Source: Blasia pusilla (Eukaryota). From it: DNA of 64,000 nucleotides. The position numbers and the translations under genes are program-made. The notes under the pieces were generated by a model. That model saw nothing but the letters and a program-made list of their open reading frames with translations. It ran no database searches and had not been told where the DNA came from. Numbering within the stretch: position 1 is the first letter of the stretch; every line of letters starts with the position of its first letter. The stretch is from contig CM114271.1 of assembly GCA_050084515.1 (NCBI GenBank), forward strand, positions 28,644,001 through 28,708,000. The letters run 5' to 3'. Shown in pieces: positions 1 through 64,000 of the stretch.

Positions 1-624
1 CCCAACAGCCTTCAAAACTATTTGCATGCATTTGATCTGACACTTCTCAAGCAGTTGCCAACTGCAGAGCTTGGCCCAGTCACTTGGCACAGGCACTCAA
101 ACCATTAGGTAATTGTAAGTAGTCTTATTCGTTGTTCCACAATATCATCTTCACATCTTTCAACAGACTTTTAAAATGCCAGAATTTTTCAAGACTCTTC
201 TTCTATACACACAAAAGACCCACTTGTGTTCTCTCATTAAATGAACTATTTGACATCTATGGGGGTACTAGAGCTACTTCGCACTAGAATATGCAGTAGC
301 CACAGTTGTGGTCTATTCATCTTATCACCAGCATATTTGATGATGTCAAGGGGAACAAGTTTTACTGCCCTAAAATTAATTCCAATCGCCAATTCAAACC
401 CGGACAGCAGATCACAGGATCAATAGATATCTTTTGAATCTGTTATGTTTCACAATGGTAGCAATGGCAGTAGCTCATCAGGTCACCACAAGTGGCTAAA
501 GTAGTATTCATATTCTGCACTTCACTGTCATGAGATTAAAAAAAATCCACTAATCCACCTCTTCTGCATTAATCCAAATTTGCAATTATCAGGCACCCTC
601 TTCACAAGCTAAAAGCATTTGTAC

Positions 625-3600
625 CTTGAAAAGATGGTGATGCCACTGCAGTTAAGAGGACTTTGATGACTTGCAACACAACACTGCATCCACTTGGACA
701 AGCTCAAGTCTTAGCACAAACTTCTCCAAATTGAAATCAGCGATACATCAATTTCAGCATCTTTAGCATGTGTGACACAATCTTCCACGGTTTGTGCAGA
801 AGTACAAACCATGGAAGATACTGTCACACAAGTTTCTGCTTTTGTAACATGGTTGGCCTTCTTAGAGCAATCATGATCAGGGGTGTATATGTGTGTACTA
901 AGGAGCAGAAAACTGATACAGTAGCAAACAATACTAATATTTGAGAACACCAATACACAGTTTGAATAGTTCAACCCTCAACTCACACAGCTTATTAATG
1001 TTGAAATTTGTTAATATCAAATTTAGTCATGCCCTAAAAGTAGTTAGTTGAATACTAACTTAGTTGGAAACTAACTTAGTTTGCTGGAGACAACTTAGAG
1101 CTCCTCCATGGTTTTAGGGTAATCTCGAATTAGGGCTAGCCGTCACCACATTTAGGGTATGGATCTGTTCAAGAAGATCTAAGGGTCAGAAATGCTCACC
1201 CTCATGTATATATTGTCTCTACATAGAGTCAGAAGATAATTCTACAGTATGCACAGCTTTTGATGAGGACTCCTGAGGCTCTTGGTGTGTCGTGCAGCAC
1301 TGGCCCTGCTGCAGAGTGATCTGAGAGAAAGAAGAGGAGATTGAGACTAAGTTCTGTGCTTGCTATAGCCTCACTGGAAGGCAGGTCGTTTTGTCTAGAT
1401 CGCTGATGAAGATTGTTTGTGCTCAGTGACGTGAGCCATGTGTGATCTCTGAGCTGGTGACATGTGAGGATTTGTGTTGTGAGTGCACGGTGTGACTGTG
1501 AAGAATCCTTCTTCGTATCTGATAGATAGCAAGGAGAGTCACATGATGGTAGGGCTCTGATTTGGCAATTGAGTTAGAAACTGATTTGCTGATTGTATAC
1601 AAGCTGAAATCATGGATGGTTTAGATGATGCTAGTTCTGACTTTGTACAAGGAGATACTTCTGCTGGTCAATCCTTTCACAATAAGACCACGGGTCCATC
1701 AATCATAGGTCTCAACACTTGTTCCAAAAAGATCATAGAAAGGATCCATTGCCAACATCTTCATACTGACTTGGAGAAGGCTCAACCCTAGTCACCACAA
1801 AATATTACAATGGTAAAGAGGTCACTTCTTGCGAGAAAGGTGATGATGTTACATGTATATACCTGTCAGAGGCGGCACTGTCTGCAGAAGCACAAACCAT
1901 GTTGAATATGTTCGTAACAGTAGCTCCATTCTTACCACTCTCCAGACCGGCCTCACCCTCCAAATGTCCATAGCTAATAAGTTTCTGCAGAAACAGTAAT
2001 TGCCTAGTTCTTACTTATTCCAGAAGGCACAGCAACAAATGATAACAACTTGAGAGGATGAAATCCACCCCTACACCCATCAATTTATTTCAAGGCCAAA
2101 TTTACGTAAGTTGGGTGTTAAGGGCCCAGAAAGAATTTCACCAAGTCTTGAAGTCCATTAATCTATATAATATAACAGGCAGCTTTCACACATGCATGCA
2201 AAATATCAAGGTTCTTAACCTGCAGCAATCACATCTAATCAGGATGCTGATACTGTCCGACTGCTGACATCAAACCCATGAAATGCTCACAGATATGATT
2301 TAGAAAATCTGAACTAATGTCCATGCTGCTTCTCTTCTCCGTCTATTCAAGAGTCCTATCTTAACTAGGAGCATGAAAAATATGCAATATAGGATTTGAG
2401 ATAAACATACGTGGAGACAGTCAAGTGCAGATTCCACAAGCTTGGGTTGGTTAGTCTCAAAGGCTAGTCTCAAGGGCAAAAGCACTAAATCTGCCTCTGA
2501 TCCTTCTAGTGAATGTCCAGCCTCTGCCATGGTTGCAGCAGCTCCTTCCCCTGTACTCTGCCTCCGTAATGATTGAGTAGGCTGTCTCTCAGAAGTATCG
2601 TATTCATTCCCGCCAGACAAAGTAGCATCATCCTGCAACCCATTTTCTTGAGGTGGGCCGCTGTTCATGGCAAACCAGTTAGAGGCAAGAGTTGTTCCAC
2701 AGTGAGGGTAACTCACTGCAATAATTGCAACTTCTACCTTCTTTCTCATTTAAATAGTTGATCCATGCCATAAGATTGAGGAAATTTCTACCTTTTAAAC
2801 CATACATCCCACCTATGCGGTGGATGACTGGAAAATACAACATGGTTAACAGAAAAAGGGAGATAAAGTCATGCCAAAACTTAACTCATGCAGAAGAAAT
2901 GCTACTTGCTGGCTTGCTAATGGAGATGACACAGGGTAAACCAACTTTTAGTTCCTTGTCTGGAATCTCCAGTCTATAAATTCTATTGCACCATGAGTAT
3001 CAAGTGTAAATTAAGCTGCTGGCAATCATAGCACCCATACTTTCAATCTGGGAAAAAAGTATGCCAAATAAGTGTTGTGACCATCATGCCAACAACTTGA
3101 ACAAAAGACTCATTAACTTTTGAACTGATTGCACACTTAACCTTCAATGTGGGGATGAGCAAAACTTGAGTCCTATTTAGCATTGACAATACTCAAGTGG
3201 TATCAATGAGACCTTCACTTTACCAACAGGCTACTGTATACAGATACAGATACAAGTGTGTGAAATCACCCAAGCTTTAAGACTTAGAAGGAAAAACCAA
3301 CCACCACTTGGTGACTACAAGAGACAACTTCATGGTGAGGAAGTTGCACGCTTCTCCACACAAAACCTGGCATCCGAAGTTCTTCAGAGTTATGCAAGGG
3401 TCTAAGTGCACTTACATGCCCTCTGCAGATGGAACTGGCCCAGACTGGACCTCCACTGCTGTGAATGGAGCTTGTACGCCCTGAATAGCTGGAACTTTCT
3501 CACGGTCTGCACAAAAGAATGAGAGAACCACACTTTTCCCGATGTAAGGCTTGTACAAGCTGAAATAACAAAGCTATACTGATTTCCTTGGATCCCAGAT

Positions 3601-4743
3601 CTTTGTTAACGGAAAAAATTCTCACTTCACCTCACACCTGTCTCACTTTTAGGCTTCCCCATAAGCCTTCCCACTTATGGGAAAGGGCTCTGGCAACTTT
3701 GAGGATAGTTGGTGATGCACCTCGACTAACTATTACATGTTTAATAGACACAAAAGAGCTGCAGTTGATTTCTGTAATACTGACCTTCAAACTAGGTTCA
3801 TGAAATAAACTCATTCACTAGCATGGCTCTGACAAGTCGACTCGTCTGGACCTCCTGGCAAGGTCAAACTCGCAAGATGATAAGACTTAAAGAACTTAGT
3901 AGAACTAACTTAGTTAGTTAGCGCTGCACTGACGCTTGAGCAAGAAATCGCCAGTCTTGAGACATGAACCAATTCACTTTTATGAATGGGTGTTTAAGCT
4001 AAAATAGTAGTAACCGGGCATAAGCAGCCAATTTGAGCTAGGACTAATCACTATTGTTGTTGTTTCTATGACTGGAAGCTGTACATCATGGTCCACTTTC
4101 AGCCCAAATCGGCTCAGACATGCCATCCACGGAGACGGCTAAAAATCAGAGATAATGCAAAACTTCCGACAGAGTCTTGGCGATCAACTGAACAAGACAT
4201 CAATAGCACTGTCCCACCAAGCTGCGCTCGGACACGGTTCTGAATTTGGATTACATGGGGCACTACGTTATTAAATCTGATGAAGGAGATCTATCAGCCA
4301 ATCACCAGAGAACTGCAAATTGAAATTCGCTGAACTCCGCCGAAGGAAACTGGATACAACAAGCGACATTATGTACTTATTTCATTCGTTGTACATGGGC
4401 ATTGTACGCTTACTGCGGCGAACAGATGGAGCCTTTAGAAAGGTTCGCAATAGATCTTCAAAACTTCCGGTCTCCAAGCACAGCAAGCAACCTTTCATGC
4501 AATGGCCAGTTCCAAAGAGCTCGAATGGATATCTTACTGGCTTCAAGTGCAGATCACCCAAACGTAGTAAAAGATATCTTGAAGACCAGATCCAGAGGCA
4601 CTTAACCCTTACCAAACAAATTCCCAGTACTGACCTAGATACGCTTTGAGCGCCTGTTGCAAATTCTGGTACTTCTTTCCAGGGGCATCTTTGAGCATAC
4701 GCTCGAAGGAGCGTGTGACGAAACCCCCACCCGCTTCCGCCAT
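625..4743 (-). CDS. BIG5: Brefeldin A-inhibited ARF guanine-nucleotide exchange factor, BIG5/MIN7-like; first five coding exons (4743-4635, 3506-3416, 2660-2411, 1984-1863, 683-625); gene continues beyond window start
   Basis: Spliced translation [36 protein letters not shown]...[57 protein letters not shown]...NMVC...|[16 protein letters not shown] matches the DCB N-terminus of plant BIG5. All introns are GT-AG with consistent phases. Confidence 0.9.
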
Positions 4744-5653
4744 TCTGATTTCAAAAACTCATGTGCCGATGGAACTGCTGCATTTCAGCTCCGTTGGACC
4801 ACTTGTAGCTGCCACCTCCACATTGGAGACTTACATTAGTCCTCACAATCACAGATCTCGCACTACACCTCATACCAATAATGGAATCGGAGACACTCAC
4901 CACAGAGGCTAGTTGGAATCGCAATTACTTCACACCCGACCAGATCAAGGAAACTTGGCAGTCGCACTGTACCTTTTGGACATCAGCACAAGATCAAGAT
5001 TGCAAGGAATCTCTAACAAATCTTAAACAACGATTCTAAATCCATAGCCTTGCAGGCTCTCTCCACCTTCATTCCTTTCTTTCACAAGCAGTGAAACCGG
5101 AATTCCCTGTCTAGCAATGCTCGCAGTTTCTCCAACTGCAATCACAACGCGTCGATCTCCTCACCGGCTCCGAGTTCAAGCACTTCTCTCAGCTCCAAAG
5201 GAGCGATGCAGAGCCTCCAGGGTTGCTCCTGATCTCTAACCCTGCTGATCTATTCCACTCTGAACAAAAATTACACGCCAATCGAAGGATCAATAGCGTG
5301 ACGGAAGACCACCTCCAGCTCATCAAACAAGAGACTGCAATTTCGGGCAGCTTCCGCTAATCCTTCGCCAAAGACACAAATATGTGTACCGGGCTCTCCT
5401 CTCGTCTGATCTGCCCTCTGCGGTGTCTCCAGTGGTGCTCCTAACTTCGTTTGGCTGTCTAGGTCTTTCTTTCCTCGTAACAGTGATCGTGGATGCACGT
5501 AGACCATCTCCACCGGGCAACCCCTCGTATGTTCTTTAGCTTGGGTCCCATCCCACCCACCGTCCTCACGCCCCAGCTCTCAAACTAAAATGGACAGAAA
5601 CATCAGTTTTGGAACAATGTAAACTTGCCGGCCGGCAGTGACCCATGGTTTCT

Positions 5654-5749
5654 CTTGGATTGGCTTGAACAAAGGCGGGAGAGGAAGTGTCCCATGGTCA
5701 CTTGGATTGGCTTGAACAAAGGCGGGAGAGGAAGTGTCCCATGGTCACT
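5654..5749. repeat. 47-bp exact tandem duplication in the probable BIG5 promoter region
   Basis: cttggattggcttgaacaaaggcgggagaggaagtgtcccatggtca occurs at 5654-5700 and 5701-5747 and contains CCAAT on the minus strand. Confidence 0.9.
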
Positions 5750-7139
5750 GATATCCCATCTGCTAATCGCATGACGCTTTTCGGTCTATTTTGGACATCA
5801 AATCGATTTTTTTTCATGTCTAAATACCTTCTTCATTCTAATGATTAATTCATTCTCTTAATTCTAGGAACAATTGACATGTGAGGATATGAAAGTAGAT
5901 ATGTAAATTCCAAATTATTTTAGGTTTTGATTTTGATATTTATTCATGGACATAACAAAAGCTCCATTAATAGGGAATTGAAGCCTACGTACATCAAAAG
6001 GCAAATCTTAGTCGGATGCGATCAATGTTAGAATAAAAACCCTATCTCCCATGTTTTTCCCTATGATGATTTATGCATCTATCAAATATTGCATGAAATC
6101 ACAAATCATCAATCTAGTTGCAAATTGGTTAGTTCATATGCCAAAGGTAAGAAAGGAAATGTCCATCCATGGTTAGTAACATGATATTGACAAGCTCCAA
6201 ATTTGCACTCTATCAACATATGAGCAAATACATTAATCTCAAGGAGATGGGACGAAGCTGTTCTAAAATTATTTGCATGGACATATAATCTTATTTAATG
6301 ATGTGTAAAATGAAAAAACTATGGAAAATATTTACCTATGTCACCACACAAGCCATGCATTAAATACTACTCTTACTAGTCCTTCTTTTGGATACAAAGT
6401 TTGTGTCTATTCTTCCTTCCCACCTTTCAAGAGCCAGTAATTTCAATTTGTTGTGAACTACTTTTTCTCCCTCTGTTCATTCAATTGTAGTCTTATAATT
6501 TAAGGATACTTACCCAAAAACAAAAATCTATATTGGGATGGAGGTGCTTCTACCCAAAAAGCTTCAAGCCTTTTAACTGGAAAAAATGAGAGCCAAATTC
6601 CTTCGCATAATGTTATGGTTGCTCATGTATGTTAAACTTTTGTTGTTGATAAAATAACACTTATTTTCCTTTTTAGCTCACATTACTACAATCTTTCCAA
6701 ATCCAATAGCATATTTGGAAATGGACCTTATGTGTGGGACGTATAGATATCGCTACACAATATCCGTTGATGTCATCATCCATAAACTTATAAAAAGGGA
6801 CATCCCATTTAATCATGAAATCCAAACATAAAGATGATCATGCTCGTTCGGCCCTCTTGTTAACCATCTTCTTGTCATCATATCACTCGAACAACTCTAG
6901 ATCTCTAATATATCTCGTATGTACATTTGGGATATATCAATTATCCTCAAAAAACTCAATCGAGAGGTGGAGTCGTCTAAAGTGAGAGGTGTCTCGTTGG
7001 GTTATGAACAATGTAAGCAGGACCATAGTTCCACCGCCTCATGCCAAGAGGTATGAGCCAAAATAAAGGGCAAACATGCTCTCTCAGATTACCCTCAGAC
7101 TCAATAAGTCATTCACCTCTTATCTCCTCGAAAGCACCC

Positions 7140-7775
7140 TACGGATGCTCGTTGATCCCACCTTAAGAACTTAATAGTTGTCGTGCATACATACATCACT
7201 ATCAAAGAGTTGAAGGCAACTCAAGATGTCTTGAAGAATGTGATGAGAGATAGTTCTATTGTGATGATGGATCTTTCCGAATCTATTGTGGATATTCAAG
7301 AGAAGGCATCATTAGTAGCAACAACTTCCAATAGTTCCGGATTGCATGAGGTTGTTGAAACTTTGGAAGTGAGAATTAAATCTTACGTAGAAGTTACAAA
7401 GGTTGCCCATATCTCTTTCTTCCAAGAGCTAAAGATAGAAAAGTAAAAACAACCAATTTGCATGTAGGAAGAACGTGAGAATCTCCGGATCACCAAGAAT
7501 AGAAAATAAATAGGTAAATAATGTTGCCCCAAGTTCTTGGTTGATACACTTCACTTCATAATCCGAACTTGGCTCAAGCTTTTCGCATTGGGAAAAATGG
7601 TATACAACCTCACAATATTCTTGTTAAGTTTGTTGATCAAACTCAACACGATACCACTATGGCTAACAAGGCCATTCTAAAAAGAAGAAGGATATGGTTG
7701 GATCGCGATCTTACACCTCTACAGTTGATGTAGGGCGGAAGGAGCTTGCCAAGGTCAAAGAGGCTTAAGAAGCAT
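7140..7775 (+). mobile_element. LINE ORF1 fragment (coiled coil plus RRM-like region), decayed
   Basis: LAQAFRIGKNG...ILVKFVDQTQHD...IWLDRDLTPLQ; homologous to the minus-strand copy at 55904-56520, which sits next to endonuclease/RT sequence. Confidence 0.75.
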
Positions 7776-9153
7776 CTGGATCCCTCGCCTCCTTGGCCCA
7801 TGAACTGCCATCTCTAAATGAATGGAAATCTGGAGTTGGCCTTGATTCTTGCGATGGAATCCATTTCGGTCGTCTTTCCATCCAAAACTCGTATCTGACG
7901 CAGCAAATTCCGGAAGCATTCAGGATCAGCGAGAAATGCGAGATTTTCCCAGAGTTGTTTCTCCTCAACCGCCGTGATCTCGCCCTGTCCAGGGATTCCA
8001 AGCAATTGTTCACAAATTTGTGATGCCGTTGTGAGCTTGATCACTCCGGGCTTTGAACCCGGAGAGTTTCTGTAGACCTCGGCTACTTTCTTCGCCACAT
8101 CCTCCTTGATGTGTCTTTGAATTGCATCGTCACAGGATGAGTGTGGGAGCCAACATAGACAACCATCCTTGTATACTCTGACGTGGAGCCCAAGTCGTGG
8201 ACAATGAAAAATATGTATGCAGGACACGCTCCAACGCAGAAGGGCGATGCCTGACAATGAGGACATCGATGGCCTCCCGGCGGTATGGTGGCACCGACCT
8301 CGTATGGATTTTTTGCATTCTTGGGAGGGAATTACGACGTATTGACTCGCCCGTTGCGCTCTAGATACGGGCATGCTGGACTTCTACACTCCAAGGCTCC
8401 CACGCATTGGTGGCGGGAGACAATCCAAGGACCATCTCGAATTGAAGCACTGGTCCGTTGAAGAGTGCACCATTGATGACAATCGACTTTCGTCCCATAC
8501 CCTTCAGCGCCCTCCATCCTTATTTTGAGCAGGAGCAAAGCAAGTGGAGGCAACTCAAAAATGCAATTACCATAAATGCGTGGGCGGCTAAATGTCGACA
8601 AGAATGTGCTTGAACATTTTCAAGGCCAGAGACGAAAGCAAACTATTGCCTGATACTCGCAAGAGGAACGAGTAGGGGGACAGAGGGCCCGATTGGTGTC
8701 CGACAGATCCACTGAGGTTGATAACATCCGGAGTCTCTTCAGGAAAAACAACATTGTTACGAGCGTGCAAAGTTGGAGTCAAAGCCGGATCTGCAGAGCT
8801 TGGAGTTGCAAACGTAGAGCTTGGAGCACTAGGAAATTCTAGACGTCTACTTGTAAAACAGACGAATTCACGGGCAGGCCGTAAACTCTGTATTGACCAT
8901 TTGGTAGAGGTAGGAGATTCCATGCTTTACGGTCTGAGGTCACTGGCTGGACCGTCTGACCTATTATGTCTTCCGTACCGTCCACCCTAATATCTTTGGA
9001 TACAAAGATGGTTCCAATTTGAAGAAGAAATCGAACAGACAGAAAATTTTCATCCATTGCTATGAAAGACTCACGAGCTTGGGGTCGAATGATTTCCGAT
9101 TGAGGAAGGGCCGCCAGATGACTGCCACAAGTGAGCTTAACATAATTATCCAT
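7775..9153 (-). pseudogene. N-terminal half of a probable MULE-type transposase with a Cys/His-rich (GCM/CxC-like) domain; frameshifted, cut off by a LINE at about 7775
   Basis: Joined frames give GNCIFELPP...DCHQWCTLQRTSAS...CVGALECRSPACPYLERNGRVN...C..C...H...KVAEVYRNSPGSKP...SRFPFIQRWQFMGQG. The DDE core is not present in the window. Confidence 0.5.
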
Positions 9154-9415
9154 TCCAAGAAGATTCCAACGGGAGGAGATTGAGAATGAGAATATTTAAT
9201 TTCTAGTGAATAGGAAACAGATACTCCTGACAAATTTTTACTGACAAGATGAATTCGGTGGGTGACATTGTCTGACACAATGGATCCAATTCTGAAACAC
9301 ATTCAATTTTGTTGCAATATGTTACCGGATTTGGGAAGCAGAGGGTTGTGCATCACACTTGGAACCTGTCAGGAGTCCTGGCAACTCAAAAATTCCCCGA
9401 AGCTAACCGAAGCCT

Positions 9416-10078
9416 GCAACCCGTCAGCATCGGACGGGTTGCACGCTTATGCTAAACATTGTCGAAGCGAGCAACCCGTCCCTCTCCGACGAGTTGCTCG
9501 GATACCGCTCCTTCTTGCCCAAAGATGCCGGAGGCGTGCAAACCGTCTGTTCCCGACGAGTTCCGCGGGTGCCTCGCCTTTTAGCCCAAAGACGGCGAGG
9601 CGTGCAACCCGTCGCCCTCCAACGGGTTGCGCAAGGGCCTCGCCTTGTGGTGCAGCCAGCCAGACTCCGACGACTTGCACGGGAAGCCCTCGTCCTTAAC
9701 CCTTGATGAGGGAAGCGTGCAACCCAAAGGTCTCCGACGGATTGCCCAAGATTCGTCCCGTTCCCATCCCAAACACGGCGGAGGCGCGCAACATGTCGGT
9801 CTCCAACGGGTTGCGCGGGTACCTCGCGTTCTTTTCCGAAGACGACAGAGGCGCTCAACCCGTCGAAGACCGACGGGTTGCTCGCGCACGTGGCGACGTA
9901 CCCAGGATGGTGGAGGCGCGCAACATGTCGGTCTCCGACGGGTTGCGCGGGTACCTCGCGTTCTTTTCCGAAGACGACGAAGGCGCACAACCCGTCGGTC
10001 TCCGACGGGTTGCTCGCGCACGTGGCGACGTACCCAGGATGGCGGAGCCGCGCAACCTGTCGGGCTCCGACGGGTTGC
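9416..10078. repeat. Array of about 10 copies of the palindrome GCAACCCGTCGGnnnCCGACGGGTTGC at roughly 65-bp period, between the two divergent genes
   Basis: Copies visible near 9416, 9471, 9538, 9604, 9719, 9788, 9856, 9920, 9987 and 10052; includes a roughly 131-bp two-unit tandem duplication. Confidence 0.92.
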
Positions 10079-11671
10079 CATTTTTCACGTCCGGACTTCC
10101 GTAACATCCAGCACGTCGCCATCGAAAGGACGACGGGACCCAACGGTCAGCCCAACGGCTAGAACGTATAAACAGGGCAGAAATCGCTCATTTTCGGTTT
10201 CTCATTTTGCGATCTTCATTCCTCACTCTCCCGCGCAGCAGTTGATCAGATACGATGGGGCATTTCACACGGCCACACATCGCCAGTCGATAGGAGGGAA
10301 CGAGAGCGAGACCGTTTGACGCAACGACAACGAGACGGTTCGACCGAGCGATCGTGGGACGATTCGAGCTACCCATCAAGGCGATTCGAGCTCCCATCTC
10401 GACATCAGCAAGGCGACTGATCAAGGGATTTGTCGTGGACATAGGTGGAGGCATTTCCGGAAAAAATGACAAGGAAAAAATCACAAGCCAACAAGTTTAG
10501 GAGCTTCACTCCGAAGTCCATTAGGACTCCTGCGTCAGCTTCTCCTGGGCCTCGTTCGGCGAATGAAATTAGGTAGCAGGAAATCGAGGAGCGGGAAAGG
10601 GAAGCGGAGCTGCATAACCAAGTGCTTCTTGCGAGACGTGTTCAAGAGGCGCTAGATAAACAGAACGCACAGGCTGAGACGTCGCAGGCCTTGAAGAAAA
10701 GGATCGCCGGATTTAAAAGAGAGAAAGAAGCGCTGGGACGATCGGTGAGGAGGGCAGCATTGGCTAAAGCGAGGAGGGAAAAAGCGATAGCCATTGACGA
10801 TAGCCAAGCCCGTCCAACCGCAAGTGTTGAGATGCGGGAAATGTCCCCCACAAAGTCCGGGGACACAATCAACATAGTGGAAACGCCAGAAGTTGAAATC
10901 GATGACGACGAGGTATGAGGACCGCCTACGAGGAGATGGTGGACATGGCCGAAGAAGCCGGAGAGCGGTCATTCTCGACTCCAAGCCCGGCGGAGGACAT
11001 CGACCTCTATCGGATCGACGAGTTCGCAGTCGATTTGCCAGCTTCTGTCTAAGACAAGTTAGCTGGTCAAGAAACCGACCCCATTTTCGAGCGGGTAAGA
11101 GAGGTTCTGGGTTTTTTGAATTATGTGAATTGCAATTCATTGGGATTTCAGTGTAGCTTATTCCTCTTGTCCCGGTTCTGACAGGTGGTAAAGCAGATGG
11201 CACTCATGGAGGGCCACAACGCCCGAGGATTCCATCATGCGGATTGCGGACAATGGAATACGTCCGCAAATTTCATCCGCGAGGACATCGTGAAGCTAAA
11301 ACAATCGGCGGCGGCAAAGATCTCACGCCGACAACTTTCCTCCCTTCTATGTTTAGCCTTACGACGAGCATGGAACCCAAGCTGGTTACTGAGGAGGACT
11401 TGGAAAAGCTCGACACATTCTCGGAGGATGCGAGACCAGGACTTGAAGGCAAGTTGAGGGCACGGAATTCAGTTGGATGAGGAATGCATTTCTTCATCCG
11501 GGATGGAAATCACGAGTTCATGGCGTGGACCAAGTTTGCGGAGGAGCGGCCCAACTCATTGGAGGCACATTTCTGCGTGAAGGCAGTGGTCCTTCACCCA
11601 TACCCTCATCACATGGCGACGGTGGAGATGGCAATGCATGCCATGAACACGTGAGTATCTTTAACACTTTT

Positions 11672-12392
11672 GCAACTCGTCGGACTCCGACGAGTTGCTC
11701 GATTGATGAATGGGTTAGGTTTGTTTTTGCCGAAAGCAACTCGTCTGACTCCAACGGGTTGCTCGACTGCACGCTTTTTCGGATGTTTTTTTAAGATTGC
11801 AACTCGTCAGACTCCGACGAGTTGCTCGATTGATGAATGGGTTAGGTTTGTTTTTGCCGAAAGCAACTCGTCGGACTCCGACGGGTTGCTCGACTGCACG
11901 CTTTTTCGGATGTTTTTTTAAGATTGCAACTCGTCGGACTCCGACGACTTGTTTGATTGAACATAGATTTAACTAGTTTTTGGCCCAAAGCAAACCGTCG
12001 GAGTCCGACGGGTTGCTCGACACGCCGCCTTGTCAGGATGTTTTTTGAAGCTGTTTTTCCCCAAATCAACCCGTCGGAGTCCGACGGGTTGATTTCGCCC
12101 AAAAATAGTTTCGAGGCAAGCAACCCGTCGGACTTCGACGGGTTGCTTTGGGGAAAAAACCTTCTAAACCTGCAGTCACTCGAGCAACTCGTTGGAGTCC
12201 GACGAGTTGCATTCTTCAAAAAACATCCTCACAAGGCGGCCTATCGAGCAACCCGTTGGACTCCGACGGTTTGCTTACCAGGCATTAGCAAATCTAAATG
12301 CAATCCGTCGGACTCCAACGGGTTGCATCATTTAGCTCGTTGCTAGAATTCAACCTTGAGCTGTGACGACTCGTCGGAGTCCGACGGGTTGC
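11672..12392. repeat. Intronic array of about 12 palindrome copies (about 55-75 bp period)
   Basis: For example caacccgtcggagtccgacgggttg at about 12067 and gcaacccgtcggacttcgacgggttgc at about 12120. Lies inside intron 11651-12436 and includes a roughly 127-bp tandem duplication. Confidence 0.92.
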
Positions 12393-14538
12393 AAGAACCC
12401 ATGTAATTTCCTGACAGTTTGAGTTTGGATGTGCAGGATTGTATCGGAGGGGAAGGTCACCCACCACTGGATCCAGGACTGCGATCGGGTGAGGAAGGTG
12501 CTTACGACGTACGCGAGAGAGTACAGGGGGTTCTTGGGCGATGCCCTTGTCAATCAGATGCTTGCAAAGGGTGTTCAGATTAAGAAGAAAACTTGGGCAA
12601 ACAAGTTTATTTCTCAAGATGCAGCCGTAACCATCCTTTGCTGGTCGAAGATATAGGCCGTGAAGAAAAGCGTTGCACTGGAGCTGGAGCGGAGGGAGAA
12701 GGTATCTGCGTCTGAGCGCGCCAAATTCATCCAAGCTGCAGCACATGCTGCAACGAAATACACGGCGAGCAAGATGCAGCGATACATCAGCATTCTAAAC
12801 CCCGAACTTGGTCCGGAGTTCTACAAGGAGCTCAAGGCGATTATCAAGCGCCCGTGAAGAGGGATGAAGATCCGCATGGTCGGATTGGGAGAAAGTGTCA
12901 TTTGGATCGCGTGCATCGGTTTGCGTTGTCCGGGATAAGCGAGTTCAGGAGGATACGATCGATGAAAATCGATCTCGAGGGCTCAGAGGCCTAGAAGAGG
13001 GCGGCACACCATCCTCCGGTGTGTCCGATCCAGTGATCTCGCATTGGCTACGCCGAATGGTCGTTCCGGGACGCGCGTTGCGGGTAATCGGAAGTCCATC
13101 TTTGGACGATGCGCAAGCGAGCTCGAAGATTAGAGCCCATTCGCCGAAGCAAACCTTGAAAGTTCGGAGATCTCGAGGTTTGGTTCTACGACATCCGGAC
13201 AAGCCAACGAAAAACCAGGATTCAAGACCATGTTCAAGGTTTGCGTCCTCCCTCGGTGAGCTTGACGAAGAAGTAGAGGGGAACAAACGGGATCAAGCGA
13301 AGAAGAAGCGAGATCTACAGGAGCAGACGGCCGATTTTGTTTGACTAAAAGCTGCCCAACGGATGGTCTTCAGGTTCCTCATCCAGTGTAAGAACGCAGG
13401 TACGTGGGGAAAATTACCGGTAGCCTTGAAATTTTGGGCTTCGCCGCCGGATGCAAAGACATTCTCCATGTACGACGTGGAGATGGGGCAGCACATGTCC
13501 GATTGGGAGGTGGAGAATTGCCCCATTTGGCTCGACTTCAACGACCCTGAAGACATCACGGATAAGGACTTACGAGTGCTTCGTGATGCAGTGGCCTCAG
13601 GACAAGACGACATCCCCAATTTTGTCCTGCCTGAAGACTTCTTCGGAGGAGATGCAGTAGAGCAGGCCCACGAGACAGCTAAGTTGGCTTCCAAGGTCCG
13701 CACAGCCAAAGAAAAATCCACAGCGGGTCTCAAAGGCAAGGCGAGGGGAGGGAAAAATTCAGAGGCTGAGTCTTCCCAAAGAGAGGCTGAAGATTCAGGG
13801 CTAGAGGCGGAATCGTCCGGACGAGCGGGGAGAGAGGGTCGGACCAGGTCCTCGGCAAAAAAAACGCCACCAGAATTTGAGGTCATAGAAACCCCGACAA
13901 GCCGTCCCCAGGCTAGGGAGAAGTGGAAGCGAGAGGTGCCCGGGTTGTCCCAAGGAGTATACAGCCCATCATCCTTGGGAAGACACAGACAAACAACGAC
14001 CCGGACAAGCGTTCTCCTTCAGTTCACTCCTTTACTGGATGAGTGAAGGGCTTCAGTTCTCAAGCGTCGACACCAGCCATCAAAAAATTGACAACGCTGG
14101 AACGAAAGCTCCAACGAAACGGGCACGCTGCCTAGACGGTGAATGGAGTGGTCGAAGAGGTTGCGGTGGATCTCTTGATCACCGATCTGCCCTCGGGGTT
14201 GCGACTTTGGGGCGAGAATCCGTCGGACGAGGTACCTGAGTGGAATGTGCCACTCTCTTATGACCAGATTGCACTTTTGTTCTCCTTTGCAGACGCCTAT
14301 CTGAGTGACACGGGCTGGTTCTTGGTGTTGTCTGGAGGGAGCGAGGACGAGCTCTTCAACCTCCAGTGCGTCAAGAGGTCGCTAAAGTGGAGGACGACAC
14401 AATCGTGGATCATAACAAATGAGTACCCACTCCGATCCGCGACGAGTCAGATTCGGGTAAGGCTCAATTCCTGTTCTATAATTTCAATTATATTTTAATG
14501 ATGTGTATAATGAGAGTCAATCTGGGTTTTTTTCAGGA

Positions 14539-14837
14539 GCAACCCGTCGGAAGGCGGACGGGTTTCTTTAGAGAAGCCCATGCTCGGGTGAGAGCAACCC
14601 GTCGGTTTCGGCGGGTTGCATCTTTCCACATACAGGAAAACGCGGTGTACCTGCAACCCGTCGGAACCCGACGGGTTGCTGTTGCTTTTGGTTTTTCCCA
14701 GTTGATTTTGGTTTTTGGATGCAACCCGTTTGATAGCGACGGGTTGCTCTCACGCGAGCATGGGCTGCTCTAGGCCAGCAACCCGTCGCCTTCCGACGGG
14801 TTGCTCACGGAAAAAAACAACGGAGCCCGACGGGTTG
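14539..14837. repeat. Intronic array of 5-6 palindrome copies splitting the MTase-like domain
   Basis: Copies near 14539, 14594, 14653, 14721 and 14778, downstream of the GT donor at 14457. Confidence 0.9.
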
Positions 14838-16319
14838 ATCCAAAGTCTGTTATTGAAAATTTTCTCAAGGCGACTTCTTTAGTTTCTGACATTGTTTCCA
14901 ACGTCTTTGATTTGAGATGGACCGTCCCACGCTCATCGCTTCGGTTCGCCGAGCATAATTTCCAGGTGTTCAAGATCCAGGATCCTGTGGATCCATGCTC
15001 AGATGGGTATAGCTTAGATAGTTTGTACAATTCCCCCCCAAGAATTTACATGCAAGACAGTACCCCACTTCTGGGAGGAAGGGAAAAGTCGCCAGCCTTG
15101 ATGCAAACGCTCATCGAGCTCTGCTCAAGCCCGAGTGACTTGGTGTTCGACTTAGTGGGACATTCAGGGGCAAGTATCAAAGGCGCATGGCAGAGTGGCA
15201 AGAACATTCTCTGCTTCGAGTGAAGGCAGGAACTGTTTGACCTTTGCAAGGAGGCAAAGGCAGAATACGAAAGGCTTGTTGGGGCGTACAACTCTCCACC
15301 GGCCGAGCTCGGTTCAGAGCCACCCTTGGTAGTGACTCCATCGTCACTTCCAACGATTCCCAAAATCGGGAGGGCAAGGCCGAAAGTGATTTTGCAAGAG
15401 CTCTCCAACGATGATGAGTGAGTTCAAAGAACTCAACGACCCAGCTTGACTACAGCGTTTGGAGTAGGGAGTTTTTTTATAATGAGGCAAAAGATTTCAT
15501 AGAATAGATCAAATGTACAGTTCCAAGCTTTTTTCGGATGATATAAAGCAGAAGATTTTTTCGATCGATGGTGGTGCTTGTAAATGTTTGCTGATCATTT
15601 TTTGTCTTTTCGAATGTGATCGTCTCCACGGACTTCTATTTTGCAACCCGTCAAATTTCTCCTGCTTGCAACTTTCACTTTATGACCACTGCAACCCGTC
15701 GGATTTCTCCTCATTGCAACTTTTCGCTTTTTTACCACCTCCAGGCAACCTGTCTGATTCTGACAGGTTGCCTGATCGGACCCTTTCCCTGTTGGTCCAA
15801 CTTAAGAGGCAGTCTGGCGGGCTTCTTCCCTTGGCACCTTCCCCTCAACTTGTAGAGGCAGGCGTAGGCTTCTTTTCTTCTCTTAGACGTGTTGGATTCC
15901 TTCTACCTGTGCGGTTGCCATAATGGTATTACCGGGGATGGAGCAGATATTGATTGTCACATCTGAGTAGCCGATAGGCCGAGATCTATCGTGGATAGGG
16001 CGTAGGAGCCAACGGACTATCTTGAGTGTAACTTTGTCCCACAGTGTCGGATGAGGTTGAGGATAGGTCCATTGTGTCAGGACCGTCGTTTTTAACGACT
16101 TTGATGTTGAGGTCTTTTTGGTAGGGTGACTTGTTGACAGGTCACTGCCCTTGGTAACTGTCTTGCCTTGAGTTACCAAGGGAAGGGCTATTTTTAGGAG
16201 AAGAGCCTTTTGGCTCTTCCCAACCTATATAAGAGAGGCTTTATATGCCGATGTAGATTGAGGAGTGGAGTTTTAGGCCGGGTGTGCCGTTTTTACTACT
16301 CTTTATTTTTACATGAGAA

Positions 16320-19300
16320 AGATGTCAGGGGGCTAGTGGGAATTCGTTGTTTGCAGGTAGGCAAGCGAGTTGCCTCGGTTGGGGAGCCCCTGGAGACGTG
16401 TGTGTGACATTTTTGTGTCATTTTTCTGTTCGGAAGGCCGTGGGCGGAAGCGCTGTCCGTTTTTCTCAGATTTCGTTGGTGCGGATTGTTGGGGGACAGC
16501 AGCCGAGTGTAGCGTATGGTGGGCGTCAGGTGTACGCAAGTGGAGGCGTCGAGAGAGAAGGAACGGGCAGGTTTGGGTCTTGCAGCCTCCGGGGGGCTGT
16601 CAAGTAAAGGCGGCTAGAGTTAGGTCGAAGTTTAGGGTTCGGGGCGCGGACGGGCAGGGCGCGGACAGCAGGCTGGGCGGACGGCAGGGCGCGTGACATG
16701 TGCCCCCCACCCCACCATTTAGGGCCCAAGGGGCCCGCATAGGGCCGCGGTCCAAGTCTTCCCCCCCCTTTTTCCAACGTGGTAAGAGTGGATGCACTCA
16801 TAGCAAACGTGGTAGGACGGACGAGGTCGGTCCGTAACGCAAAGGCGCATGGCAACGTGAGGGCGAGGAGGATGTCGACGTCTTTGAGTGATCGACAAGT
16901 TGACAGCGGGCGTGACATGATGTTTTAGAGGTGCGCATAGGGCGTTGCGAGAGTTTACGCTGGAGAGGCAGTGTGCATGATGCCGACGGGTTGTCCGCAT
17001 CTGTTGACGGGAGGATCGACGTGTTGGTCGAGGGGAGTGTTATGTGGCGGAGATTGTCATATCATGTGGAGGAGTGCATATTGATGGTGCAAAGAGTTGA
17101 GGGCGTGATCAGGTTACCCATTCGAGTCCCTTTTCCCGCACTTTTTGTGTATCATTGAGAGTGTTGGGTATCGGGTAGTAGCTGGTGCTAGATGGGTGCA
17201 GTGATGGTGACGAGTGTAGATTCTTTTCATGTGTAGCATGTTGGTGGATATACGGCGGTTGCCGAGTAGGGGTCGCGTGTATGACCCGAGAGTGTGTCGC
17301 TAGGTTAGGTGAGTCAGTTGGGAGGCTCATGGTGAGCCCGAGTGTTGAGCGTGCGTGAGGCCGGGTATGTCATCACGGGATTGACGTTAGCATAGGTGAG
17401 CTAGTGAGGCGTGTGGGAGACTCTCGGTGAGTCTGAGTGCTTGAGCGGCCGAGAGCAGGGTTTGTCATCACGGCGTTCTTCCAGGGTTCGGAAGAACGGG
17501 GTAGTGCGAGCAGTGGTAGTGGTGTGACACGGAGTGGAGTGAGATACCGAGGGGTTACCAGTGAGGAGCCCCGCGACATCCATCCGTGATTGGATCGTCA
17601 TCACTGGACACTGGGTCTGGTGACGAGATCACCGATAGAGACAATAGTACTTGGCATGAGATGGACGACATGGGCCATCGGGGCATGCGTCGTTTCTCGG
17701 GTGCAGTGGGCACCATCGACTTAGATGATTTCATCCAGGAGTTCGACACATGGTGCGACTTCCAGGAGATACGGACCCCGACACGGTTCAACCCTTTCAT
17801 GGCATGGAAGGGGTTGTTCCAACACTTGGAGGGTCGTCCAATGGATGACTACATGGAGTTCCGATCACTATATTCAGTAGAGATCGATGCCTGGAGGATG
17901 TATTGGGCTCCAGGGTATGTGTCCACTAGTGGTCGCGAGGCATATGATGGGATTGTGAGAGAGAGAGACCCACACCATCGGCCCGGAGACTAGATGGAGA
18001 GGAGGGCAAAGTGACACAAGGCGATGTGGGAGAGACGGTGGTAGAGGGCCCACCGGCTTCAGCCCCACGGTGGAGTTCTTCCGGCGGTTGGGGAAGAGCT
18101 ACTGTAGGCGTACCCATTGACAAGTCAAGAGTCTATACGATTTTCAGCGACGATCGGGTGAGAGTGCGAGAGAGGCATTCACACGCATGAGGAGGCTGAT
18201 CATTGCTACGTTTGGAGGACCGAGGTGCGGTCCCGATTGGTCTGAGGTTATGGACCGAGAACTACGGAGGAGAGTCCGAGATGCGGTCTTTGATTCACAA
18301 CGAAGCCCACATTGAAGGTGGTCTTTGAGTTGTGAGCGTATTGAGCTCAACATGAGTGAGGAGTAGGTAGTGACCGCTGGATTTTCTCGAGAGTCGACGG
18401 GTCCACGAGCGGCGGTGACCCCACCGGTGCAGAGCGAGCACCGAGTACCACGGAGCGGGCGGGCAGTGTGCCTAGAGAGCGGGGCGGGTACCGTGAGCCT
18501 ATGAGGCAACGACCCGCACCTACATATGTTGCCCAGCCAGGACCGATGTGGTCTTGTTGGGCGTGTGGGGGGCCCATAGGCGAGAGGCGCCCACAACATG
18601 GGAGAGGACCACGGCGCCTCGATTGCGCAGACCCAGAGGATGGCTCCACGAGCACCGGTGTGACCATTGCCACAAATATGGTCACACTAGGGATACATGT
18701 TTTGACCTTTCGCGAGGGGCACGCGTCGAGAGGTAGGCCGAGGGCCTGGGGCGGTCGCCCTAGAGGAGGTCGGGAGTTCTTCTTGGGCGTGGTGGTAGAG
18801 GACCACCACCAGCCGGAGAGGAGATGGAGCAGAGCACAGAGCGGCGCTTCTCTCACGCATCGATCGGTTGGAGCGGAGAGGATTGCCGCCATGACGATGA
18901 TGCGGCTTAGGAAAAGGCACGGAGCTGCGGCGGCTAGTGTGACTCGTCTCTACCTCTTACCCCGACCGGGTGAGGATCTCTTCAATATGGGATTCATGTG
19001 TAGTGCGGCCCAGGTTGAGGCACTGCGATGGTGACTTCGGGGGTGCTGCGAGAGGCACCGAGCCATCGAGAGGTGGAGTTGAGATTGACCCACCGAGGGG
19101 ACCGATGGGCGGCGAGCCAGGGTTCCACGATCGTTCACATTGTCGGAGGCACTACACACACCATCGATGGTGCCTCGTTGACCAGCGCGCCTCTGATTCG
19201 AGGCACCTACGTCGGCGTCACGAGGAGTTGGAGTGACAACTCCTATGCGGCTCGAGTGGAGTCGATTGTCGACTATAGTGTTGGAGGTGGCCACTAGAGT

Positions 19301-22300
19301 GAGTCGACTCGCTATTTTCCGCCTTAGAGTTGGCGGCGTTGGGAGTTGGACCAAAAGCGAGGTGTTCCGGTTGGCCGCCACGTTGTGTGAGCGTGGAGAG
19401 ATGAGCGCTTCTTGCTCGAGGTAGTTGAGGAGGTGGTGGACTTTCCTCGAGCCGGTGCTGGGGCGTTCCCCACGAGTCATGGCATCTTGGCGGCGGGCGC
19501 GGTTGGTAGATATGCCACTCGACCGCCATAGAGCGAGCGATGGTGACACTTGGAGTAGTGTTCTTGGATAACCGAGGAGTATTTCGCTTTGTTAGTCCGA
19601 CGGGACAGTATACCACCGCGCAGCGCGCCCTACTTGATTCGGGAGCGCAACCCTTGATGTTAGGAAGCGGCGTGTTTAGCGTTGGGGTTACGGAAGGCCG
19701 ACATTGAGCCTTGTCCCTTCCAGATCTGAGACCTCGATTGGGCGTATCACCCACTCGATATATGACTCGACAGAGATTGTTGTGAGAGTCCAGCCGAGCA
19801 TGCGGCGGATAGTGCTATGGTGCGACGCGTGCGATTACGACACCGGTGGTAAATGCGATGTGTTGGTGGGGAGTGCGATGTTATATCCCCTAGATTCATC
19901 TTGACTTCTCGGGAGGAGACCGTTGCTTATCGGCCAGGATGGCGGTCGGTGACGGTCGGATGAGTCGATTACCCGTGTAGTTTGCGGGACGAGATGGTCG
20001 ATCACGAGGCGAGATGCGGTGACCACGTTGGTGGCTTTCACGAGTAGTAGTGTTGGCGGCCAGAGAGTTGTTGGAGGGGAACGCACATGCGGAGGATGTC
20101 CCGAAGAGCGGATAGTCCCACGGAGAGACAGGCCATGGCGGGTGTCTCTTCCCATGTTAGCGATGCCTCTTCACCATTATGGGGTACGACGCGAGAGCTA
20201 CAGAGGAGTGCCAACGACCTCGTGAGGCAGGCGTGGAGTCATGTTTTAATCCCAGAGCAGCGAGAGTCACGTGGCAATCGGGCTCTTGGAGTGGAGACGA
20301 TGACCCCACTAGATACCACACGTGTTGTGGGGGAGTGCCCAGAGGAGGGTGTTAGGGTGTTAGATCTCTTTGGAGGGATTAGCATCGGATTGGCTGCAGC
20401 ATTGCAAGCGGGCATACGGGTGCATCAGTACCTTTATGTGGAGAGAGATGAGACCGCGCGGCGAGTATCATTACGTCACCTGGCGAGATTGGTCCAGAGG
20501 TATTCTGAGTTGTTGTCGGTATCTGCAGTACGGGGATACCAGCATACGCTACCCGTCGACATATCTTTGGTGGGGGCGCACGATCTGGATAGAGTTGGCA
20601 CCATTCATTTGGTGATTGCTGGATGGCCATATCAGGGTCATTCATCAGCTGGCCGAGGATTTGGATTGCAGGATCCGAGGTCAGGGATGTTTTGGAAGAT
20701 GCTGCGAGTAGTACGACACTTGCAGCAGAGTCAGATATGTTCTCCAGCATATATTTTGGAGAACGTGCCGTTGTTGGGAGATACTCGTGCACGTGTGATG
20801 ACGAGTGTACATCAAGTGAGGTTCTGGTTGGGACCGGCTGTGTTGTTAGATGCAGCGAGAGTTGGGTCACGTGCCCATCATCCACGACTGTGGTGGACGA
20901 ACCTAATACCATCAGAGGTACTGAGTCGAGCCTAGAGTGGAGTCCAGAGAGCACCACATCTCACGGTGGATGCTATTTTGGACTCAGGGCGTTAATCTCA
21001 GGTGGTGACACACGATGATAGACCACCGTTGGCCACGGCCAATGGGGTGGGGGAGTTGAGGGCAGCCTTACCTACGTTGGTGAGCTTCCCAGCATCCCAT
21101 GCCTTTCGTCAGGGAGGGCCAGGCATGATTTGGGATGAGGTGACCAGAGTATTGGAGGAGCCTACAACAATGAGCGCGAGCGTGCCATGGGGTTCACAAC
21201 CAGTACTACGGCGGTGCCAGGGATGACTGAGGCATCACGGAGACAGGTGTTGGGGCAGGCGATGGACCTCAACTGTCTCACATGGATAGTCAGCCTAGGT
21301 ATGGGTGGCGAGAGGCGGACGGATGCGAGTGTCATCCATGCCGTCACGCCCACGAAGTTGGACCACCGCCCTACGTGGTGCAATACGAGGCATTGGTGGG
21401 GGCGAGACGAGGAGAGATAGGCACCCATGGACTTCCTGGGACGTCGTTCGAGCAGAGAGTGCGAAGGCGGCTAGAGTAGCACATGTTCATTTTTCGGATG
21501 TGGAGCATGGTGTAGGAGGTCAGAGTGGAGTGGCTGTTGCGGAGGTGGCTAGGGTTGCTACATAGCAACCAAAGCCGGAGATTGCGTCCTCTTCGGTGAG
21601 GTCACGATGGAGACTTGGGAGCCTGTGATACGTCTCAAGTTGATAGGAGGAGAGCGACGGCGAGTTCATAGGTTTCTGATAGGTAGAGGCTATTGCGCAG
21701 ATTCCACGCCCTATAGATGTGAGTCGAGTCCGAGCATTTCTTGGACTGGCGAACTTCTATCGACGGTATGTCAAGGGTTTTAGTGCGATCGCAAAGTCTT
21801 TGACCTTGTTGACAAGACTTGATCAGGTGTGGTTGTGGGGAGATGATCAGGAGCGAGCATTTCAGGAGCTCAAGGACATGTTGACGTCCTCACCCATTTT
21901 ACAGAGACCGATTAGGGGTCGTCCATTCCAGTTACATACGGATTGGAGCATGTTGGGTCTAGGAGCAGTGCTTACTGAGAGGGATGACGAGGAGAGGGAG
22001 TTCGTTGTGGCTTACGCGAGTCGATCGAACAACATTGCAGAGGCTAAGTACAGGTCCTACGCAGGAGAGTGCTTGGCTGCAGTGTGGGCCGTGGCACATT
22101 TTAGGTGCTATTTATTTGGCAACCCTTTCACACTTATCACTGATCATCAGCCGTTGAAGTGGTTGATGGAGTCCGACAAGCTTACGGGAAAGATTTCCAG
22201 GTAGGCTCTATTACTACAGGAGTATGAGTTTGAGGTGGTTCATAGGCCAGGTCGGCTGAACCAGGATGCGGATGGGTTGAGTCGTAACCCATGTCCGAGT

Positions 22301-23960
22301 TAGAGAGACGTCACGGGAGCTCGATGGCACGGAGAGAGTGATGAGGAGATGGTGCCCGGTTGGCATGCATCTGCCTATCTTTGTTGGTTGACTATGGCAG
22401 GTCAGCCACAGGTGATGACTCCAGTGGTGGGATTGGATGATGAGTCCTTGGATGCGGAGGTTAGTGAGGAGGCGACAAGTGGTCGTGATATCCATGACGA
22501 CGTGGAGGTTGTGGACTTCTTGCGCACAGGCGTCATTGCGAGTACAGTGAGTGCTAGGGAGCGGGATCGGATCCTACAGAGAACCAAGAGGTTCAGGTGG
22601 GAGGGGACTCACATTTTGCGGGTATGGGGAGATGGTAGGATACGAGTGGTACCTCATCCTTCCCAGCGAGCACGTGTAGTGCGACATGCCCATGAGGAGT
22701 TGGAACATTTTGGAGTAAAGCGTACTTACAGCTTACTCCAGGTTCAGTATTGGTGGTGCGGCATGCATACTGGGGTACAACAGTTTGTGGCCTAAAGTAT
22801 GGTATGTGACAGAGTGCGAGCATCCTTCAATGCTCCCACTCCGCAGTTACATCCTTTGCCAATTATGGGTTTAGGTTATCAGTGGAGTTTAGACTTTGCG
22901 GGACCTTTGCCATTGACAGGGCGTCATCATAGGTACGTGTTAGTCATGGTGGAGCATTTCTCCAAGTGGATAGAGTTGGTGGCACTACCAGACAAGGCGA
23001 GCGAGGGAACAGCTTATGCGTTTCTAGATTGTGTGCTTAGTCACTTTGGTGCACCGGCGGAGGTGTTGCCCGACGGTACCGAGTTTGGGGGAGAGCTTCA
23101 GGCCTTGTGTGATCAGGCGCTGATAGATCACCGCACCACGTCCAGGAATCATCCTGAGGCGGATGGATTGGCAGAGAGAGTGGTACAGACGGTGAAGAGA
23201 GGATTGCGCAAGTATGGCTTGCAACGGGGACAGTTGAGGGAGTGGGACCTACAGTTGGCATGGTTGGCTATGGGTTATTGCTTTAGTCGGCAAGCATCCT
23301 TGGCGTCATTTTCACCGTACTTTTTGCTCTTCGGGAGAGAGCTAGATTTACCTGCAGCGATTCGACGTGACATGGCGGAGGTGTTAGATCTTGATGATCT
23401 AGATGTGTGGGTGCAAGCATGTTCTCAGAGGGCGAAGTTTTTCGTAGAGTTATGCCTATGGCCTTTGAGAACTTAGCTATTGCCCAGCATAGAGATACAT
23501 TGAGGTACGCGACCATTAGTGGAGGAGGTTATCGTCCAGGGATTAGGAGGTTTCATCCTGGAGATTACGTGTATTTACAGCAGGCGGCACCCACGACGTT
23601 AGATGTCACTACAGGGGGCACGATCCTACGTGTGCGTGAGGTATTACCGACCGGAGTCCTCATGTTGGAGGGACGAGATGGTATGGTTTGGAAGGATCAT
23701 GTGCGCAATTGTGCGCCATGTCATCTTCCGAACGTAGATGGGACGGTGGATCCGAGCTTGGCTGTGGTACCTGCAGGCTTGAGGTGTATGTTGTGCGGAT
23801 CTGCGAGGGATGCAACCACCATGTTGGTATGTGATCATGTATATGTATGAGTTTATTTTTGTACATGTTTGGATCGACCCGTGTGTGGGGAAGATCGGTG
23901 TTGTGTGGTGTAGATGTGACGAGCAATGTATGTTGTGTAGCGATATGTATGCGCACGACA
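16320..23960 (+). mobile_element. Ty3/gypsy LTR retrotransposon G1: gag - protease - C5 DNA methyltransferase - (RT deleted) - RNase H - integrase - partial PHD - LTR 3' end
   Basis: gag from about 17620 (DLDDFIQEFDTWCD), CCHC knuckle CDHCHKYGHTRDTC at about 18660, protease ALLDSGAQPLMLG at 19627-19665, RNase H LHTDWSMLGLGAVL, integrase WSLDFAGPLP...DGLAER; ends in atgcgcacgaca at 23960 like the other LTRs. The left boundary is approximate. Confidence 0.9.
20345..21300 (+). pseudogene. C5-cytosine DNA methyltransferase domain embedded in gypsy pol (copy G1)
   Basis: Motif I VRVLDLFGGI, II LYVERD, IV IAGWPYQGHS (canonical PCQ), VI YILENV, VIII AHHPRLWWTN, IX-X ERAMGF...RRQVLGQAMD; in-frame stop at 20933. 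Confidence 0.9.
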
Positions 23961-25220
23961 TGATACTGGATGGGTGTCACATTGCGGAGCGTACAAGGTA
24001 TACTGCCGAGGAAGGCGGTGGGACTCGAGACAGGTTACATGGGACCGTTATGGTGTACCTAGTGGGGGCCAAGGCTCTCGAATTCGCCAACATTTTCGAT
24101 CCCCGTCTACAATCGGCCAAAGGAGCCACTTGAATCCCAGGACATTCCTTTGGTACCGTCACCGAGGAGAGTTAGGAGTAAATTTGTAGATGACGAGGCT
24201 GAAGAAATCATAGACTAGGTGAAATGTATATTTCCGAGGTTCCTTCGGAGGTAATAAAGGACGAGATTTTTTCAACCCATAATGGTGTTTGTAAAAGTTT
24301 GCTGGAATATGTTTTTGGACTTGTGGATTGTGTTCTTTTAGCTACTCAAAATTACAATTTCGCAACCCGTATGATTCGACTTTTGCTTTTTGCTTTGCTA
24401 CTTTTAACCATTTCCACGCAACTGCCGGATTCGGCAGGTTGACTCGCTTGAGTGATCGGACTCTATCGGTGAGACCAACTTCTGGCGCATTGTGGCGGGC
24501 TTCTTGACTTTTGGCTCGTTCCCCTTCATTCGTCCAACCAGTTGTAGGCTTCTTTTCTTGTCTAAGATGTGCAGGATTCCTACTACATGTCGGATAGCCA
24601 TTTCGGATTCCCAACCCGTTAGATCGTCGTGGGTGCAGGGTGGAAGAAAATCACTTCTAAAAATCTTTCCTTTCTTATGGTGAGCTTTCTTACGGGTTGG
24701 GAGGGGTGCAGCTTCTCGGTTTCTCAACCTAAGGATCTGATTTGTTCACATTTGAGAAAGTTTGTCTTGAGCAGACACCATTCATAACCGACAGAAAGTA
24801 GGTTATAGGGCAATTTAGGGGAGGCCATGATGCAGGCAACAATCCCTGCAAAAAGAGAGGTACCCATCCAGGTGGTCCTCCAACAAAAATACCAAGGGCA
24901 CTGCTTTTTGTTGACCGAGACAGGGAATGTTAAGAAACTTAGGCTCACATGGAGAGTGATGGAAAAATGTTTAGGGTGGTCTTATGATGTCTCCTTTTTT
25001 CTCGCCCCCAGGAAAGAGGAGGTTTTTTAGGGCCAAATGTGGACCAGTAAATACTCTCTTCTTAAGATTTCCTGAATTTCAAAGCAAACAAAAATTTCAA
25101 ATATGTCAAAAAGTTTTGAAGAGAGGAGGCGGATTTGGCCTTTTTTTTTTTAAGAGAGACTCTCCTCTCTTCCTCTCTTCCTCTCCTCTCTTACTCTCTC
25201 TTGTCAGAATACCAGCCCCC
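23961..25220 (+). mobile_element. DNA transposon copy C: terminal about 1.26 kb of the palindrome-bearing element
   Basis: Aligns by eye with 47300-48939 (with an internal difference) and ends in a CT-rich tract plus GAATACCAGCCCCC. Confidence 0.85.
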
Positions 25221-28200
25221 ATCCTCAGCTTGGGAGTGGCTGAGTAGCGTCGTATGAGATCGCGACAGATCACAGCGGTTGCGTTGGTGAGCCCCATGCC
25301 TACCGAGACGGTGGAGGCAGTGGCGGGGGGCGAGACCCGAGGAGATCTACGCACCAGGGGAGATCGGAAGAGACACCCTTGGACTTCTTAGGATGTTTTG
25401 AAGGTACGCAAGGAGATGATAGCCACAGCATCGAGCGTGGTTTTGGGCACTGCACGTGGAGGAGAGTTTGCAGTTGGCTATAGGAGAGCGGCCGAGTGTT
25501 GTTGTTCGAGAGGGTTGCACCATAGCAACCACCGATACCCGCGCCGGAGAGTCCTACCGTAGTCACGATGGAGACTTGGGAGCCAGATATGGGCCCTAAG
25601 TTGACAGGAGGAGAGCGGCGCCGAAAACATCAGTTCCTCAGGAGTTATAGGAGTTGCTTTGCGTTTAGCATGGAGGATTTGGGTACGTTGTAGGGACCGG
25701 GGATCCGCATTGAGTTGTCGAGTGATATGCCGATCTTTGAGCGACCCCTACAGTCTGATGATTTGGAGAGGGCTCTGATTCAGAGTAGGAGCCAGGACTT
25801 GGTCAAAGGAGGACTAGTGGAGATGTCGCATGGGGAGTATGCATCTGCCACTGTCATGCCCGCCAAGAAGGATGTGCATGGCAACTGGATGGATAGGCGG
25901 ATGTGTGGGGATTACCGACCTATCAATCGGCAGACGAAGTCCGATAGGTATGCCATGCCCACCCCTAAGGAGATCTTTGATGCGATTGGTCACGCAAAGG
26001 TCTTCAGTTCATTGGATTTGCGAGCCGAAGACCATCAACTGCCTATCAGATTGGAGGACAGGCAGAAGACGGCATTTTGGGGCATCGATCCTCACGGGAA
26101 GGATTGTTTGTACCAGTGGCGGTTCTTACCATTTGGTTTAAAGAATGCCCCGGCTGAGTTTCAGAGGGTCATGGATAGGATCTTGGCTGGTCTGGATTTT
26201 GCTAGGTGTTATATTGATGACATCGTAGTCTTTAGCGCCACGGTTGAGGAGCATGAGCAACATCTAGAGGAGGTGTTTCGACGATTGCAATTACAAGGGC
26301 TGAAGCTACATCCAGACAAGTGCAAGTTCTTCTACGACCAGATTGAGTACTTGGGTCATACGATATACCCAGGGGGCCTTGGTGTTCAGCAGATGAAGGT
26401 AGAGGCTATCTCACGCATTCCACGCCCTACAGATGGTGGCTTACGCTAGCCGCTCGAACAACGTTGTAGAGGCGAAGTACAGCTCGTATGAGGGTGAGTG
26501 CTTGGCTGCGGTGTGGGCTGTCGCGCATTTCAGGTGTTACTTATTCGGCAACCCCTTTACCATCATCACTGATCATCAACCACTGAAGTGGTTGATGGAG
26601 TCCGACAAGCTTACAGGGAAGCTTGCGAGATGGGCTCTGTTGTTGCAGGAGTATGATTTTTAGGTGGTACATAGACCTGGGATGCTCAACCAGAATGCAG
26701 ATGGGTTGAGTCGTAACCCATGCCCAAGTTAGCGAGATGCGGCTGGAGCTCGATGGCATGGAGAGAGTGATGCGGAGTTGGTGCCAGGATGGCACGCGTC
26801 AGCCTATTTAGGCATGTTGGCTATGGAGAGCCAGAGTGTGGAGACTTCGATGGCGAGGTCTAGTGGAGAGTCCTTGGATCCCGAGGCCAGTGAGGACACG
26901 ACAAGTGGCCCAGATATTCATGATGATGGAGTAGTCTTAGAGTACCTTCATCTTGGCGACCTTGCGAGCACCATGGATGCTAGAGAGCGGATCGGATCCT
27001 ACAAATGGGCGAGCGGTTCCGTTGGGAGGGGACACATGTTTTGAGGGTTTGGGAGGATGGCAGAGTACGCGTAGTGCCGTATCCTTCGCAGAGAGCACGA
27101 CTAGTGCAGCATGCCCACGAGGAGTTGGGTCACTTTGGGGTGAAGCGGACGTATAGCTTGCTCCAAATTCAATATTGGTGGCGAGGCATGCAGACTGACG
27201 TTCATCACTTTGTTGCCAGGTGCATGGTGTGTGATCGGGTCCGAGCATCGTTCAATGCTCCGACTCCACAGTTGCATCCATTACCGATCATGGGCTTAGG
27301 GTATAGATGGAGTTTGGATTTTGCACGACCTTTGCCCTTGACAGAGCGTCACAGTCGTTATGTGTTGGTGATGGTCGAGCACTTCTCGAAGTGGATCGAG
27401 TTGGTTGCATTGCCTGACAAAGCGAGTGAGGGAGTAGCTGATGCCTTCCTTGACAGAGTGTTGAGTCATTATGGCGCACCGGATGAGGTGTTGACAGACC
27501 AGGGTACCGAGTTTTGCGGTGAGTTCCACGCCTTGTGTGATTAGGCATTGATCAACCACCGCACGACTTCGCGAGATCATCCTAAGGCGGATGGATTAGG
27601 GGAGAGAGTTGTGCAGAAGGTGAAGAGGGGTTTACGCAAGTATGGCTTGCAGAGAGGTCACCTAGGAGATTGGGACCTCCAGTTGCCATGGTTGGCGATG
27701 GGATATAGATTCAGCAGGCAGGCATCCTTAGCGTCTTGTTCACCGTACTTGCTACTTTATGGCGAGAGCCGATTTACCTGCGGCCATTCGTCGAGATCTT
27801 TGGTGAGGTGTCTTTGAACCTTGATGACCGGATGTATGGGTGCGAGCATGTTCTCAGTGAGTTATTTCGAGAGTGATGCCCATGGCGTTCGAGAACTTGG
27901 CGATTGCACAACATCGGGATACGTTGAGGTATCGACTATTCGAGGTGGTGGTTATCGACCAACTATCCGGAGGTTTCATCAGGAGATTATGTCTACTTGC
28001 GTGACGGCAACGGCGGCGTTGGATGTGCTGCAGGCGCACTATCCACGAGTGCGTGACATTTTGCCAACGGGTGTTCTCTTCTTTGGAGGGACGCGCGATG
28101 GTATGGTATGGAAGGACCATGTGCGTAATTGTGCGCCATATCACCTTCCTAACATTGATGGTACGGTAGATCCGAGTTTAGCGATAGTTCAAAGGCTTGC

Positions 28201-29292
28201 GTTGTATGTTGTGTGGTTCGCCCGTAGTGCGCCACGATGCTAGTCTGTGATGGGTGTTCGAGAGGATGGCATATGGCATGTTTGGCGCCACCTCTCACTA
28301 GGGTTCCTCAGGGGCGATGGATGTGTCCCAGATGTACATAGAGAAGGTAGTTCTACATTCTGACTTGTGTCTGTGACATGGATGACAAGGAGGCGACTAA
28401 CGATGGGGCCACATGAGCACCCGGCCTTCTTGCTCTTAGCGTCCGAGAGATGTATGTCATGGTAGGTAGGGATAGATGGCTATCTGGAGTTAGAGGGACC
28501 TAACCACCAACTAGGGGGGCGATTGGAGATATTTTGGTACTTCTTGTCTCGTTGTTTGGATGCCATGAGTTAGCATGGGATCATGCGTGTTTGTGTGTGT
28601 GTGTTCGGTGACAGCGATGTATGTTGTGTAGCGATGTGTATGCGCACGACAACTGTCACGTCTTTTAGGATAGATCGGTGAGATCTAATAGAGCGCCTTC
28701 ATAAGTATTGGAGGACATGCCCAGTAGGTCGAGGGTGACCTGTTGAGGCCCTTGGAAACCTGAGATAGCAGGTTTCCCCTTCGCTTCGGCTCATTTGGAG
28801 CCATATTGAGGAACTTACTATTTTAGGTAAGTACCATTTTGAGTATATGGTCGACTTACTATTTTTGGTAAGTGGCCCTTGACCTCCTACATCAGGTCAA
28901 GAGCCAAGGAGGTGACTTGGGAGAATGGGTTACCATGGAGAGAGCTTGGGAGAGGGGAGGGGTATACCTCAAGGAGAGAGAGCTTGAGAGCTCATTCTCT
29001 CTTTGTTGAACCTCTTGGCATGAGGCGGCAGAGCTATGGTACCTTGCCTTATGAGTGTAACCCAAGCCTCTCATTAGGAGAGTGGGTTTGGTTTGACATG
29101 AGAGAGAGTGCACACCTTTTAGAACTATGGTGTGAGATGGTGGAGAGAGAGATTGGATCTTACTTTATTGGAGATATTTTGGTACTTCTTGTCTCGTTGT
29201 TTGGATGCCATGAGTTAGCATGGGATCATGCATGTTTGTGTGTGTCCGGTGACAATGATGTATGTTGTGTAGGGATGTGTATGCGCACGACA
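25221..29292 (+). mobile_element. Ty3/gypsy G2: starts just after the MTase; RT, partial RNase H, integrase, PHD, PPT, 3' LTR
   Basis: RT 25715-26430 (RMCGDYRPIN, LPFGLKNAP, CYIDDIVVFS); integrase 27100-27800; PHD about 28190-28340; PPT AGGGGGGC at 28513-28520. Confidence 0.92.
28654..29292 (+). repeat. LTR (about 640 bp, TGTC...GACA)
   Basis: Begins TGTCACG and ends GCACGACA; homologous to 30930-31571. Confidence 0.85.
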
Positions 29293-29776
29293 GTGGAGTT
29301 CACTCCCATTGGGTCACTTTTTTAAGTAATGCATTACTTAAAAAAGAGCTTGTGCTTTTACCGCATAATCTTTAATAAATCGTCGATAGTATCTGACGTG
29401 TCCCAAGAATCCTCTCAATTCTCGGAGATTGGTGGGTGGTTCCAATGCGACGATAATATCCACCTTAGCCTTGTTGACTTCAATTCCTTGAGCCGACACT
29501 CTGTGTCCCAACAAAATCCCATAGCAATATACGATTTTTCCGGATGGAAGGACAAGTGCACTTCGCGACAACGAGCGAGGGTTAATTCTAATTTCGCCAA
29601 GTGTTCGGCCTCTGTACTGAAGATACAAAAATCGTCCAAGAAAATTTCAACAAACTTCCGCAGATACTCTTGGAAGATGGAGATCATCATTCGTTGGAAG
29701 ATAGCTGGGGCATTGCATAACCCAAAGAGCATCACCCGATACGTGAAAGTTCCCCATTCCGTGGTGAAAGTGGTGA
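29293..29776 (-). mobile_element. Reverse transcriptase fragment of a different gypsy family, inverted
   Basis: TTFTTEWGTFTYRVMLFGLCNAPAIFQRMMISIFQEYLRKFVEIFLDDFCIFS...LRGFLGHVRYYRRFIKDY. Confidence 0.88.
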
Positions 29777-29779
29777 GGG

Positions 29780-31571
29780 GGCGTGTTCCAGGCCTTGTGT
29801 GATCAAGCGCTGATGGACCACCGCACGACTTTGCGAGATGATCCCCAGGCGGATGGATTAGCGGAGAGAGTTGTGCACACTGTGAAGAGGGGTTTACAAA
29901 AGTATGGCTAGAGAGGCCTCCTAGGAGATAGGGACCTCCAATTGCCGTGGTTGGAAATGGGATATATATTCATCAAGAAAGCATCCTTAGCGTCTTTTTC
30001 ACCGTACTTGCTACTTTATGGCCGAGAGCCAGATTTACCTACGGCCATTCGTCGAGATGCTGGTGAGGTGCTGGACTTTGATGACCTAGATGTATGGATG
30101 CGAGCATGTTCTCAGAGGCTGAGTTGTTTCAGAGAGTGATGCCCATGACGTTCTAGAACTTGGCGATTGCGCAGCATCGCGATACGTTGAGGTATGCAAC
30201 TATTCGGGGTGGTGGTTATCGACCAACTATCCAGAGGTTTTATCAGAGAGATTATGTCTACTTGCTACAGACGACACGGACAACGTTGGATGTGACTGCA
30301 AGGCGCACTATCCTGAGAGTGCGTGATATTTTGCCATCCAATGTTCTCTTGCTAGAGGGACGCAATGGTATGGTATGGAAGGACCATGTGCGTAATTGTG
30401 CACCATATCACCTTCCTAACATTGATGGTATAGTAGATCCGAGCTCAATAGTAGTTCATGTAGGCTTGTATTGTATGTTGTGTGGTTTTGCTCGTGGTAC
30501 GGCCATGATGCTAGTCTGTGATGGATGTTCGAGAGGTTGGCATATGGCATGTCTGAGGCCACCTCTCACTAGGGTTCCTCGGGGAAGATGGATGTGTCCC
30601 AGATGTACATTAAGGAGATACTAGGTAGGTTTCGATTCCGACTTGTGTCTGTGACATGGATGATAGGAAGGCGACTAACGATGGGGCCACATGAGCACCC
30701 GACCTTTCTGCTCTTAGTGTCCCAGAGATGTATGTCTTGGTAGGTAGGGATAGATGGCTATCTGGAGTTAAAGGGACCTAATCACCTGCTAGGGGGGCGA
30801 TTGGAGATATTTTGGTACTTCTCGCCTCTATGTATGGATGTCATGAGTTAACATAGGATCGTGTGTGTTTGTGTGTGTGTTCGATGACAGCGATGTATGT
30901 TGTATAGCGATGTGTATGCGCACGACAGATGTCACGACTGTTAGGATAGATTGGTGGGATCTAATAGAGTCTCTGCACGAGTAGTGGAAGACAGGCCCAG
31001 GAGGTCGAGGATGACCTGTTGAGGCCCCGGGAAACCTGAGAGCACAGGTTTCCCTTTGTTTTGGCTCATTTGGAGCCATGTAAAGAAACTTACTATTTCG
31101 GGAAAGTTTCCATATTGGGGTAGTTGACTTTCCACTTTGGGAAGTGGCCCTTGACCCGCAACAGCACGTCAAGAGCCAAGGAGGTGACCTACGAGCATAG
31201 GTTAATGTTGAGAGGGCTTGGGAGAGGGAAGGGGCTATACCTCCAAGAGAGAGAACTTTAGAGCTCATTCTCTCTTTGTTGAACCTCTTGGCATAAGGCG
31301 GCGAAGCTATGGTCCCTTGCCTTGTGAGTGTAACCCAAGCCTCTCATTAGGAGAGTGGGTTTGGTTTGATATGAGAGAGAGAGTGCACACCTTTGAGAGC
31401 TATGGTGTGAGATGGTGTAGAGAGAGATTGGATCTTACTTTACATTTGAGATATTTTGGTACTTCTCGCCTTTGTGTATGGATGCCATGAGTTAGCATGG
31501 GATCGTGTGTGTTTGTGTGTGTGTTCGATGATAGCGATATATGTTGTGGAGCGATGTGTATGCACACGACA
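29780..31571 (+). mobile_element. Ty3/gypsy G3: integrase C-terminal half, intact PHD finger, PPT, 3' LTR (30930-31571)
   Basis: [45 protein letters not shown] (C4HC3) ending at stop 30624; PPT at 30791-30798. Confidence 0.92.
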
Positions 31572-31579
31572 TGGGCGAC

Positions 31580-32275
31580 AAAAGAAGATAGTCGATAGTG
31601 CTAGCACCAATAGGGGAGAGACATTTATTGGAATGAGAGTTGGGAAAACCAGAAGTTCCATTGAGAAAATTCAAATTACAAGTGGTTCCAAATTTTAAAA
31701 TTTTTCTTTCATAGGATCAGTGGAAGGATTTGAAGAGACTCTAGACCATAAACAATCCTTTAGTTCTTCGAGAAGAGGAGAGGTTAAGGAGTCATTTAAT
31801 TGAGCAATATGCATGTGAGCATTGAAATCCCCAACTAGAAAGATTTTGCATTTGCTTTGATATTAGAGAATATGTATAATAAAATGATGAAATGGTCAAC
31901 TCCTACTACAAGTGCACATTGAGTAGATAGGCATGGGAAGTAGTGCAAAATAACGTATTGCTAGATAACAAGAAGATTCCCCAACCAAACCAAAACGTAG
32001 CCAATGATATTGGCCCCCGTATCTTGATCTTACATTTATGTGAGATGTGCAAATCGTGACCTAATGTAAAATTACGATACCGCCATAACCCTTTTTCACC
32101 CATTGCCTTCTTTTATTCCATGTTGATCCCACCAAAATAAAGCCTTACAACTCTTTAATGATATTGTTATCATGTTCTCACGTCTCCACAACGTTGATGA
32201 TGTCCGCCTTCTTCCAAACACGTTGAACACTCATATATTTTGTTACTAAAAGATTTTGTATATTTCACATTAAGA
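31580..32275 (-). mobile_element. LINE apurinic-endonuclease domain fragment, decayed
   Basis: LVGDFNAH at about 31817-31840 on minus; homologous to 55550-55880. Confidence 0.75.
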
Positions 32276-32284
32276 AGAAAAAAA

Positions 32285-32503
32285 TTCTATTAATAAAAAC
32301 AAAGAAAAATAGGTAAAAACCCTAGTTTTCCCGAGTAATCAAATAGTCGGGAGCCGCAGCCGTAGCGCATTCTCGTATGTCGAGTTATCTCCATGTTCAG
32401 GTTCCATCGAAGCTGTTATGTGAGTGCACGGACGGACTAGGCCACTTTGTATCTCTAAGTTTTGTAAAGATTTCAGTGATTTAGTCACTTTCTGTTTTCT
32501 CAC
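32285..32503. repeat. Dispersed repeat of about 200 bp; inverted copy at 54412-54610
   Basis: Long near-identical reverse-complement match (aaaaccctagttttcccgagt...gcacggacggactaggccactttgtatct...ttttctcaca). Confidence 0.85.
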
Positions 32504-33213
32504 ATTAGTTTCCTATTCAATTGAAGTGGGTCCTGCCAAAGTATCTATTTCCATTCGTACAAGAGTATTGTCACATCTCCTTATCGTAGTAATCAAATGA
32601 CCCGTCAATCTATTTGATAGTAAAAAGGCATGCACTAATACCCGAAATAAGTCCCAAACTATAAATAGTCATTGAAGAGAAGGCTTTCCTAACATCGGAG
32701 GTCAGATGGAGTTGCCATCATATGATTAGCACCCACTTCTTAACTTAAAGTCCATATAGAGTTGAGCATCGTAGGTAGGCTATCCAATTGACAATCTCAT
32801 GTTACATAGTAGAGAGTTACAATATCAATCCCACAAAATATGACACGTATTACATCCGACCTTGGAAGTGAAGAACTTGGAACCTCAAAGCTTAGGGAAG
32901 CAAAAGAATGGGGTACAAGGCAAGATATAGAGAGCTAATCGCGCTCAATCAGCCTCAATGGTGTGGAGCAATTGGGTTCAAGTTAATTATAACCAGGGAG
33001 AATCCCTACCATATAAGATAGACATTAAAATTTCATATGTATATCTAGTACTTCATCGAAGATAAAACTAAATCTAAAAAATTAGAAAGAATTTAAAAAG
33101 ATTTAGTACCTTATAATCCATATTGACGAGTTCTTGAAATTCATTCAACTTTTCCTCAATCTATACTTTTACTGAGACATGGGGGATTACTACATGTGGT
33201 AAGAAAAAATGGG

Positions 33214-33370
33214 AATAATTGGCTCGCTGGCTATAAGAAGTGAAGCCCCCATTTAAAATAGTGCCTATATTTTGGCTTAAGAGACCATGAAAAGATTACA
33301 TAGCTTACCTATCACGGGTGAATAGTCAAGAAGGGACGCTTGTTATTTCTTGGCTCGTGCCCTGGTGTGA
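33214..33370. repeat. Dispersed repeat of about 155 bp; direct copy at about 37175-37330
   Basis: Shared tataagaagtgaagcccc...gaaaagattacatagcttac...gggtgaatagtcaa...gtgtgat. Confidence 0.8.
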
Positions 33371-34541
33371 TTGGTAGATCTTATCTGATTTGATTCCTAA
33401 TGTTAATTTTGGGTGGGGGAGGGGTAATCTTCGTCGGCGTCCCTACCTGGATCTAAAAAATGATGTCGTGTTAGAGGGAGCCACTTGGTAACTTTCGAAC
33501 CTAATTCACAACAGATAAATGTAGTGGTAACTCTCGAGGAGGCCGTGGAGGTGGGAGAACTTGAAACTAACTGTGGAGCACTTGCAATTGGAGCTGCTTT
33601 TACAATTAGCAGAGGAGGGCGTGGCTAGAAGGGGACAACGAGGGCGTGGCTAGAACGGAATGACCCAAGAGGACAGGAAGAGAACTATCGAAGGAAATGG
33701 CATTTCTGTTGTTTTTTAATTGATACTGAGCTCCCGAATTTGATTATCATGCTTGTGAGTGTTGGAGATGAATTGCCGTATGGGTCTGGATTCATCCGGC
33801 AATGTCTATTTCTCACTGTTGCTGGGTTCACATAAGCACCAATTCGACAAAGCTAAAATTCAGTGTAGATTTTGAGGGTCCTCAAGATTATAACTGTCCG
33901 GCCTGACTCCACCGACACGGAAGGAAGAAGGAGAAGGAGTTGAAGACGATGAACACTGTGCATGATTTTGAATCAGTAACACCTCTTGGAGGTTGAGGGA
34001 AACTTGCAACCTCTAGGATGGCCTAGGGAATATCACTAGCTCAAAAGTCGACGGTCGTGTTTGTCCAACTTAAGAATAGTTTCAATGCCATCAGCGAATT
34101 TTTTTTTGCATTTAGTTGAACTTAGGCAAGGAAGGGGTTAATTCTGATTTTGGTAGTTAATTTAAGTAAGGTAGGGTCAAATATACAAAAAAAAGTAGAA
34201 CTTGTTGTTGAAAGTCGAAAGGGTAGGGTTAAATCCCCTTTGCCTTGTGTCACTCTCCTCTTGGTGTATGTATGTATGTATGTATGTATGTATAATTTTC
34301 CTAGTGAATATAATATCAATAGAATTATTTTTTCTAACATTATAAATATTCAAAAGTAGACAAGCACCCAACTCTTGGAAGATCTTCCCACCAACATAAG
34401 GCTATTAATCTACTAATCTTAAAACATATGCTCTAAAACTAAGACTAAAGTAAGAAAACAAGATTAATTCCTAGCTTCATCTTCAACTACAAATTTGTTT
34501 AGGGTTGGGATAGAGCTAAAAATTAAGTGTTGGTCCCTATT

Positions 34542-35400
34542 GATGCATGCATCATGGTGAACGGTTAAGATCTTTCAACTTAAGCTCAAAGATGAAGGAA
34601 ACAATGGAAGACCACATTTGTCATTCTCCATTTTTAGTTCCACCTCTAGAAGGTCATTTGGAGAAATGATTTCCCCCCTTCGTTTATCAAGCCCAAGGAC
34701 ATTTCCCGACAAAGTTTTTGTATTCATAGCATTGTGGAAAGAAACAAATGTGAGAATGAGGAGAAGAAAGAGGAGTGGAAGTGTCGATGTGCTTGACATT
34801 TTTTTGTTTTCATCCTCGATCTTGGTCCCAAAATATATTATACCGATGGATTGAGGTCAAAATTTAAGAGCTGGTTCCGAAGGATGCATGCATCACTAAG
34901 AACGGTTCAGATTTTTCAACTTAAGCTCCAAGATTAAGGAAACAATGGAAGACCACATTTGTCATTCTCCATTTTTAATTCAACCTCTGGAAGGGCATTT
35001 GGAGAAATGGTTTTCCCCCTTGGTTTATCAGGCCCAAGGACATTTCCCAAAAAATTTCTGGTATTTATAGCATTTTGGAAGAAAATAAATGTGAGAATAA
35101 GGATAAGGAAGAGGAAGAAGAGGAATGGAAGTGTCGATGCGCTCGACATTTCTTAGTTTTCATCCTTGATCTTTGTCCAAAAATATATGACACCGTTGGA
35201 TTGAGCTCAAACTTTTAAGGTCTGGTCCCATGGGATGCAAGCATCATTGTGAACGGTTCAGATCTTTCAACTTAAGCTCCAAGTCTAAGGAAAAAAATGT
35301 ATACCGCATTTGTTATTCTCCATTTTTAATTCAACCTCTAGAAGGGTATTTGGAGAAATGGTTGTCCCCCTTAGTTTATCAGGCCCAAGGAAATTTCTCA
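34542..35400. repeat. Tandem repeat with a unit of about 345 bp, 2.5 copies
   Basis: Unit start gatgca(t/a)gcatca...aacggtt.agat.tttcaacttaagctc at about 34542, 34882 and 35233. Confidence 0.88.
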
Positions 35401-37448
35401 AATTTTTTTTTGTTATTCGGAAATTCATGAGTTATCTTTGGGAAATTACAAATACTTTTTCTGGATTGAGGGGAATTATGTGGGGACAAAAGTATGTATA
35501 GTTTAAAGTTAAGTTTGGAGGAGTGATAGAAAGAATTACAAGGGGTGTAAGATAATATGAAAAAAGGAAGACCATTGAGCTTAATTGAGCCTAAGTTAGA
35601 CTGTTCAATGGTGAGGATGCATTAGGGCATTGTAGAGGAACGTTTGAGATTATTTTAGCAGTGCGGATAGATCGGATCATGACGGTTGACGGAGTGAAAG
35701 AGTGCACCTGAGAGTGGACTGAGAGTGGACATGGGGACATTGGATACTTCAAGGGTTCTAGGGCTTTGAGAAAGCATGCAGGAAATTCAGTTTCGAGGGA
35801 GGGAGAGCTCGTGCATTGTATCTCTTCCTCAATTTTTCTGCTTTAGCTTTTGATGTCGCAATCTCTCTCTGTATAGAGGCCAAGGTGAAAACATTTGGAA
35901 TAATGGGCATTCCTCAATAAATTGCGCCGCGTATAGTCATCTATAGGGAGGAAAGCAACGTTAGAGGTGTGGAGAAGAGTTGCGTTGCATACTGATATTC
36001 CTGCAGTTGAAGAGGTGCGGAGGTAGGAAGGAAAGCAACATAAGAGGTGTGGAGAAGAGTTGCGCCACGCACCGACATTCCTGTAGCAAAAGAGGTGCGG
36101 AGGAGAAGAAGTGGGTGACTCGAGGATGCAAGAGTGGACGTTGTGGTGGTCAGTTTGAGAAGGTGGCTCTCTCCCTTTCTCTCTTTCTCTCTCTCCACAC
36201 CCTCCAATCCCACAGATTCCACAAGCGCTTCGCCACGGGCGAAAGAGCTTTGATCCTCGAATTCCGATCGTGTCTACGTGGTGAGCCGCTCACATCCTCC
36301 CCTTCACACGCTCCAATTTGTGCAACCTTCCTCCCGACTCATCCACATAATTCTCACCAGCTTCGACCTCTCAGCTCCCACTTTCAAGCAAAGCGTAACA
36401 TCTTGTCTCGCTTGCAAGGGTGCATCCATGCCCAATGATGGAGTGCATGGATATCAGATGAAATCATTATGGTCTTGGAGCGCTAATGTAAGGAGTTTTA
36501 CCATTACTCCGCCTATTCCCTCTATTCTACCTATCTACTATTCTCTAGTAGACAGCCCATTTGCCCCGTTCACACACCAAAGCTTAATTTGCACTTAACA
36601 ACGATCAAATTAGAACATGGTCACGTGGATATTCACGAAGCTTCACTGCGCTTTTCATTTGGTTCTCCTTCGCATCGGATAAATGAGAGGAGTTGAACTT
36701 TTGAAGTAATTGGGTCTCTCCCATGTTGTATGATCTAAATGAGGGGAGGGGCACAAAGACTTCTCCGACACCCTATGCGTATTACTTGGAGTCTTTCGCC
36801 AGTCCTTGCATGTATCATTCGCGCGATACTTGTGATTGCGAATACTTGTTCCGACTACCTCAACAACTTGCTACTACTACTGGGCGTGTGTTGAGGAAGA
36901 CTAGCGTAGAGGCGTGGCATTGCCAGTCCCTTGCACTGGTGTGTCATGAAAGCGAGCTTCCATGGATGGAGGTGATTGTCATGGAAAATTAGACTATTGA
37001 GTTGTTATTATTAAGAAATAATTAGAATCAAGGAATTTCCATGGAGGAATTTTTTCAAGAAAATCTAATGTGGGATGGAATATTGCCTAAGAAGTTAAAA
37101 GAATAATAGAGCACATCTTACCTTTCTTTTAATTTTTTTTGAGAATCTATACTATTAGAGAGAAAAAATTGAAAATAATGGGCTGGGTGGTTATAAGAAG
37201 TGAAGCCCCATTCAAAATAGGGCTTACATGTTGACTCAAGGGACCTGAAAAGATTACATAGCTTACGTGTCATAGGGTGAATAGTCAATAAGGGACGCCT
37301 CTTTTTTCTTGGCTTGTGCCCTTGTGTGATAGGTGTGTGCGTGACTAAACAATCAGACATATTTTGTTATTTAAAAATAATCTATTTTTTTTTCATTGTT
37401 AAATTTCATGTCCGAATTTCATGTCGGTGCATTGAACTCGCATTCTCA

Positions 37449-37578
37449 CTAGTAGTTGTTAAAACACCATTTTATTTTTTGAAATACAATCCTAGGACAT
37501 GGAGTAAAGGGTGCTAGTAGTTGTTAAAACACCATTTTATTTTTTGAAATGAAATCCTAGAACATGGAGTAAAGGGTG
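37449..37578. repeat. 65-bp tandem duplication
   Basis: ctagtagttgttaaaacaccattttattttttgaaat...catggagtaaagggtg twice. Confidence 0.9.
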
Positions 37579-38162
37579 GGATTCTTTGGGGGTTGATTTA
37601 CAACAATTTCAAGGATGAATGAATCTACCTTGTGAAGTTACCAAGTTGGGCTCCCTACCATTGTTAAAGTCCCATCAAAACCAATAACCACCATTCTTAA
37701 GTAATCTAGTCATATATCTAATCATACTAGTTAGGACCCACGAGGGGACCGAACCCAATCCATTCCATGATCCTAAAGCCCCGCCACTTGAATGTCCCCC
37801 TACCCATGCCATGGGATGAATTCTGCCGTGTCACCATGAAACCACTATTAATAGTAGATATATTCTTTCACTCCAATAAAATATTAATGATAACATGAGA
37901 GCGATAAGATTCATTCTCAAATGGAGTAGTCGTAAAAACACTTGGTCGTGTTCCCTACATTCATGGGAGAGGGTCAGGGAGAGGGTTGTTGTCTATGGTG
38001 AAGTTGTATTTTGGCGATACACATAGGCAAAAGCTTTGAAGCAACTATGCAATGAATATAGAATGAGATATCTATGATATCCTACTACTTCCTGGGGACA
38101 GAATCCCATAATCAGGCATGCCCAAGTACTTTGGCTTCTAATCTACAATTAATGTGTTCATG

Positions 38163-40115
38163 TCACAAGCTTTGGTAACTCGAAGTTGCTGTTGGGTTTG
38201 TCCAGTCATACAAAATTTCCTCGACTATATGGTTCAAAGAATCATTCTCCAACAGTATGGACATGTGAGTCTTGTTAGCGATGGTTTTAACCCGAACCTT
38301 CTGACCGTCTGCTTTTTGCCAATCGGCCACGATCCAAACTAAACTCTTATAGTTAACAGTTCCGTCTCCATCACCATCCATAACAGTTGGCTGACGATGA
38401 AAACCTTCTCTCTCATAGTACAGCAGCCGCTCTGGAGTTTTCATTCCATTGCCAAACAAGATGGAAACAGGCACTCCAGGTGCGCTCAGACTGCCTATGA
38501 GTGGAGGAATTCGAGTTTTGTACGCATCCACACCCTCAGAGTACCCAATATCTGTTAAAAAATCTTCCATGTCCCTGGCAGTGTAGGTCCTCGAGGGAGT
38601 GATCACCAGAGGTTGTGCACCAAACACCTCGGGAACCGGAAGGAGCCATAGATTTGTCTCTGAGCTTCTCTGCTCCTCCCTGAGTACCAGAGGATCAATC
38701 AAGGGCAACCCCTCCGTGAAGCCTGATGCGAAAGTGAGCATTTCCTGCACCGAGCCGCCCCATGGGGTCGCGATAGACACGAAACTCTTGATGTACTTTG
38801 TTCGCCATGACGGGGACTGCTCGTTAAGAATGTACGTCACCCACAGACCGCCCAAACTGTGAGCAACGAGAACCACCGGCCGATTAGCGTTGCGATAGAA
38901 CACTTGCTCTATGAGCTCTTTCAAATCCTTGGAGAACTTCTTTGCCACATCTGATGCATAAGGTCCTGGTGCGTAGCGAAAATCGTAAGGAGCACCGAAT
39001 AATGTTTCCCCAACTACAAATCCCTTGTCCTCCAATGCATTCACCAATGGCGCCATGTAGGTGGCCAGACTCCTTCGCAGTACAACCACACGGCTGTCAG
39101 TCTAGTCAGCCCAGATGTCAATGTATTTGACAAAGTCCAATTCAAAACCCTGCCACCAATATCGTTTCGGCATAGAAGATCCCATCATATGCAAGCAGCC
39201 GCGATTTCGATCTCCCAAGGCGAAGGTTCCACTTCGCTTGCACATCAGCTTTCCCATTCCTCATAGTTCACTTATTACAGTAGGATCAATGAGATGTTCG
39301 CTGGGGCTCTATTGGTCCGTTCCGATATGCTAGGAAACTGGATATGGAGACGAAAACAGAACTGCCTACCGTGGGGTACACCACGTCGTGAAGGATCCAA
39401 TCTCATCCCACTCAGCCCTAACGATCCTAGCTATGGATTGTCTCCAGGAATATATCAAGCTTGAGAGTTCAAGGCAAAACACTAGCTCAAAACAAGTGGT
39501 GGGGGGTGTCAAAGGCCTGCCGCACTGTGACAAACAGACCTACCCGGCGAACCAGCTTAGGAGCTGTAAATTCAATTATTCAAGGGGATAGCTAGGTCCG
39601 AGGTTTGAAATGATTTTAGAGTCTGTTTTTTATTTCTCTATCCACCCACGTTAGAGAAGTTCAGACGTTACAACCTTGGTCAAGTTTAGGACAAACCTGA
39701 AAGAAGGATCCAGGTACTCCATGCCCTTGGTGCTTCCGAAGTAGGGAACTCTAGTAACAACGCCCGGGAAGTTCTCAAACCGCTGCGTCTCCTCATTATA
39801 CACCAGCTTCAACCTTTCAGCAAAGCAGCAGGTGAATGGGGGCAGCAGCGACAACGCATCTAACCATAATCGGAAATAACCAGAAGAAAAGGAGTAGCAC
39901 CAAAATGCCCCGGGCTTGTAATCTTTCGTCAACTTCGCCTCCAGTTGATTCCCTCCGGTTCCGGGCACTAGCACGATCGGTGACAACGGACTCGTGGCTC
40001 TTTTCTCTCCGGCTCTGCAAGCCTTCCGTCCAAATGCCGGAGGAACTACACAAGCAATCGCAATCACCAGTCCTACCATTATCCCAATACTCAGAGGCAC
40101 GGATCTGCCAGCCAT
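38163..40115 (-). CDS. Lecithin:cholesterol acyltransferase-like protein (plant LCAT-like 1 type), 2 exons (40115-39697, 39072-38163), about 442 aa, N-terminal signal/TM segment
   Basis: PIVLVPGTGGNQLEAKL, FRLWLD, GAPYDFRY, lipase box VAHSLGG, PWGGS, DGDGTV, THMSIL. The GT-AG intron joins the frames without stops. Confidence 0.95.
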
Positions 40116-40524
40116 CCTTTAGCGATCAATCAGCCATTCTTTCGAGTCTCGATCGTCTCATCTTCCTGCCTCTCTTGCTAGAGATTTAGGTACTTTTCTA
40201 CTGCCGGAATCCCTCTACACCAATTCCTGTGTGATCATTATTGCAACAACCATAGCTCGTTGTTGTCAGGGGAGCGCGTCGCCTTTGTTGTCATATCCGG
40301 TGATCGCCATCGTCATCTCTCTTTCTATACGAGCTAGTCGATTGCACGAATCTACAAAGATGCCCGTCATGCACGTGTACGATAAAAATACTACCGGTGG
40401 GCTCCATTAGAACATAGTGTCTTTAATAGCTCTTTTTTTAAAGTTCCTGTGCCATTAAACTTCTCCAAAAAAAATTCATTTTAACCAGGTTTGAAAATGG
40501 TTAAAGACAGCCAAGTTACTAATA

Positions 40525-40944
40525 CTAGTGAGAATGCCCGTGCGATGCACCGGCGTCAATTTTTAGCACATAAATCTCCCTCGTTACTCAGTTTGGGGCT
40601 TTTCTCCTTTCATCGAGGAGTGGAAAGTTTACACACGTCGAGGGAGAACCTTTAATTAGGTCTTTGCCCATTAGAGATAATGAAACAGAGTGATAGAAAC
40701 AACTTTTTTGTACTGAATTGAGTTGCCTAGGTGGTATCCCGAACAACAGGCAACTTACTGGAAGGTGAAAGCTGAGTTGTTCTTGCAACGTAGTATTGGA
40801 AACCTTGTAAGTATTCAAACAATGAGCACCTTTCATCTAGAACTACCTCCCAAAGCTTTGTGATTCATTGGCCTCAGTTGGCTGGAAGCGTACACTTTTA
40901 CCGTTGCACGGGCATTCTCACTCTAGTAAGAATGCCCGTGCGAT
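40525..40944. mobile_element. Cluster of three Helitron 3' termini (GC hairpin + CTAG)
   Basis: Minus ccggtgcatcgcacgggcattctcaCTAG ending at 40525; plus ccgttgcacgggcattctcactCTAG ending at 40926; minus atcgcacgggcattcttaCTAG ending at 40923. Confidence 0.8.
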
Positions 40945-43100
40945 AAAAATTTAGCATATACAAAATTAATCATATGAATTTTTTTCAAGGGATGAAGTAT
41001 TACAAAGTCTAAAAAAGCATACCAATATAACACTTGACACATGTAATGTTATTTTAATTTTAATTTAGCACTTCATTATATACAACATTCCTAGTGTAAA
41101 CACCTATTTTGTTAATAGCCTTTTCATTATCTGTCATAATATGAATAGAATTCCTAGAGCCTACTCTTGACAAGGCAACATACAATTGCCCATGAGAAAA
41201 TATTGGATTAGACAAGTAGATACCAACTCTATCTAATGTTTGACCTTGAGACTTATTAATCGTCATTGCAAAAGCAGGACGTATAGGAAATTGAAATCGT
41301 CGCAAATCAAAAGGTAGGCCACAATCAGACGCAATCAATGGAATGCGTGGAATGAAAACTCGAGCTCCGATGTTTTTTCCTGTGATAATTTTTGCATCTA
41401 TAAGATGTCTACTAAAGCCAGCTATCACCAACCGAGTCCCGTTTGCTTGTCCCTTGGCTCCATTCATATTCCGTAATAGCATTATCGGAGCTCCAATCTT
41501 CAAAGTCAAACAATGAGGTGGCAGTCCAGATGGTAAACATGTGTTCAAAAATTATGTCAGATAAACAAGTCTCATCTCATCGTGGGAAACAGTATCAGCA
41601 CTCAAGAAAGTATGCTCCAGCAAAAACAAAATAAATCATTAATAATAAGAGCGATGATAGAAAAATGTAGCAATAGGTAATGAAAATATAATAATGATAT
41701 TCAAAAACATAAATATTACCTCTCCTGGAAATCGAGACATGATTTCCGCATTTATAATATCCACAGTTGTATTCTTGGTTGACAAAATGGATGTACCCCT
41801 CAAGAAATCAATGTCACTCCACTTATTAACATCGTGTCCATAAACAACGTCAATGAGATCATTCATCCTTGTCGTTTTTACAATTATCGCATCCGGAACT
41901 TGTATAAAATCCTCTCCAAGGTCCAAATGTAATGGTACTCCACCCTCTCCTATCTTTAGTAACCACGTTGCAAACGCTTCTTGCTCTTCTCGTGCATATC
42001 CTACAAAAAATATAAGATCAAGAAATGAGTACATATTAAAAATTTAAAAAAACTACATGAAATAAAAAAGGAAAAATATTAGGTTAATTCTTAAATACCT
42101 TGTAAAGTATTAACTCTCATGTTGGTAGTGAGTTTCAATAATCTCACGTGAGACCAAATAAGAGATCTCCTCAATGTTGCACGCACAATTGTAGCACGAT
42201 CTCCACGACGAACAACTAGAAGAAATTGTCGAAAGTCACCACCGAATAAAATGATCTTCCCCCCAAAAGGCAAGTCTCGTAATCGAGTATCCGTCAAACC
42301 CATGATATCTTGCAAAGTACGATTAACGGCCTCGAATGCATGACGATGGGTCATGCTTCATAGGAGCTTCATCCCACACGATCAACTTCGCCTTTTGTAT
42401 AAGGCGGGCCATATGACTATTGACCGATAGGCTAGAAAATAGATAACAAAACAATATGTGAGGAACATTTATGAAGGATAAATCTAAGAATATAACAATA
42501 ATATGCATGCCATAATTATAAAGTAAAAGGAAACAAAATCTTAAATCTAGACTTACTTGCAAGTGGAGCTTTCATGTACTTGAATAGGAATCTTGAATCG
42601 AGAATGAGCAGTACGACCTCCATCCAATAATAAAGCGGCAATTCCTGAAGATGCAACTGCAAGAGCTATATGACCCTCGCTCCGTACCATTGCAAGAAGA
42701 CGGTTGTACAAAACGGTTTTTCCCGTTCCCCTAGGACCATCGATAAAGAAAAGTTTTTCCTGAAAATCCATATTTGTAGTCACAAAAATGCACTTTAAAA
42801 AGAATAAAACTTAAAGAGATTTAAAGAGTAAAGAAGTCATCTTAAAATTTACTATGCATAATATCCACTTATAGAAGGTGGCGCATCTTGTAAGATATCG
42901 TGAAAAGCATTACAAATAACTTCCCAAATAGCTCGTTGTCCATCATTTAAAGATATCTCTTCTGCTCTCACACGTTCACAAAGCATATCATGATCGTAGC
43001 AGAGCTCTTCCTCTTCTAGACGCGAAATAGATAAATTACGAGCTTGGAAATCTGGTTGAGGCATGTCGGGGAAGTCCGCCATACTCTTACCATGATCTTG
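40923..43100 (-). mobile_element. Helitron 3' part with intron-containing PIF1-type helicase pseudogene (43100-41060); Rep domain absent
   Basis: [82 protein letters not shown]; frameshift near 42350; Helitron 3' end about 135 bp past the stop. Confidence 0.92.
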
Positions 43101-43276
43101 AAACCATAGGTACATGTCGTGGACGCAGTTTGCAGAGGAGTGCCCAAATTCATTGGAGGCGCATTTTTGCGTAAAGGCAGTCGTGCTCCATCCATTTCCT
43201 CATCACATGGCAACGGTGGAAATGGCGATGCATGCGATGAATGCGTAAGTTTCCTCTTCCTTAAGTTTGATTTCTT

Positions 43277-44014
43277 CAACCCGTCGGAGTCAGACGGGTT
43301 GAATAATTGGAAAGCTTAAAGATGGGCAGGAATGATTTGAGTCTCTTGCCACCATCCTGTTTATGGTCAATGTCAAATATAGTCAAGCAAACCGTTGGAG
43401 TTCGACGGGTTGCCTGGTGGCCAAGCACACCAAATTAATCCGGGATATTGACACTAGTCGAACATCAATGGGTGGAAAACTGACAGCATGATTTATTTGT
43501 TCTGCAATCCATCGGACTCCAATGAGTTGCACAACGAGAGGTAACAAATCATCAAGCGCCTAAAAGCAACTCGTCGAACTCCAACGGGTTGCATCCCCCC
43601 CCCCCCTCCCCAAGGGTAGGTGGTCCGAGTACGAGAGCTTGCTTTTAGGCATCAAATTCCAGCTTTACAAGGCATCGCGCAACCCGTCGTACTCCGACGG
43701 GTTGATATGTGCAATTTTTTTCCGGAAACCTGTCTCCAAATTGAAGTCATTCTACAACCCGTCGGAGTCCGACGGGTTGTAACCAAGGACTAAATCGGTT
43801 GGACCAGAAAGTCACGAAAAGAGAGTGTAACCCGTCGGACTCCGATAGGTTGTAATTCTCTCTAAAAATTTCAAGAGTGTTGCAATAAGTGTAACACAAA
43901 GATACGTGTTGCGACCCATGAGACTCCGACGGATTGCAATATTTATCTCTGTGCTACCATTTCGATCCCCATAGGTTGACAGAATTACAACCCGTCGAAA
44001 CCCGATAGCTTGCA
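43277..44014. repeat. Intronic array of about 9-10 palindrome copies with mutually unrelated spacers
   Basis: Copies near 43277, 43387, 43503, 43566, 43679, 43754, 43827, 43911 and 43988. Confidence 0.9.
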
Positions 44015-46111
44015 GTATTCTTACCTTGTGTTTGGATGTGCACGATTGTATCCGAGGGCAACATCACCCACCATTGGATCCAAGATTGCGACAAGGTGAA
44101 GAAGATGCTTACGACGCACCCGGCAGAGTACAAGGGATTCTTGGGCGACAGTTTGATAAATGAGATGATGGCGAAGGAAGCTCAAATAAAAAAGAAGACT
44201 TGGGAAAATACCTTCATTTCCCAAGATGCAGCCATCACAATCCTATGTTGGTCCAAGATAATGGCCGCCAAGAAGAGTGCTTCCTCAGAACTGGAGCGGA
44301 GGGAGAACGTGTATGCGTCGGAAAGTGCAAAGTTTATTCAGGATGCCGTATCTGTAGCTACAAAGTACATTGCAAGCAAGAGGCAGCGATACATTGCAAT
44401 TCTCAACCCCGAACTTGGCCCGGAGTTTTACACGGAGCTCAAGGCGATAATTAAGCGCCAACGGAAGAGAGACGAAGATCCATAGGGTCGGATCGGCGAG
44501 AAAGTGTCTCTGGACCGCGTGCACAGATTTGCGCTTTTTGGGATATCCGAGTTTAGGCGAATCCGACTGATGAAAATCAGTCTCGAGGGCACTGAGGCCC
44601 AAAAGCGGGTGGCACACAATCCTCCAACAGTTTCAGATCTAGTGATCTCCCATTGGCTACGAGAATGGTCATTCCGGGACGCGTTGCGTCTTCTCGGGAA
44701 GTCCATGCTCGTGGGTCTTCAAGCGGAGCTGAAGAAGATTGAGCTAGTTCCAGAGGAAGCAAACCTAGAGGCTATAGAAGATTTTGAACTATGGCTTGAT
44801 TACATCAGAGATAAGCCCACGAAAAACCGAGGATCCAGGATGATGTTCAAGAATCACATCCTCCCTCAAGCAGACCTGGATGAGGAAATAGATGCCAAAA
44901 AATGGGATTTTGCAAAGAAGAAGCGGGATCTTCAGGACCAGGCGGCCGAGTCATCTTGACAAAGAGCTGCCCAGCAGATGGTGTATAGGTACCTTATCAA
45001 TTGTAAGAATGCAAGTACCTGGAAAAAATTACCGGCAAATTATCGGCTTCTCCGCTTGATGGAGAGGCATTCTCCATGTACGACATGGAGATGGGGTATG
45101 TCCGACTGCGAGGTTAATAATTGTCCAATCTGGTTGGACTTCAACAACCTAGAGGACATTACAGAAAAAAATCTACGCGTGGAGTATGATGCAGTGGTCG
45201 CAGGTTGGGACGACATTCTGAAATTCGTGCAACTTGACAATTTTTTCGGAGGAGATGCGGAGGAGCAAGACCTCAAGACAGCGGAGTTGGTGGGCAAAGT
45301 CGTCACCGCCAAAGACAAATCCACAGCGGGTTTGAGGAAGGCGAGGGGATCAAGGAATTCTAATGCGGAGTCTTTCAGAAAAGAGGCTGAGTCCTTAAGG
45401 CAAGAGGCGGAATCGTCCGGGGGAGCGGGGTGAGAGGGCCGGACCAGGTCCTCGTCCAAGAAAACTCATGTGGAGTGTGAGGTAACAGAGACTCCCACAA
45501 GCTGACAGCAGACTCATGAGAAGCGAAAGCGGGATGCGTCTGGTTTGTCTGAGGGAGGAGATAAGGATGTGGAATACACTCCATCATCCTTGGGCACGAA
45601 TAGGGAAAAAACCACCACGACAAATGTCCTTGTTCACTTGACTCATCTTGTTGATGAGCTACAGAGTTTCAGTTCTCAGGAGTTAACATCTGCCATCGAC
45701 AAATTGACCGTGCTCGACAAAAACTCCTTCGAAACTGGCACGCCCCTTGGATGGTGCATAGGGTGGTTGAGGAGGTGGCGGTGGACCTCCTCATTTTGGA
45801 TTTGCCTTCTGCGTTTTGCTTGTGGGACAACAATCCGTCTGACACTGTCCCAGACTGGAATGTCCCGCTTTCGTACGATCAGATCGCGTTGTTGTTTTCT
45901 TTTGCCGACGCGTATCTGAGTGACAGGGGTTGTTTCTTGGTTCTCACTCGAGGGAGCGAAGATGAGCTCTTCAACCTTCAGTGCGTGAATAGGTCACTGA
46001 AGTGGAGGATGGCACAATCATGGGTAATTAAAAAAGAGTATCCACTCCGATCGGCGACGAGTCAAGTCCGGGTAATTTCTCTTATTCAACAAATTGAGTT
46101 TAATAGAAATT

Positions 46112-46610
46112 CAACCCGTCGGGCTTCGAAGGGTTGCATCTTTGCATGCAACCCATCGGATCCCAACAACTTGTGTCTGCGGTGTTGCAATCCGTCTGAA
46201 AGTGATGGGTTGCAAATTCACCAACAAGTCTCCATTGACTACAACCCGTCGGAACCCGACGAGTTGCAAGTAGCATTGCTTTTCCCCGTGTTTCTGGAGT
46301 GATGCAACCCATCTGAAAGTGATGGGTTGCTCTTATATTAGGAACTTCTCAACTTTGAACAATTATATTCAGTTGTAAGCCAACCATTGCACTCGAAACG
46401 GTGGAGTTTCTGTCCAGCAAGATGAGCAACATTTCGGCTTCCGACGGGTTGCTCATGGCCAAAAAGGAGTCTTAGAGTTGTAAGACAACCCGTCGGACTC
46501 CGACATGCCACGGTTCTGTCAAGCCTATAGGCCTAGTTTAGAGGAGTTGGTAATTACTATGGACTAGTATGACGGGTTGAAAAGCAACCCGTCGGATCCC
46601 GACGGTTTGC
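46112..46610. repeat. Intronic array of about 8 palindrome copies
   Basis: Copies near 46112, 46149, 46188, 46241, 46304, 46430, 46486 and 46584. Confidence 0.88.
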
Positions 46611-48939
46611 ACATTGCGTCAATTTATGGAGAGTAGATCAGCCATCTACTAGGTTTTTTTTTTTTGTTGACATTATTTTTTACCTGCTTGTTTACAGATA
46701 GACCACTAATTTGTCTAATGCTTTGTAAGGCTTGAGCACAACTTCCAGGTATTCTAGATCCCGGATCCAGTGGATCCATGCTCCGATGGGTACAACTTAG
46801 ATAGTCTCTATTATCCCCCCACCCTCCCCTGGGAATTTACATGCAAGACGGGACCCCCTTACTTGGAGGAAGGGAAAAGTCACCTGCCTTGATGTAAACG
46901 CTCATTGAGCTCTGTTCGAGGCCGGGTGACTTGGTCTTTGACTTAGTGGGCCTATTAGGGGCGAGTATCAGAGGCACCTGGCACAATGGCAGGAACATTC
47001 TCTGCTTTGAGGGAAGGCCAAAACTTTTTGACCTTTGAAAAGAGGCAAAGGCGGATTATGAGAGGCTAGTGGGAGTATAAAACTCTCCTCCAAATCCAAC
47101 AGCTCCGGTTCCAGAACCACCATTAATAGTGACACCATCGTCACTTCCTACTATTCTGAAAATCGGGAGGGCAAAGCCGACAGTAATTCTGGAAGAGTTA
47201 TTCGACGATGACGAGTGAGTTCAAAGATTTATTGGACCCAGCTTGACTGAAGCGTTTTGGAGTAGGGATTTAGTGCTTTCCAAGGATGGAGCACATATTG
47301 ATACTGGATGGGTGTCACCTTGCAGAGCATACAAGATTTACTGTCGAGGAAGGCGTTGGGACTCAAATCATGTTACACGGGACCATTATGGTGTACCTAG
47401 GGGGGGGGGGCCAAGGCTCTCAAATTCCCCAATATTTTTTAATCCTCGTCTACAATTGGCCAGAGGAGCCACTTGTATCCCAAGACATTCCTTTTGTAAA
47501 GGAAACTAGGAGAGTTAGGAGTAAATTTGTAGATGACGAGGCTGAAGAAATCATAGACTAGATCAAATTTATATTTCAGAGCTTCCCTTGGATGTAATAA
47601 AGGACACGAAGGTTTTGAACCATGATGGTTTTTTTAAACTTTTGCTGAATTATTTTTCGTTCTTGTCAATTGCGTTGGTCTATCTACTCGAGGCTGTTTA
47701 TTTTGCAACCCCTCAGATTCCGACGGGTTGCATCTTGTCACAATATTTTAAACCCCTTGCACGCAACTTTTCAGATTCCGACAGGTTGGCTACTTGAGTG
47801 ATTCCACTCTTTTCTTGTTAGTCCACTTTTTCAGGCTCTCGTATTTTGGCAGGCTTCTTCACTTTTGCCTCGTTCCCCCATTATCGTCACACCATTCTTC
47901 TCTAACACGGTATTTCATAGACGTGTTGGATTCCTACTACCTGTCGGATTCTCATGTCAAATTCCCAACCAGTCGGATTCTCATGGATTGCAAGGTGGAA
48001 TGGAATCACTTCTCAAGATCCTTCTTTTGTTGTGGTGTGCTTGCTTGCAAGGGATGCATTCCATCGGATTCCGATGGGTTGGAAGGGATGCAACCTGTCG
48101 GATTCTGACATTTAGGGTCTGAATGAAGGGACATGGGTGCATCAGTTCCTCTTTCCTCCTGACAGCTATCAATCTTTTGACGCGATTATCCTCTCAATCT
48201 CATCACATTTTCTTCTTGATGCATATATTTCTCAGTGGCTGAGAGAATGGTGAAACCAAGTTGTCAAATGCATAGCACTCCATGGTATAATTTATGCATC
48301 CATTCATGAGCCAATATCATCCAATGTTGTCATGAAAGTCTTCGGCTACCATCAGTGATGAGTGATTTGTTTTGTTGTGGAAAACCCCCTCATGGATGAG
48401 TATTGATCGGATGGGATATTCAATGCCTTTTGCAAGAAGAGTCAACAATCCATAATGTCAACCACATCTTCAGAGAAGTTAAACCTTAAAGGGCACAGGA
48501 GTCTATTGAGACCATAGTTAGAGTCTTTATTTGAACCTTTCATTGAGATGAAATTGCTACTTCTGGTCATATTATATGCCGACGGTCCTCCAACAATAAT
48601 ACCCCTCAGCCCGACTTACTATAGAGCTGGCTTAGACATGCAATGTGAAGAAAATTGGGTTCACATGGAGAGTGATGGAAGAATGTTTGTAGTGGTCTTA
48701 TGATGTCTACTTGTTTTTCCGAGCCTGGAAAAAGAACGTTACTTTAGGCCCGGATGTGGTCCACTTGCTACTCTCTTATGAAGATTTCATGAATTTGAAA
48801 GCAAACAAAAATTTCAAAATTGTCAAACAAATTTGAAGAGAGGAGGCGGATTCTGCCCTCTTTTTTTTTAAAGAGAGACTCTCCTCTCTTCCTCTCTTCC
48901 TCTCCTCTCTTACTCTCTCCTGCCTGAATACCAGTCCCC

Positions 48940-51197
48940 GAACAACTTCTAAGCTCAGATCAATTGTACAGTCAATGTTAGGAAGGTGACGTGGAGCACA
49001 AGTTACATGCATGGTCCTTCCAAACCATACCATCGTGTCCCTCCAATAAGAGAACACCAGATGGAAAAACCTCAAGCACTCTCAAGATAGTGCGTCCTAC
49101 AGTCATATCCAACATCATGGGTGCCGTTTGCTGCAAGTAGACATTGTGTCCCTGATGAAACCTCCGGATAGTAGGTCGATAACCACCTCCCCAAATAGTC
49201 ACATACCTCAACGTATCTTGATGTTGCGCAATCGCCAAGTTCTCAAACGCCATGGGCATATCTCTCCGAAACAACTCAGTCCTCTGAGAACATGTTCGCA
49301 TCCATACATCAAGGTCATCAAGATTCAACACCTCATCAAGATCTCGACGAATGGCCACAGGTAAATCCGGCTCTCGGCCATAAAGTAGCAAGTACGGTGA
49401 GAAATATGCTAAGGATGCCTGCCTGCTAAATCTGTATACCATCATCAACAACCGCAACTAGAGGTCCCAATCTCCTAGGTGACTTCTCTGCAAGCCATAC
49501 TTGTGCAATCCTCTCTTCACCGTCTCACAACCCTCTCTGCTAGTCCGTTTGCCTCAAGGTGATCTCGCGAAGTGGTGCGTTGGTCAACCAGCGCCTCATC
49601 ATACAAGGCCTGAAACTCCCCATGAAACTCTGTACCCTAGTCTGTCAACACCTCAGCAAATGCGCTGTAATGACTCAACACTCAATCTAGGAAGGCATAC
49701 GCTACTCCCTCACTCACTTTTTCAAGCAATGCAACCAACTCTATCCACTTCGAGAAGTGCTCAACCATCACCAACACATAACGACTATGGTGCTCTGTCA
49801 AAGGTAAAGGTCCTGCAAATCCAAACTCCATCTATACCTTAAATCCGTGATCGGAAGTGGATGCAACTGTGGAGTTAGAGCATTGAAAGATGCCCGAACT
49901 CTACCACAAACCATGCACATAGCAACAAATTATTGAGCGTCAGTCTGTATGCCTCGCCACCAAAACATCTAGAGCAAGTTGTACATCCGCTTCACTCCAA
50001 AATGACCCAACTCCTCATGGGCATGATGTACCAAATGTGCTCTCTGTGAAGGATGAGGCACTACACAAACTCTACCATCCTCCCAAACTTGCAACACATG
50101 TGTCCCCTCCCACCGGAATCGTATGGGTCGCTGTAGGATCTGATCCCGCTCTCTAGCATCCACTGTGCTCGCGACCCTGCCAATACGCAAGTACTCCAAG
50201 ACCACTCCATTTTCGTGAATGTCTCGGCCACCTGTCGTCTCCTCACTGGCCTCTACATCTAAGGACTCTTCATCAGACCTCGCCATCAAAGTCTCAGCAA
50301 TCTGGCTCTCCATAGCCAACAAGCCCAAATAAGCTTACGCATGCCATCCTGGCACCAACTCCTCATCACTCACTCCATGCCAACGAGCTTTAGTCGCATC
50401 TCGTTGACTCGGGCATGGATTACGCTCAAACCATCTGCATCTTGGTTGAGCATCTTAGGTCTATGCACCACCTGGAAATCATACTCTTGCAACAACAGAG
50501 CCCACCTCGCAAGCTTGTTGTACTCCATCGACAACTTAAGTGGATGGTGATAAGTAATAATGGTAAAGGGGTTGTTTGATCCACCTTGGTCAGTAAGGTT
50601 AGCGGCTTCGCAATCGAAGTGAAACCCTTGACGTATCGTCGATAAAAGTTCGCCAATCCCATGAATGTACGAACTCGGCTTACAGCTGTAGGGCGTGGAA
50701 TGCGTGAAATAGCCTCTACCTTTGTCTGCTGCACACCAAGGCCCCCTGGGTATATTGTATGACCTAGGTCCTCAATATCGTCGTAGAAGAACTTGCACTT
50801 GCGTGGATGTAGCTTTAGCTCATGTAACTCGAATCATCGTAACACCTCCTCTAGATGTCGCTCATGCTCCTCAACCGTGGTGCTAAAGACTACGATGTCA
50901 TCAATATAACACTTAGCAAAATCCAGACCTGCCAAGATTCTATCCATGACCCTTTGAAATTTAGTCGGGGCGTTCTTTAACCCAAATGGTAAGAACCGCC
51001 ACTGGTACAAAAAATCCTTCCCGTGAGGATCGACGCCCAAAAATGTTGTCTTCTGCCTGTGCTCCAATTTGATAGGCAGCAGATGGTATTCGCCTAAAAA
51101 ATCTAACAAACAAAAGACCTTTCCATGTCCAATAGCATCAAAGATCTCCACAGGGGTGAGCATGGCATACCTATCGAACTTTGTCTGCCGATTGATA
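48940..51197 (-). mobile_element. Ty3/gypsy G4 (same family): RT, partly deleted RNase H, integrase; inverted and truncated at both ends
   Basis: LPFGLKNAPTKFQRVMD...CYIDDIVVFS; HAHEELGHFGVKR; AIAQHQDTLRY. Confidence 0.92.
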
Positions 51198-51509
51198 GGT
51201 ATGCGGGTTGGGTATCGAGGGCCTGTATGCGGGTTGGGCAGGGGGAGGCTTGCGGGCCACCCGTGGTTGGGGGGGGCCGTGGCTTGACTGACATTGCGTA
51301 TGAAAAAACAAATTTTTTTTTGCCGTGCGTAAAAAAACAACGGATAGGCCCCATGCTTTAGTTCCTGCGATGCCTGGTCCCGCTTTAGGTTAGGAGTCTT
51401 ATCCGGCAATCGCTTTCAACCTTCATCTTTGAACGAGACTTACCGGAGCGTTCAGAATCGCCGAAGGTTCTTGATGACAACAATCGGAGATATCCGAAGT
51501 GATTATCTT

Positions 51510-51830
51510 TGACATGAGTAACGATAAATCATGTGAAAAACATGATCGCCGAAAGTTCAAGGGTTTTGCGTTCGGTCAATCTACGCAGAGTGAATCGGTC
51601 CCTAAGGACCCGGAAGAAAGGGCTTAGTCCGATGGGTACACGAAAGTGACGGTTGAGAGTGATGTCTGCGTTGGGGTAGACGGTCTGGTAAGTCTAGGGA
51701 AACGAATACTAACGATCGCCCTCCGTTTCGTGGGGCGAGGCGGTTTTATGCCTACGCTTACGAGTGCCGTTCTCATCCGAATATCTTACTTTGTGGGGAG
51801 AAAGGAGCGTCCCTGGGAACCGGAACGAAA
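51510..51830 (+). rRNA. rrn26: Fragment of plant mitochondrial large-subunit (26S) rRNA gene, probably a NUMT (non-functional)
   Basis: tgacatgagtaacgataaatcatgtgaaaaacatgatcgccgaaag...gtcaatctacgcagagtgaatcggtccctaagg...gtccgatgggtacacgaaagtgacg resembles plant mitochondrial rrn26. The match is strong over 51510-51651 and the right boundary is uncertain. Confidence 0.78.
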
Positions 51831-51904
51831 CGCTCGTACTGCGGTGACCCTAGAACCCGCATGCGGGCAAAGGGGGGGGCTCGCGGGCCATAAAGCCAGT
51901 GCGC

Positions 51905-53760
51905 GGGATGTACGCAAGAGAGGGTGCAAAAGATCTTTCTATAAGAAGAATTGGGTGTAAGAAACCAAACTCCTTATGCCATTCTTCTTGCAGAAACAGG
52001 TTGTCTCCTTTTAGAGGCTAAAGCTCTCTACTTGACCATCATTATGTCGCAAGGGTGAGATCTCTTGAGGTTTCTTGCCTCCCTTATCAAGCTTTGCAAG
52101 CCACACGTTCTATAGGGTGGATTGTGGATGTGGTGACTTGGTCTTCAAAGTGGAATATGGCGGAACGTGATTGGGACTTAAAACCGATGGCACTCCGTGA
52201 ACATCTACAGAAGAAATTTCTTAACATCATTTGGAGCAGTACGAGGACCAAAATGGAGTATTATCAACTTCATATTAATCCTATGCTTGTATATTGTGAA
52301 CAAGGATACCTATTTGCGGAGAACTCCACGTTCTTACGTGCAATTGGGTTCTCATCCTTGCGACATAATGATGGTCAAGTAGAGAGCTTTAGCCTCTAAA
52401 AGGAGACAACCTGTATCCGCATGAGATTCGAGAATCCACACGCAATTGGGTCTCATAGGCTAGGAATTGAGGAAGGACGATGGCTAAATTTTGATAGAAG
52501 TGAACGAATTTGTAAGTTATGTGACGGAGAGAGTATTGAGTATGAAGAGCATGTGTTAATCACATGTCCAAGGTATGAAGAGATTAGACTAGTTCATATA
52601 TAGATGTGGAGAATTTCTATTCCTTACTATAGCTAGTGCCTTATGAATTAGGTTGTAATATTAGGGATGTCATTATTCATTCCTCAAGTGCTAGGAGAAG
52701 GTCTTTAGGATTTTTTTCCGGGTCAGTGAATGAATGACTTGTAATGTGTTTTTTAGACTTTTGACCCTTTGAGTCCCACGGGCTTGATATATTTACCATT
52801 TACCATCTTCCTCTAGAAGTTGAAGCTCTGTAATTGACCATCACTTATATCGTAAGGGTGAGATCTCTTGATGATCTTGTCTTCCTCATCAAGCTGTACG
52901 AGTCACACGTTCCATGGATTGCAGATGTGGTGACTTGATCTTCAAAGTGGAATGTGGCGGAACGAGATTGGGACCTGAAACCGATGGCACTCCGTGACCA
53001 TCTACAGAAACAATTTCTCAATATAACTTAGAGCAGCACGAACACAAAAATGGAGTGTTATCAACTTCATGTTAATCATATGCTTGTATATTGTGAACAA
53101 GAATACCTACTTGCGGGGATCTCCACGTTCTTATTGCACGACATAGAACTGAGTCTCATAGACTAGAAATTAAGGAAGGACGTTGGCTCAACATTGATAG
53201 AAAAGAGAAAATTTATACGTTATGTCACGGAGAAAGTATTGAGGATGAAGTGCATGTGTTTGTTACATATTTAGGTATGAAGAGATTATACTAGCTCATA
53301 AAATAGATGTGAAGAATTTCAATTCTTTACTACAGTTTGTGCCTTATGATTTAGGTTGTTATATTAGAGATATCATTATTCATCACTCAAAAACTCTAGG
53401 CATTAGCTAGGAGATGATCTTTAGGGTCTTTTTCGGAGTTGGTATATTACTTGTAAAGTGTTTTTTAGCCTTTGGACCCTTTGGGTCTCACTGGCTTGAT
53501 CTATTTACTGTTTATCATTATGAAGAGATTAGACTAGTTTATAAAATAGATGTGGGGAATTTCTATTCTTTTTTATATCTAGTGCCTTATGATTTAGGTT
53601 TTTTAATTAGGGATATCATTATTCATCGCTCAAGTACTTTATGCATTGGCTAGGAGAAGGCCTTTAGGATCTTTTATTGAGTCAGTGGATTATTTGTAAT
53701 TTTCTTTTTAGCCTTTTGACTCTTTGGATCCTACGGGTTTGATGTAATTACCATTTACTG
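51905..53760 (+). mobile_element. Two to three tandem LINE 3' ends (C-terminal CCHC region, short TTTACCA-type tails)
   Basis: SHRLGIEEGRW...ERICKLCDGESIEYEEHVLITCPRY at 52450-52580, repeated at about 53150-53290; tails atttaccatttaccat (about 52790), atttactgtttatcat (about 53502) and attaccatttactg (about 53747). Confidence 0.8.
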
Positions 53761-53769
53761 TTTTTTTTC

Positions 53770-54085
53770 TACAAGGTAAAGCTAGGCTGAAGGAGATTGC
53801 TAAGGTTAAGGAGGGTCAAGAAGTAGGTTTTATTGCCTTTCTTCGCTACGGTGGAGCCATCATTACTCAGAGAAAGCGAGACTCATCAACATAGCAATCC
53901 AAAGATCTAAGAGTCTTGACCTGGAATATACGAGGTCTTGTAACCAAAAAGTACACAAGTGCCCTACTAGTGAACCATTCCATTGTCTTACTAGGGATGT
54001 TCTCAAATATCAAAGCAAATGTGAAGTCGTTCTAGTAGGAGATTTCAATGCCTATACACATATTGCTCAATTCACCTAGTCTAGT
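53770..54085 (+). mobile_element. LINE ORF1-end/endonuclease-start fragment with internal deletion
   Basis: VLTWNIRGLVT at about 53912 and LVGDFNAY at about 54032. Confidence 0.7.
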
Positions 54086-54089
54086 GACT

Positions 54090-55085
54090 TCTTGACATCT
54101 CTTCAGTGTCATATGAAGCTGAGATTTGGAGGCAACATGGAGTGTGAGGAGGCCCTCTAGCCTTGCAAATTTCAAGCACAACAGAGTTACAGAGACGAAT
54201 ATGTGAGCAATTTGAGTTTCTGCTCTTCTGCATTTCAAGATTTCATATCTGAATCTTGCAGAGACCATATCTTTCACGTGGAGTGTTATTTGAAGCTGAA
54301 ATTTTGAGCCAAAAAGAAGTGTAAAGACGCGCCTTACATCTAGAAATCTCAACCACAACCAAGTTACAAAGACCAAGTTGTGAGAGATTTTAGTTTCTGC
54401 TCTTCTACATTTGTGAGAAAACAGAAAGTGACGAAATCACTGAAATCTTTACAAAACTTACAGATACAAAGTGGCCTAGTCCGTCCGTGCTTCAAAGAAC
54501 ATGGAGATAACTCGACATACGAGAATGCGCTACCGTTGCGGCTCCCGACTATTTGACTACTCGGAAAAACTAGGGTTTTTACCTATTTTTCTTCATTTCT
54601 ATTAATAGATTTTTTTTCATCTAACCCTATATTGCATCAGGGTGCCCTGCACCCTGATGCAATATGGGGTTAGATAAACCTAGTAATGCTACTCCTAAAA
54701 CCACGTACGTCATATTACTATGACTCCTCCGATGTCTAAGTCGCAACCATCGATCTAGGCTTCTCCTCATACAAGGGGGCCGATCAGATTAATGGTGCTT
54801 AGAGAAGTGAATATTGAAAATCCAACAAATTTCAGATCTGAATCATGCAGAGGCCATATCTTTCAGATGGAATGTTATATGATGCTGACATTTTGAGGCA
54901 ATGTGGAGTGTACAAAGGCGCCCTAGTCCTAAAAATTTCAAACACATCCAAGTTACAAAGACTAAGTTGTGAGAGCTTTGAATATTTATGCTCTTCCACA
55001 TTTGAGGATTTCAAATCTGAATCTTGCGGAGGTCATATCTTTCGGGTGGAGAGTCACATGAAAGTGAAATTTTTTGAAATCGACG
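54090..55085. repeat. Degenerate tandem repeat (unit about 180 bp), interrupted at about 54412-54830
   Basis: Recurring tctgaatc.tgc.gag..catatctttc...tgga and aagttacaaagac.aagttgtgagag at about 54248, 54361, 54836, 54951 and 55016. Confidence 0.75.
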
Positions 55086-55129
55086 AAACCGCAGAACAAA
55101 GCTTTCCCATTGCCCTTAGATTTCTCCCG

Positions 55130-56825
55130 TAAAACACGCGAGGCCAAGCTTGATATGGTCGATGGCGTTGTATGTTGGGCGAAAAACCAGCTTGGACTCG
55201 TGCTCTCTTTTGGAAAGACTCTGTCCATACGCTCAACTTTGACTCCACCAATTTCCCAAACAGCTTGGCAAAAACACTACCCACCATGATAGCGCGATAG
55301 TTTATCACCAAGTCCTTCCTTCCCGATTTGTGAATAGCAACAATCTTCCGTAGCGACCAGGTTGAAGGAAAACCATAGATAGCGGCATCACTCAATACTT
55401 CGGTGAGGATCGGTCGAATAGAATCTCCTCCCCATTTGAAAAGTTCACTAGAAGGACCATCCAAATCCGCACATTTACCATTTGCTAATCTTCTTAGTTG
55501 AGTCATCACCTCTCCTTCAGAAAATAAGCCCCGGTATTCACGGAGAGTGGTGCAGAATAACAAACTTCCAGATAAACAACAAGATCCCCCGACCAAACAA
55601 GACGTAGCCAATGATATTGGCCCCCCGATATCTTGATCTTCTAGATGTATCAAAGGTAGAAATTGACACCTGATGAAAGCAACGATACCGCCATAACCCC
55701 TTCCAACCCGTTGCCTTCTTTGGTTCCATGTTGATCCGACCAAAGTGAACCCTTGCATCTCTGCAATAGTATTGCTCTCATGTTCCCAAGTCTCCACAAT
55801 GTTGATGATGTCCGCCATCTCCCAAACCGGTAGAGCACTCACATACTTTGTTGTTGAAAGGCCTCGTAATATTCCACGTCATTACTCTCGGCTTATTGGA
55901 CTGCTAGGTTGATAACTCTCTTTTTCTCTGGGTAACAGTTGCTCGACCATCGCGTACATAAGCAATAAAACATGCTTCGTGAGCCTCTTTGAACTTTGCA
56001 AGCTCCTTTCTCCTAGCTTCGACTTGTAGAGGTGTAAGATCAGGATCCAACCATATCCTCCGGCCTTTGAGAATGGCCTTGTAAGCCATGGCAGTATCAT
56101 GTTGAGTTTGATCAACAAACTTAACTAGAATGGCACGAGGTTGTGTTCCCGTCTTCCCAATACGGAAAGCTTGAGCCAAGTTCGGGTTGTGAGCATGAAG
56201 TGTATCAACCAAGAACTCGGTGACAACACTCTTCACCTCTTCGCTCTGTGTTTCCGGCAAACCTGAGATTCTCACATTCTTTCTACGGGAAAATTGGTTT
56301 TCCTTTCCTTTCTATCTCTTTGTTCTTGACAGAAAGAGAGATATGAGCAACCTCTGTAGCTTCAGCATAAGATTTCGTTTTCACTTCTAAAGTTTCAACA
56401 ACCTCGTGCAATCCTGAACTATTGGGAGTAGTCGCCAATGATGATGCCTTCTCTTGAACATCCGCGACACACTTGGAAAGGATCCAGCATCACACTAGAG
56501 CTATCTTTCAACACTTTCTTCAACATCTCAGAGCTTCCAAGGTAACCAACTTCCACTCTCTTTTGCACGCAAAGTGCCCAACTATAATAATCACGAGGGA
56601 AATCAATGCTTAGATATTTGTAACTCTTCGCTTGTTCTAATTGTAGACCTTTGTAAGAGAACGAGAACTTGGATCTAGCGCCCACTATAATCAATGACTT
56701 AAATTTAGACTTCTCATATTAGCCTCCATCTGATTCTAGGTACAAAAAACTCGCCAAAGTGTCGAGGTGTTTTTGGAAATCACGCGCTAGTAATATGATG
56801 TCGTCTGCATACAATATCGAGAGCT
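55130..56825 (-). mobile_element. Rearranged LINE fragments: ORF1 (56520-55904), endonuclease start fused by deletion to the RT N-terminus (55880-55130), and a separate RT YADD piece (56825-56530)
   Basis: INIVETW...GYGGIVAFI; IVAIHKSGRKDLVINYRAIMV...QAGF; LSILYADDIILL...YKYL. Confidence 0.85.
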
Positions 56826-58060
56826 TTGATGACAAAGTCCCCAAGCTTGACGGCATTAGGAGAGCATGCGGCACTTTCCTAAACAAGAACTGTACAAGGA
56901 CTGGACGACCACTGGCTGGGTTTTGGGGACTCAAAACCTTTGATCGTTTCACAAGAACCGGGGATCAATTGAAGTACTTCTTCTACCCAAATGAATCTTG
57001 CGCTTTCTGGAAGTCTTATCCGGCCGCCATTGGAGCTCCGGGGAATATCCCCACGATTTGGCCCATCGCCGCAGGTACGAACTGCACTCAAGACGAAGTG
57101 GACAATCTTACAAGTGGTTTTGAGACTCGAGCGGGAAGTTCGGAGCATGTTAGCATTCAGAGTCCTTTGCATTTCGTATTCAACCCAAGATTGATGTCAA
57201 CATGTACCCGGAGAAGGTGGATGATCTCAATCCACTATTTATGTTTGAGTCTAGAAATGGGGTGAAGAGAAACAGAATGTGTAGGCCAACGGTGGAGAGA
57301 GCAAAGCGAATTGCATCAGCTCGAGAGGCAAAAATGGAGATCATCGCCACGAAAGATGTCTTGAGTGGCAATGGAATAGGAAGGATGTATTGGGTGGGAA
57401 CAACATTTGTAAATTCAAGTGTCACAGGGTGTATGTGGTGCACATCTGTTGCTTTCCCACATGTTCATGTGATGACTTTGTCCAAAGAGAGACAAGTGGC
57501 AAAAGGTATTTCCCTTGTAAGCACATGTACTATGTGTTGCTGGTAGTTTTAAGAGAGTCGGAGGTAGGAGTAGGAATCCACCAACCAATTCTGTCCCTCA
57601 AAGAAGTGCAAAGTATTTTAAACAAACCACTTTGAGGATGCAAAATGAGGTTTTAGATTGTACTTTCATTTTTCAAGAACCATCACTTTGAGCTTGAACT
57701 CTATTCAGCGTAGGGCAAATGGTAGATTGTTTCCAGACCTTGGATGGAAAAAGTGATTGGTTCCACACTTATGATTCCAGTGATTTTTCAGTTTTGTATA
57801 TTTTGTGCAATTTGCAACCGGTCGGACTCAGATGGGTTGCCAAAATATGGAAGAGAAAAAAAAAACGATGGGACTGCTTAATAACTGAACAAAAAAGTGC
57901 AAAAAAATTCACACAAAAAGTTTCCTCTCTTCAACCAAACGAAAATCTTCAAAAAAAAGTATCTATTTCGGTTGAAGGTAGTTTCCTCTCTCCTCTCTCC
58001 TCTCTTCCTCTCTCCTCTCTTCTCTCTTCCTCTCTTCCTCTCTTCCTCTCCTCTTACTGC
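56825..58060 (+). mobile_element. C-terminal SWIM zinc-finger end of a probable MULE-type transposase (stop at about 57634), followed by one palindrome and a CT-rich subterminal tract
   Basis: YVVHICCFPTCSCDDFVQRETSGKRYFPCKHMYYVL (CxC...CxH); gcaaccggtcggactcagatgggttgc at 57814; tract 57984-58057 resembles the tract at the other termini. Confidence 0.65.
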
Positions 58061-58067
58061 ATCTCTA

Positions 58068-61000
58068 TAGACCAAGATGGCACTTAGGTGATGGGCGCCT
58101 TAGCTCATTACCCATTCAGTTCAGAGGTGCAATGATCGAGCGATGGCCACGAGAGGTGGCGACCTTAGCAGCATTTAGCAGTGCCATCACTTGGCCTAGT
58201 GATTGGATTGAGGGATATGTCCATGCAAAGGATACTCCCGTTCGTGACATTTCTATGGAGAGGAGTGTTATGGTAGCCGCATCATTCTGTGGAGGAGAGG
58301 TGTCGTTGTGGGGCTTGACTGAGGAGCTTCGACGATTGGCATATGAGCACGTGCAGACCGCCTGGAGCGAGGCGTTTGCACCGGAGCGTGACGGGTCTAA
58401 GGAACCCGAGGTAGTAGGGAGTGCTACAAAGACACCCTTGGATACCACACCTATTGTGTCGTGTATCCCAGAAGAGGATATTTGAGTGTTAGATCTCTTT
58501 GGAGGGATTAGCATCGGGTTAGCTGTTGTTTTGCAGGCATGAGTGCGAGTGCAGCAATACCTGTACGTGGAGAGTGATGATGTTGCGAGGCGTGTCTCAC
58601 TATGACATGTGGCGTAGTTATGTCTACGTTTTCCAGACTTATTTTCTGCGTCCGCAGTACAGGGGTACGGAAGTTCCCTACCGAGGGATATTTCGTTGTT
58701 GGGGGCGCAGGACTTAGAGTGGGTAGGGACCACTCATTTGGTCATTTCCTGTAGGCCATGTCTGGGCCAATCGAGTGTTGGACGAGGCAGCAGGTTGGCT
58801 GACACTCGGTCCACGTTGTTTTGGGAGATGTTGAGGGTCTTACGACAGTTGCAGGAGCACCAGTCTTGTTCTCTAGCCTACATTTCGGAGAATGGGCCGA
58901 TCTTAGGAGACTCCAGGTCACAAGTGGTGACAAGTGATCAGAAGGTGCATGCCTTGATTGGCTCAGTAGTGTTCTTGGATGCGGCGAGAGTAGGTTCTAG
59001 AGCCCATCGCCTGCGTCTATGATGGATCAACTTGGTGCCCCATGCGATGTTATGGAGGGCGTATGCGAGAGTGGAGCACCCCTCCCATTTGTTAGTGGAT
59101 TCCGTTCTAGATCCAGGTCGACAATCACAGGCAGTGAGGTACCATGATCGACCACTGTTGACTGTGGTCAACAAGGTAGGCAAGCCGCGGGCAGCCTTGC
59201 CCACGTTTGTGAGTTTTCTCACTTCCTATGCATACAAGGAGGCCGGTCTTGGCTTCGTTTGGGATGACCAGGTTCAACGGTTGGTGGAACCCAACGCCGA
59301 CAAGATCTAGAGAGAGCGAGCGATGGGATTTCCCACAGGAGTGACGGTAGTACCGTCAGTGTCAAAGGCATCACGACGCCATGTCTTGGGTCACGCAATG
59401 GACCTGAACTGCTTCCTCAGCTTGGGAGTGGCTGAGGAGCACCGTATGAGATCGCGACAGATCACAGCGGTTGCATTGGTGAGCCCCATGCCTACCAAGA
59501 CAGTGGAGGCAGTGGCTGGGGGCGAGACCCGAGTAGATCTACACACAAGAGGAGATCGGGAAGACACTCTTGGACTTCTTGGGATATTTTGCAGGTATGC
59601 CAGGAGATGATAGCCACACCATCGAGCGTGGTTCCGGGCACTGCACGTGGAGGAGATCAGAAGGATAGTGTCCGAGTGTTGTTGTTTGAGACGGGGTTGC
59701 ACCATAGCAACCACTGATACCCACGTTGGAGAGTCCTACCGTAGTCACGATGGAGACTTGGGAGCCAGATATGGGCCCTAAATTGACAAGAGGAGAGCGG
59801 CGCCGGATACATCAGTTCCTTAGGAGTTATAGGAGCTGCTTTACTTTTAGCATGGAGAATTTGGGTACGCTGAAGCGACTGGGGATCCGCGTTGAGTTGT
59901 CGAGTGATACACTGATCTGCCGACAATCCTACACATACAGTGTTATGGAGAGGGCTCTGATTCAGAGTGGGAGCTAGGACTTGGTCTGAGGAGGACTAAT
60001 GGAGATGTCGCATGGGGAGTATGCATCTGCCACTGTCATGCCCGCCAAGAAGGATATGCATGGCAACTGGACAAATAGGCGGATGTGTGGGGATTACCGA
60101 CCTATCAATCGGCAGACAAAGTCCGATAGGTATGCCATGCCCACTCGTGAGGAGATCTTTGATGCAATTGGTCACGCAAAGGTCTTCAATTCATTGGATT
60201 TGTGAGCCGGCTACCATCAGCTGCCTATTAGATTGGAGAACCGGCAGAAGACGGCATTTTGGGGCATCGATCCTCACGGGAAGGATTGTTTGTACCAATG
60301 GTGGTTCATACCATTTGGATTAAAGAACGCCCCGGCTGAGTATTAGAGGGTCATGGATAGGATCTTGGCTGGTCTAGATTTTGCTAGGTGTTATATTGAT
60401 GACATCGTAGTCTTTAGCGCCACGATTGAGGAGCATGAGCGACATCTAAGCAGGTGTTTCGACGATTGCAATTACATGGGCTGAAGCTACATCCAGGCAA
60501 GTGCAAGTTCTTCTATGACCAGATTGAGTACTTGGGTCATACGATATACCCGAGGGGCCTTGGTATTCAACAGACAAAGGTCGAGGCTATCTCACGCATT
60601 CCACGCCCTACAGATGTGAGCCGTGTTGGCGCATTCATGGGATTGGCAAACTTCTATCGGCGATACGTCAAGGGATTCAGTTCGATTGCGAAGCCGTTGA
60701 CCTTGCTGACCAAGGTGGATCACGAGTGGCACTGGGGGGATGAGAAGGAGGGAGCATTTCACTTGCTCAAGGACAGGTTGACGTCCACACCCATCTTGAG
60801 GAGACCGATCAGGGGGCGTCCTTTCTAGTTGCACACAGATTGGAGCATGTTGGGGCTTGGAGCGGTGCTCACCCAACATGATGATGAGGCTAGAGAGTTT
60901 GTGGTGGCTTACGCTAGCCGCTCGAACAATGCTGCAAAGGCAAAGTACAGCTTGTATGAGGGTGAGTGCTTGGCTGCAGTGTGGGCTATTGCGCATTCAA

Positions 61001-62437
61001 GTGTTACTTATTCGGCAACCCCTTTACCATCATCATTGATCATCAACCACAGAAGTGGTTGATGGAGTCCAACAAGCTTACAAGGAAGCTTACGAGATGG
61101 GCTCTGTTGTTGCACGAGTATGATTTTCAGGTGGTACATAGACCTGAGATGCTCAACCAAGATGCAAATGGGTTGAGTCGTAACCCATGCTTGAGTCAAT
61201 GAGATGTGACTGGAGCTCAATGGCATGGAGAGAGTGATGAGGAGTCAGTGCCAGGATGGCACGCGTCAGCCTATTTAGTCATGTTGGCTATGGAGAGCCA
61301 CAGTGTGGAGACTTCGATGGCGAGGTCTAGTGGAGAGTCCTTGGATCCCGAGGCAAGTGAGAGACAAAAAGTGGCCAAGATATTCATGATGATGGAGTAG
61401 TCTTAGAGTACCTTCGTATTTCCAACGTTGTGAGCACCGTGGGTGCTAGAGAGGGGGATTAGATCCTACAGCAGGCCAGACGGTTCCATTGGGAGGGGAC
61501 ACATGTTTTGAGGGTTTGGAAGGATGGTAGAGTACGCGTAGTGCTGCATCCTTTGCATAGAGCACGACTAGTGCAGCATGCCCACGAGGATTTGGGTCAC
61601 TTTGGTGTGAAGCGGACGTATAGTTTGCTCCAGATTCAGTATTGGTGACGCGGCATGCAGACTGACGTTCAGCAGTTTGTTGCTAGGTGCATGGTGTGTG
61701 ATCAGGTCTAAGAAATGTTCAATGCAACGACTCCACAGTTGCATCCATTACCAATCATGGGCTTAGGATATAGATGGAGTTTGGATTTTGTAGGACCTTT
61801 GCCTTTGACGGAGCGTCACAGTCGTTATGTGTTGGTGATGGTCGAGCACTTCTCGAAGTGGATCGAGTTGGTTGCATTTCCTAACAAAGCAAGTAAGGGA
61901 GTAGCTTATGCCTTCCTTGACAGAGTACTGAGTCATTATGGTGCACCGGATGAGGTGTTGACAGACCAGGGTACCGAGTTTCGCGGTGAGTTCGAGACCT
62001 TGTGTGATCAGGCGCTGATCGACCACCGCACAACTTCGCGAGATCATCCCGAGGTGGATGGATTAGCAGAGAGAGTTGTGCAGAAGGTGAAGAGGGGTTT
62101 ACGCAAGTATGGCTTGTAGAGAGGTCACCTGGGAGATTGGGACCTCCAGTTGCCATGGTTGGCGATGGGATACAGATTCTGCAGGCAGGCATCCTTAGCG
62201 TCTTTTTCATCGTACTTGCTACTTTATGTTCGAGAGCCAGATTTACCTGCGGCCATTCGTCAAGATGCTAGTGAGGTGTTGGACCTTGATGACCCTGATG
62301 TATGGATGCAAGCATGTTCTCAGAATGCTGAGTTATTTCGGAGAGTGATGCCCATGGCGTTCGAGAACTTGGCGATTGCGCAACATCGGGATACGTTGAG
62401 GTATGCGACTATTCGGGGTGGTGGTTATTGACCAACT
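58068..62437 (+). mobile_element. Ty3/gypsy G5: C5 methyltransferase (about 58480-59420), RT, RNase H, integrase; many stops
   Basis: VLDLFGGISIGL, ISCRPCLGQS, YISENG, LDAARVGSRAHRLRL, ERAMGF...VLGHAMD; RT CYIDDIVVFS at about 60390; integrase 61715-62119. Confidence 0.92.
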
Positions 62438-62619
62438 AAAGATTTCATGAATTTGAAATGTGGTCCACTTGCTACTCTCTTCTAAAGATTTCATGAATTT
62501 GAAAGCAAACAAAAATTTCAAATATGTCAAAAAGTTTTGAAGAGAGGAGGCGGATTTTGCCCTTTTTTTTGAAGAGAGACTCTCCTCTCTTCCTCTCTCC
62601 TGCCAGAATACCAGCCCCC
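62438..62619 (+). mobile_element. Isolated terminal fragment (about 180 bp) of the palindrome-bearing DNA transposon
   Basis: Matches 48755-48939 and 25045-25220; ends GAATACCAGCCCCC. Confidence 0.85.
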
Positions 62620-62654
62620 GCACCGAGCGCGCCATGTGTGCCCTAGGCGCCAAC

Positions 62655-62931
62655 TTAGGGCCTGCAAAAATTGGTCAGCTGGACCAAAACTTTGCGGGCT
62701 TCTAGCCCACACTCTGCCTGTAGTGCGGGCTCAAGGCTTGCACTAAGCCCGCATCGAGCCTCGTATTTCCTAGGCACGGGCTCGAGGCCCACAAGTTTTG
62801 GACTCCATGTGGATAAGGTGCATGCAGGTAGGCACGGGCTTAAGGCCCACCATGAGCTTGCACCCAAAGCCCGCAAAAATTTGGTCCGATGGACCAACAT
62901 TTGCTACGGCATATGTTGGTCAGGCCCTAAG
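62655..62931. mobile_element. Putative MITE-like insert of about 277 bp
   Basis: Perfect 11-bp inverted ends CTTAGGGCCTG...CAGGCCCTAAG plus internal inverted matches (ggaccaaaactttgcgggct / agcccgcaaaaatttggtcc); no exact direct TSD. Confidence 0.55.
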
Positions 62932-62938
62932 TCTGCCC

Positions 62939-64000
62939 GGGGGCTGGTAATTTAGCAGGAGAGAGTAAGAGAGGAGAGGAAGAGAGGAGAGTCTCTGTTA
63001 AAAAAAGGGCACAATCCGCCTCCTCTCTTCAAAACTTTTTGACATTTTTGAAATTTTTGTTTGCTTTCAAATTGATGAAATCTTTAGAAGAGAGTAGCAA
63101 GTGGACCACATTCGGGCCTAAAGTAACCTTCTTTTTCCAGGCTGGGAAAAACAAGTAGACATCATAAGACCACTACAAACATTCTTCCATCACTCTCCAT
63201 GTGAACCCAATTTTCTTCACATTGCGTGTCTAAGCCAGCTCTATAGTAAGTCGGGCTGAGGGGTATTATTGTTGGAGGACCGTCGGCATATAATATGACC
63301 AGAAGTAGCAATTTCATCTCAATGAAAGGTTCAAATAAAGACTCTAACTATGGTCTCAATAGACTCCTGTGCCCTTTAAGGTTTAACTTCTCTGAAGATG
63401 TGGTTGACATTATGGATTGTTGACTCTTCTTGCAAAAGGCATTAAATATCCCATCCGATCAATACTCATCCATGAGGGGGTTTTCCACAACAAAACAAAT
63501 CACTCATCACTGATGGTAGCCGAAGACTTTCATGACAACATTGGATGATATTGGCTCATGAATGGATGCATAAATTATACCATGGAGTGCTATGCATTTG
63601 ACAACTTGGTTTCACCATTCTCTCAGCCACTGAGAAATATATGCATCAAGAAGAAAATGTGATGAGATTGAGAGGATAATCGCGTCAAAAGGTTGATAGC
63701 TGTCAGGAGGAAAGAGGAACTGATGCACCCATGTCCCTTCATTCATACCCTAAATGTCAGAATCCGACAGGTTGCACCCCTTCCAACCCGTCGAAATCCG
63801 ATGGGTTGCACCCCTTGCAAGCAAACACACCACAACAAAAGAAGGATCTTGAGAAGTGATTCCATTCCATCCTGCAACCCATGAGAATCCGACTGGTTGG
63901 GAATTTGACATGAGAATCCGACAGGTAGTAGGAATCCAACACGTCTATGAAATACCGTGTTAGAGAAGAATGGTGTGACGATAATGGGGGAACGAGGCAA
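62939..64000 (-). mobile_element. DNA transposon copy D, inverted terminal region; runs off the window
   Basis: Near-identical reverse complement of about 47870-48939; begins GGGGGCTGGTAATTTAGCAGGAGAGAGTAAGAGAGG; palindrome at about 63784. Confidence 0.9.

Follow-up and report, generated by a model that had tools for sequence, protein, structure and literature searches.

According to the passages cited here, mobile elements in which a ParB-like and amino-methylase accessory gene lies opposite to the transposase, accompanied by inverted-repeat arrays, have already been published for brown, red and green algae. The element Sola1-1_Ec32 of Ectocarpus encodes, opposite to its transposase, an accessory protein of 1104 aa which combines a ParB-like part with an N4/N6 DNA-methyltransferase (PMC12477816). 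In the giant Plavaka and Mutator elements of red algae ParB-like and PF01555 accessory genes were described, with tandem inverted-repeat arrays adjacent to them (bioRxiv 10.1101/2025.02.11.637652). The same passages contain the idea that such proteins bind and modify the DNA of their own element, and also the analogy to VANDAL transposons and VANC (PMC12477816; bioRxiv 10.1101/2025.02.11.637652). The proposal of elements that bring along their own DNA-binding and DNA-modifying module plus matching arrays of sites dates from 2025 and concerns algae, and the reports of this type of cargo that we found in the literature come from algae only.

The locus described here was initially put forward as a candidate for a transposable element of an undescribed kind. 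This novelty was not upheld in view of the comparable ParB-methylase architecture published for algae (PMC12477816; bioRxiv 10.1101/2025.02.11.637652). Because the arrangement was described in 2025 for algal giant transposons, we present the locus as a further example and not as a new system.

The repeat family and its plus-strand gene

We analyzed a 64-kb stretch of DNA, referred to as the window, which contains two gene-bearing copies of one repeat family (copy 1 and copy 2) and several fragments of its end region, designated X (Table 1). In a DNA sequencing run the k-mer depth was 10^3 to 6x10^4 over positions 7668-16351, more exactly 9.7x10^3 to 5.9x10^4, compared with 2 at 16686-17000, with 39,265 contig pieces placed. 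A high-copy nature of the family is supported.

Table 1. Coordinates of the family members and neighboring features within the window.
Feature	Position	Strand	Basis or remark
Cys/His-rich ORF set in at least 3 frames, about 445 codons, cut at 7775/7776	7776..9195	-	ORFs, translations
Intergenic palindrome array (n=11) between the divergent genes	9416..10078	.	median spacing 66.5 bp
Candidate exon 1, Lys/Arg/Glu-rich; in-frame TAG at 10574-10576; donor GT at 10913	10466..10912	+	sequence, ORF list, translation
Exon 2; ParB/Srx-like motif region FFIRDGNHEFMAW at 11481-11650; in-frame TGA 11478-11480	11184..11650	+	splice sites from sequence; Atlas
Intron b (GT-AG, phase 2) with array of 12 palindromes at 11672-12392	11651..12436	+	median spacing 64 bp
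Long exon 3; TAG at 12654, TGA at 13342, two frameshifts	12437..14456	+	ORFs, comparison with copy 2
Predicted methylase N-half, last part of exon 3; DLPS at motif IV position	14136-14456	+	Atlas
Intron c with 3 palindromes (14653, 14721, 14778) and degenerate ones	14457..14916	+	donor/acceptor read from sequence
Exon 4, predicted methylase C-half (motif I region, VFDLVGHSGAS); TGA 15221-15223; 2-nt deficit near start	14917..15421	+	Pfam, PHROG, PDB
3' region homologous to X, 2 degenerate palindromes	15422..15921	+	alignment
Different high-copy repeat outside the family; k-mer depth 58,884; RNA reads	15922..16351	.	no match elsewhere in window
X fragment with terminus, between two truncated Gypsy-like copies	23961..25220	+	
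Copy 2: gene from mid exon 2 on, same intron arrays, complete X ending in CT tract + GAATACCAGTCCCC	43100..48939	+	alignment
SWIM-like C-terminal ORFs, one palindrome (57814), CT tract	56723..58066	+	ORFs, Pfam, palindrome search
Last 180 bp of X with terminus	62440..62619	+	
Inverted X copy, 95.8% identical to 47865-48940, runs off window end	62939..64000	-	

Of the element limits proposed in the first-pass annotation, 7775-16305, the left edge is real, since the homology to another repeat stops at 7775/7776. On the right side the homology of copy 1 to the family is lost at about 15921, and the part from 15922 on belongs to another repeat. On its upstream side copy 2 is interrupted by a Pif1-helicase fragment of Helitron type. 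The terminus GAATACCAGCCCCC, which begins with a run of G, was found at 25207, 48926, 62606 and 62939 (minus strand), that is four matches compared with 0.29 expected, and each of these copies is followed by a different flanking sequence. This terminus with its CT tract marks a genuine end of the element; the four places noted before were recovered, none of them inside 7775-16305. X or its terminus adjoins Gypsy-like fragments at 23835/23961, 25220/25222, 48939/48940 and 62438/62440. Such a neighbor was seen at all X termini of the window, which gives a link to retroelements some room, but this adjacency is in part expected because Gypsy sequences make up about 30% of the window. The X copy in inverse orientation at the window end may represent a left TIR or else a right end that was inverted, and would be compatible with a long TIR. 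The TIRs and TSDs anticipated for the element were not found: the 64-kb window contains neither a TIR or TSD pair nor a complete copy.

The plus-strand gene was shown to consist of four exons with about 1,100 codons and is divergent from a Cys/His-rich gene on the minus strand. The divergent spliced gene had been predicted before and was borne out as a model by GT-AG introns with matching phases (read from the sequence), by a codon-position bias and by two RNA reads (run X20) that join 14456 to a variant of 14917-14948 and use the predicted donor 14456|14457. RNA reads over both genes were strand-consistent and of low level, with a depth of about 1 read or less per bin; over the minus-strand ORFs (7776-9195) the first mate of the stranded RNA mapped mostly to the plus strand. 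Three additional reads (run X21) join 9080 to 14138. This junction is that of a deletion derivative with both a part of the minus-strand gene and the methylase part, and the reads link the two genes.

The paralogue in copy 2 (43.1-47.7 kb) is 74% identical to the gene in copy 1, with 73.7% over 2,073 nt and 79.7% over 538 nt. The differences between both copies are distributed over the three codon positions as 153/152/343 in 765 codons, as 4/3/20 in the ParB-like region of exon 2 and as 16/7/51 in the predicted N-terminal half of the methylase, which shows 80% amino-acid identity. Judged by these distributions, the gene was under purifying selection during the divergence of the two lineages. 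Both gene copies are pseudogenes, and the lesions are independent: the TGA at 15221 of copy 1 corresponds to Gly in copy 2, and copy 2 carries other stops.

Predicted domains of the encoded proteins

By profile and language-model matches the last two exons encode, one half each, a domain like the beta-class N6/N4 DNA methylases, located in the C-terminal 220 residues. With the C-terminal half, phrog_3008 was the best PHROG match (E 7.6e-6), accompanied by five further methyltransferase PHROGs. Pfam assigned this half to PF01555 with an E value of 2.6e-4 at profile positions 165-220 of 221, the score for the half domain (21.4 bits) being under the gathering score of 26.7. In the PDB search all four matches at E up to 10 were M.RsrI or DpnA. 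For the N-terminal half, 24 of the 30 listed Atlas matches were PF01555 clusters, with a top score of 0.91, and its profile retrieved only indoleamine dioxygenase noise from the PDB. By these matches a DNA methylase domain of the N6_N4 type (PF01555) is present, and the exon with the N-terminal half lies 5' of that with the C-terminal half, in the beta-class order of motif IV, target-recognition region and motif I. A Pfam scan of the ORFs found no SET or 2OG domain.

Active N6/N4 methylases contain (D/N/S)PP(Y/F/W) as catalytic motif IV and FxGxG as SAM-binding motif I. In both copies DLPS, with neither the first proline nor the aromatic residue, is located at the position where DPPY is expected. 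Motif I, aligned to FAGSG of M.RsrI, reads VGHSG in copy 1 and VGLLG in copy 2, with the first glycine of FxGxG exchanged to His and Leu, respectively. Because DLPS replaces the canonical motif IV in both copies and FxGxG is damaged, a non-catalytic DNA- or SAM-binding module seems more likely than an active writer of 6mA or 4mC.

Exon 2 gave Atlas scores of 0.92 for DUF6551 (13 of the 30 listed matches) and 0.89 for ParB_N clusters, and the ten best matches share a family or clan. The feature overlap in the Atlas was 144-145 of 256, compared with at least 170 for nine in ten same-family matches. A DGNHE motif was recognized by eye in this part. No usable match to a ParB domain was obtained in Pfam, PHROGs, NCBIfam or the PDB sequence search, and the AlphaFold2 models, with pLDDT values of 35.5 (the ParB-like part) and 48.8, were unusable for fold matching. 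The ParB-like assignment is thus a lead from the language model and the motif. Of the cargo gene originally described as ParB/amino-methylase, the prokaryote/phage-type amino-methylase-like domain at the gene end stands by PHROG, Pfam and PDB matches, and ParB is retained as this lead only.

The minus-strand ORFs, spanning 9195-7814, are Cys/His-rich as noted at the outset, but the transposase label has no counterpart in the searches: no Pfam family above noise and no homologue in protein searches were found. None of the scanned ORFs in the window matched a DDE core or MULE DDE transposase, and no MULE or FAR1 Pfam match was obtained. The idea of a transposase on the minus strand thus found no support here; since the copies are truncated, the family as a whole may still have such a core. 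A search for relatives in 1.84 billion representative proteins retrieved only two matches, both repeat proteins; word-index searches and metagenome scans retrieved none. The ORFs at 56723-58066 end in a SWIM-like region (57285-57632; Pfam E 0.014, 15.3 bits compared with a gathering score of 19.6, fragment only). The palindrome and the CT tract (57983-58066) reported downstream of it are present and are common to this fragment and the family, whose membership finds no support beyond these two features; the SWIM match itself stays below the gathering score. A related element may have its transposase end in this fragment. For the family, a large DNA transposon of the cut-and-paste type is the most likely class, but an unproven one, because the window contains no transposase domain or DDE core, no complete copy and neither a TIR pair nor a TSD.

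Palindrome arrays and their possible function

The palindrome comprises 27 bp with the consensus GCAACCCGTCGG-N3-CCGACGGGTTGC. Allowing up to 3 mismatches, 34 instances were detected in the window compared with 0 expected from 100 shuffles, and the 12-nt half-site alone gave 101 matches (mean of 50 shuffles 3.2, maximum 8). With the limit raised to 6 mismatches, 52 non-overlapping instances were counted, 28 of them in 9416-15771, 21 in 43276-48082, one at 57814 and two at 63783-63900, with none elsewhere in the window. All are located between the genes, within two predicted introns or 3' of the stop codon, so that the many copies are indeed confined to non-coding DNA of one repeat family, as had been stated. 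The arrays lie beside the accessory gene, like the inverted-repeat arrays of algal giant transposons. Both copies have them at matching sites, namely in introns b and c and in the subterminal region at the 3' side; the array in the divergent promoter region was found in copy 1. One consensus is kept in two copies that are 26% diverged, with the surrounding intron DNA and spacers barely or no longer aligning.

As best explanation for the findings as a whole we favor, with somewhat more confidence than doubt, dead copies of a transposon family with a ParB-like/methylase-like gene and palindromes for self-recognition. The segment 7776-15921 is a truncated, mutationally dead copy and that at 43.1-48.9 kb a second dead one. 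The N-terminal part of the protein may form a ParB/Srx-like DNA-binding module, and a dimer would bind the palindromes like ParB on parS and in this way recognize the copies of its own family. The methylase-like domain would act as a non-catalytic DNA- or SAM-binding module, and the outcome could be an element-specific control of chromatin, transcription or the assembly of a transposition complex. This is the role already put forward for the algal accessory proteins and shown for VANC in VANDAL. A bolder version, which we consider unlikely, is that of a giant, possibly Mutator-like transposon of a streptophyte or land plant, in which the ParB-like/pseudo-methylase protein on parS-like arrays (promoter, introns and subterminal region) would shield the family specifically from silencing or license its transposition. 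If this is true, VANC would have an independent counterpart of prokaryotic origin, and for the first time a candidate binding site would be defined and a non-canonical DLPS kept by selection would be known.

In En/Spm, subterminal and internal repeats serve synapsis by a TnpA-like factor. It is rather unlikely that the palindromes are binding sites of a transposase or TnpA-like factor for synapsis, with a different role for the cargo protein. They do occur near the terminus in X (47705-48082, 63783-63900) and next to the SWIM fragment (57814), and the Cys/His-rich minus-strand protein could bind DNA, but 23 of the 28 palindromes in copy 1 are located in the promoter region and intron b, far from the ends. 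In addition, the published algal arrays adjoin the ParB-like gene, and no transposase was identified here.

The tandem organization, with units of 63-67 bp and higher-order repeats of 127-132 bp, would also fit satellite-like repeats kept uniform by unequal exchange, where any function would be that of hairpins in RNA or single-stranded DNA, e.g. as small-RNA precursors. This reading appears quite improbable. Transcripts of two introns could indeed form a hairpin with a 12-bp stem, and 11 cells were changed on both sides of a pair (5.6 +/- 2.1 expected; 9 of 500 shuffles reach 11), but only 4 pairs were changed on both sides compared with 4.1 expected. Covariation is not established, because of this pair count and because related tandem units inflate the cell count. 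Also against it are the common consensus in copies whose spacers no longer align and the array spacing, which is not conserved in copy 2.

An active methylase with a non-canonical motif, which would write 6mA or 4mC on the palindromes of its own element, is in our view a very unlikely reading of the domain. Since DLPS is identical in both copies, it represents the working state of the family and no decay; together with the purifying selection on the N-terminal half this would suit an enzyme, and the algal proteins are predicted, in the passages cited, to make 4mC or 6mA (PMC12477816). Nevertheless, both motifs deviate in both copies as described above, and the methylase domains of DIRS1 are cited as an inactive precedent (PMC4738411). 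Least probable of all is that the ParB-methylase gene and X belong to, or were moved by, the neighboring Gypsy-like retroelement with a C5 DNA methylase, so that the family would be no DNA transposon: the termini adjoin Gypsy-like fragments, as does the CT tract at 58066 (another Gypsy-like copy), and Klebsormidium Gypsy-Dnmt3 elements are described with unusual DIRS-like repeats (PMC5890265), but the breakpoints differ case by case, the longest Gypsy copy extends beyond them by about 1 kb that bears no relation to X, the Gypsy interiors contain no palindromes, and three sense-strand introns kept in two diverged copies are unexpected for an RNA-copied element.

Returning to a transposon family with self-recognition palindromes, the window alone is unfit for a strong claim, because the copies are dead and the element class is open to doubt. 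The family offers an explicit test object, with one 27-bp palindrome in two diverged lineages and a protein under selection, and the conserved DLPS raises the question whether DNA binding is all that such cargo proteins do or whether they write a mark. Should the host turn out to be a land plant or one of its close relatives among the algae, this type of cargo would have a wider range than known so far.

Comparison with known systems

By its published description the protein of Sola1-1_Ec32 resembles the one described here in its size of about 1,100 aa and in the combination of a ParB-like part, a candidate one in our family, with an N4/N6 methyltransferase domain. In both cases a large repeat element contains the gene, with a second gene on the other strand, and binding and modifying of the own element was proposed. 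Differences are the catalytic motif, DLPS in our family, and the opposite-strand gene, which is only Cys/His-rich here with no transposase match. Our family has documented arrays of one defined palindrome, whereas the cited Ectocarpus passages make no mention of arrays.

For PAG2 and PAG3 of the red-algal giant Plavaka (EnSpm) and Chondrus Mutator elements, tandem inverted-repeat arrays are described as adjoining the ParB-like gene, as they adjoin the candidate ParB-like gene of our family. The two domains reside there in separate proteins, fused to SET and 2OG oxygenase, but in one protein here, the ParB-like one as a candidate, and the arrays of our family, unlike those described for red algae, are located inside two introns and the divergent promoter region.

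For VANDAL21/VANC of Arabidopsis the likeness is a functional analogy: a sequence-specific protein encoded by the transposable element and fast-diverging tandem repeats in its own non-coding DNA (PMC10398659). As described, VANC is neither a ParB nor a methylase protein and homology is not evident; binding and anti-silencing were shown for VANC and are inferred here (PMC10398659).

Dam-type methylases of chlorophytes and chytrids fused to a ParB-type HTH combine a prokaryote/phage amino-methylase with ParB in eukaryotes, as may be the case here, and the inactive DIRS1 domains are a precedent for catalytically dead methylases kept in mobile elements (PMC4738411). According to this source the former are M.EcoKI/TaqI-like and the DIRS1 domains PCIF1-derived, in contrast to the PF01555 type of M.RsrI/DpnA here (PMC4738411).

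Compared with MULEs, the window lacks a DDE core, a TIR pair and a 9-11 bp TSD, and the SWIM match is below threshold. Shared with MULEs are the Cys/His-rich N-terminal ORFs, a terminus starting with a run of G and a candidate SWIM-like CxC...CxH finger that ends the ORF toward the CT-tract end.

Abundance, ends and linkage of the repeat family

The window consists of repeat-rich eukaryotic DNA. Its truncated element copy at 7776-15921 (copy 1) has a paralogue at 43.1-48.9 kb (copy 2), in which the segment corresponding to 11516-15678 lies at 43110-47741 with identities of 73.7% (2,073 nt), 79.7% (538 nt) and 76.6% (192 nt). Using the DNA run X1, we obtained summed k-mer depths of 9.7x10^3 to 5.9x10^4 across the greater part of 7668-16351, with lower values over the palindrome arrays; the depth was 826 directly to the left of this segment and 2 at 16686-17000. 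The family is therefore very abundant.

The 3' region downstream of the cargo gene, region X, ends in a CT tract followed by GAATACCAGCCCCC. Since unrelated flanks follow each of these termini, the sequence comparison identifies a genuine element end. The four places claimed for the shared terminus in the first-pass annotation were recovered, on the + strand at 48939 (copy 2), 25220 and 62619 and inverted at 62939, but none of them lies inside 7775-16305. Family homology in copy 1 is lost at about 15921, where the sequence passes into another high-copy repeat that extends to about 16351. A degenerate, inverted terminus-like string at about 16323-16340 was judged unlikely to be an end of copy 1: it gave no match with up to 2 mismatches allowed, lacks a purine tract and has low-copy DNA downstream. 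The inverted region X at 62939-64000 shares 95.8% identity with 47865-48940 and fits a long terminal inverted repeat or, equally, an inverted right end. The segment 62606-62952 holds two X termini that point towards each other and are separated by a spacer of 319 bp, itself containing inverted repeats, GGGCCTGCAAAAATTGGTC... and ...GCCCGCAAAAATTTGGTCC; this arrangement could have arisen from two adjacent insertions or through a foldback rearrangement.

On the minus strand, Cys/His-rich ORFs extend from 9195 to 7814 and stop 38 bp short of the 7775/7776 junction, where the homology of another repeat ends (7224-7775 versus 56528-55972, 79.8%). The Cys/His-rich character proposed earlier is thus present, but the transposase-like assignment found no family or protein match, and no DDE core was detected in the larger ORFs scanned across the window. 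The fragment at 56723-57632 shows a CxC...CxH pattern (Pfam SWIM, E 0.014) and is followed, as first noted, by one palindrome and one CT tract; nothing else was found in common with the cargo-gene family. Three RNA reads of run X21 join 9080 to 14138, which points to a deletion derivative with both gene regions. This is modest evidence that the minus-strand and cargo genes are linked in other copies, and the strandedness of the RNA reads agrees with the orientations of both genes.

A representative protein library queried with 14774-15223 gave only 2 matches, both repeat proteins, and word-index protein searches with 7814-8383 (-), 14136-14447 and 56723-57262 found no relative. A collection scan with protein profile A2 yielded 597 pattern matches and 0 confirmed ones, and scanning the window for Rfam families and tRNAs gave no hit.

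Structure and decay of the cargo gene

Sequence and reading frames give a model of a + strand gene with four exons, canonical GT-AG introns and matching phases, the exons together comprising about 1,100 codons. Two reads of the RNA run X20 splice at the donor of intron c, connecting 14456 with a variant of 14917-14948; as two reads fall below the 3-read rule, this support is weak. No splice joint with at least 3 reads was found in the raw RNA runs, in which reads were sparse and 95-99% identical.

Coordinates of the cargo gene, the palindromes and neighbouring features in the window
Feature	Position	Strand	Remarks
Exon 1	10466-10912	+	
Intron a	10913-11183	+	
Exon 2	11184-11650	+	
Intron b	11651-12436	+	
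Exon 3	12437-14456	+	
Intron c	14457-14916	+	
Exon 4	14917-15421	+	
In-frame stops, copy 1	10574, 11478, 12654, 13342, 15221	+	
Palindromes (<=6 mismatches)	9416-15771		n=28
Palindromes (<=6 mismatches)	43276-48082		n=21
Palindrome (<=6 mismatches)	57814		n=1
Palindromes (<=6 mismatches)	63783-63900		n=2
Truncated Gypsy-like copies	18000-23835, 25222-31571, 58069-62438		RVT_1, RNase H, Integrase_H2C2, rve
Truncated Gypsy-like copy	48940-51200	-	RVT_1, RNase H, Integrase_H2C2, rve
Pif1-like helicase fragment	41063-43199	-	PIF1 E 9.5e-27, 5.6e-24; Pif1_2B E 1.7e-16
LCAT / phospholipase A host gene	38166-40118	-	two long exons; Pfam LCAT E 6.9e-41, 3.3e-6
Other repeat family	7156-7775	+	coding-level similarity between copies
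Other repeat family	55057-56528	-	coding-level similarity between copies
Other repeat family	31794-32510		coding-level similarity between copies
Tandem repeat	34508-35402		341 bp, 2.6 copies
Tandem repeat	53276-53727		243 bp, 1.9 copies

Copy 1 carries at least 8 disabling lesions: the in-frame stops, two frameshifts in exon 3 and a shortfall of 2 nt where exon 4 begins. The lesions of copy 2 differ, with Gly at the position of the TGA at 15221, and both copies are therefore pseudogenes that decayed independently. Differences between them fall 153/152/343 on the three codon positions of 765 aligned codons, with the strongest signal coming from the ParB-like exon (4/3/20) and the N-terminal half of the methylase (16/7/51). 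Before its decay the cargo gene was under purifying selection.

Exon 4 matched the Pfam profile PF01555 (N6_N4) with E 2.6e-4 and 21.4 bits against a gathering threshold of 26.7, over profile positions 165-220 of 221; the raw ORF gave E 0.01. Among PHROGs it matched six methyltransferase families, the best at E 7.6e-6, and all four of its matches among PDB sequences at E <=10 were M.RsrI or DpnA, as were 4 of the 6 matches of a two-copy profile. The segment directly before intron c (14136-14456) gave no profile match; in Atlas, a comparison of protein-language-model features with named clusters, 24 of its 30 nearest clusters were PF01555 (top score 0.91). Because of the profile matches of exon 4 and these Atlas clusters, the two segments fit the C- and N-terminal halves, respectively, of one beta-class domain.

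The exon 2 region encodes a candidate ParB-like module. This reading is based on a FFIRDGNHEFMAW stretch recognized by eye and on the Atlas clusters DUF6551 (0.92, 13 of 30) and ParB_N (0.89), which according to Atlas belong to a shared family or clan. Searches of Pfam, PHROGs, NCBIfam and PDB sequences for a ParB domain gave no match. AlphaFold2 models of the ParB-like region (pLDDT 35.5) and of the conserved, predicted all-helical region after the ParB motif (pLDDT 48.8) were both too weak for a fold search.

Palindrome arrays and proposed function

The 27-bp palindrome GCAACCCGTCGG-N3-CCGACGGGTTGC occurs 34 times in the window at up to 3 mismatches, compared with 0 expected from 100 shuffles. 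With up to 6 mismatches, 52 non-overlapping instances were counted, and none lies outside the four intervals listed in the table. The 12-nt half-site was found 101 times (mean 3.2, maximum 8 in 50 shuffles), with 58 of these between 9 and 16 kb and 31 between 43 and 49 kb. Palindromes of copy 1 form tandem units of 63-67 bp within higher-order repeats of 127-132 bp. The arrays occupy matching non-coding positions in copies 1 and 2, although these lineages are 26% diverged and the flanking intron DNA cannot be aligned. Helical phasing of the sites was dropped, the spacing being 64-66.5 bp in copy 1 and irregular in copy 2. In a CpG-decay test C>T/G>A changes reached 5.0 per CpG column and 3.8 per non-CpG C/G column, an excess so mild that we make no claim of methylation. 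A scan of sequence collections with the degenerate palindrome pattern gave 0 matches.

We propose that the cargo protein would bind the palindromes as a dimer through its ParB-like module and may thereby mark or regulate its own family. Sites arrayed in this way might instead be bound by the transposase, which we consider unlikely. Rather less probable are structural or small-RNA hairpins. Among 46 of the 52 palindromes (six with 6 mismatches were left out), a test of arm covariation counted 11 cells altered on both sides compared with 5.6 +/- 2.1 expected, but 4 such pairs compared with 4.1.

In the proposed binding by the cargo protein, the methylase-like domain would serve as a binding module and is probably not catalytic. 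Motif IV of such enzymes has the consensus (D/N/S)PP(Y/F/W) and motif I the consensus FxGxG. By eye, in an alignment to M.RsrI, copies 1 and 2 share DLPS at motif IV; at motif I, copy 1 has VGHSG and copy 2 has VGLLG. As the exon carrying DLPS is 80% identical between the copies at the protein level, DLPS is the selected state of the family and not a product of decay. We infer a domain that is non-catalytic or at minimum very unusual; that the enzyme is active and uses a non-canonical motif is very unlikely.

Gypsy-like fragments adjoin every X end, but a link of the family to this neighbouring element is most improbable, and X was judged unlikely to be its LTR. In the Gypsy-like copies the reverse transcriptase is preceded by a C5 cytosine DNA-methylase domain (20051-20935, E 8.7e-7; 58618-58998, E 1.1e-4); these copies, as far as the available part of that report goes, resemble the Gypsy-Dnmt3 elements of the charophyte Klebsormidium (PMC5890265). 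One window thus holds a DNA-methylase-like domain in each of two unrelated repeat families. Downstream of the integrase region, at 30470-30610, a PHD-type-like Cys-rich stretch (CMLCG...CDGC...WHMAC...CPRC) was seen by eye. The repeat at 15922-16351 is a separate, very high-copy one (depth 58,884) with the top RNA read depth of the stretch examined; no other part of the window is related to it, and its loose read ends match near 23835-23910, the end of a Gypsy-like copy. The Helitron-typical Pif1 fragment truncates the cargo gene of copy 2 upstream. The other repeat family in the table looks LINE-like by eye only and had no Pfam match. Each of the three RNA runs has reads that cover only a 33-bp block at 7020-7052, with consistent loose ends on both sides, as expected if a spliced transcript had a short exon here. 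The LCAT gene is apparently intact and was the sole clear non-repeat gene noticed in the window.

Comparison with published elements

The architecture had initially been taken as undescribed. This does not hold, since the available portions of two reports place it in print for algae. In the 21.5-kb Sola1-1_Ec32 family of Ectocarpus an accessory gene lies on the strand opposite the transposase (PMC12477816). Giant Plavaka elements of Bostrychia, with homologues in Plavaka and Mutator elements of Chondrus, encode PAG2 (PF01555 and SET) and PAG3 (ParB-like and 2OG oxygenase); tandem inverted-repeat arrays adjoin the red-algal PAG3, and the analogy to VANDAL is drawn there (bioRxiv 10.1101/2025.02.11.637652). 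According to the accessible text of a further report, Dam enzymes of chlorophytes and chytrids are fused to a ParB-type HTH, and the methylase domains of DIRS1 are inactive (PMC4738411). Our literature searches brought up only these two algal reports with the architecture and listed no land-plant report. Taken together, the Blasia sequences represent a real repeat family and a further example of a published architecture, which differs from the known examples in its sharply defined 27-bp site, its arrays within introns and its conserved non-canonical catalytic motif.

Follow-up and report, generated by a model that had tools for sequence, protein, structure and literature searches.

Decayed copies of a ParB–methylase gene family of non-seed land plants, probably transposon-associated, in Blasia pusilla

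The window analysed here is a stretch of 64,000 nucleotides from Blasia pusilla. It contains two copies of one gene, A and B, which lie 32 kb apart (Table 1). A first-pass annotation of this DNA had read the same ParB/sulfiredoxin-like motif in both copies, each followed by an intron at the same position, and both observations are correct. The motif segment of copy A, translated in the frame of 11481-11654, is GMHFFIRDGNHEFMAW. It includes DGNHE at 11502-11516, with Glu at the position where the family has Arg. The motif of copy B is preserved as NHRYMSW (43102-43122). The motif exon ends with ..ATG AAC AC at 11650 in copy A and with ..ATG AAT GC at 43244 in copy B, and one phase-2 GT donor position follows in both (GTGAGT from 11651 and GTAAGT from 43245). 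The acceptor AG of the first intron of copy A is located at 12435-12436, and exon 2 reads T-IVSEGKVTHHW from 12437.

Copy A had also been described as frameshifted. IPSCGL (11229-11246) and MEYVRKF (11253-11273) are indeed found in the frame of 11157, while DIVKLKQSAAA (11284-11316) and AWNPSW (11368-11385) are found in the next one. This division of the family motifs over two frames identifies a damaged copy. At least two frameshifts are present in the exon, together with an in-frame TGA at 11478-11480. Several stops and frameshifts occur inside the long exon, which carries the equivalent of methylase motif IV (DLLITDLPSG, 14169-14198). The last coding part, with GGREKSPALMQTLIE at 15074-15118 and the motif I equivalent LVFDLVGHSGAS at 15140-15175, is interrupted by an in-frame stop at 15221-15223. 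Among the conserved exons of the ParB–methylase gene, the one with the motif comes first, and the copy to which it belongs here is a pseudogene. The repeat directly 3' of copy A has a copy number far above that of the gene, and its version at 24168-24601 sits behind the integrase of an LTR retrotransposon.

Homology in copy B begins only at about 43099-43110, so that the upstream part of the motif domain is missing, as had been implied. Since a Pif1-type helicase sequence on the minus strand lies right upstream of this start, copy B is 5'-truncated. Its long exon runs to about 46075 with DLLILDLPSA at 45784-45813, three palindromes are found in its intron 2 (46113-46608), and its last exon holds LVFDLVGLLGAS at 46931-46966. 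The first-pass annotation is silent on the palindrome arrays in the introns and on the pseudogene status of the two copies. Copies A and B, members of a high-copy family, have both decayed into pseudogenes, and neither can make a functional protein.

Table 1. Coordinates of the gene copies and adjoining features in the window.
Feature	Position	Strand	Description
Palindrome array upstream of copy A	9418..10076	+	Six copies of GCAACCCGTCGGA-N-TCCGACGGGTTGC
Copy A, ParB/Srx-like exon	11185..11650	+	IPSCGL 11229, DGNHE 11502-11516, EMAMHAMN 11625-11648; pseudogene
Copy A, intron 1	11651..12436	+	GTGAGT..AG, phase 2; 12 palindrome copies about 64 nt apart
Copy A, long exon	12437..14456	+	Helical region after the ParB domain, charged linker, methylase-like N-terminal half
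Copy A, intron 2	14457..14916	+	GTAAGG..AG; palindromes at 14541, 14595, 14654, 14779
Copy A, last coding part	14917..15421	+	Methylase-like C-terminal half; PF01555 E 0.01
Repeat directly 3' of copy A	15454..15921	+	Common to 47511-47741 (after copy B) and 24168-24601
Pif1-type helicase (Helitron-like) sequence	41063..43099	-	Abuts and truncates copy B
Copy B, ParB-like exon remnant	43100..43244	+	Starts inside the motif; NHRYMSW 43102-43122
Copy B, intron 1	43245..44035	+	Six palindrome copies, the first orthologous to the first in copy A
Copy B, remainder	44036..47215	+	Long exon, intron 2 and last exon; frameshifts and stops

A HMMER search with copy A against 1.84 billion representatives gave three matches (E 3e-5 to 4e-4), which led on to 24 homologues, 78 metagenome loci and 15 full-length plant proteins. 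Besides metagenome plant contigs, the family is represented by proteins of liverworts, a moss, lycophytes and ferns that are annotated as "hypothetical proteins". Gene annotations for it exist in six plant genomes, each with several paralogues. In the alignment of 34 homologues, the string G-N-H-R-L and the following Trp are invariant at a mean column identity of 26%, and the longer string F-x-V-x-D-G-N-H-R-L is invariant or nearly so (DGNHE in copy A, (x)NHR in copy B). Over the 47 codons shared by copies A and B, 73% of the synonymous but only 6.6% of the non-synonymous sites differ. The invariance at such low identity, together with the codon conservation between A and B, indicates that the motif is more than chance. 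Judged from these alignments, it is a core that stays invariant throughout a protein family, and not a chance match. The dN/dS ratio between A and B is about 0.03 in the ParB exon, 0.10 in the methylase N half, 0.12 at the start of exon 2 and 0.22-0.32 elsewhere in the gene. As estimated from the two sequences, the lineages leading to A and B have been under strong purifying selection. In-frame stops are found in 22 of the 33 metagenome copies examined. Scanning of viral_contigs and genome_contigs with the family alignment yields 71 and 33 motif matches, respectively, with no relative among them, and the motif pattern including the Trp has 0 matches in the viral contigs. A search for homologues of the middle exon among longer proteins found nothing, and no coding similarity is shared between the flanks of copy A and the metagenome loci.

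The first reading also placed the ParB-like domain and a methylase in a single gene. In the full-length homologues P0029 and P0040, the ParB-like domain and a Pfam-significant N6_N4_Mtase domain are indeed present within one polypeptide, and full-length plant proteins map collinearly onto both window copies. In 13 of the 18 non-redundant metagenome loci that have at least 3.5 kb of flank and could be tested, methylase exons follow at a distance of 1.9-3.8 kb, downstream in the same orientation. The exon HMMs have 139 matches, every one of them in the orientation of the ParB exon and never upstream of it. With an above-cut-off methylase in full-length homologues and a conserved exon order, we regard the two-domain ParB–methylase gene as real. 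For the splice junctions proposed earlier, RNA reads give a mixed picture. Two paralogue reads span the junction from 14456 to the exon starting at 14917, and no read crosses 11650/12437 in the raw reads under the same species label, at a coverage of 0-8x. The RNA reads are mostly 90-95% alike to the region, which identifies them as paralogue-derived. Most exon ORFs of the family stop 50 residues past DGNHR, in members that are 25-40% identical, a result qualified by the in-frame stops of the metagenome copies, and the intron positions are conserved across the family.

A profile search for ParB, suggested by the first-pass annotation, is negative with sequence profiles, and a search by modelled structure is positive. 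Pfam ParB_N (PF02195) is not matched even at E<=10 by copy A, P0002-P0004 or any of the 26 members, and PDB sequence profiles give nothing relevant for the ParB family. Pfam-positive phage ParB_N proteins carry the same F-x-V-x-DGNHRL string. With hhalign against such phage proteins, which were chosen by that motif, the aligned region is limited to 18 motif columns, and with the motif masked the E values are 0.2 (N part) and 0.45 (C part). An AlphaFold model of the family domain has a pLDDT of 93.6 and a pTM of 0.85. In a wide VIA-align search over 48,161 PDB representatives, only 14 chains reach Z>=2 with this model. One of them is unrelated, and the other 13 are ParB or Srx proteins or chains that we take to have the ParB/Srx fold. 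The Z scores are 7.3 for KorB (rmsd 2.8, 95 residues), 6.8 for PadC, 6.4 for plant Srx, 6.2 for pNOB8 ParB-N and 5.4 for human Srx, with Spo0J, SspE, BrxU and Osa lower. Foldseek on the PDB ranks ParB-CDP, Srx and Noc at the top (best E 0.043, prob 0.98); on BFVD the top places go to ParB-like proteins of phages and giant viruses, one of them a phage 'DNA methylase'. No Foldseek match reaches E<=0.001, although the ranking agrees with that of VIA-align. In a second model, P0034, residues 100-410 have a pLDDT above 90. It matches KorB with Z 8.0, pNOB8 ParB-N with Z 7.2 over 214 residues (model 101-505), Spo0J with Z 6.2 over 158 residues (model 134-450) and the SopB DNA-binding domain with Z 4.8 over 104 residues (model 271-510). 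These scores are middling (best Z 7.3-8.0; the tool warns that a Z under 8 can be a common arrangement). The case for the fold rests on the purity of the match list and not on the scores.

As modelled, the N-terminal domain of the family has the ParB/sulfiredoxin fold, in line with its original naming. The G-x-x-R phosphate-binding loop that follows a beta-strand in this superfamily (GERR / GCHR / DGxHR) is present as DGNHR. Box II reads DGNHRL, compared with GERRxRA of canonical partition ParB, and an insertion of 45-50 residues precedes DGNHR. A confidently modelled helical domain follows, which matches ParB DNA-binding regions weakly (Z 4.8-7.2), amid many generic helical matches. The lack of any Pfam or PDB sequence-profile match, and the confinement of the hhalign similarity to the motif, would also fit a chance resemblance of the DGNHR string within a domain of another fold. 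However, the high-confidence model with its near-pure list of ParB/Srx matches makes this very improbable, and weak sequence hints concur: sub-threshold Pfam matches to the related families DndB (E 0.066), DUF1015 (E 0.019) and DUF6551, weak matches of 7/26 members to the ParB-like phrog_1033, and a DndB cluster among the nearest ESM Atlas clusters.

The methylase domain is matched by PF01555 (N6_N4_Mtase) at residues 903-1119 of P0029 (E 4.9e-7, 30.4 bits) and in P0040 (E 4.2e-8, 33.8 bits), both above the Pfam cut-off of 26.7. The match of window copy A is weak and below cut-off (E 0.01, 16.2 bits), and metagenome locus L003 matches the same profile region at E 0.004 (17.4 bits). Across all single exon ORFs of both copies, Pfam finds nothing beyond PF01555 at E 0.01, and PDB sequence profiles of the two methylase half-exons give nothing relevant. 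Motif IV of N6_N4 methylases is (D/N/S)-P-P-(Y/F/W), and the SAM-binding motif I is F-x-G-x-G. In the family, motif IV is degenerate, with DLPS instead of DPPY in both window copies, DTPF in P0029, DFPT in P0040 and D-[VILY]-P-x-[NG]-L as consensus. The second proline position and the aromatic residue are missing from the window DLPS and from most relatives. Motif I is canonical in P0040 (FDPFVGCGST), whereas P0029 (VDLSASTGAS) and the window (FDLVGHSGAS) have it in reduced form. Because motif IV is degenerate, methylase activity of the family appears doubtful.

The palindrome GCAACCCGTCGGA-N-TCCGACGGGTTGC, 25-27 nt long, has 32 matches in the window against 0 expected, a count inflated by tandem duplication. 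All but three of the matches (29/32) are within the introns or upstream of copies A and B, in five separate clusters. Both introns of both copies hold palindromes, though the intron sequence is otherwise unalignable. In 89.7% of cells their symmetry is retained, and two pairs show compensatory changes. Even with up to 4 mismatches allowed, the metagenome loci hold no occurrence of the window palindrome, but in 8 of 34 other loci arrays of different palindromes adjoin the gene or lie within it (for example, 14 copies in L005 and 9 in L024). These arrays of different palindromes in some other family members suggest that the arrays are candidate parS-like sites. It is also quite conceivable, if somewhat less than probable, that the palindromes are a hairpin MITE, a satellite or a small-RNA source that happens to lie in these introns and is unrelated to the ParB-like domain. 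Short palindromic elements are common in plant DNA. The palindromes of copy A form a tandem array with a satellite-like period of 64/127 nt, the covariation is modest and the palindrome copies are related through duplication. Recurrent palindromes are absent near the gene in 26/34 other loci, and palindrome density is only twice as high near the gene as elsewhere (0.28 vs 0.14 per kb). Such a chance origin fits poorly with the five gene-linked clusters in a 64 kb window rich in other repeats, with the presence of palindromes in all introns of A and B despite the unalignable rest, and with arrays of different palindromes at similar places in unrelated members. The same association is reported in a preprint for a red-algal transposon accessory gene with a ParB domain (bioRxiv 10.1101/2025.02.11.637652).

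The family itself is probably transposon-associated; that it is transposon-borne is deduced from its copy number, its decay and published analogues. In one DNA run of the organism, 48,444 contig pieces match 7.5 kb at >=90% identity, and the window copies have retrotransposons and a Helitron-like element as neighbours. Around A and B, and in the long metagenome loci, which are incomplete contigs, neither a transposase nor terminal repeats nor target duplications were found. No long inverted repeats frame copy A, and no conserved element flanks are seen among the two window copies and the incomplete metagenome contigs. Domesticated host genes expanded by duplication, with the window copies as dead duplicates and no mobile element involved, would account for the missing transposase and terminal repeats, for intron positions conserved at 25-40% identity, for the strong purifying selection and for the gene annotations in six plant genomes. 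We nevertheless think this unlikely, given the very high copy number, the stops in the metagenome copies and the surrounding retrotransposons and Helitron-like element. In addition, the synonymous sites between A and B are saturated, yet each copy has only a few lesions that disable it, a pattern left by insertions that derive from active lineages with separate evolution. Algal analogues are located inside transposons, according to two reports (PMC12477816; bioRxiv 10.1101/2025.02.11.637652).

Less likely still is that the gene is an extra ORF of a giant LTR retrotransposon, placed between integrase and 3' LTR. The 0.5-0.75 kb 3' of both copies is homologous to post-integrase sequence of a Ty3-type element in the window, the homology ends sharply at 25220 and 48939, and upstream in one locus, L037, are same-strand fragments of a gag zinc knuckle, RT and integrase. 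However, such a pol-type context is seen in only one of about 13 long loci, and pol sequence is absent upstream of copy A. The introns are conserved in the sense direction, though their loss would be expected on retrotransposition, and nested insertions are frequent in this DNA. The gene has a low probability of being part of the DNMT-bearing Ty3 elements nearby.

We consider it fairly likely that the window gene is a decayed copy of a multi-copy, probably transposon-associated ParB–methylase family of non-seed land plants, whose ParB module would target palindromes. Intact members have about 1000-1150 residues. Their domain order is a disordered basic N-terminus, the ParB/Srx-fold domain, a helical domain, a long charged linker and a beta-class N6_N4 methyltransferase. 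DGNHR would be the phosphate-loop motif of the ParB/Srx-fold domain, and the helical domain of the model appears to superpose on ParB DNA-binding domains. The ParB module would recognise the DNA of its own element, most likely at the 25-27 nt palindrome arrays in the gene introns and upstream. Its binding would bring the methyltransferase domain to the element DNA for an N6-methyladenine or N4-methylcytosine mark. Where motif IV is degenerate, as in the window subfamily, the methyltransferase domain may instead be a non-catalytic SAM- or DNA-binding module.

A bolder and rather improbable extension is that a selfish epigenetic module capable of recognising itself exists in non-seed land plants, in which ParB binds lineage-specific palindromes in introns and upstream as a eukaryotic parS and the fused methyltransferase writes 6mA or 4mC on its own element. 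If true, embryophytes would have an element-encoded DNA modification system other than 5mC, with site and protein co-evolving. The description of ParB-plus-methylase proteins as accessory genes in algal transposons is recent, and the functions put forward for them are proposals. New is the finding that liverworts, mosses, lycophytes and ferns have a large family of this build, annotated only as 'hypothetical protein' and with a ParB domain invisible to Pfam. The fold assignment and the alignment can be used for annotating the family, and the palindrome arrays in its own introns are concrete candidate recognition sites. An active methylase would bear on the disputed presence and location of 6mA and 4mC in plants, and an inactive one would exemplify a methylase fold that has been put to new use in binding.

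A comparison of the family with the chromosomal and plasmid ParB/KorB/Noc CTPases shows a common N-domain fold and probably, in the models, a following helical domain; those CTPases likewise bind palindromic sites. The plant family differs in having DGNHRL in place of GERRxRA, an insertion of 45-50 residues and no known ParA partner. Phage and plasmid fusions of ParB and N6_N4 methylase share the domain order, F-x-V-x-DGNHRL and a beta-class methylase with it. An example is viral contig L106 (DGNHRL at residue 61, PF01555 E 5e-26), and the BFVD fold matches include a 'DNA methylase' of Mycobacterium phage Vincenzo. Unlike the plant proteins, these fusions have half the length and a canonical DPPY, and lack the long linker, the ParB insertion and introns. 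The pairwise similarity of L106-type fusions to P0029 is confined to motifs. Tblastn with full-length homologues gives one weak methylase match in phages and none in plasmids, and with the methylase N-half exon no match in phages; contig scans and tblastn detect no phage, plasmid or prokaryotic relative of the family by sequence. The two-domain architecture with introns claimed at first stands. A phage origin is plausible, and 'phage-like' describes the architecture only.

Independent eukaryotic acquisitions of methylases linked to ParB modules of phage loci are known from Iyer et al. 2016 (PMC4738411). They comprise 'chlorophyte-type Dam' methylases of chlorophytes and chytrids fused to a ParB-type HTH, and methylases of haptophyte clade 6 that stem from ParB-terminase loci of phages. 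The enzymes described there are Dam-type (group 2) and have the HTH part of ParB only, or an FHA domain instead of ParB, whereas the plant family combines a ParB/Srx N-domain with a PF01555-type methylase in land plants. In openly available articles, with both algal papers taken without their supplementary files, a literature search for the family in land plants returned the algal papers only. The Ectocarpus transposon Sola1-1_Ec32 encodes an accessory protein with ParB-like and N4/N6 DNA methyltransferase domains, for which binding and modification of the element that encodes it have been proposed (PMC12477816). In build it resembles the plant proteins, being eukaryotic, intron-bearing, transposon-associated and about 1100 residues long with the same two prokaryote-type domains. 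It belongs to a brown alga and a defined Sola1 DNA transposon, whereas no transposon frame was found for the plant family. Among the accessory genes of red-algal Plavaka, PAG3 joins ParB to a 2OG oxygenase and PAG2 an N6-adenine methylase to SET (bioRxiv 10.1101/2025.02.11.637652). PAG3 is like the plant family in being a transposon accessory protein with a ParB-type domain, and tandem inverted-repeat arrays that adjoin the gene are proposed as binding sites. Plavaka keeps ParB and methylase in separate proteins, whereas they are fused in the plant family, and in the plant family, unlike in the Plavaka described there, part of the arrays is located within introns of the gene itself.

A self-comparison of the window shows that A and B are two copies of one unit of about 4.3 kb. 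In copy A the frame 11481-11654 reads GMHFFIRDGNHEFMAW...EMAMHAMN and ends in a GTGAGT donor at 11651. Copy B starts within the motif F-x-V-x-DGNHR-L-x-A-W at 43102 (NHRYMSW), where it is cut at about 43100 by a minus-strand helicase element, and its GTAAGT donor at 43245 follows the same codon position. The motif and the common intron position, which the first-pass annotation had described for both copies, are thus present. Copy A had also been called frameshifted, and its family motifs are indeed spread across two frames, with an in-frame TGA at 11478-11480 in addition. The later exons of both copies contain more stops and frameshifts. The annotated stretch belongs to a dead member of a ParB/Srx-methylase gene family found widely among non-seed land plants. 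The surrounding DNA is eukaryotic and repeat-rich with GT-AG introns, and also contains Ty3-type retrotransposon fragments, a Pif1-helicase (Helitron-like) element and an LCAT-type host gene.

Aligned blocks, neighbouring elements and palindromes in the window
Feature	Coordinates	Strand	Remarks
A/B aligned block	11516-11697 and 43110-43301		77% identity
A/B aligned block	12419-14460 and 44026-46075		74% identity
A/B aligned block	14951-15473 and 46734-47271		80% identity
Pif1-type helicase with P-loop region, Helitron-like	41063-43099	-	inserted into copy B, 5' part of copy B removed
LCAT-family acyltransferase gene	38166-40118	-	at least two exons; sole obvious host gene of the window
C5 cytosine DNA methylase domain PF00145 in Ty3-type LTR retrotransposon copies	20051-20932 and 58618-59019	+	E 9e-7 and 1e-4
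RT/RNase H/integrase adjoining the PF00145 domains	21683-23473, 25694-27541, 59414-62116
PHD finger ORF	30157-30621	+	within retrotransposon-rich block
Repeat just 3' of copy A	15955-16310		highest DNA word depth (up to 72,000) and highest RNA coverage of the stretch; probably belongs to a highly abundant element
Palindromes, copy A			six upstream; twelve in intron 1, about 64 nt apart; two in intron 2
Palindromes, copy B			six in intron 1; three in intron 2; one 0.5 kb downstream
Palindromes elsewhere			two

Over the 47 codons of the ParB exon common to both copies, 73% of synonymous sites differ versus 6.6% of non-synonymous ones (dN/dS about 0.03). This is the strongest constraint in the gene, with dN/dS of 0.10 in the N half of the methylase, 0.12 at the start of exon 2 and 0.22-0.32 in the remainder, all of them rough ratios because synonymous sites are saturated. 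Both copies thus come from lineages long kept functional and decayed only afterwards. The motif is not a product of chance.

Translated across its stop, copy A (P0001) retrieves three proteins among 1.84 billion representatives (E 3e-5 to 4e-4). These three led to a family of 24 proteins, which includes one of the liverwort Calypogeia. A metagenome scan for the family gave 78 loci, whose GC content of 29-48% (25% in one locus), together with a plant Phi_1/EXORDIUM gene on one of them, marks them as plant DNA. A search with the family alignment yields 15 full-length proteins, all annotated as 'hypothetical', from Riccia (6), Adiantum (6), Ceratodon, Selaginella and Diphasiastrum. An alignment of 34 sequences, whose column identity averages 26%, shows G-Y, F and F..G-N-H-R-L..W without exception and IPLCRL, VR, WDPxW and YHPRV nearly so. 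Most exon ORFs in the family end 50 residues past DGNHR, which gives the same intron position. In-frame stops interrupt 22 of the 33 metagenome copies examined, and 11 are open. Additional domains are observed in some members: an N-terminal Myb domain in P0040 from Diphasiastrum, a duplicated ParB-like domain in P0028 from Riccia, and a C-terminal FCP1/NIF phosphatase domain in two Adiantum models, which are possibly merged gene models.

That the ParB-like domain and the methylase belong to one gene is borne out by single polypeptides collinear with both window copies. In the Ceratodon protein P0029 (1147 aa) the ParB-like domain spans about 240-385 and PF01555 spans 903-1119 (E 4.9e-7, over the cut-off), and P0040 carries PF01555 (E 4.2e-8) with a canonical motif I, FDPFVGCGST. 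Local exon HMMs give 66 hits for the post-ParB exon and 38 and 35 for the methylase halves, all on the ParB strand and none upstream of the ParB exon. Downstream sequence of at least 3.5 kb is available for 18 non-redundant loci; methylase exons occur at +1.9 to +3.8 kb in 13 of these and are absent from 5. Of the two splice junctions proposed for RNA checking, the second, from 14456 to sequence starting at 14917, is spanned by two paralogue reads among RNA labelled as the same species; the first, 11650/12437, has no covering read in this RNA. For most RNA reads over the gene body the first mate maps to the minus strand, consistent with sense transcription provided that the library follows the usual stranded protocol. 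Inside the ParB exon of copy A, 34 nt at 11242-11275 collect 35-51 RNA reads per run; at both ends these reads continue into unrelated DNA, so this short piece also occurs in an abundant transcript of another locus. The methylase domain is atypical: its motif IV reads DLPS in the window copies, DTPF in Ceratodon and D-[VILY]-P-x-[NG]-L in the majority of relatives, so that catalysis by this putative methylase is doubtful.

Sequence methods say little on the ParB/Srx identity. Pfam at E<=10 gives no ParB hit for 26 family members, only sub-threshold DndB, DUF1015 and DUF6551; the PHROG 'ParB-like partition protein' is matched by 7 of the 26 (best E 0.075), a PDB sequence profile search with the family returns nothing, and among the closest ESM Atlas clusters one bears DndB (score 0.91). 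IMG/VR phage proteins chosen by the string F-x-V-x-DGNHRL are Pfam-positive for ParB_N or GmrSD_N, and one, on the viral contig L106, is a ParB-like-N6_N4_Mtase fusion. hhalign matches the plant family to this phage set over the 18 motif columns and nothing more, and with the motif masked the match is not significant. The 'phage-like' reading holds for the two-domain architecture; a phage origin is plausible, with no phage, plasmid or prokaryotic relative detectable by sequence.

Despite the null Pfam and PDB sequence profiles, the proposed ParB/Srx domain is decisively upheld by structure prediction. The AlphaFold model on the family alignment (pLDDT 93.6, pTM 0.85) reaches Z>=2 for just 14 of 48,161 PDB representatives: KorB 7.3, PadC 6.8, Arabidopsis sulfiredoxin 6.4, pNOB8 ParB-N 6.2, free serine kinase 6.0, human sulfiredoxin 5.4, Atu1540 5.1, SbnI 5.0, and then SspE, Spo0J, BrxU, Osa, a Dnd-system protein and one unrelated chain (NF1). 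We take KorB, the serine kinase, SbnI, SspE, BrxU and Osa to have the ParB/Srx fold. The Foldseek ranking is led by ParB-CDP, Srx and Noc (best E 0.043, probability 0.98) and the BFVD ranking by ParB-like proteins of phages and giant viruses, among them a mycobacteriophage 'DNA methylase', with no E<=0.001 in either search. These middling scores are partly due to a helical insertion of 45-50 residues preceding the DGNHR strand in the plant domain. Because the hit lists are pure, we judge the predicted ParB/Srx fold of the N-terminal domain to be secure. A second model, of the Riccia protein P0034, is confident over residues 100-410 and places a helical domain behind the ParB/Srx domain. It aligns with pNOB8 ParB-N over 214 residues (Z 7.2), Spo0J over 158 (Z 6.2) and the SopB DNA-binding domain over 104 (Z 4.8); the helical part has many generic helical matches with similar scores. 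A ParB-type DNA-binding domain is likely to follow in this model.

The palindrome GCAACCCGTCGGA-N-TCCGACGGGTTGC has 32 matches in the window (<=3 mismatches) versus 0 expected, and apart from these the introns are unalignable between copies A and B. Its symmetry is kept in 89.7% of cells, with compensatory changes at two pairs; the observed covariation score is reached in only 4 of 500 shuffles, although the palindrome copies are related by duplication. The window palindrome is not present in the metagenome loci, of which 8 of 34 have their own arrays beside or inside the gene (14 copies in L005, 9 in L024, 5 in an intron of L025) and 26 have none; palindrome density near the gene is just twice that elsewhere. 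The arrays of L024 (3-259) and the window (11674-12390), unrelated members with differing sequences, have the 64-nt spacing in common. We hold it about equally probable that the arrays are candidate parS-like sites and that they are an unrelated satellite.

Several paralogues occur per annotated genome, the family copies are mostly decayed, and 48,444 contig pieces of one DNA run of the organism align to 7.5 kb at 90% identity or more. The sequence directly 3' of both copies is common to the tail of a Ty3-type element, and gag/RT/integrase lie upstream of the gene in one locus; this is too little to assign the gene to a retrotransposon. Searches around the window copies and in the long metagenome loci revealed neither a transposase nor long inverted repeats or conserved flanks.

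The Ty3-type copies with PF00145 recall the DNMT-bearing retrotransposons reported for charophytes and dinoflagellates (PMC5890265). Two papers of 2025 describe proteins of the same kind as this family in algal DNA transposons: an accessory protein of the Ectocarpus Sola1 DNA transposon has ParB-like and N4/N6 methylase domains (PMC12477816), and the red-algal Plavaka PAG3 is a ParB-oxygenase beside inverted-repeat arrays (bioRxiv 10.1101/2025.02.11.637652). Other ParB-linked eukaryotic methylases are listed by Iyer et al. (PMC4738411). In the literature searched we found no account of a ParB-methylase family in land plants. The land-plant family joins this kind, only recently described in algae, and the palindrome arrays add a testable link.

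What the first reader, a model, noticed from the sequence alone, without database searches (positions are those of the whole stretch)
11651..12436. Palindrome conserved while spacers are not: orthologous introns of copies A and B share only the 27-bp motif
Seen: intron 11651-12436 (about 12 copies) and intron 43245-44043 (about 9-10 copies) sit at the same coding position. Their spacers look unrelated, yet both keep GCAACCCGTCGGAnTCCGACGGGTTGC at about 55-110 bp spacing. The same holds for 14457-14900 versus 46072-46700. Inference: the motif is maintained by selection or actively re-seeded, as expected for a protein-binding site (parS-like for the ParB-like protein, or transposase/MTase target) or for RNA hairpins in the pre-mRNA. 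It keeps several CG sites despite visible C>T decay.
Basis: partly seen in the sequence, partly recalled or inferred. Interest (0 to 1): 0.8.

Follow-up and report, generated by a model that had tools for sequence, protein, structure and literature searches.

The report
Conserved palindrome arrays inside a transposon
A 27-base palindrome is repeated in arrays through every non-coding part of a high-copy mobile element and has stayed nearly unchanged while the DNA between the copies has randomised, which is the pattern expected of binding sites for a protein that acts on the element itself.

Summary
GCAACCCGTCGGANTCCGACGGGTTGC has 29 matches at 3 or fewer mismatches (0 expected) and 53 credible profile hits. 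Of these, 52 lie in four copies or fragments of one repeat family, and none lies in 6,154 bp of coding exon. Introns 11651-12436 and 43245-44043 sit at the same codon position of two diverged copies (74% exon identity).

Codon-position identity is 80.7/81.2/60.6%, so the copies diverged under protein selection and neutral sites are near saturation. That explains the unalignable spacers: 0 of 88 A-B spacer pairs are related. The palindromes stay 78-81% alike between copies, like non-synonymous sites.

Central-triplet variants are specific to each array and shared between copies. No target-site duplication is seen. Conservation stops exactly at the 27-bp edges. Together this points to descent with constraint, not re-seeding by a micro-transposon. 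There is no excess of compensatory pairing, so the sequence is conserved rather than a hairpin.

Best reading (about 0.5): arrays of dyad-symmetric protein-binding sites, analogous to the VANC target arrays of Arabidopsis VANDAL elements. The binding protein is unknown. The element's own large protein is only weakly ParB-like and methylase-like.

The parts
9416..10078 (.). Array A1: 11 palindrome units, about 66 bp apart, commonest central triplet TCT. It lies upstream of a TATA-like box at 10167-10172 and of the recognisable coding sequence of copy A.
   Evidence: TRF period 132 x 2.3 copies, 92%
11202..11650 (+). Exon of copy A encoding the ParB/Srx-like region (DGNHE here, DGNHR in relatives). 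It has one in-frame stop.
   Evidence: tblastn of Riccia relatives, P0001 residues 146-322, E 2e-6
11651..12436 (+). Intron 2 of copy A, the finding itself. It is filled by array A2, 12 units at 11672-12392, all with centre A[C/G]T. The array contains 127-bp tandem duplications and an inverted duplication centred near 12105.
   Evidence: the protein alignment is interrupted exactly here
12437..14456 (+). Large exon of copy A. It is decayed, with several frame changes and stops.
14457..14916 (+). Intron 3 of copy A with array A3, 6 units at 14539-14838.
   Evidence: 2 RNA reads of run X20 from a paralogue join 14456 to the sequence that starts at 14917
14917..15560 (+). Last coding exon of copy A, the methylase-like motif I region. 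The end coordinate is approximate.
   Evidence: Pfam N6_N4_Mtase E 0.01, 16.2 bits, below the cutoff; tblastn
15643..15771 (.). Array A4: 3 decayed units, centre ATT, downstream of the coding sequence. Copy A loses similarity to the other copies at 15921.
43100..43244 (+). First retained exon piece of copy B. The copy is 5'-truncated at about 43100, next to a Helitron-type helicase on the minus strand.
43245..44043 (+). Intron 2 of copy B with array B2, 9 units at 43276-44013; 8 of 9 have centre A[C/G]T. Spacers are unrelated to each other and to copy A. The 3' splice AG is mutated to AC.
44044..46071 (+). Large exon of copy B, with two in-frame stops and then a frame change.
46072..46697 (+). 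Intron 3 of copy B with array B3, 8 units at 46111-46610. Units 46241 and 46304 are orthologous to 14653 and 14721.
47705..48116 (.). Array B4: 4 to 5 decayed units, centre ATT, in the 3' non-coding part of copy B. The element's 3' end is at 48940.
23961..25220 (+). Fragment C: a 5'-truncated copy holding only the 3' part of the element. It shares the 3' terminus with B and D. Only faint motif relics are present.
62938..64000 (-). Fragment D: an inverted copy of the element's 3' part, 95.8% identical to 47865-48940, with units at 63749-63926. It is cut by the end of the window.
57814..57840 (.). Solo unit, the only credible one outside recognisable element DNA.

Best explanation
The 27-bp palindrome is a cis-acting, dyad-symmetric DNA site, most likely bound by a dimeric sequence-specific protein. 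It is carried in arrays in every non-coding segment of a high-copy mobile element: the upstream region, two introns and the 3' region. The arrays were already present in the common ancestor of copies A and B.

While the element lineages were active, selection kept the sites. The spacers drifted to saturation, and the arrays turned over by local tandem and inverted duplication.

Shown here: the differential conservation, the descent of the arrays, the confinement to the element's non-coding DNA, and the absence of hairpin covariation.

Inferred: that a protein binds the site; that it is the element's own large protein, which has a ParB/Srx-like region and a methylase-like region; and that the purpose is self-recognition of the element, for example anti-silencing or marking of its own chromatin, as with VANC in VANDAL elements.
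For: 1. Enrichment. There are 29 matches against 0 expected. 52 of 53 credible units lie in the 16,310 bp of element-derived DNA (binomial p = 5e-30), and 0 lie in 6,154 bp of coding exon.

2. Differential conservation. Exon identity between A and B is 74.1%, with codon positions at 80.7/81.2/60.6%. Palindromes are 81.0% alike between A2 and B2, or 78.4% in aligned columns, against 46.1% for spacers and 41.9% for a shuffled control. The orthologous unit pair scores 47 of 54 against 15 of 41 for its spacer, p = 3.5e-7.

3. Descent, not re-seeding. The centre is A[C/G]T in 12 of 12 A2 units and 8 of 9 B2 units. It is ATT in 3 of 3 A4 and 4 of 4 B4 units, and TCT in 6 of 11 A1 units.

4. A discrete module. 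Information content falls to background at the edges of the 27 bp. Positions 2-4, 9, 19 and 24-26 are almost invariant, with 1-4 changes in 56 units.

5. DNA rather than RNA. There is no excess pairing (83.2 vs 83.0% in shuffles; both-side changes in 11 cells vs 7.3, with 52 of 500 shuffles as high). C>T (47) is not favoured over G>A (56). Array A1 lies upstream of a TATA-like box.

6. Precedent. VANC21 binds a short motif that accumulates as tandem repeats in introns, upstream and terminal non-coding regions of VANDAL21, with gain and loss between copies (PMC5735166, passages read).
Against: - No binding protein is identified and nothing about binding could be tested.
- Both copies in the window are dead (stops, frame changes, a lost splice site), so the constraint is inferred from the past, not the present.
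- Units were recognised by their likeness to the consensus, so strongly decayed units are missed and conservation is somewhat overestimated.
- Arm changes are dominated by C/G positions (179 of 194). That is a mutational signature and says nothing about function.
- In arrays 3 and 4 the units are only 76-84% identical to the consensus.
- The genome-wide distribution could not be examined because no genome is held.
- The protein's ParB-like and methylase-like character is weak: no Pfam match above cutoff, VIA Z of 3.9, and a second model too poor to use.
Confidence: 0.5

Rival explanations
1. By-product without function. The palindrome-bearing unit is a minisatellite that expands and contracts by slippage or unequal exchange, which hairpins would favour. 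The palindromes look conserved only because new units keep being copied and because decayed units are not recognised.
For: Arrays A1, A2 and A3 show recent duplication: 8 of 45 A1-A1 and 12 of 55 A2-A2 spacer pairs have z>5, confirmed by TRF and by inverted arms of 133 nt. A DNA contig variant (depth 177 in run X4) lacks 184 bp between unit edges 12092 and 12277. The decay spectrum is mutational.
Against: Copy B has no tandem structure at all: 0 TRF rows, and 0 of 28 B2-B2 and 0 of 10 B3-B3 spacer pairs are related. Yet its units keep 84-85% identity to the consensus. Duplication copies spacers too, so it cannot by itself give conserved units in random spacers. The orthologous pair 14653/14721 and 46241/46304 keeps its palindromes while the spacer between them has randomised.
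Confidence: 0.2
2. A structural hairpin or cruciform. The unit acts as a folded single strand, either as an RNA hairpin in the pre-mRNA (splicing, stability, retention) or as a DNA hairpin recognised during replication or transposition, as with HUH-type enzymes.
For: The arms are perfect 13-nt inverted repeats. Three of the four arrays of copy A lie in transcribed non-coding parts. A few RNA reads carry two units with a different spacer: 5 reads in each of the two RNA runs (X19, X20). Hairpins are general recognition elements of HUH endonucleases (PMC10288648, passages read), and a Helitron-type helicase lies beside copy B.
Against: There is no covariation beyond chance and no bias toward G-U-compatible changes. 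In arrays 2 and 4 the symmetry is conserved up to the dyad (A13/T15), which cannot pair across a 1-nt loop. Array A1 lies upstream of a TATA-like box. No Rep or HUH domain was found in the element, and no unit lies in the Helitron. There is no Rfam family.
Confidence: 0.15
3. An independent micro-transposon. The 27-mer is a minimal TIR-TIR element that keeps inserting into this region.
For: Units occur in both orientations, with centre C or G. There is one solo unit at 57814. DNA contigs join units to other spacers.
Against: 0 of 56 units have a 3- or 4-bp target-site duplication, and 5 of 56 have a 2-bp one against 3.9 expected. Flanks carry no conserved bases. The central variant is specific to each array and shared between A and B. 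52 of 53 units lie inside the element and none lies in the Gypsy, Helitron or host-gene DNA of the window.
Confidence: 0.05

Closest known systems
VANC target-motif arrays of Arabidopsis VANDAL21/VANDAL6 (Mutator-like) elements (PMC5735166; passages read)
   Same: [quoted passage not shown] It often occurs as tandem repeats that are gained and lost between related copies. The motif is specific to the element family.
   Different: The VANC motifs are 8-9 bp and not palindromic; here the motif is a 27-bp perfect palindrome. No VANC, MURA or any transposase domain was found in the ORFs scanned here. Binding and hypomethylation are demonstrated for VANC and untested here. In VANDAL the motifs change quickly between subfamilies, whereas here the same motif persists across copies whose third codon positions are only 60.6% identical.
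Bacterial ParB-parS (and KorB-OB) loading sites
   Same: Short palindromic DNA sites, often in several copies, recognised by a dimer. The element's protein has a conserved DGNHR motif (11 stored relatives) and a weak structural match to KorB (8qa8_A: Z 3.9, rmsd 3.8, 91 residues, model residues 151-302). By language-model features, ParB_N clusters appear at rank 12 with score 0.92.
   Different: parS is 16 bp and of another sequence (as stated in an abstract listed; the sequence itself is recalled). No Pfam ParB_N hit, no HTH domain and no ParA partner were found. The host is a eukaryote. Z of 3.9 is within the noise range given by the tool.
Subterminal transposase-binding repeats of En/Spm (TnpA sites) and Ac (recalled, no paper read)
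   Same: Multiple copies of a short protein-binding motif, in both orientations, inside the element.
   Different: Those repeats are confined to about 200-300 bp at the two ends. Here the arrays fill internal introns as well, and no transposase is known.
Minisatellites and foldback-type repeat arrays
   Same: Copy A arrays have 127- and 132-bp tandem periods and an inverted duplication.
   Different: Copy B arrays have no repeat structure outside the 27-mer.
Beta-class N6/N4 DNA methyltransferases in liverworts (MpDN4MT1a/b, bioRxiv 10.1101/2021.02.12.428880; passages read)
   Same: A prokaryote-type methylase domain order (motif IV before motif I) in a plant protein. Relatives give weak PF01555 hits (best E 9.4e-6, 26.2 bits).
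   Different: MpDN4MT1 has the catalytic TSPPY. This family has D[LM]P[ST]G at that place and scores below Pfam's cutoff. This family is multi-copy and element-borne.

Membership tests
TE-internal binding-motif arrays of the VANC/VANDAL type | Motif accumulated in the element's own non-coding regions (introns, upstream, terminal) | tested here: met
   52 of 53 units lie in element DNA and 0 in 6,154 bp of exon. Arrays lie upstream (A1), in two introns and in the 3' region.
TE-internal binding-motif arrays of the VANC/VANDAL type | Arrays formed and remodelled by tandem repeat gain and loss between copies | tested here: met
   Met in copy A (TRF; spacer relatedness) and by the unit-number variant in DNA contigs. 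Copy B shows no tandem structure.
TE-internal binding-motif arrays of the VANC/VANDAL type | Motif bound by a protein encoded by the same element | not testable with these tools
   Needs EMSA, DAP-seq or ChIP.
TE-internal binding-motif arrays of the VANC/VANDAL type | Element is a VANDAL (Mutator-like) with VANA/VANB/VANC genes | tested here: not met
   No MULE, transposase or VANC-like Pfam domain in the 50 window ORFs scanned. No terminal inverted repeat between the putative ends.
ParB-parS system | Protein with a ParB N-terminal (ParB/Srx) domain | tested here: inconclusive
   No Pfam hit. DGNHR is conserved in 11 relatives. VIA Z is 3.9 to KorB. Language-model rank is 12 at 0.92, behind DUF3723 at 0.96.
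ParB-parS system | 16-bp parS consensus | tested here: not met
   The site is 27 bp with 13-nt arms. The parS sequence is recalled, not fetched.
ParB-parS system | Sequence-specific binding and CTP-dependent spreading | not testable with these tools
   Biochemistry needed.
MITE-like micro-transposon | Target-site duplication flanking each unit | tested here: not met
   0 of 56 at 3 and 4 bp; 5 of 56 at 2 bp against 3.9 expected.
MITE-like micro-transposon | Dispersed in unrelated genomic contexts | tested here: inconclusive
   1 of 53 units lies outside the element within this window. No genome is held for a census.
Structured RNA hairpin family | Compensatory changes that keep pairing | tested here: not met
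   83.2% of cells are paired against 83.0% in shuffles (220 of 500 as high). 4 pairs have both-side change against 5.0 expected.
Structured RNA hairpin family | Match to a curated RNA family | tested here: not met
   0 Rfam matches at gathering score in the whole window.
N6_N4 DNA methylase (PF01555) | Pfam score above the gathering cutoff (26.7 bits) | tested here: not met
   Window ORF 16.2 bits. Best relative 26.2 bits. 4 of 30 relatives hit at E<=1.
N6_N4 DNA methylase (PF01555) | Catalytic motif IV (D/N/S)PP(Y/F/W) (recalled definition; TSPPY quoted) | tested here: not met
   D[LM]P[ST]G in 6 relatives and in both window copies (DLPSG, DLPSA).
N6_N4 DNA methylase (PF01555) | Rossmann-type methylase fold | tested here: inconclusive
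   The model of the C-terminal domain has mean pLDDT 46.9 and was not searched.
Simple tandem repeat (minisatellite) | Head-to-tail units whose whole length is alike | tested here: inconclusive
   Met in copy A. Not met in copy B.

The most novel reading that the evidence does not exclude
A eukaryotic mobile element carries its own 'parS-like' system. The arrays would be loading sites, spaced every 1-3 kb along the element, for its ParB/Srx-like protein. That protein would clamp or spread from them and bring its methylase-like domain, or a partner, over the whole element. The element would thereby mark itself, or shield itself from the host's silencing. The GANTC centre of arrays 2 and 4 could be the site acted on by the methylase-like domain. 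That GANTC is the site of CcrM/HinfI-type enzymes is recalled, not tested.
Probability: 0.12. Interest if true: 0.85.

Novelty: new variant of a known kind. Interest (0 to 1): 0.55.

Why it matters
This would be a second, independent case, in an unclassified element probably of a bryophyte, of a transposon that keeps arrays of a private recognition site in all its non-coding DNA. The only worked-out example is VANC/VANDAL in Arabidopsis.

This site is long (27 bp), perfectly dyad-symmetric, and stable across deep divergence within the family. That makes it an unusually clean handle for finding the protein that reads it by DAP-seq or EMSA. It also allows a test of whether an element-borne ParB-like and methylase-like protein, of bacterial type, has been put to use in eukaryotic genome conflict.

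The protein family itself is uncharacterised. The search of 1.84 billion representatives gave 27 matches. All 12 of the 16 looked up that carry a name are hypothetical proteins of one liverwort.

Tried and rejected
- Whole-genome census: impossible, because no genome is held.
- Earlier findings of this scan: nothing by place, by sequence or by words.
- Metagenome scans. The 22-base core gave 0 hits. The arms with a variable centre gave 6 loci, each with a single unit in 56-62% GC contigs. I take these as chance hairpins, so they are uninformative.
- Sequencing runs: no RNA holder was listed.
- RNA reads. When laid, the two RNA runs gave only 74 and 70 reads on 10 kb, and most fitted only in part. 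Splicing of this copy, its transcription start and its expression could therefore not be established. Only 2 reads from a paralogue show removal of intron 3. Several DNA 'joints' between units have sides of only 21-28 letters. These are probably units matched to the wrong unit, and I did not count them as deletions.
- Protein, by sequence: search of solved structures with one relative and with the family profile gave only low-complexity or chance hits. NCBIfam gave nothing useful.
- Protein, by structure. The full-length model of relative P0001 had mean pLDDT 55.9, with residues 310-700 above 90. Foldseek against PDB gave no match at E<=0.001. VIA wide gave no Z>=5.
- C-terminal domain model: pLDDT 46.9, too poor to search.
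- Transposase: none found in the 50 window ORFs scanned, so the element's class stays open. The common 3' end with 5'-truncated copies, and the lack of terminal inverted repeats, do not settle it.
- CRISPR-like reading (27-bp repeats with spacers of roughly 21-49 bp in copy A, most near 37-40): rejected. The setting is eukaryotic, copy A's spacers are duplicates of each other, and copy B's spacers measure 35-90 bp.
- Arm-to-arm correction within a hairpin as the source of conservation: rejected, because pairing is not in excess.
- Complex prediction: not used. It takes no DNA, and no protein pair is claimed to bind.
- Literature: word searches found no description of this motif or element. Sequence motifs cannot be searched there, so this is weak evidence of novelty.
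Full report
**What is there.** The motif GCAACCCGTCGGANTCCGACGGGTTGC has 29 matches at 3 or fewer mismatches in the 64-kb window, against none in 100 shuffles. A profile built from 30 units finds 53 credible units at E<=0.05.

The units form arrays:
- In copy A: 9416-10078 (A1, 11 units), 11672-12392 (A2, 12 units), 14539-14838 (A3, 6 units) and 15643-15771 (A4, 3 units).
- In copy B: 43276-44013 (B2, 9 units), 46111-46610 (B3, 8 units) and 47705-48116 (B4, 4-5 units).
- In an inverted fragment: 63749-63926.
- One solo unit at 57814.

No Rfam family matches anywhere in the window.

**The setting.** The arrays lie in two diverged copies of one gene.
- Copy A has GT at 11651 and AG at 12435-12436. 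Copy B has GT at 43245, and its 3' AG is mutated to AC. Both introns interrupt the same codon.
- The second intron pair is 14457-14916 and 46072-46697.
- Alignment with the nearest protein relatives runs straight across both positions, and the gaps in the tblastn hits coincide with the arrays.
- Two RNA reads from a paralogue show intron 3 removed. The RNA data are otherwise too thin to say anything about this copy.
- Both copies are dead, with stops and frame changes.

The gene belongs to a highly repeated family:
- 39,265 contigs of DNA run X1 and 2,933 of run X4 lay on the 10-kb stretch at 95% likeness or more.
- Summed depth is in the thousands over about 7668-16351, against 2-60 at 16686-17000.
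- The window holds four copies or fragments. B, C and D share the same 3' end (48940, 25220 and 62938 reversed). C is 5'-truncated; D runs off the end of the window, so its 5' extent is unknown.

I found no transposase and no terminal repeats, so the class of the element is open.

**Why the spacers do not align.** Over the large exon, A and B are 74.1% identical. By codon position the identities are 80.7, 81.2 and 60.6%. The copies are therefore members of lineages that diverged while the protein was under selection. Neutral sites are close to saturation, so unalignable spacers are expected.
- 0 of 88 A2-B2 and 0 of 20 A3-B3 spacer pairs are related.
- In a global alignment of intron 2, spacer columns are 46.1% identical, against 41.9 +/- 1.7% for a shuffled partner.

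**Why the palindromes are remarkable.** Against that background the units are 81.0% alike between A2 and B2, or 78.4% in aligned columns. That is as conserved as non-synonymous positions. It holds even though the units are GC-rich and C/G positions mutate about four times as often as A/T positions.

The clearest case is in intron 3. Units 14653 and 14721 are orthologous to 46241 and 46304, sharing unusual centres and similar spacing. They match at 47 of 54 bases, whereas the spacer between them matches at 15 of 41 (p = 3.5e-7).

Conservation is confined to the 27 bp: information content drops to background at both edges.

**Tests between explanations.**
- *Duplication alone.* Copy A arrays do contain recent tandem duplications (periods 127 and 132) and inverted duplications. 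Copy B arrays have none and still keep units at 84-85% identity to the consensus. Duplication would copy the spacers as well.
- *A mobile micro-element.* There are no target-site duplications (0 of 56 at 3-4 bp) and no conserved flanks. The central triplet is specific to each array and shared between the copies: A[C/G]T in 12 of 12 and 8 of 9 units, ATT in 3 of 3 and 4 of 4. The arrays therefore descend from ancestral arrays and were not re-seeded from one master.
- *A hairpin.* Pairing is not kept better than in shuffles (83.2 vs 83.0%). Both-side changes are not significantly in excess (11 vs 7.3 cells, with 52 of 500 shuffles as high). Symmetric C>T and G>A hot spots in a palindrome mimic compensation anyway. 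Wobble-compatible changes are not favoured (47 vs 56). In arrays 2 and 4 the symmetry reaches the dyad, where a hairpin could not pair. Array A1 lies 90-750 bp upstream of a TATAAA at 10167-10172, which I identified by eye.

What remains is a duplex, dyad-symmetric site. Its best-kept bases are at positions 2-4 and 24-26, and at 9 and 19. This is the pattern of a site read by a symmetric dimer.

**The element's protein.**
- A read-through translation of copy B (X at the stops) found 27 matches among 1.84 billion representatives, the best at E 2e-15 and 24-30% identity.
- I looked up 16 of them. The 12 that carry a name are all hypothetical proteins of the liverwort Riccia sorocarpa, and 4 are unnamed.
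- The full-length relatives in the set (P0001, P0030) have about 1,200 residues.
- 11 relatives carry a DGNHR motif, which is DGNHE in copy A.
- D[LM]P[ST]G stands where beta-class methylases have their catalytic motif.
- The C-terminal region gives PF01555 hits just under the cutoff.
- The ParB-like character is weak: Z 3.9 to KorB and a language-model score of 0.92 at rank 12. It ranks behind DUF3723 at 0.96.
- DUF3723 is a conserved cargo gene of fungal Starship elements (bioRxiv 10.1101/2021.12.13.472469, passages read).
- The central 400 residues are predicted with pLDDT above 90 as an all-helical domain, with no fold match.

So 'ParB-like' and 'methylase-like' are leads, not findings. 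Nothing links the protein to the palindrome except that they travel together.

**Comparison with what is known.** The nearest worked-out system is VANC/VANDAL (PMC5735166, passages read). [quoted passage not shown] The repeats are gained and lost between copies.
- The anatomy here is the same.
- Membership is excluded: the element is not a VANDAL, the site is a 27-bp palindrome, and it is stable rather than fast-changing.

parS, subterminal transposase sites and minisatellites each share one feature and fail others (see the membership table).

**Limits.**
- No genome, so no census.
- Only two informative copies.
- Units were ascertained by likeness to the consensus.
- No binding data.
- The organism is unknown. 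I infer a land plant, probably a bryophyte, from the relatives and from an LCAT-type host gene.
- Supplementary files of the papers were not seen.

Noticed in passing
window 20051-20935 and 58441-59411, with 21683-23476 and 59414-62438: An ORF with a C-5 cytosine DNA methylase match (PF00145, E 8.7e-7) lies directly upstream of Gypsy-type RT, RNase H and integrase sequence, in two diverged copies (65.6% identical). A retrotransposon that carries its own DNA methyltransferase would resemble cases I recall from algae and dinoflagellates; no paper was read on this.
   Followed up: partly
window 41060-43100, minus strand: Helitron-type (Pif1-like) helicase ORFs, identified by eye from the translations, abut copy B exactly where its 5' part is missing (about 43100). 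The Helitron may have inserted into the copy or captured a piece of it.
   Followed up: no
relative P0001, residues about 310-700 (corresponds to window 12437-13900 and 44044-45400): The central region of the element's protein is predicted with pLDDT above 90 as an all-helical domain. It has no fold match: Foldseek gives nothing at E<=0.001 and VIA wide gives no Z>=5. It may be a fold not yet in the PDB.
   Followed up: partly
relative P0030, residues 150-330: By protein language-model features, the region around the DGNHR motif is closest to fungal DUF3723 clusters (score 0.96), a conserved cargo gene of Starship giant transposons. It is closer to those than to ParB_N clusters (0.92). No HMM hit supports this.
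   Followed up: partly
window 15955-16310: A separate short repeat with the highest DNA depth of the stretch (summed depth 58,884 in X1). It has RNA reads on both strands and sharp read boundaries at 15955, 16238 and 16310. It interrupts or replaces the 3' end of copy A.
   Followed up: no
window 38163-39101 and 39651-40118, minus strand: An apparently intact host gene of the LCAT/phospholipase family (PF02450, E 6.9e-41), with at least one intron, lies between the repeats.
   Followed up: no
window 16000-31000: Sustained positive GC skew (0.13 to 0.29) over 15 kb, together with a 1.8-kb direct repeat (27523-29292 and 29785-31571, 85% identical) only 500 bp apart.
   Followed up: no
window 10052-10078: The last unit of array A1 has a private G at 10064. 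Nearly all other family copies in the DNA runs (1,786 of 1,868 summed depth in X4) and all 10 RNA reads covering the position have A. That restores the GGACTCC centre.
   Followed up: no

Follow-up and report, generated by a model that had tools for sequence, protein, structure and literature searches.

Amino-methyltransferases (MTases) of the PF01555 type are rare in eukaryotes, and the two cases studied, the rotifer N4CMT and the Marchantia DN4MT1, changed views on 4mC. In another MTase family, METTL14 reads EPPL at the catalytic tetrapeptide and acts as a scaffold. N4CMT of the bdelloid rotifer Adineta vaga (PDB 8s9m/8s9n/8s9o), a 4mC writer, is presented in the available text of PMC8885841 as a single-copy host gene with a C-terminal chromodomain and a catalytic SPPY on which its activity depends, the canonical tetrapeptides being given there as (D/S/N)PP(Y/F/W). 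MpDN4MT1a/b of Marchantia polymorpha, a pair of host genes arranged in tandem, write 4mC in sperm, as the accessible part of bioRxiv 10.1101/2021.02.12.428880 describes. A different class of methylase is carried by the KnitGypsy-Dnmt3 elements of Klebsormidium nitens, i.e., a C5-DNMT within a Gypsy pol, and the available portion of PMC5890265 describes no amino-MTase-like gene. Our search for literature on retrotransposons with N6_N4_Mtase returned none on plants; a broader search had no PF01555 or N6_N4_Mtase paper among the matches listed, a weak negative, and the text of PMC4083422 (giant-virus footprints) covered here mentions only an mRNA-capping methyltransferase.

Here, we report that the window, a stretch of 64,000 nucleotides analyzed as a whole, holds two decayed copies, A (11520-15421) and B, of one three-exon, high-copy gene whose C-terminal domain is predicted to have a divergent beta-class N6-adenine/N4-cytosine amino-MTase fold (PF01555 type). 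Copy B lies 32 kb from copy A. The features are as follows.

11520..11650, plus strand: copy A exon 1, beginning with ATG, 131 nt, open; 76.6% identity to copy B 43110-43301
11651..12436, plus strand: copy A intron 1, GT..AG; a tandem array of ~27-nt palindromes with a period of 63-64 / 127 nt
12437..14456, plus strand: copy A exon 2, an N-terminal region of unknown fold, then the first half of the MTase-like domain
14136..14456, plus strand: MTase-like half 1 of copy A, beta4-alphaD-beta5-alphaE-beta6
14457..14916, plus strand: copy A intron 2, GTAAGG..GAG; the same palindromes as intron 1, at 14540-14837
14917..15421, plus strand: copy A exon 3, second half of the MTase-like domain with motifs X, I and II (15083-15220), then an acidic tail and the stop codon (15419)
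15454..15921, plus strand: T2, the 3' flank of copy A, homologous to an inner part of repeat U
20051..23850, plus strand: decayed Ty3/gypsy-like element downstream of copy A, with C5-DNMT domain, RNase H and integrase
43114..47217, plus strand: copy B gene, with 8 in-frame stops and at least 2 frameshifts
43114-43244, 44044-46071 and 46698-47217, plus strand: copy B exons
43245-44043 and 46072-46697, plus strand: copy B introns 1 and 2, the acceptor AG of intron 1 being changed to AC
47299..48939, plus strand: repeat U, directly 3' of copy B, with sharp ends TGATACTGG... and ...CCAG(C/T)CCCC
23961-25220, plus strand, and 62939-64000, minus strand: further copies of repeat U

The two peptides from which a sequence-only reading had proposed an intron-split methyltransferase sit in the last two exons of copy A. 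VDLLITDLPSG is found at 14166-14198, in frame with the ORF 14136-14498, and EKSPALMQ...NILCFE at 15083-15220, inside the ORF 14774-15223; both recur in copy B, as had been stated, in the form of VDLLILDLPSA and EKSPALM*TLIELCSRPGDLVFDLVGLLGASIRGTWHNGRNILCFE. By blastn, copy B matches copy A over 44026-46075 (73.7% identity) and 46734-47271 (79.7%), the homology stopping at the coding parts, and the differences in exon 1 are mostly synonymous. Both window copies are pseudogenes. Exon 2 of copy A is disrupted by stops at 12654, 12855, 13342, 14044, and 14133 and by at least two frameshifts, its exon 3 has an in-frame premature TGA at 15221, right behind CFE, and its 14917-14948 stretch is shorter by 2 nt than in transcribed relatives. 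At 15221 the T is replaced by G in 3/3, 8/8, and 12/13 RNA reads, and copy B also reads GGA. The ancestral product had about 880 amino acids, i.e., an N-terminal part of ~570 amino acids of no recognizable family followed by the C-terminal MTase-like domain.

Related copies are transcribed and spliced (GT..AG). The RNA evidence consists of raw reads of three RNA runs aligned to the window (53, 92, and 72 reads placed, first mate mostly on the minus strand), and the splicing is seen in two reads for intron 2 and three for intron 1, all from other copies. Two X20 reads connect 14456 to 14949, with 34 intervening letters that correspond to 14917-14948, and the loose ends of three X20 reads before 12437 match 11621-11650 exactly, the 3' end of exon 1 reading CAC before GTGAGT. 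The proposed intron-split gene holds, but its boundaries and extent had to be revised, as the acceptor lies at 14916/14917 and the gene reaches upstream to the ATG at 11520. An ORF-based acceptor AG of intron 2 at 14965 was rejected because the joint RNA reads and the acceptor kept in copy B put the AG at 14915-14916; the true exon 3 therefore retains the conserved EHNFQVF. RNA depth over 14480-14895 is zero, which we do not count as proof of splicing because the reads derive from diverged copies, and the intron sequence of such copies might fail to map. Depth and loose ends continue past the gene into the T2 flank (15454..15921).

As for the identity of the domain, the last exon matches PF01555 with an E-value of 3.6e-4 over profile positions 165-220 of 221, although its 21.0 bits are under the gathering score of 26.7. 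The same exon matches phrog_3008 'DNA methyltransferase' (E 8.8e-6), and a phmmer search against the PDB returned four sequences at E<=10, all of them beta-class MTases (RsrI, DpnA). All seven relatives scanned also match PF01555, at 13.6-26.5 bits, so that the gathering score is reached by none of the eight sequences (best 26.5); these profiles align to no more of the domain than its final 55-100 residues. The motif-IV exon gave no meaningful match in Pfam, PDB, NCBIfam, or PHROGs. In a language-model atlas search with this exon alone, 24 of the 30 matches were PF01555 clusters with a score of 0.92, resting on 147 shared features, a range where chance matches occur. By blastp against six full-length relatives, the motif-IV exon reaches 5.6e-9 (P0020 residues 480-569) and the last exon 6.6e-13, and the two matches are collinear. 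The order is the permuted one of the beta class, with the motif-IV exon (14136-14456) before the motif X/I/II exon (15083-15220), as in the relatives.

The fold evidence comes from a structural model of the relative P0011, which is only 33 to 39% identical to the window exons; its pLDDT block means are 56-79 across most of the domain, with an overall mean of 42.7. The best Foldseek matches, starting at E 3.5e-9, are without exception beta-class MTases. In VIA-align against 48,161 chains, the first 11 are beta-class or type III Mod MTases (Z 11.5-14.3), followed by MT-A70 proteins (Z 7.1-9.7), with unrelated folds at or below 5.7. A class I MTase fold match, whose absence had been named as a refuting outcome, is thereby obtained on P0011 (Z 14.3), the window being covered through homology. 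The claim that a multi-copy repeat in a plant-like genome carries an intron-split beta-class amino-MTase-like domain is borne out by the fold and the motif order. The model of the copy A motif-IV exon (alignment A6) has a mean pLDDT of 45, at which it is uninformative, and Foldseek gave none below E 2.

P0011 is matched by M.MboIIA, CcrM, M1.HpyAVI/DpnA, M.RsrI, and M.PvuII (PF01555) at Z 12.5-14.3 over ~170-187 residues. The order of motifs is likewise the same, IV first and then X-I-II, and the K-P, the D...G, and the E are alignable in the AdoMet-binding part. Unlike these enzymes, the family described here has a deviant motif IV, a degenerate FxGxG, and scores below the Pfam gathering score, and it is fused to the ~570-residue N-terminal region in a eukaryotic, intron-bearing, high-copy gene. 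N4CMT resembles it in that its PF01555-type domain is encoded by a eukaryotic gene with spliceosomal introns, and N4CMT is among the top structural matches of P0011 (MboIIA Z 14.3, N4CMT 14.2, CcrM 13.7); in contrast, our family has no SPPY, no detected chromodomain, and multiple, decayed copies. It had been proposed that the element is a relative or reservoir of 4mC writers. A specific link of this kind is not supported, given the missing SPPY, the structural tie of N4CMT with N6A enzymes, and a profile E-value of 0.74 for N4CMT versus 0.027 for DpnA. MpDN4MT1a/b, compared by their description, are alike as prokaryote-type amino-MTase relatives in a bryophyte; our family, unlike them, has no canonical catalytic motif.

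Our exhaustive HMMER search placed the domain in a family that had not been annotated before, with 13 proteins at E<=1e-3 among 1.84 billion, comprising 'hypothetical proteins' of Ceratodon purpureus (e.g., KAG0605740.1) and assembly or metagenome ORFs. Ceratodon, a genetically tractable moss, has four paralogues on four chromosomes, judged from locus tags, and a word-based search with P0007 residues 425-680 returned only three Ceratodon paralogues. A word-based search with the motif-IV exon gave no match among longer proteins, and one with the read-through N-terminal part of copy B gave none among proteins of 315-1005 amino acids. The N-terminal ORFs had no match in Pfam; for the conserved N-terminal 149 amino acids of copy B, the best atlas scores (0.88-0.89) fall on IQ-motif and hypothetical clusters, which is a lead at most.

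A and B diverged under purifying selection. The dN/dS ratio is 0.16 and 0.17 over the two MTase exons, not the value near 1 that had been named as a refuting outcome, and 0.11 and 0.29 over the N-terminal parts; it is taken from one copy pair with dS near saturation (0.8-1.2). These values bear on whether the resemblance to MTases arose by chance in the junk ORFs that a decayed repeat contains, a reading that we find scarcely credible. It could appeal to profile matches that are all under curated thresholds and to the uninformative half-domain model from the window, but it is contradicted by the dN/dS of 0.16, by the collinear exon blastp matches, in which two independent halves indicate one family in the right order, and by a structural match of Z 14 with a clear gap to background; the family is also conserved in another plant.

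Whether such a domain could methylate depends on its motifs. The tetrapeptide of motif IV is DLPS in copies A (14184-14195) and B, DLPE in P0011/P0015, and DAPE in four Ceratodon proteins, so that no relative found reads the canonical (D/S/N)-P-P-(Y/F/W) and the family reads D-[L/A]-P-[S/E]. The D and P of this loop are invariant in 8/8 aligned sequences, which have neither an aromatic residue nor a second proline (alignments A3, A4, A6). Motif I follows the pattern D-x-x-[A/G]-x-[S/T/L]-G-A-[S/A]. It departs from F-x-G-x-G: where DpnA has F-M-G-S-G and RsrI has F-A-G-S-G, copy A reads V-G-H-S-G, copy B V-G-L-L-G, and the relatives L/S-A-S/N-T-G. H, L, S, or N stands in place of the first glycine of GxG; the D ahead of the motif and its last G are retained. 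The acidic residue of motif II at the end of beta2 is also kept (CFE in A and B, ALE in the relatives, versus GIE of DpnA), as is the K-x-P of motif X. D-[L/A]-P-[S/E] and the degenerate FxGxG are family-wide features and not decay. As the deviant motifs are common to every relative found, the earlier reservation about altered catalysis, or a role in binding only, has gained weight. Judged from its motifs, the protein probably binds instead of methylating, and it may still bind AdoMet, given that motif IV keeps its D and P, motif X its K-x-P, motif I its last G, and motif II its E.

An active amino-MTase with an unorthodox loop D-[L/A]-P-[S/E] is possible, if unlikely. Such a mobile methyl-writer would write 6mA or 4mC on element DNA or host chromatin, or would methylate RNA or protein, and it is in line with the beta-class fold of the P0011 model, the invariant D and P, the retained lysine-proline of motif X, aspartate and last glycine of motif I, and glutamate of motif II, and the purifying selection on the domain. 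We know of no active enzyme with such a motif IV loop, and the replaced glycine of GxG also argues against activity. A TE-borne methylase has a precedent in PMC5890265, and neighboring elements of the same repeat set bear a C5-DNMT; however, motif IV has neither an aromatic residue nor a second proline, and changing S/Y to A in SPPY (SPPY to APPA) abolishes the activity of N4CMT according to the available text of PMC8885841. A functional analogy may be drawn with METTL14 and MT-A70 pseudo-enzymes, in which an MTase fold with a degenerate tetrapeptide is kept under selection for a role other than catalysis, although they belong to a different family (P0011 against MT-A70 chains, Z 7.1-9.7).

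The surroundings of the gene were described as a transposon, which is plausible in view of the high copy number, the decayed copies, and the link to a retroelement repeat, although neither termini, target-site duplications, nor a mobility enzyme could be assigned. In one DNA run, 14,075 contig pieces aligned, with 17-73 distinct contigs over single positions. T2 is 65% identical to 24168-24601 and 62 to 69% to 47511-47955, while for 15922-17600 the similarity to U is no better than that of shuffles, save one 26-nt stretch. The CAACCCGTCGG palindromes have 72 matches versus 0.75 expected, concentrated in both introns (11673-12391 in the region of copy A intron 1), upstream arrays, and repeat U. 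The gene has repeat U/T2 and these palindromes in common with the Ty3/gypsy-like elements around it, to which it is probably tied in evolution. The 20051..23850 element matches PF00145 (8.7e-7, 29.1 bits, cut-off 22) as well as PF17919, PF17917, PF17921, and PF00665. No mobility enzyme was found within 11516-15921 or 43110-48046; RT, RNase H, integrase, and DNMT are in adjoining elements that share repeat U. As in KnitGypsy-Dnmt3, the C5-DNMT lies upstream of RT, RNase H, and integrase in these elements, and repeat U in both orientations beside pol recalls the DIRS-like repeat structure in the accessible text of PMC5890265; in contrast to that case, our gene stands separately, is spliced, and belongs to a different MTase class. 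No bounding repeats or target-site duplications were found around the gene unit, whose outer ends were not located, no tRNA-iMet primer-binding-site motif was found, and Rfam gave no family over 9000-16500. Relative to the gypsy-like element, copy A is head-to-tail and copy B tail-to-tail, and therefore at least one adjacency may be incidental.

This difference in orientation to the nearest pol would also suit an ordinary non-mobile host multigene family, spread by segmental duplication in a retrotransposon-rich region, with U/T2 acquired via recurrent insertion or gene conversion. The spliceosomal introns, the gene's own ATG and stop, a conserved A/B unit without transposase, RT, or integrase, and the annotation of relatives as ordinary genes in Ceratodon agree with such a family. 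We nevertheless consider it unlikely, as a single DNA run contains dozens of sequence-distinct copies whose summed depth is very high, two decayed copies lie inside 64 kb, the old copies A and B (dS ~1) retain the same 3' flank homologous to a retroelement repeat, and the palindrome motif is common to the introns and U.

The palindromes are short and form dense arrays within the gene as well as on its upstream and downstream sides, a pattern that resembles subterminal repeats in CACTA- or hAT-type elements. If the gene were cargo or an accessory of a separate DNA transposon in which gypsy-like elements are nested, the introns retained in both genomic copies would follow from its being such cargo. 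The ORFs scanned around A and B have no transposase domain, no terminal inverted repeats were found bounding the unit, and the same palindromes lie inside the retroelement repeat U, which together make this origin very unlikely.

With modest confidence, we favor an accessory protein with an MTase fold, maintained by selection and probably non-catalytic, that belongs to a high-copy repeat with a link to Ty3/gypsy-like elements bearing a DNMT. The protein would act without canonical amino-group methyl transfer, as an MTase-fold module that binds nucleic acid or a partner, much as METTL14 accompanies METTL3, and would serve a mobile repeat evolutionarily tied to the surrounding DNMT-carrying elements. 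As a hypothesis, a long-ITR model with the gene and U at both ends, inverted, fits three of the four U-pol junctions. A bolder version, which we regard as quite unlikely, would give this bryophyte-like plant a high-copy element with two methylase modules, a C5-DNMT in pol and a spliced, active amino-MTase (new loop D-x-P-E/S) in long inverted terminal parts, writing 6mA/4mC or an RNA mark on the element or host chromatin; land plants would then have a mobile source of non-canonical DNA marks.

Among eukaryotes, the family is a third, unannotated lineage of the PF01555-type fold; its genes are spliced, occur in many copies, evolve under purifying selection, and are physically tied to retroelements with a C5-DNMT. 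Should the protein be inactive, it would illustrate well how a transposon-associated pseudo-methyltransferase can turn from a writer into a reader or scaffold; should it be active, its catalytic loop would be new, and plants would have a mobile source of 6mA or 4mC.

The two methyltransferase-like peptides belong to a longer gene with three exons that is present twice in the window, as copy A (11520-15421, + strand) and copy B (43114-47217, + strand). An earlier sequence-only reading, which proposed a beta-class N4C/N6A methyltransferase-like domain in a plant transposon, had located both peptides correctly: VDLLITDLPSG at 14166-14198 (open frame 14136-14498) and EKSPALMQTLIELCSSPSDLVFDLVGHSGASIKGAWQSGKNILCFE at 15083-15220 (frame 14774-15223); both are conserved in copy B, as it said. 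Copy B is homologous to copy A over 44026-46075 (73.7% DNA identity) and 46734-47271 (79.7%), and further upstream 43110-43301 matches 11516-11697 (76.6% identity). Both copies are pseudogenes, with the following features.

Exon 1 and decay of the two gene copies (+ strand)
Exon 1, 131 nt, open: ATG at 11520 (A) and 43114 (B); GT donor at 11651 (A) and 43245 (B), intact in both copies
Copy A: in-frame stops at 12654, 12855, 13342, 14044, 14133 and 15221, and two or more frameshifts within exon 2
Copy B: in-frame stops at 44483, 44957, 45431, 45503, 46755, 46895, 47036 and 47078, and at least two frameshifts

Briefly, three runs of raw RNA-seq reads and one DNA run were mapped on 12400-15500 at a likeness of at least 88%. 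The RNA runs placed 53, 92 and 72 reads there, and since their likeness is 88-99%, these reads come from related copies. The first mate lies on the minus strand in most of them; for the majority of stranded libraries this indicates RNA of the plus strand. Three X20 RNA reads have loose ends before 12437 whose consensus equals 11621-11650, so that 11651-12436 is intron 1 (GT..AG); its acceptor in copy B is AC, not AG. In two X20 reads, 14456 is connected to 14949 through 34 letters that correspond to 14917-14948, which sets intron 2 at 14457-14916 (GTAAGG..GAG). The intron proposed earlier between the two peptides is supported by these reads, with its acceptor at 14916/14917; an ORF-based acceptor at 14965 would remove an EHNFQVF stretch that is conserved in relatives. 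The exon 2/3 junction is in frame in the transcribed relatives (34+2 letters), copy A being 2 nt shorter there, and the acceptor context of copy A recurs in copy B at 46696-46697. The TGA at 15221 of copy A stands in frame right after the CFE codons, the same frame continues to 15421, and copy B has GGA at the equivalent site. RNA reads carry G at position 15221 (3/3, 8/8 and 12/13 in the three runs), so the expressed relatives are without this stop.

The gene family is high-copy in the source organism. In the DNA run, 14,075 contig pieces were placed on 3.1 kb, with 17-73 distinct contigs per single variant site, a depth that is not to be read as copy number. Nei-Gojobori estimates of dN/dS for the single pair A versus B are 0.11 in the first N-terminal segment, 0.29 in the middle, 0.16 in the motif-IV exon (the first half of the methyltransferase-like domain, in exon 2) and 0.17 in the last exon (the second half, with motifs X/I/II), at a dS of 0.8-1.2, which is near saturation. 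These values are not near 1, and most of the A/B divergence thus arose while the protein was still constrained, before the respective copy decayed.

By sequence, the last exon matches the PF01555 profile at E 3.6e-4 and 21.0 bits (gathering score 26.7) over positions 165-220 of 221, and the motif-IV exon has no Pfam match. Against PDB sequences the last exon has just four matches at E<=10, all beta-class (RsrI, DpnA/M1.HpyAVI; E 0.17-0.2), and the motif-IV exon has none. A PHROGs search returned phrog_3008 'DNA methyltransferase' at 8.8e-6, and an NCBIfam search weak rows only. In a language-model feature search with the motif-IV exon alone (107 aa), 24 of 30 matches fell in PF01555 clusters (score 0.92), which counts as a lead because the feature overlap is low (147/256). 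Targeted blastp against six full-length relatives placed the motif-IV exon on residues 480-569 of P0020 (5.6e-9) and the last exon on residues 585-646 of P0007 (6.6e-13); these matches are collinear, so the two halves are parts of a single conserved domain with the motif order of the beta class, as had been read from the motifs.

These relatives come from a search with a profile built on the last exons of A and B, which found 13 proteins at E<=1e-3 (best 2.6e-5) among 1.84 billion representatives. Of the 12 that were retrieved, ten appear to belong to the family; P0008 and P0009, both repeat proteins, were taken as false positives, and P0005, judged from the result table, looks like another. 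P0007 (KAG0605740.1; 758 aa) is annotated as a 'hypothetical protein' in the moss Ceratodon purpureus, and P0014, P0019 and P0020 are its Ceratodon paralogues with locus tags on other chromosomes. P0011 and P0015 (596 aa), both from Logan contigs, hold the entire domain in a single open frame. All seven relatives scanned match PF01555 and none reaches the cut-off (best 26.5 bits). The N-terminal part of about 570 aa matched no family in Pfam, protein or language-model feature searches, and by blastp it resembles the N-termini of the Ceratodon proteins only weakly, in collinear order. Several short family ORFs (among P0006, P0012, P0013 and P0010) start just before the 'NF..(V/L)' stretch at which the last exon in the window begins, a hint that other species keep the same intron position. 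In P0010, 30 extra residues between AST and GAS look like a read-through intron at a different position. No description of such a protein family was found in a limited literature search.

An AlphaFold2 model of P0011, from an alignment of 18 rows, has a mean pLDDT of 42.7, with the N-terminal 320 residues below 50 and block means of 56-79 over most of the domain. Foldseek against PDB gave 162 matches at E<=1e-3, of which the top rows are all beta-class N6A/N4C methyltransferases, in the order CcrM (3.5e-9), M1.HpyAVI, MboIIA, M.BceJIV, RsrI, TTHA0409, A. vaga N4CMT and PvuII, with METTL3/14 after. VIA-align, a structural comparison independent of Foldseek, covered 48,161 chains and put 11 beta-class or type III Mod enzymes on top (Z 11.5-14.3; MboIIA 14.3, N4CMT 14.2, CcrM 13.7), followed by MT-A70 proteins (7.1-9.7) and then unrelated folds (5.7 or less); the matches cover residues of about 291-545 of the model. 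By the start offsets of four of these alignments, D328-L-P-E331 of P0011 would lie on the catalytic tetrapeptides of MboIIA, RsrI, PvuII and CcrM, if the assumed residue numbers of those enzymes hold. The motif-IV exon of the window folded alone gave a low-confidence, uninformative model (pLDDT 45, no match below E 2). The Rossmann methyltransferase fold is thus predicted through a relative, and a chance resemblance to methyltransferases is barely credible. The domain descends from PF01555-type enzymes and seems to work like them. The specific tie to 4mC writers proposed earlier was not seen in a comparison with N4CMT, which scores level with N6A enzymes in structure and falls behind DpnA in sequence; the other such writer named earlier is MpDN4MT1 (bioRxiv 10.1101/2021.02.12.428880).

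The DLPS and the deviant FxGxG noted earlier are indeed present in both copies, and both motifs also deviate throughout the family.

Motifs of the methyltransferase-like domain
Motif IV: DLPS in copies A and B; DLPE in P0011 and P0015; DAPE in four Ceratodon proteins
Motif I: D-L-V-G-H-S-G-A-S in copy A; D-L-V-G-L-L-G-A-S in copy B; D-x-x-A-S/N-T-G-A-S/A in relatives; D-P-F-M-G-S-G-T-T in DpnA (canonical)

In 8/8 aligned sequences motif IV keeps its D and P and has neither the second proline nor the aromatic residue; canonical forms, as listed in PMC8885841, are DPPY, SPPY, NPPY and DPPW. Also conserved are the K-x-P that precedes motif X, the D and the final G in motif I, and the E at the end of beta2. 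Since relatives have the deviant motifs in common, these are a family trait and not decay of copies A and B. The domain falls outside PF01555 in gathering score, motif IV and motif I, and on these three features we set it as a new divergent PF01555-like variant, not a regular member. PMC8885841 also describes that N4CMT activity is abolished by replacing SPPY with APPA. An active enzyme with a new catalytic loop, for which one may consider the conserved residues and the constraint between A and B, is rather unlikely.

The surroundings of the gene are rich in repeats and gypsy-like elements.

Palindrome arrays, repeat U and C5-DNMT domains
9417-10077, 11673-12391, 14540-14837, 43277-43998, 46112-46609, 47720-48101 and 63764-63899: palindrome arrays
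23961-25220 (+), 47299-48939 (+) and 62939-64000 (-): repeat U, 1.3-1.6 kb, sharp ends TGATACTGG... / ...CCAG(C/T)CCCC
20051-20932 (+): C5-DNMT domain (PF00145, 8.7e-7, 29.1 bits, cut-off 22)
58246-59061 (+): second C5-DNMT domain, 55% identical to the first over 274 aa

The palindrome core CAACCCGTCGG occurs 72 times at <=1 mismatch versus 0.75 expected; the sites are upstream of the gene, in introns 1 and 2 of A and B, and in U. The palindromes are perfect hairpins of about 27 nt in tandem arrays with a period of 63-67 or 127-132 nt, and no Rfam family matched these arrays. U-homologous sequence lies directly 3' of both copies. U also flanks pol genes of Ty3/gypsy-like elements with a C5-DNMT domain upstream of matched RT, RNase H and integrase; copy A stands head-to-tail before one such element and copy B tail-to-tail with another. 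The arrangement resembles that of KnitGypsy-Dnmt3 in Klebsormidium, for which PMC5890265 (section 9 and Fig. 4 legend) gives DIRS-like repeats, but the gene next to the present elements has its closest named protein relatives in a moss. We hypothesize that the gene and U are the long inverted terminal parts of an element, a model in agreement with three of the window's four U-pol junctions. It was not confirmed by searches for a tRNA-iMet primer-binding site and for bounding repeats, both negative, or by a comparison of 15922-17600 with U, which apart from a 26-nt stretch was no better than shuffles.

U adjoins pol in both orientations. Before the inverted U, the element ending at 62438 has a 165-nt direct copy of the U inner end (62456-62619), which makes for internal complementarity of a DIRS-like kind. 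An ORF ends within the first ~260 nt of U, and its acidic tail (...VDDEAEEIID*) resembles that of the methyltransferase-like gene (...SNDDE*). A 550-bp repeat (80% identity) lies at 7224-7775 (+), about 4.3 kb upstream of copy A, and inverted at 55972-56528 (-), where the second element with a DNMT follows about 1.7 kb downstream; possibly this repeat belongs to the outer ends of the elements. Another gypsy-like element, whose pol starts abruptly at 25222 immediately after the end of U, has its integrase end and downstream ORFs in a 1.8-kb direct duplication (27523-29292 and 29785-31571, 85% identity). Between repeats, 38166-39101 (-) is an open frame of 312 aa with a strong LCAT match (PF02450, 6.9e-41), probably a host gene exon.

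With U-homologous sequence beside both copies, a non-mobile host gene family is unlikely, and cargo of a separate DNA transposon is quite improbable. On balance we lean, by a little more than an even chance, to an ancestral gene that encoded an accessory protein of a mobile repeat, whose C-terminal domain would have kept a beta-class amino-methyltransferase fold and given up canonical catalysis. Fold, motif state, selection, expression, splicing and copy number stand as results; the non-catalytic role and the place of the gene in the retroelement are inferred. By analogy with METTL14, the domain may have been kept to bind nucleic acid, where a flipped base or the element's palindromes could be the target, or to bind a partner, perhaps with AdoMet.

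Follow-up and report, generated by a model that had tools for sequence, protein, structure and literature searches.

The genome of Blasia pusilla carries a family of Ty3/Gypsy retrotransposons that encode a DNMT3-type C5 cytosine methyltransferase (MTase) between the protease and the reverse transcriptase (RT). The family probably belongs to an old streptophyte lineage, the same as that of KnitGypsy-Dnmt3 of the alga Klebsormidium nitens, with no new capture of the enzyme. Its coding region is divided by one conserved in-frame UAG into ORF1 (Gag-protease-DNMT3) and ORF2 (RT-RNase H-integrase-PHD finger), and its repeats are split. The explanation favoured here, which combines this lineage with readthrough of the stop, an integration route through joined cDNA ends and methylation of the element's own cDNA, is read from sequence comparisons and, taken as a whole, has a better than even prospect of being right.

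The window is a stretch of 64,000 nucleotides (contig CM114271.1, positions 28,644,001 to 28,708,000 of the forward strand) and includes the copies G1, G2 and G5 (Table 1). A host gene in the window encodes a protein nearest to liverwort proteins (67-71% identity to those of Marchantia, Riccia and Calypogeia; 55% to a moss protein), in agreement with the land-plant host assumed in the first-pass annotation of this DNA.

Table 1 Features of the retrotransposon copies in the window (positions are those of the window).
Feature	Position	Strand	Remarks
G1, whole copy (interior, between target-site duplications)	15955-23960	+	Ty3/Gypsy element, dead
G1 left target-site duplication	15951..15954	+	TGAT
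G1 repeat A1	15955..16310	+	5' end TGTCAC; TATA box
G1 primer-binding site, self-priming type	16311..16324	+	putative
G1 gag-like region	17661..19550	+	CCHC-like knuckles; stops and frameshifts
G1 aspartic protease	19555..19902	+	DSG at 19636-19644; frameshifted
G1 DNMT3-type C5 cytosine methyltransferase	20339..21320	+	motifs I-X in linear order
G1 conserved in-frame stop, TAG CAA CCA	21563..21571	+	type I readthrough context; ORF1 end
G1 RT N-terminal stub	21601..21682	+	
G1 RT connection and RNase H	21683..22290	+	PF17919, PF17917
G1 integrase	22655..23476	+	H2C2 zinc domain PF17921, rve DDE core PF00665
G1 integrase C-terminal part and first half of PHD finger	23470..23835	+	complete PHD in the relative L082
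G1 repeat B	23830..23960	+	end: GCACGACA
G1 right target-site duplication	23961..23964	+	TGAT
G2	25222..28335	+	5'-truncated copy of the G5 subfamily; starts in post-MTase linker
G2 stop, TAG CAA CCA	25523	+	
G5	58066..62438	+	second subfamily; truncated, broken by stops
G5 MTase	58486-59424	+	catalytic PC kept
G5 stop, TAG CAA CCA	59705	+	then RT, RNase H, integrase

The main C5-MTase motifs recognised in G1 by the first-pass annotation are present, namely motifs I (LDLFGG, 20360), IV (GWPY, 20624), VI (ENV, 20759), VIII (20870-20887), IX and X (GQAMD, 21253), and the domain matches PF00145 above the cut-off (E 8.7e-7). The annotation had also correctly read the catalytic PC as PY in G1 and PC in G5. 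G1 is a dead copy: the catalytic Cys is replaced by Tyr (codon TAT, 20630) and the first Arg of motif VIII by His (20879), the MTase contains stops at 20933 and 20993 and a frameshift near 21169, and ~750 bp of the RT core are deleted at 21681-21683, which brings the RT N-terminus directly up to the region of RNase H. Repeat A1 has an internal deletion of ~118 bp in which the self-primer segment is gone, and the rest of the PHD finger, the 3' non-coding region and the purine tract are all deleted up to repeat B. The gag-like N-terminus shares 68% identity with Marchantia Mp4g09160; for the protease, the Pfam Asp_protease_2 match on the relative L082 is below the cut-off.

The MTase had been placed directly after the DSG protease and before RT and RNase H in both G1 and G5, as a family trait. 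In G1, RNase H does follow the MTase, but the RT core is missing and the DSG lies ~720 nt before motif I and not directly next to the MTase. In G5 the MTase is followed by RT; the copy is truncated at ~58066 and retains the tail of the protease region without a DSG, so it shows the MTase-RT order and not the protease-MTase order. As a trait of the family the placement holds, with the protease upstream of the MTase in 29 of 30 own-genome loci and the RT core downstream in 28 (all except G1 and L013). These 30 loci are the copies nearest to G1 and not a random sample; in the own-genome search the best 150 of 12,546 candidates were scored, all 85-100% identical. A separate nested insertion of the MTase was considered against the own-genome loci, the metagenome loci and the collected relatives, and rejected. 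The search for intact copies that had been proposed gave a mixed outcome: intact ORFs were found in none of ten Blasia copies examined over 20 kb, but the relative L082 has long ORFs of 1369 aa and 1047 aa, parted by TAG CAG TTA alone. ORF2 of L082 encodes RT, RNase H, integrase and a PHD finger. The order protease-RT-RNase H-integrase, which defines Ty3/Gypsy elements, is present; no chromodomain match was found in ORF2 of L082 or L093, and no recombinase match in either ORF of L082.

In profile comparisons, the solved structures nearest to the MTase are DNMT3A, B and C (E 1.6e-24 to DNMT3A); for DRM-type entries the E values are 2.8e-13 to 2.9e-9, and M.HhaI has 6.8e-9. The fold was compared using a model based on an alignment of 61 sequences (pLDDT 96; single-sequence model, pLDDT 33). 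This model matches DNMT3B with Z 30.3 and an rmsd of 2.5 Å over 273 aligned positions (M.HhaI, Z 24.9), and Foldseek matches it to DNMT3 along its length (E 2.9e-19). The permuted motif order of DRM-type enzymes is absent, motifs I-X being linear, and the domain is unrearranged and intronless. Judged by these profiles and the predicted fold, the element's methyltransferase is genuine and of the DNMT3 type. Across the 61 diverse sequences the catalytic Glu is invariant, the Cys is present in ≥90% and both Arg residues are conserved; PC is also the family state, with Cys in 28 of the 30 own-genome loci and Glu likewise in 28. The dN/dS of the MTase is 0.08-0.22 in nine between-family pairs, for which dS is near saturation (one further pair is saturated), and points to purifying selection between families; among copies within one family it is 0.43-0.80, with decay dominating. 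Over the MTase, G1 and G5 share 65.6% DNA identity (dS ~1.5), which together with the between-family ratios bears out the view that they have clearly diverged and that the lineage has long persisted.

Relatives at 56-75% identity were found in Marchantia polymorpha, which has many close ones, Calypogeia fissa and Sphagnum; those in Closterium are 40% identical. With E limited to 1e-30, a profile search yielded 592 clusters. Two placements of the MTase occur among the collected proteins, PR-MTase-RT and RNase H-MTase-integrase-PHD, the latter including proteins of Scenedesmus and Cymbomonas. Phylogenies of the MTase and of RT, as the first-pass annotation had advised, were constructed. In the MTase tree (FastTree with a midpoint root; 166 domains after removal of partial ones and of three duplicates; rows without host DNMT3) a single clade (SH 0.999) corresponds to the PR-MTase-RT placement and contains the Blasia family, liverwort and peat-moss-type elements, Closterium and K. 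nitens GAQ93235.1 (P0141), a Gag-CCHC-protease-DNMT protein that we infer to be KnitGypsy-Dnmt3. The PR-MTase-RT elements are also grouped in the RT tree (0.965; FastTree, midpoint root, 64 rows, none from Klebsormidium). The grouping of the MTase with that of K. nitens and the shared split-repeat layout indicate that the Blasia element is probably of the KnitGypsy-Dnmt3 lineage.

The first-pass annotation had offered either a related lineage or an independent capture, and only the former fits. An independent capture from a land-plant host is very unlikely. Bryophytes keep true DNMT3 genes (PMC6453930), and host DNMT3 rows are absent from the MTase tree, but the placement is the same and falls in one clade with transposable element (TE) proteins of Closterium and K. 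nitens, TE-borne algal relatives have MTases 35-45% identical, and the unusual repeats are shared. A host DNMT3 outgroup was sought via DUF3444, which gave one locus, a DnaJ-type gene without an MTase within 20 kb.

Although the MTase is in the same frame as RT, as had been predicted, and the copies are broken, the single polyprotein proposed for the element is not supported in that form, since an in-frame TAG lies between the two in G1, G2 and G5. In these copies the MTase frame ends at TAG CAA CCA, ~99 codons past motif X. TAG is found at the end of ORF1 in 27 of the 30 own-genome loci (the others being one CAG, one ambiguous and one truncated), and genome-wide the exact 27-mers at the stop number 531 with TAG versus 13 with A, C or G as the first letter, giving a family of at least 531 copies. 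Deamination of a shared CAG as the origin of the stop was rejected, with 4 CAG versus 531 TAG and the same stop in distant families. Both anchors were present in 57 of 80 fetched metagenome loci; 53 of the 57, which are redundant, mostly of one peat-moss-type family and not 57 independent events, have TAR-CAR at the junction (41 TAG, 12 TAA), and 41 have the same frame on both sides of the stop. The sequence TAG-CAR-YYA is exact in five of six families, down to 48% MTase identity and with differing flanking peptides; the sixth, peat-moss-type family has CAA CCC in place of CAR YYA, and TAA in 12 of 53. Exact CAR YYA follows the stop in L054, L081/L082 and L093. Proteins of Marchantia and Calypogeia stop 96-98 aa after motif X, the matching place, and GAQ93235.1 and three relatives end just past motif X.

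The SIRE1 retroelement uses a type I readthrough context. UAG CAR YYA is such a type I signal (bioRxiv 10.1101/2024.02.08.579442), and the exact context recurs here in five families, where it lies between MTase and RT. ORF2 would therefore, as judged by the codon context, very probably be made through leaky readthrough of the UAG, which as part of the same step would have the DNMT made at the level of Gag, more abundantly than RT and integrase, and taken up into the particle. In the Closterium-type relatives P0042, P0050 and P0034 the MTase runs through with no stop, and Gag-level dosage is thus not universal.

Expression of ORF2 by splicing or from a start of its own appears unlikely. An ATG lies 14 codons past the stop in the Blasia family and three codons past it in the peat-moss-type family, but the first 19 codons past the stop contain no Met in L082 or L093. 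Gene models of Marchantia and Sphagnum (P0013, P0018, P0028 and P0033) join MTase to RT, but the four do so at four different places. Neither process would account for a frame kept across the stop in 41 of the 57 loci, nor for a stop context that is conserved where the peptide varies. Two RNA runs, weak evidence and possibly from a related species, showed no joint near the stop at a bin depth of 9-13. Both had reads in 30 of 30 bins, strongly one-stranded (sense if the library is of the usual type), and as few as 5 of 1184 and 22 of 1267 reads were 99% alike to the element. One pile of 5 read ends, too thin to be relied on, falls in the TATA region, ~25 nt before the start that is predicted.

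The inserted copies do not have two like LTRs at both ends. Among 11 elements, eight have the layout A1-internal-B1-A2-B2 and three, G1 included, A-internal-B; the ends are TG...CA, and the 4-bp target-site duplication is exact in nine, matches at three of four positions in one and has no call in one. A1 and A2 are 91.5-99.2% identical within elements, but an ordinary LTR pair A1/A2 was rejected because the target duplications flank A1 and B2. The split-repeat layout recurs in the relatives L098, L115 and L128. A stretch of 14 nt that follows A1 can pair with a segment starting 31 nt past the TATA box of A; the complement is exact in five of eight cases, has a mismatch in one and is decayed in two. 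Complements with sequences different from those of the Blasia family are found in L098 (17 nt) and L082 (16 nt), and lengths of 14-17 nt in the three families were reached in 0 of 200 shuffles each; the match is decayed, absent or marginal in E5, E6, G1, L115, L128 and L067. A G-run (purine tract) precedes B1 in all families. With a primer site after A1 and a purine tract before B1, the LTR that is replicated would be B+A.

The second repeats are bounded by these priming sites, A2 ending at the border of the primer site and B2 starting at that of the purine tract. The exact A|B junction occurs 363 times, and primer-site letters are kept in 3 of 14 unselected A|B junctions. Thirty junction loci comprised 19 3' ends, four solo A-B with exact duplication and seven that were solo or rearranged and ambiguous; none had the form A-B-A-internal-B, and A followed by the primer site and preceded by B was found in 0 of 15. 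Eight metagenome loci have a B|A junction of the form AC(G/A)ACA-NN-T(G/A)TCA, and seven of them a G-run 108-117 nt upstream of it.

These positions suggest an integration route that is likely overall. The element RNA would act as its own primer, in the manner of Tf1, at the site that follows A1, and plus-strand synthesis would begin at the purine tract before B1, yielding a linear cDNA B-A-internal-B-A. The ends of such a cDNA differ from the integrated ends, for which end joining and internal opening is the simplest account: the cDNA ends would be joined, forming the A2|B2 junction, and the DDE integrase would open the internal B|A site at CA-NN-TG with loss of the two spacer bases, so that the insertion product is A-internal-B-A-B. 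The A-internal-B form could come from one-LTR circles or from later B-B recombination. Self-primed cDNA of Tf1 has ragged ends, and an internal attachment site would free integration from these. It is fairly likely that a streptophyte-wide Gypsy lineage has abandoned integration via cDNA ends and instead joins them and opens an internal site. If the two B|A sites of a circle were equal, however, insertions of the form A-B-A-internal-B would be expected as well, and the route by itself does not account for their absence.

Ngaro and PAT are split-direct-repeat tyrosine-recombinase retrotransposons, and a template of their type is rather unlikely here. The RNA would run from A1 into B2, the B1|A2 junction would template both termini, and the integrase would trim two spacer bases off a linear cDNA. 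The A-B-A-B layout is the same, and was called DIRS-like for KnitGypsy-Dnmt3; the 2-nt spacer is compatible with ordinary 3' processing, and the absence of A-B-A-internal-B is directly explained. Such a template, however, leaves unaccounted for the A2 stop at the primer-site border, the B2 start at the purine-tract border and the primer-site letters or inserts in some A|B junctions, and priming after A1 with a jump to A2 would leave B2 uncopied. An addition to the end-joining route would also explain the missing form: the Gag-level DNMT3 might methylate the conserved CG of ACGACA on the first double-stranded B|A copy, and the integrase would then cut only the other copy. This addition is quite doubtful; if true, the captured enzyme would have a restriction-modification-like job in transposition.

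For the enzyme itself, by analogy with a proposal that the DNMT of SymbioDIRS methylates cDNA in the particle (PMC5890265), there is about an even chance that DNMT3 in the particle modifies the element's new cDNA before insertion, methylating cytosines that are probably in CG. The domain may instead be kept for another job, acting on RNA or on host chromatin or serving as a binding component of the particle, a tentative reading that has a smaller chance. In yeast, the K. nitens domain produced no DNA methylation, a result that its authors judged inconclusive (PMC5890265), dosage at the level of Gag suits a structural role, and the CpG observed/expected ratios (0.79-0.89 in the Blasia family, 0.28-0.70 in relatives) are inconsistent and thus give no uniform footprint of self-methylation. 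Against another job stand the catalytic Cys, Glu and both Arg conserved in the 61 diverse sequences, and a modelled fold that as a whole matches DNMT3 enzymes acting on DNA. The PHD finger on the integrase may read chromatin at the target.

A DNMT3-bearing Gypsy element was already known from K. nitens; neither the conserved, probably leaky stop nor the explanation of the split repeats by priming turned up in print. No printed report was found of a DNMT-bearing retrotransposon in a land plant, of split repeats combined with an integrase, or of readthrough, a retrotransposon and CARYYA together, though figures, supplements (PMC5890265, PMC12344493) and Repbase may have bryophyte copies. The consulted portions of PMC12344493, PMC10952607, PMC9033089 and PMC6453930 make no statement on land-plant DNMT-bearing retrotransposons. 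De Mendoza et al. (PMC5890265) left open the function of the DNMT and the reason for DIRS-like repeats in a Gypsy element. The Blasia family gives testable answers in a tractable group, as Marchantia polymorpha has many close relatives of it. The stop leads to the prediction that the enzyme is present in the particle in many copies and is not a minor Pol domain; a second prediction, from the positions of the primer site, the purine tract and the junctions, is integration via end-joined cDNA. Such cDNA is usually seen as a dead end for DDE retroelements. The end-joined, internal-site route, if true, would explain the odd repeat layout of the algal relative. For annotation, many annotated bryophyte 'DNA methyltransferase' genes are ORF1s of transposable elements, and programs that look for LTRs will set the ends of such split-repeat elements in the wrong place.

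The nearest known system is KnitGypsy-Dnmt3, which has Gypsy domains and DIRS-like repeats (de Mendoza et al. 2018, PMC5890265), and whose DNMT shares one ORF with RT and RNase H according to PMC5890265 and its review file; the consulted text of PMC5890265 gives no mechanism for the repeats. The Blasia element resembles it in the unrearranged DNMT3 in a Gypsy element, the DIRS-like repeats (the K. nitens layout being that of a figure legend only) and purifying selection. It differs in its land-plant host and in having hundreds of copies versus few in K. nitens, and, unlike the published ORF, a conserved stop parts the DNMT from RT, GAQ93235.1 likewise ending past motif X. A preprint describes EpiLTRs, LTR elements with a DNMT sister to DNMT4, as distinct from streptophyte Gypsy-DNMT3 (bioRxiv 10.64898/2026.05.21.726589); the consulted text has no mention of Marchantia, bryophytes, mosses or land plants. 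As in Tf1/Sushi elements and the plant element Tcn1 (PMC6317226, PMC4600332), the primer site is complementary to the predicted 5' end of the transcript and not to a tRNA; unlike these, the Blasia element has a PHD finger with no chromodomain match, split repeats rather than two terminal LTRs, and a DNMT3. The layout A1-ORFs-B1-A2-B2 is shared with Ngaro, PAT and SymbioDIRS-Dnmt3, the last of which also bears a DNMT3, one that methylated CG in yeast (PMC5890265). In contrast to DIRS and Ngaro, the present elements have an rve DDE integrase and 4-bp target duplications, and L082 gave no recombinase match. Foamy-virus integrase cleaves 2-LTR circle junctions (PMC1180852), and the opening of joined ends by a DDE integrase proposed here is similar; whereas the virus cuts at the LTR-LTR junction, the predicted cut site here lies within the LTR at a distance of 138 bp, and the inserted copy would retain the joined ends.

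Solo A-B elements, made up of the repeats A and B of the Gypsy-DNMT3 family, were found with exact 4-bp duplications at eight genomic loci (L132, L145, L150, L151, L178, L179, L186 and L187). These are either A-A recombinants or the product of a separate integration. The truncation points of the retrotransposon copies G2, G4 and G5 are adjoined by the end of a CT-rich repeat, and the window contains an inverted pair of 1 kb with 96-97% identity. The CT-rich repeat and inverted pair may represent a younger element that inserts into retrotransposons of the G2/G4/G5 type.

Tandem and palindromic repeats are also present, as is a segment with a second copy that is 74% alike; those of its ORFs that were searched against Pfam gave no match. 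The proteins closest to the LCAT-like host gene are from liverworts. A host DNMT3-DUF3444 gene, sought in the genome via DUF3444 matches, was not found, the sole match (L192-L194) being a DnaJ-type ORF of 935 aa.

Features of the window
Feature	Position	Strand
Tandem and palindromic repeats, ~66 and ~127 bp	9460-10100, 11670-12330, 14526-14818	
Segment and second copy	12419-14460, 44026-46075	
LCAT-like host gene	38163-39101	minus
CT-rich repeat end	24918-25220, 48634-48939, 62939-63231	
Inverted pair	47865-48940, 62938-64000	

Several of the Marchantia gene models P0007-P0028 are ORF1 (Gag-protease-DNMT3) of the Gypsy-DNMT3 family, annotated as DNA methyltransferase or hypothetical protein. 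A related DNMT3-like domain lies between RNase H and integrase in a large clade, most members of which carry a PHD; the clade includes P0096, P0166, P0035, P0038 and many more, among them Scenedesmus and Cymbomonas proteins. In many proteins of this clade, EC replaces the catalytic PC of motif IV. In the C-termini of P0035 and P0038, the PHD is followed by a region that has DPW-G and PP motifs and may resemble the adenine-methylase-like domain found in DIRS and DAM-LTR elements.
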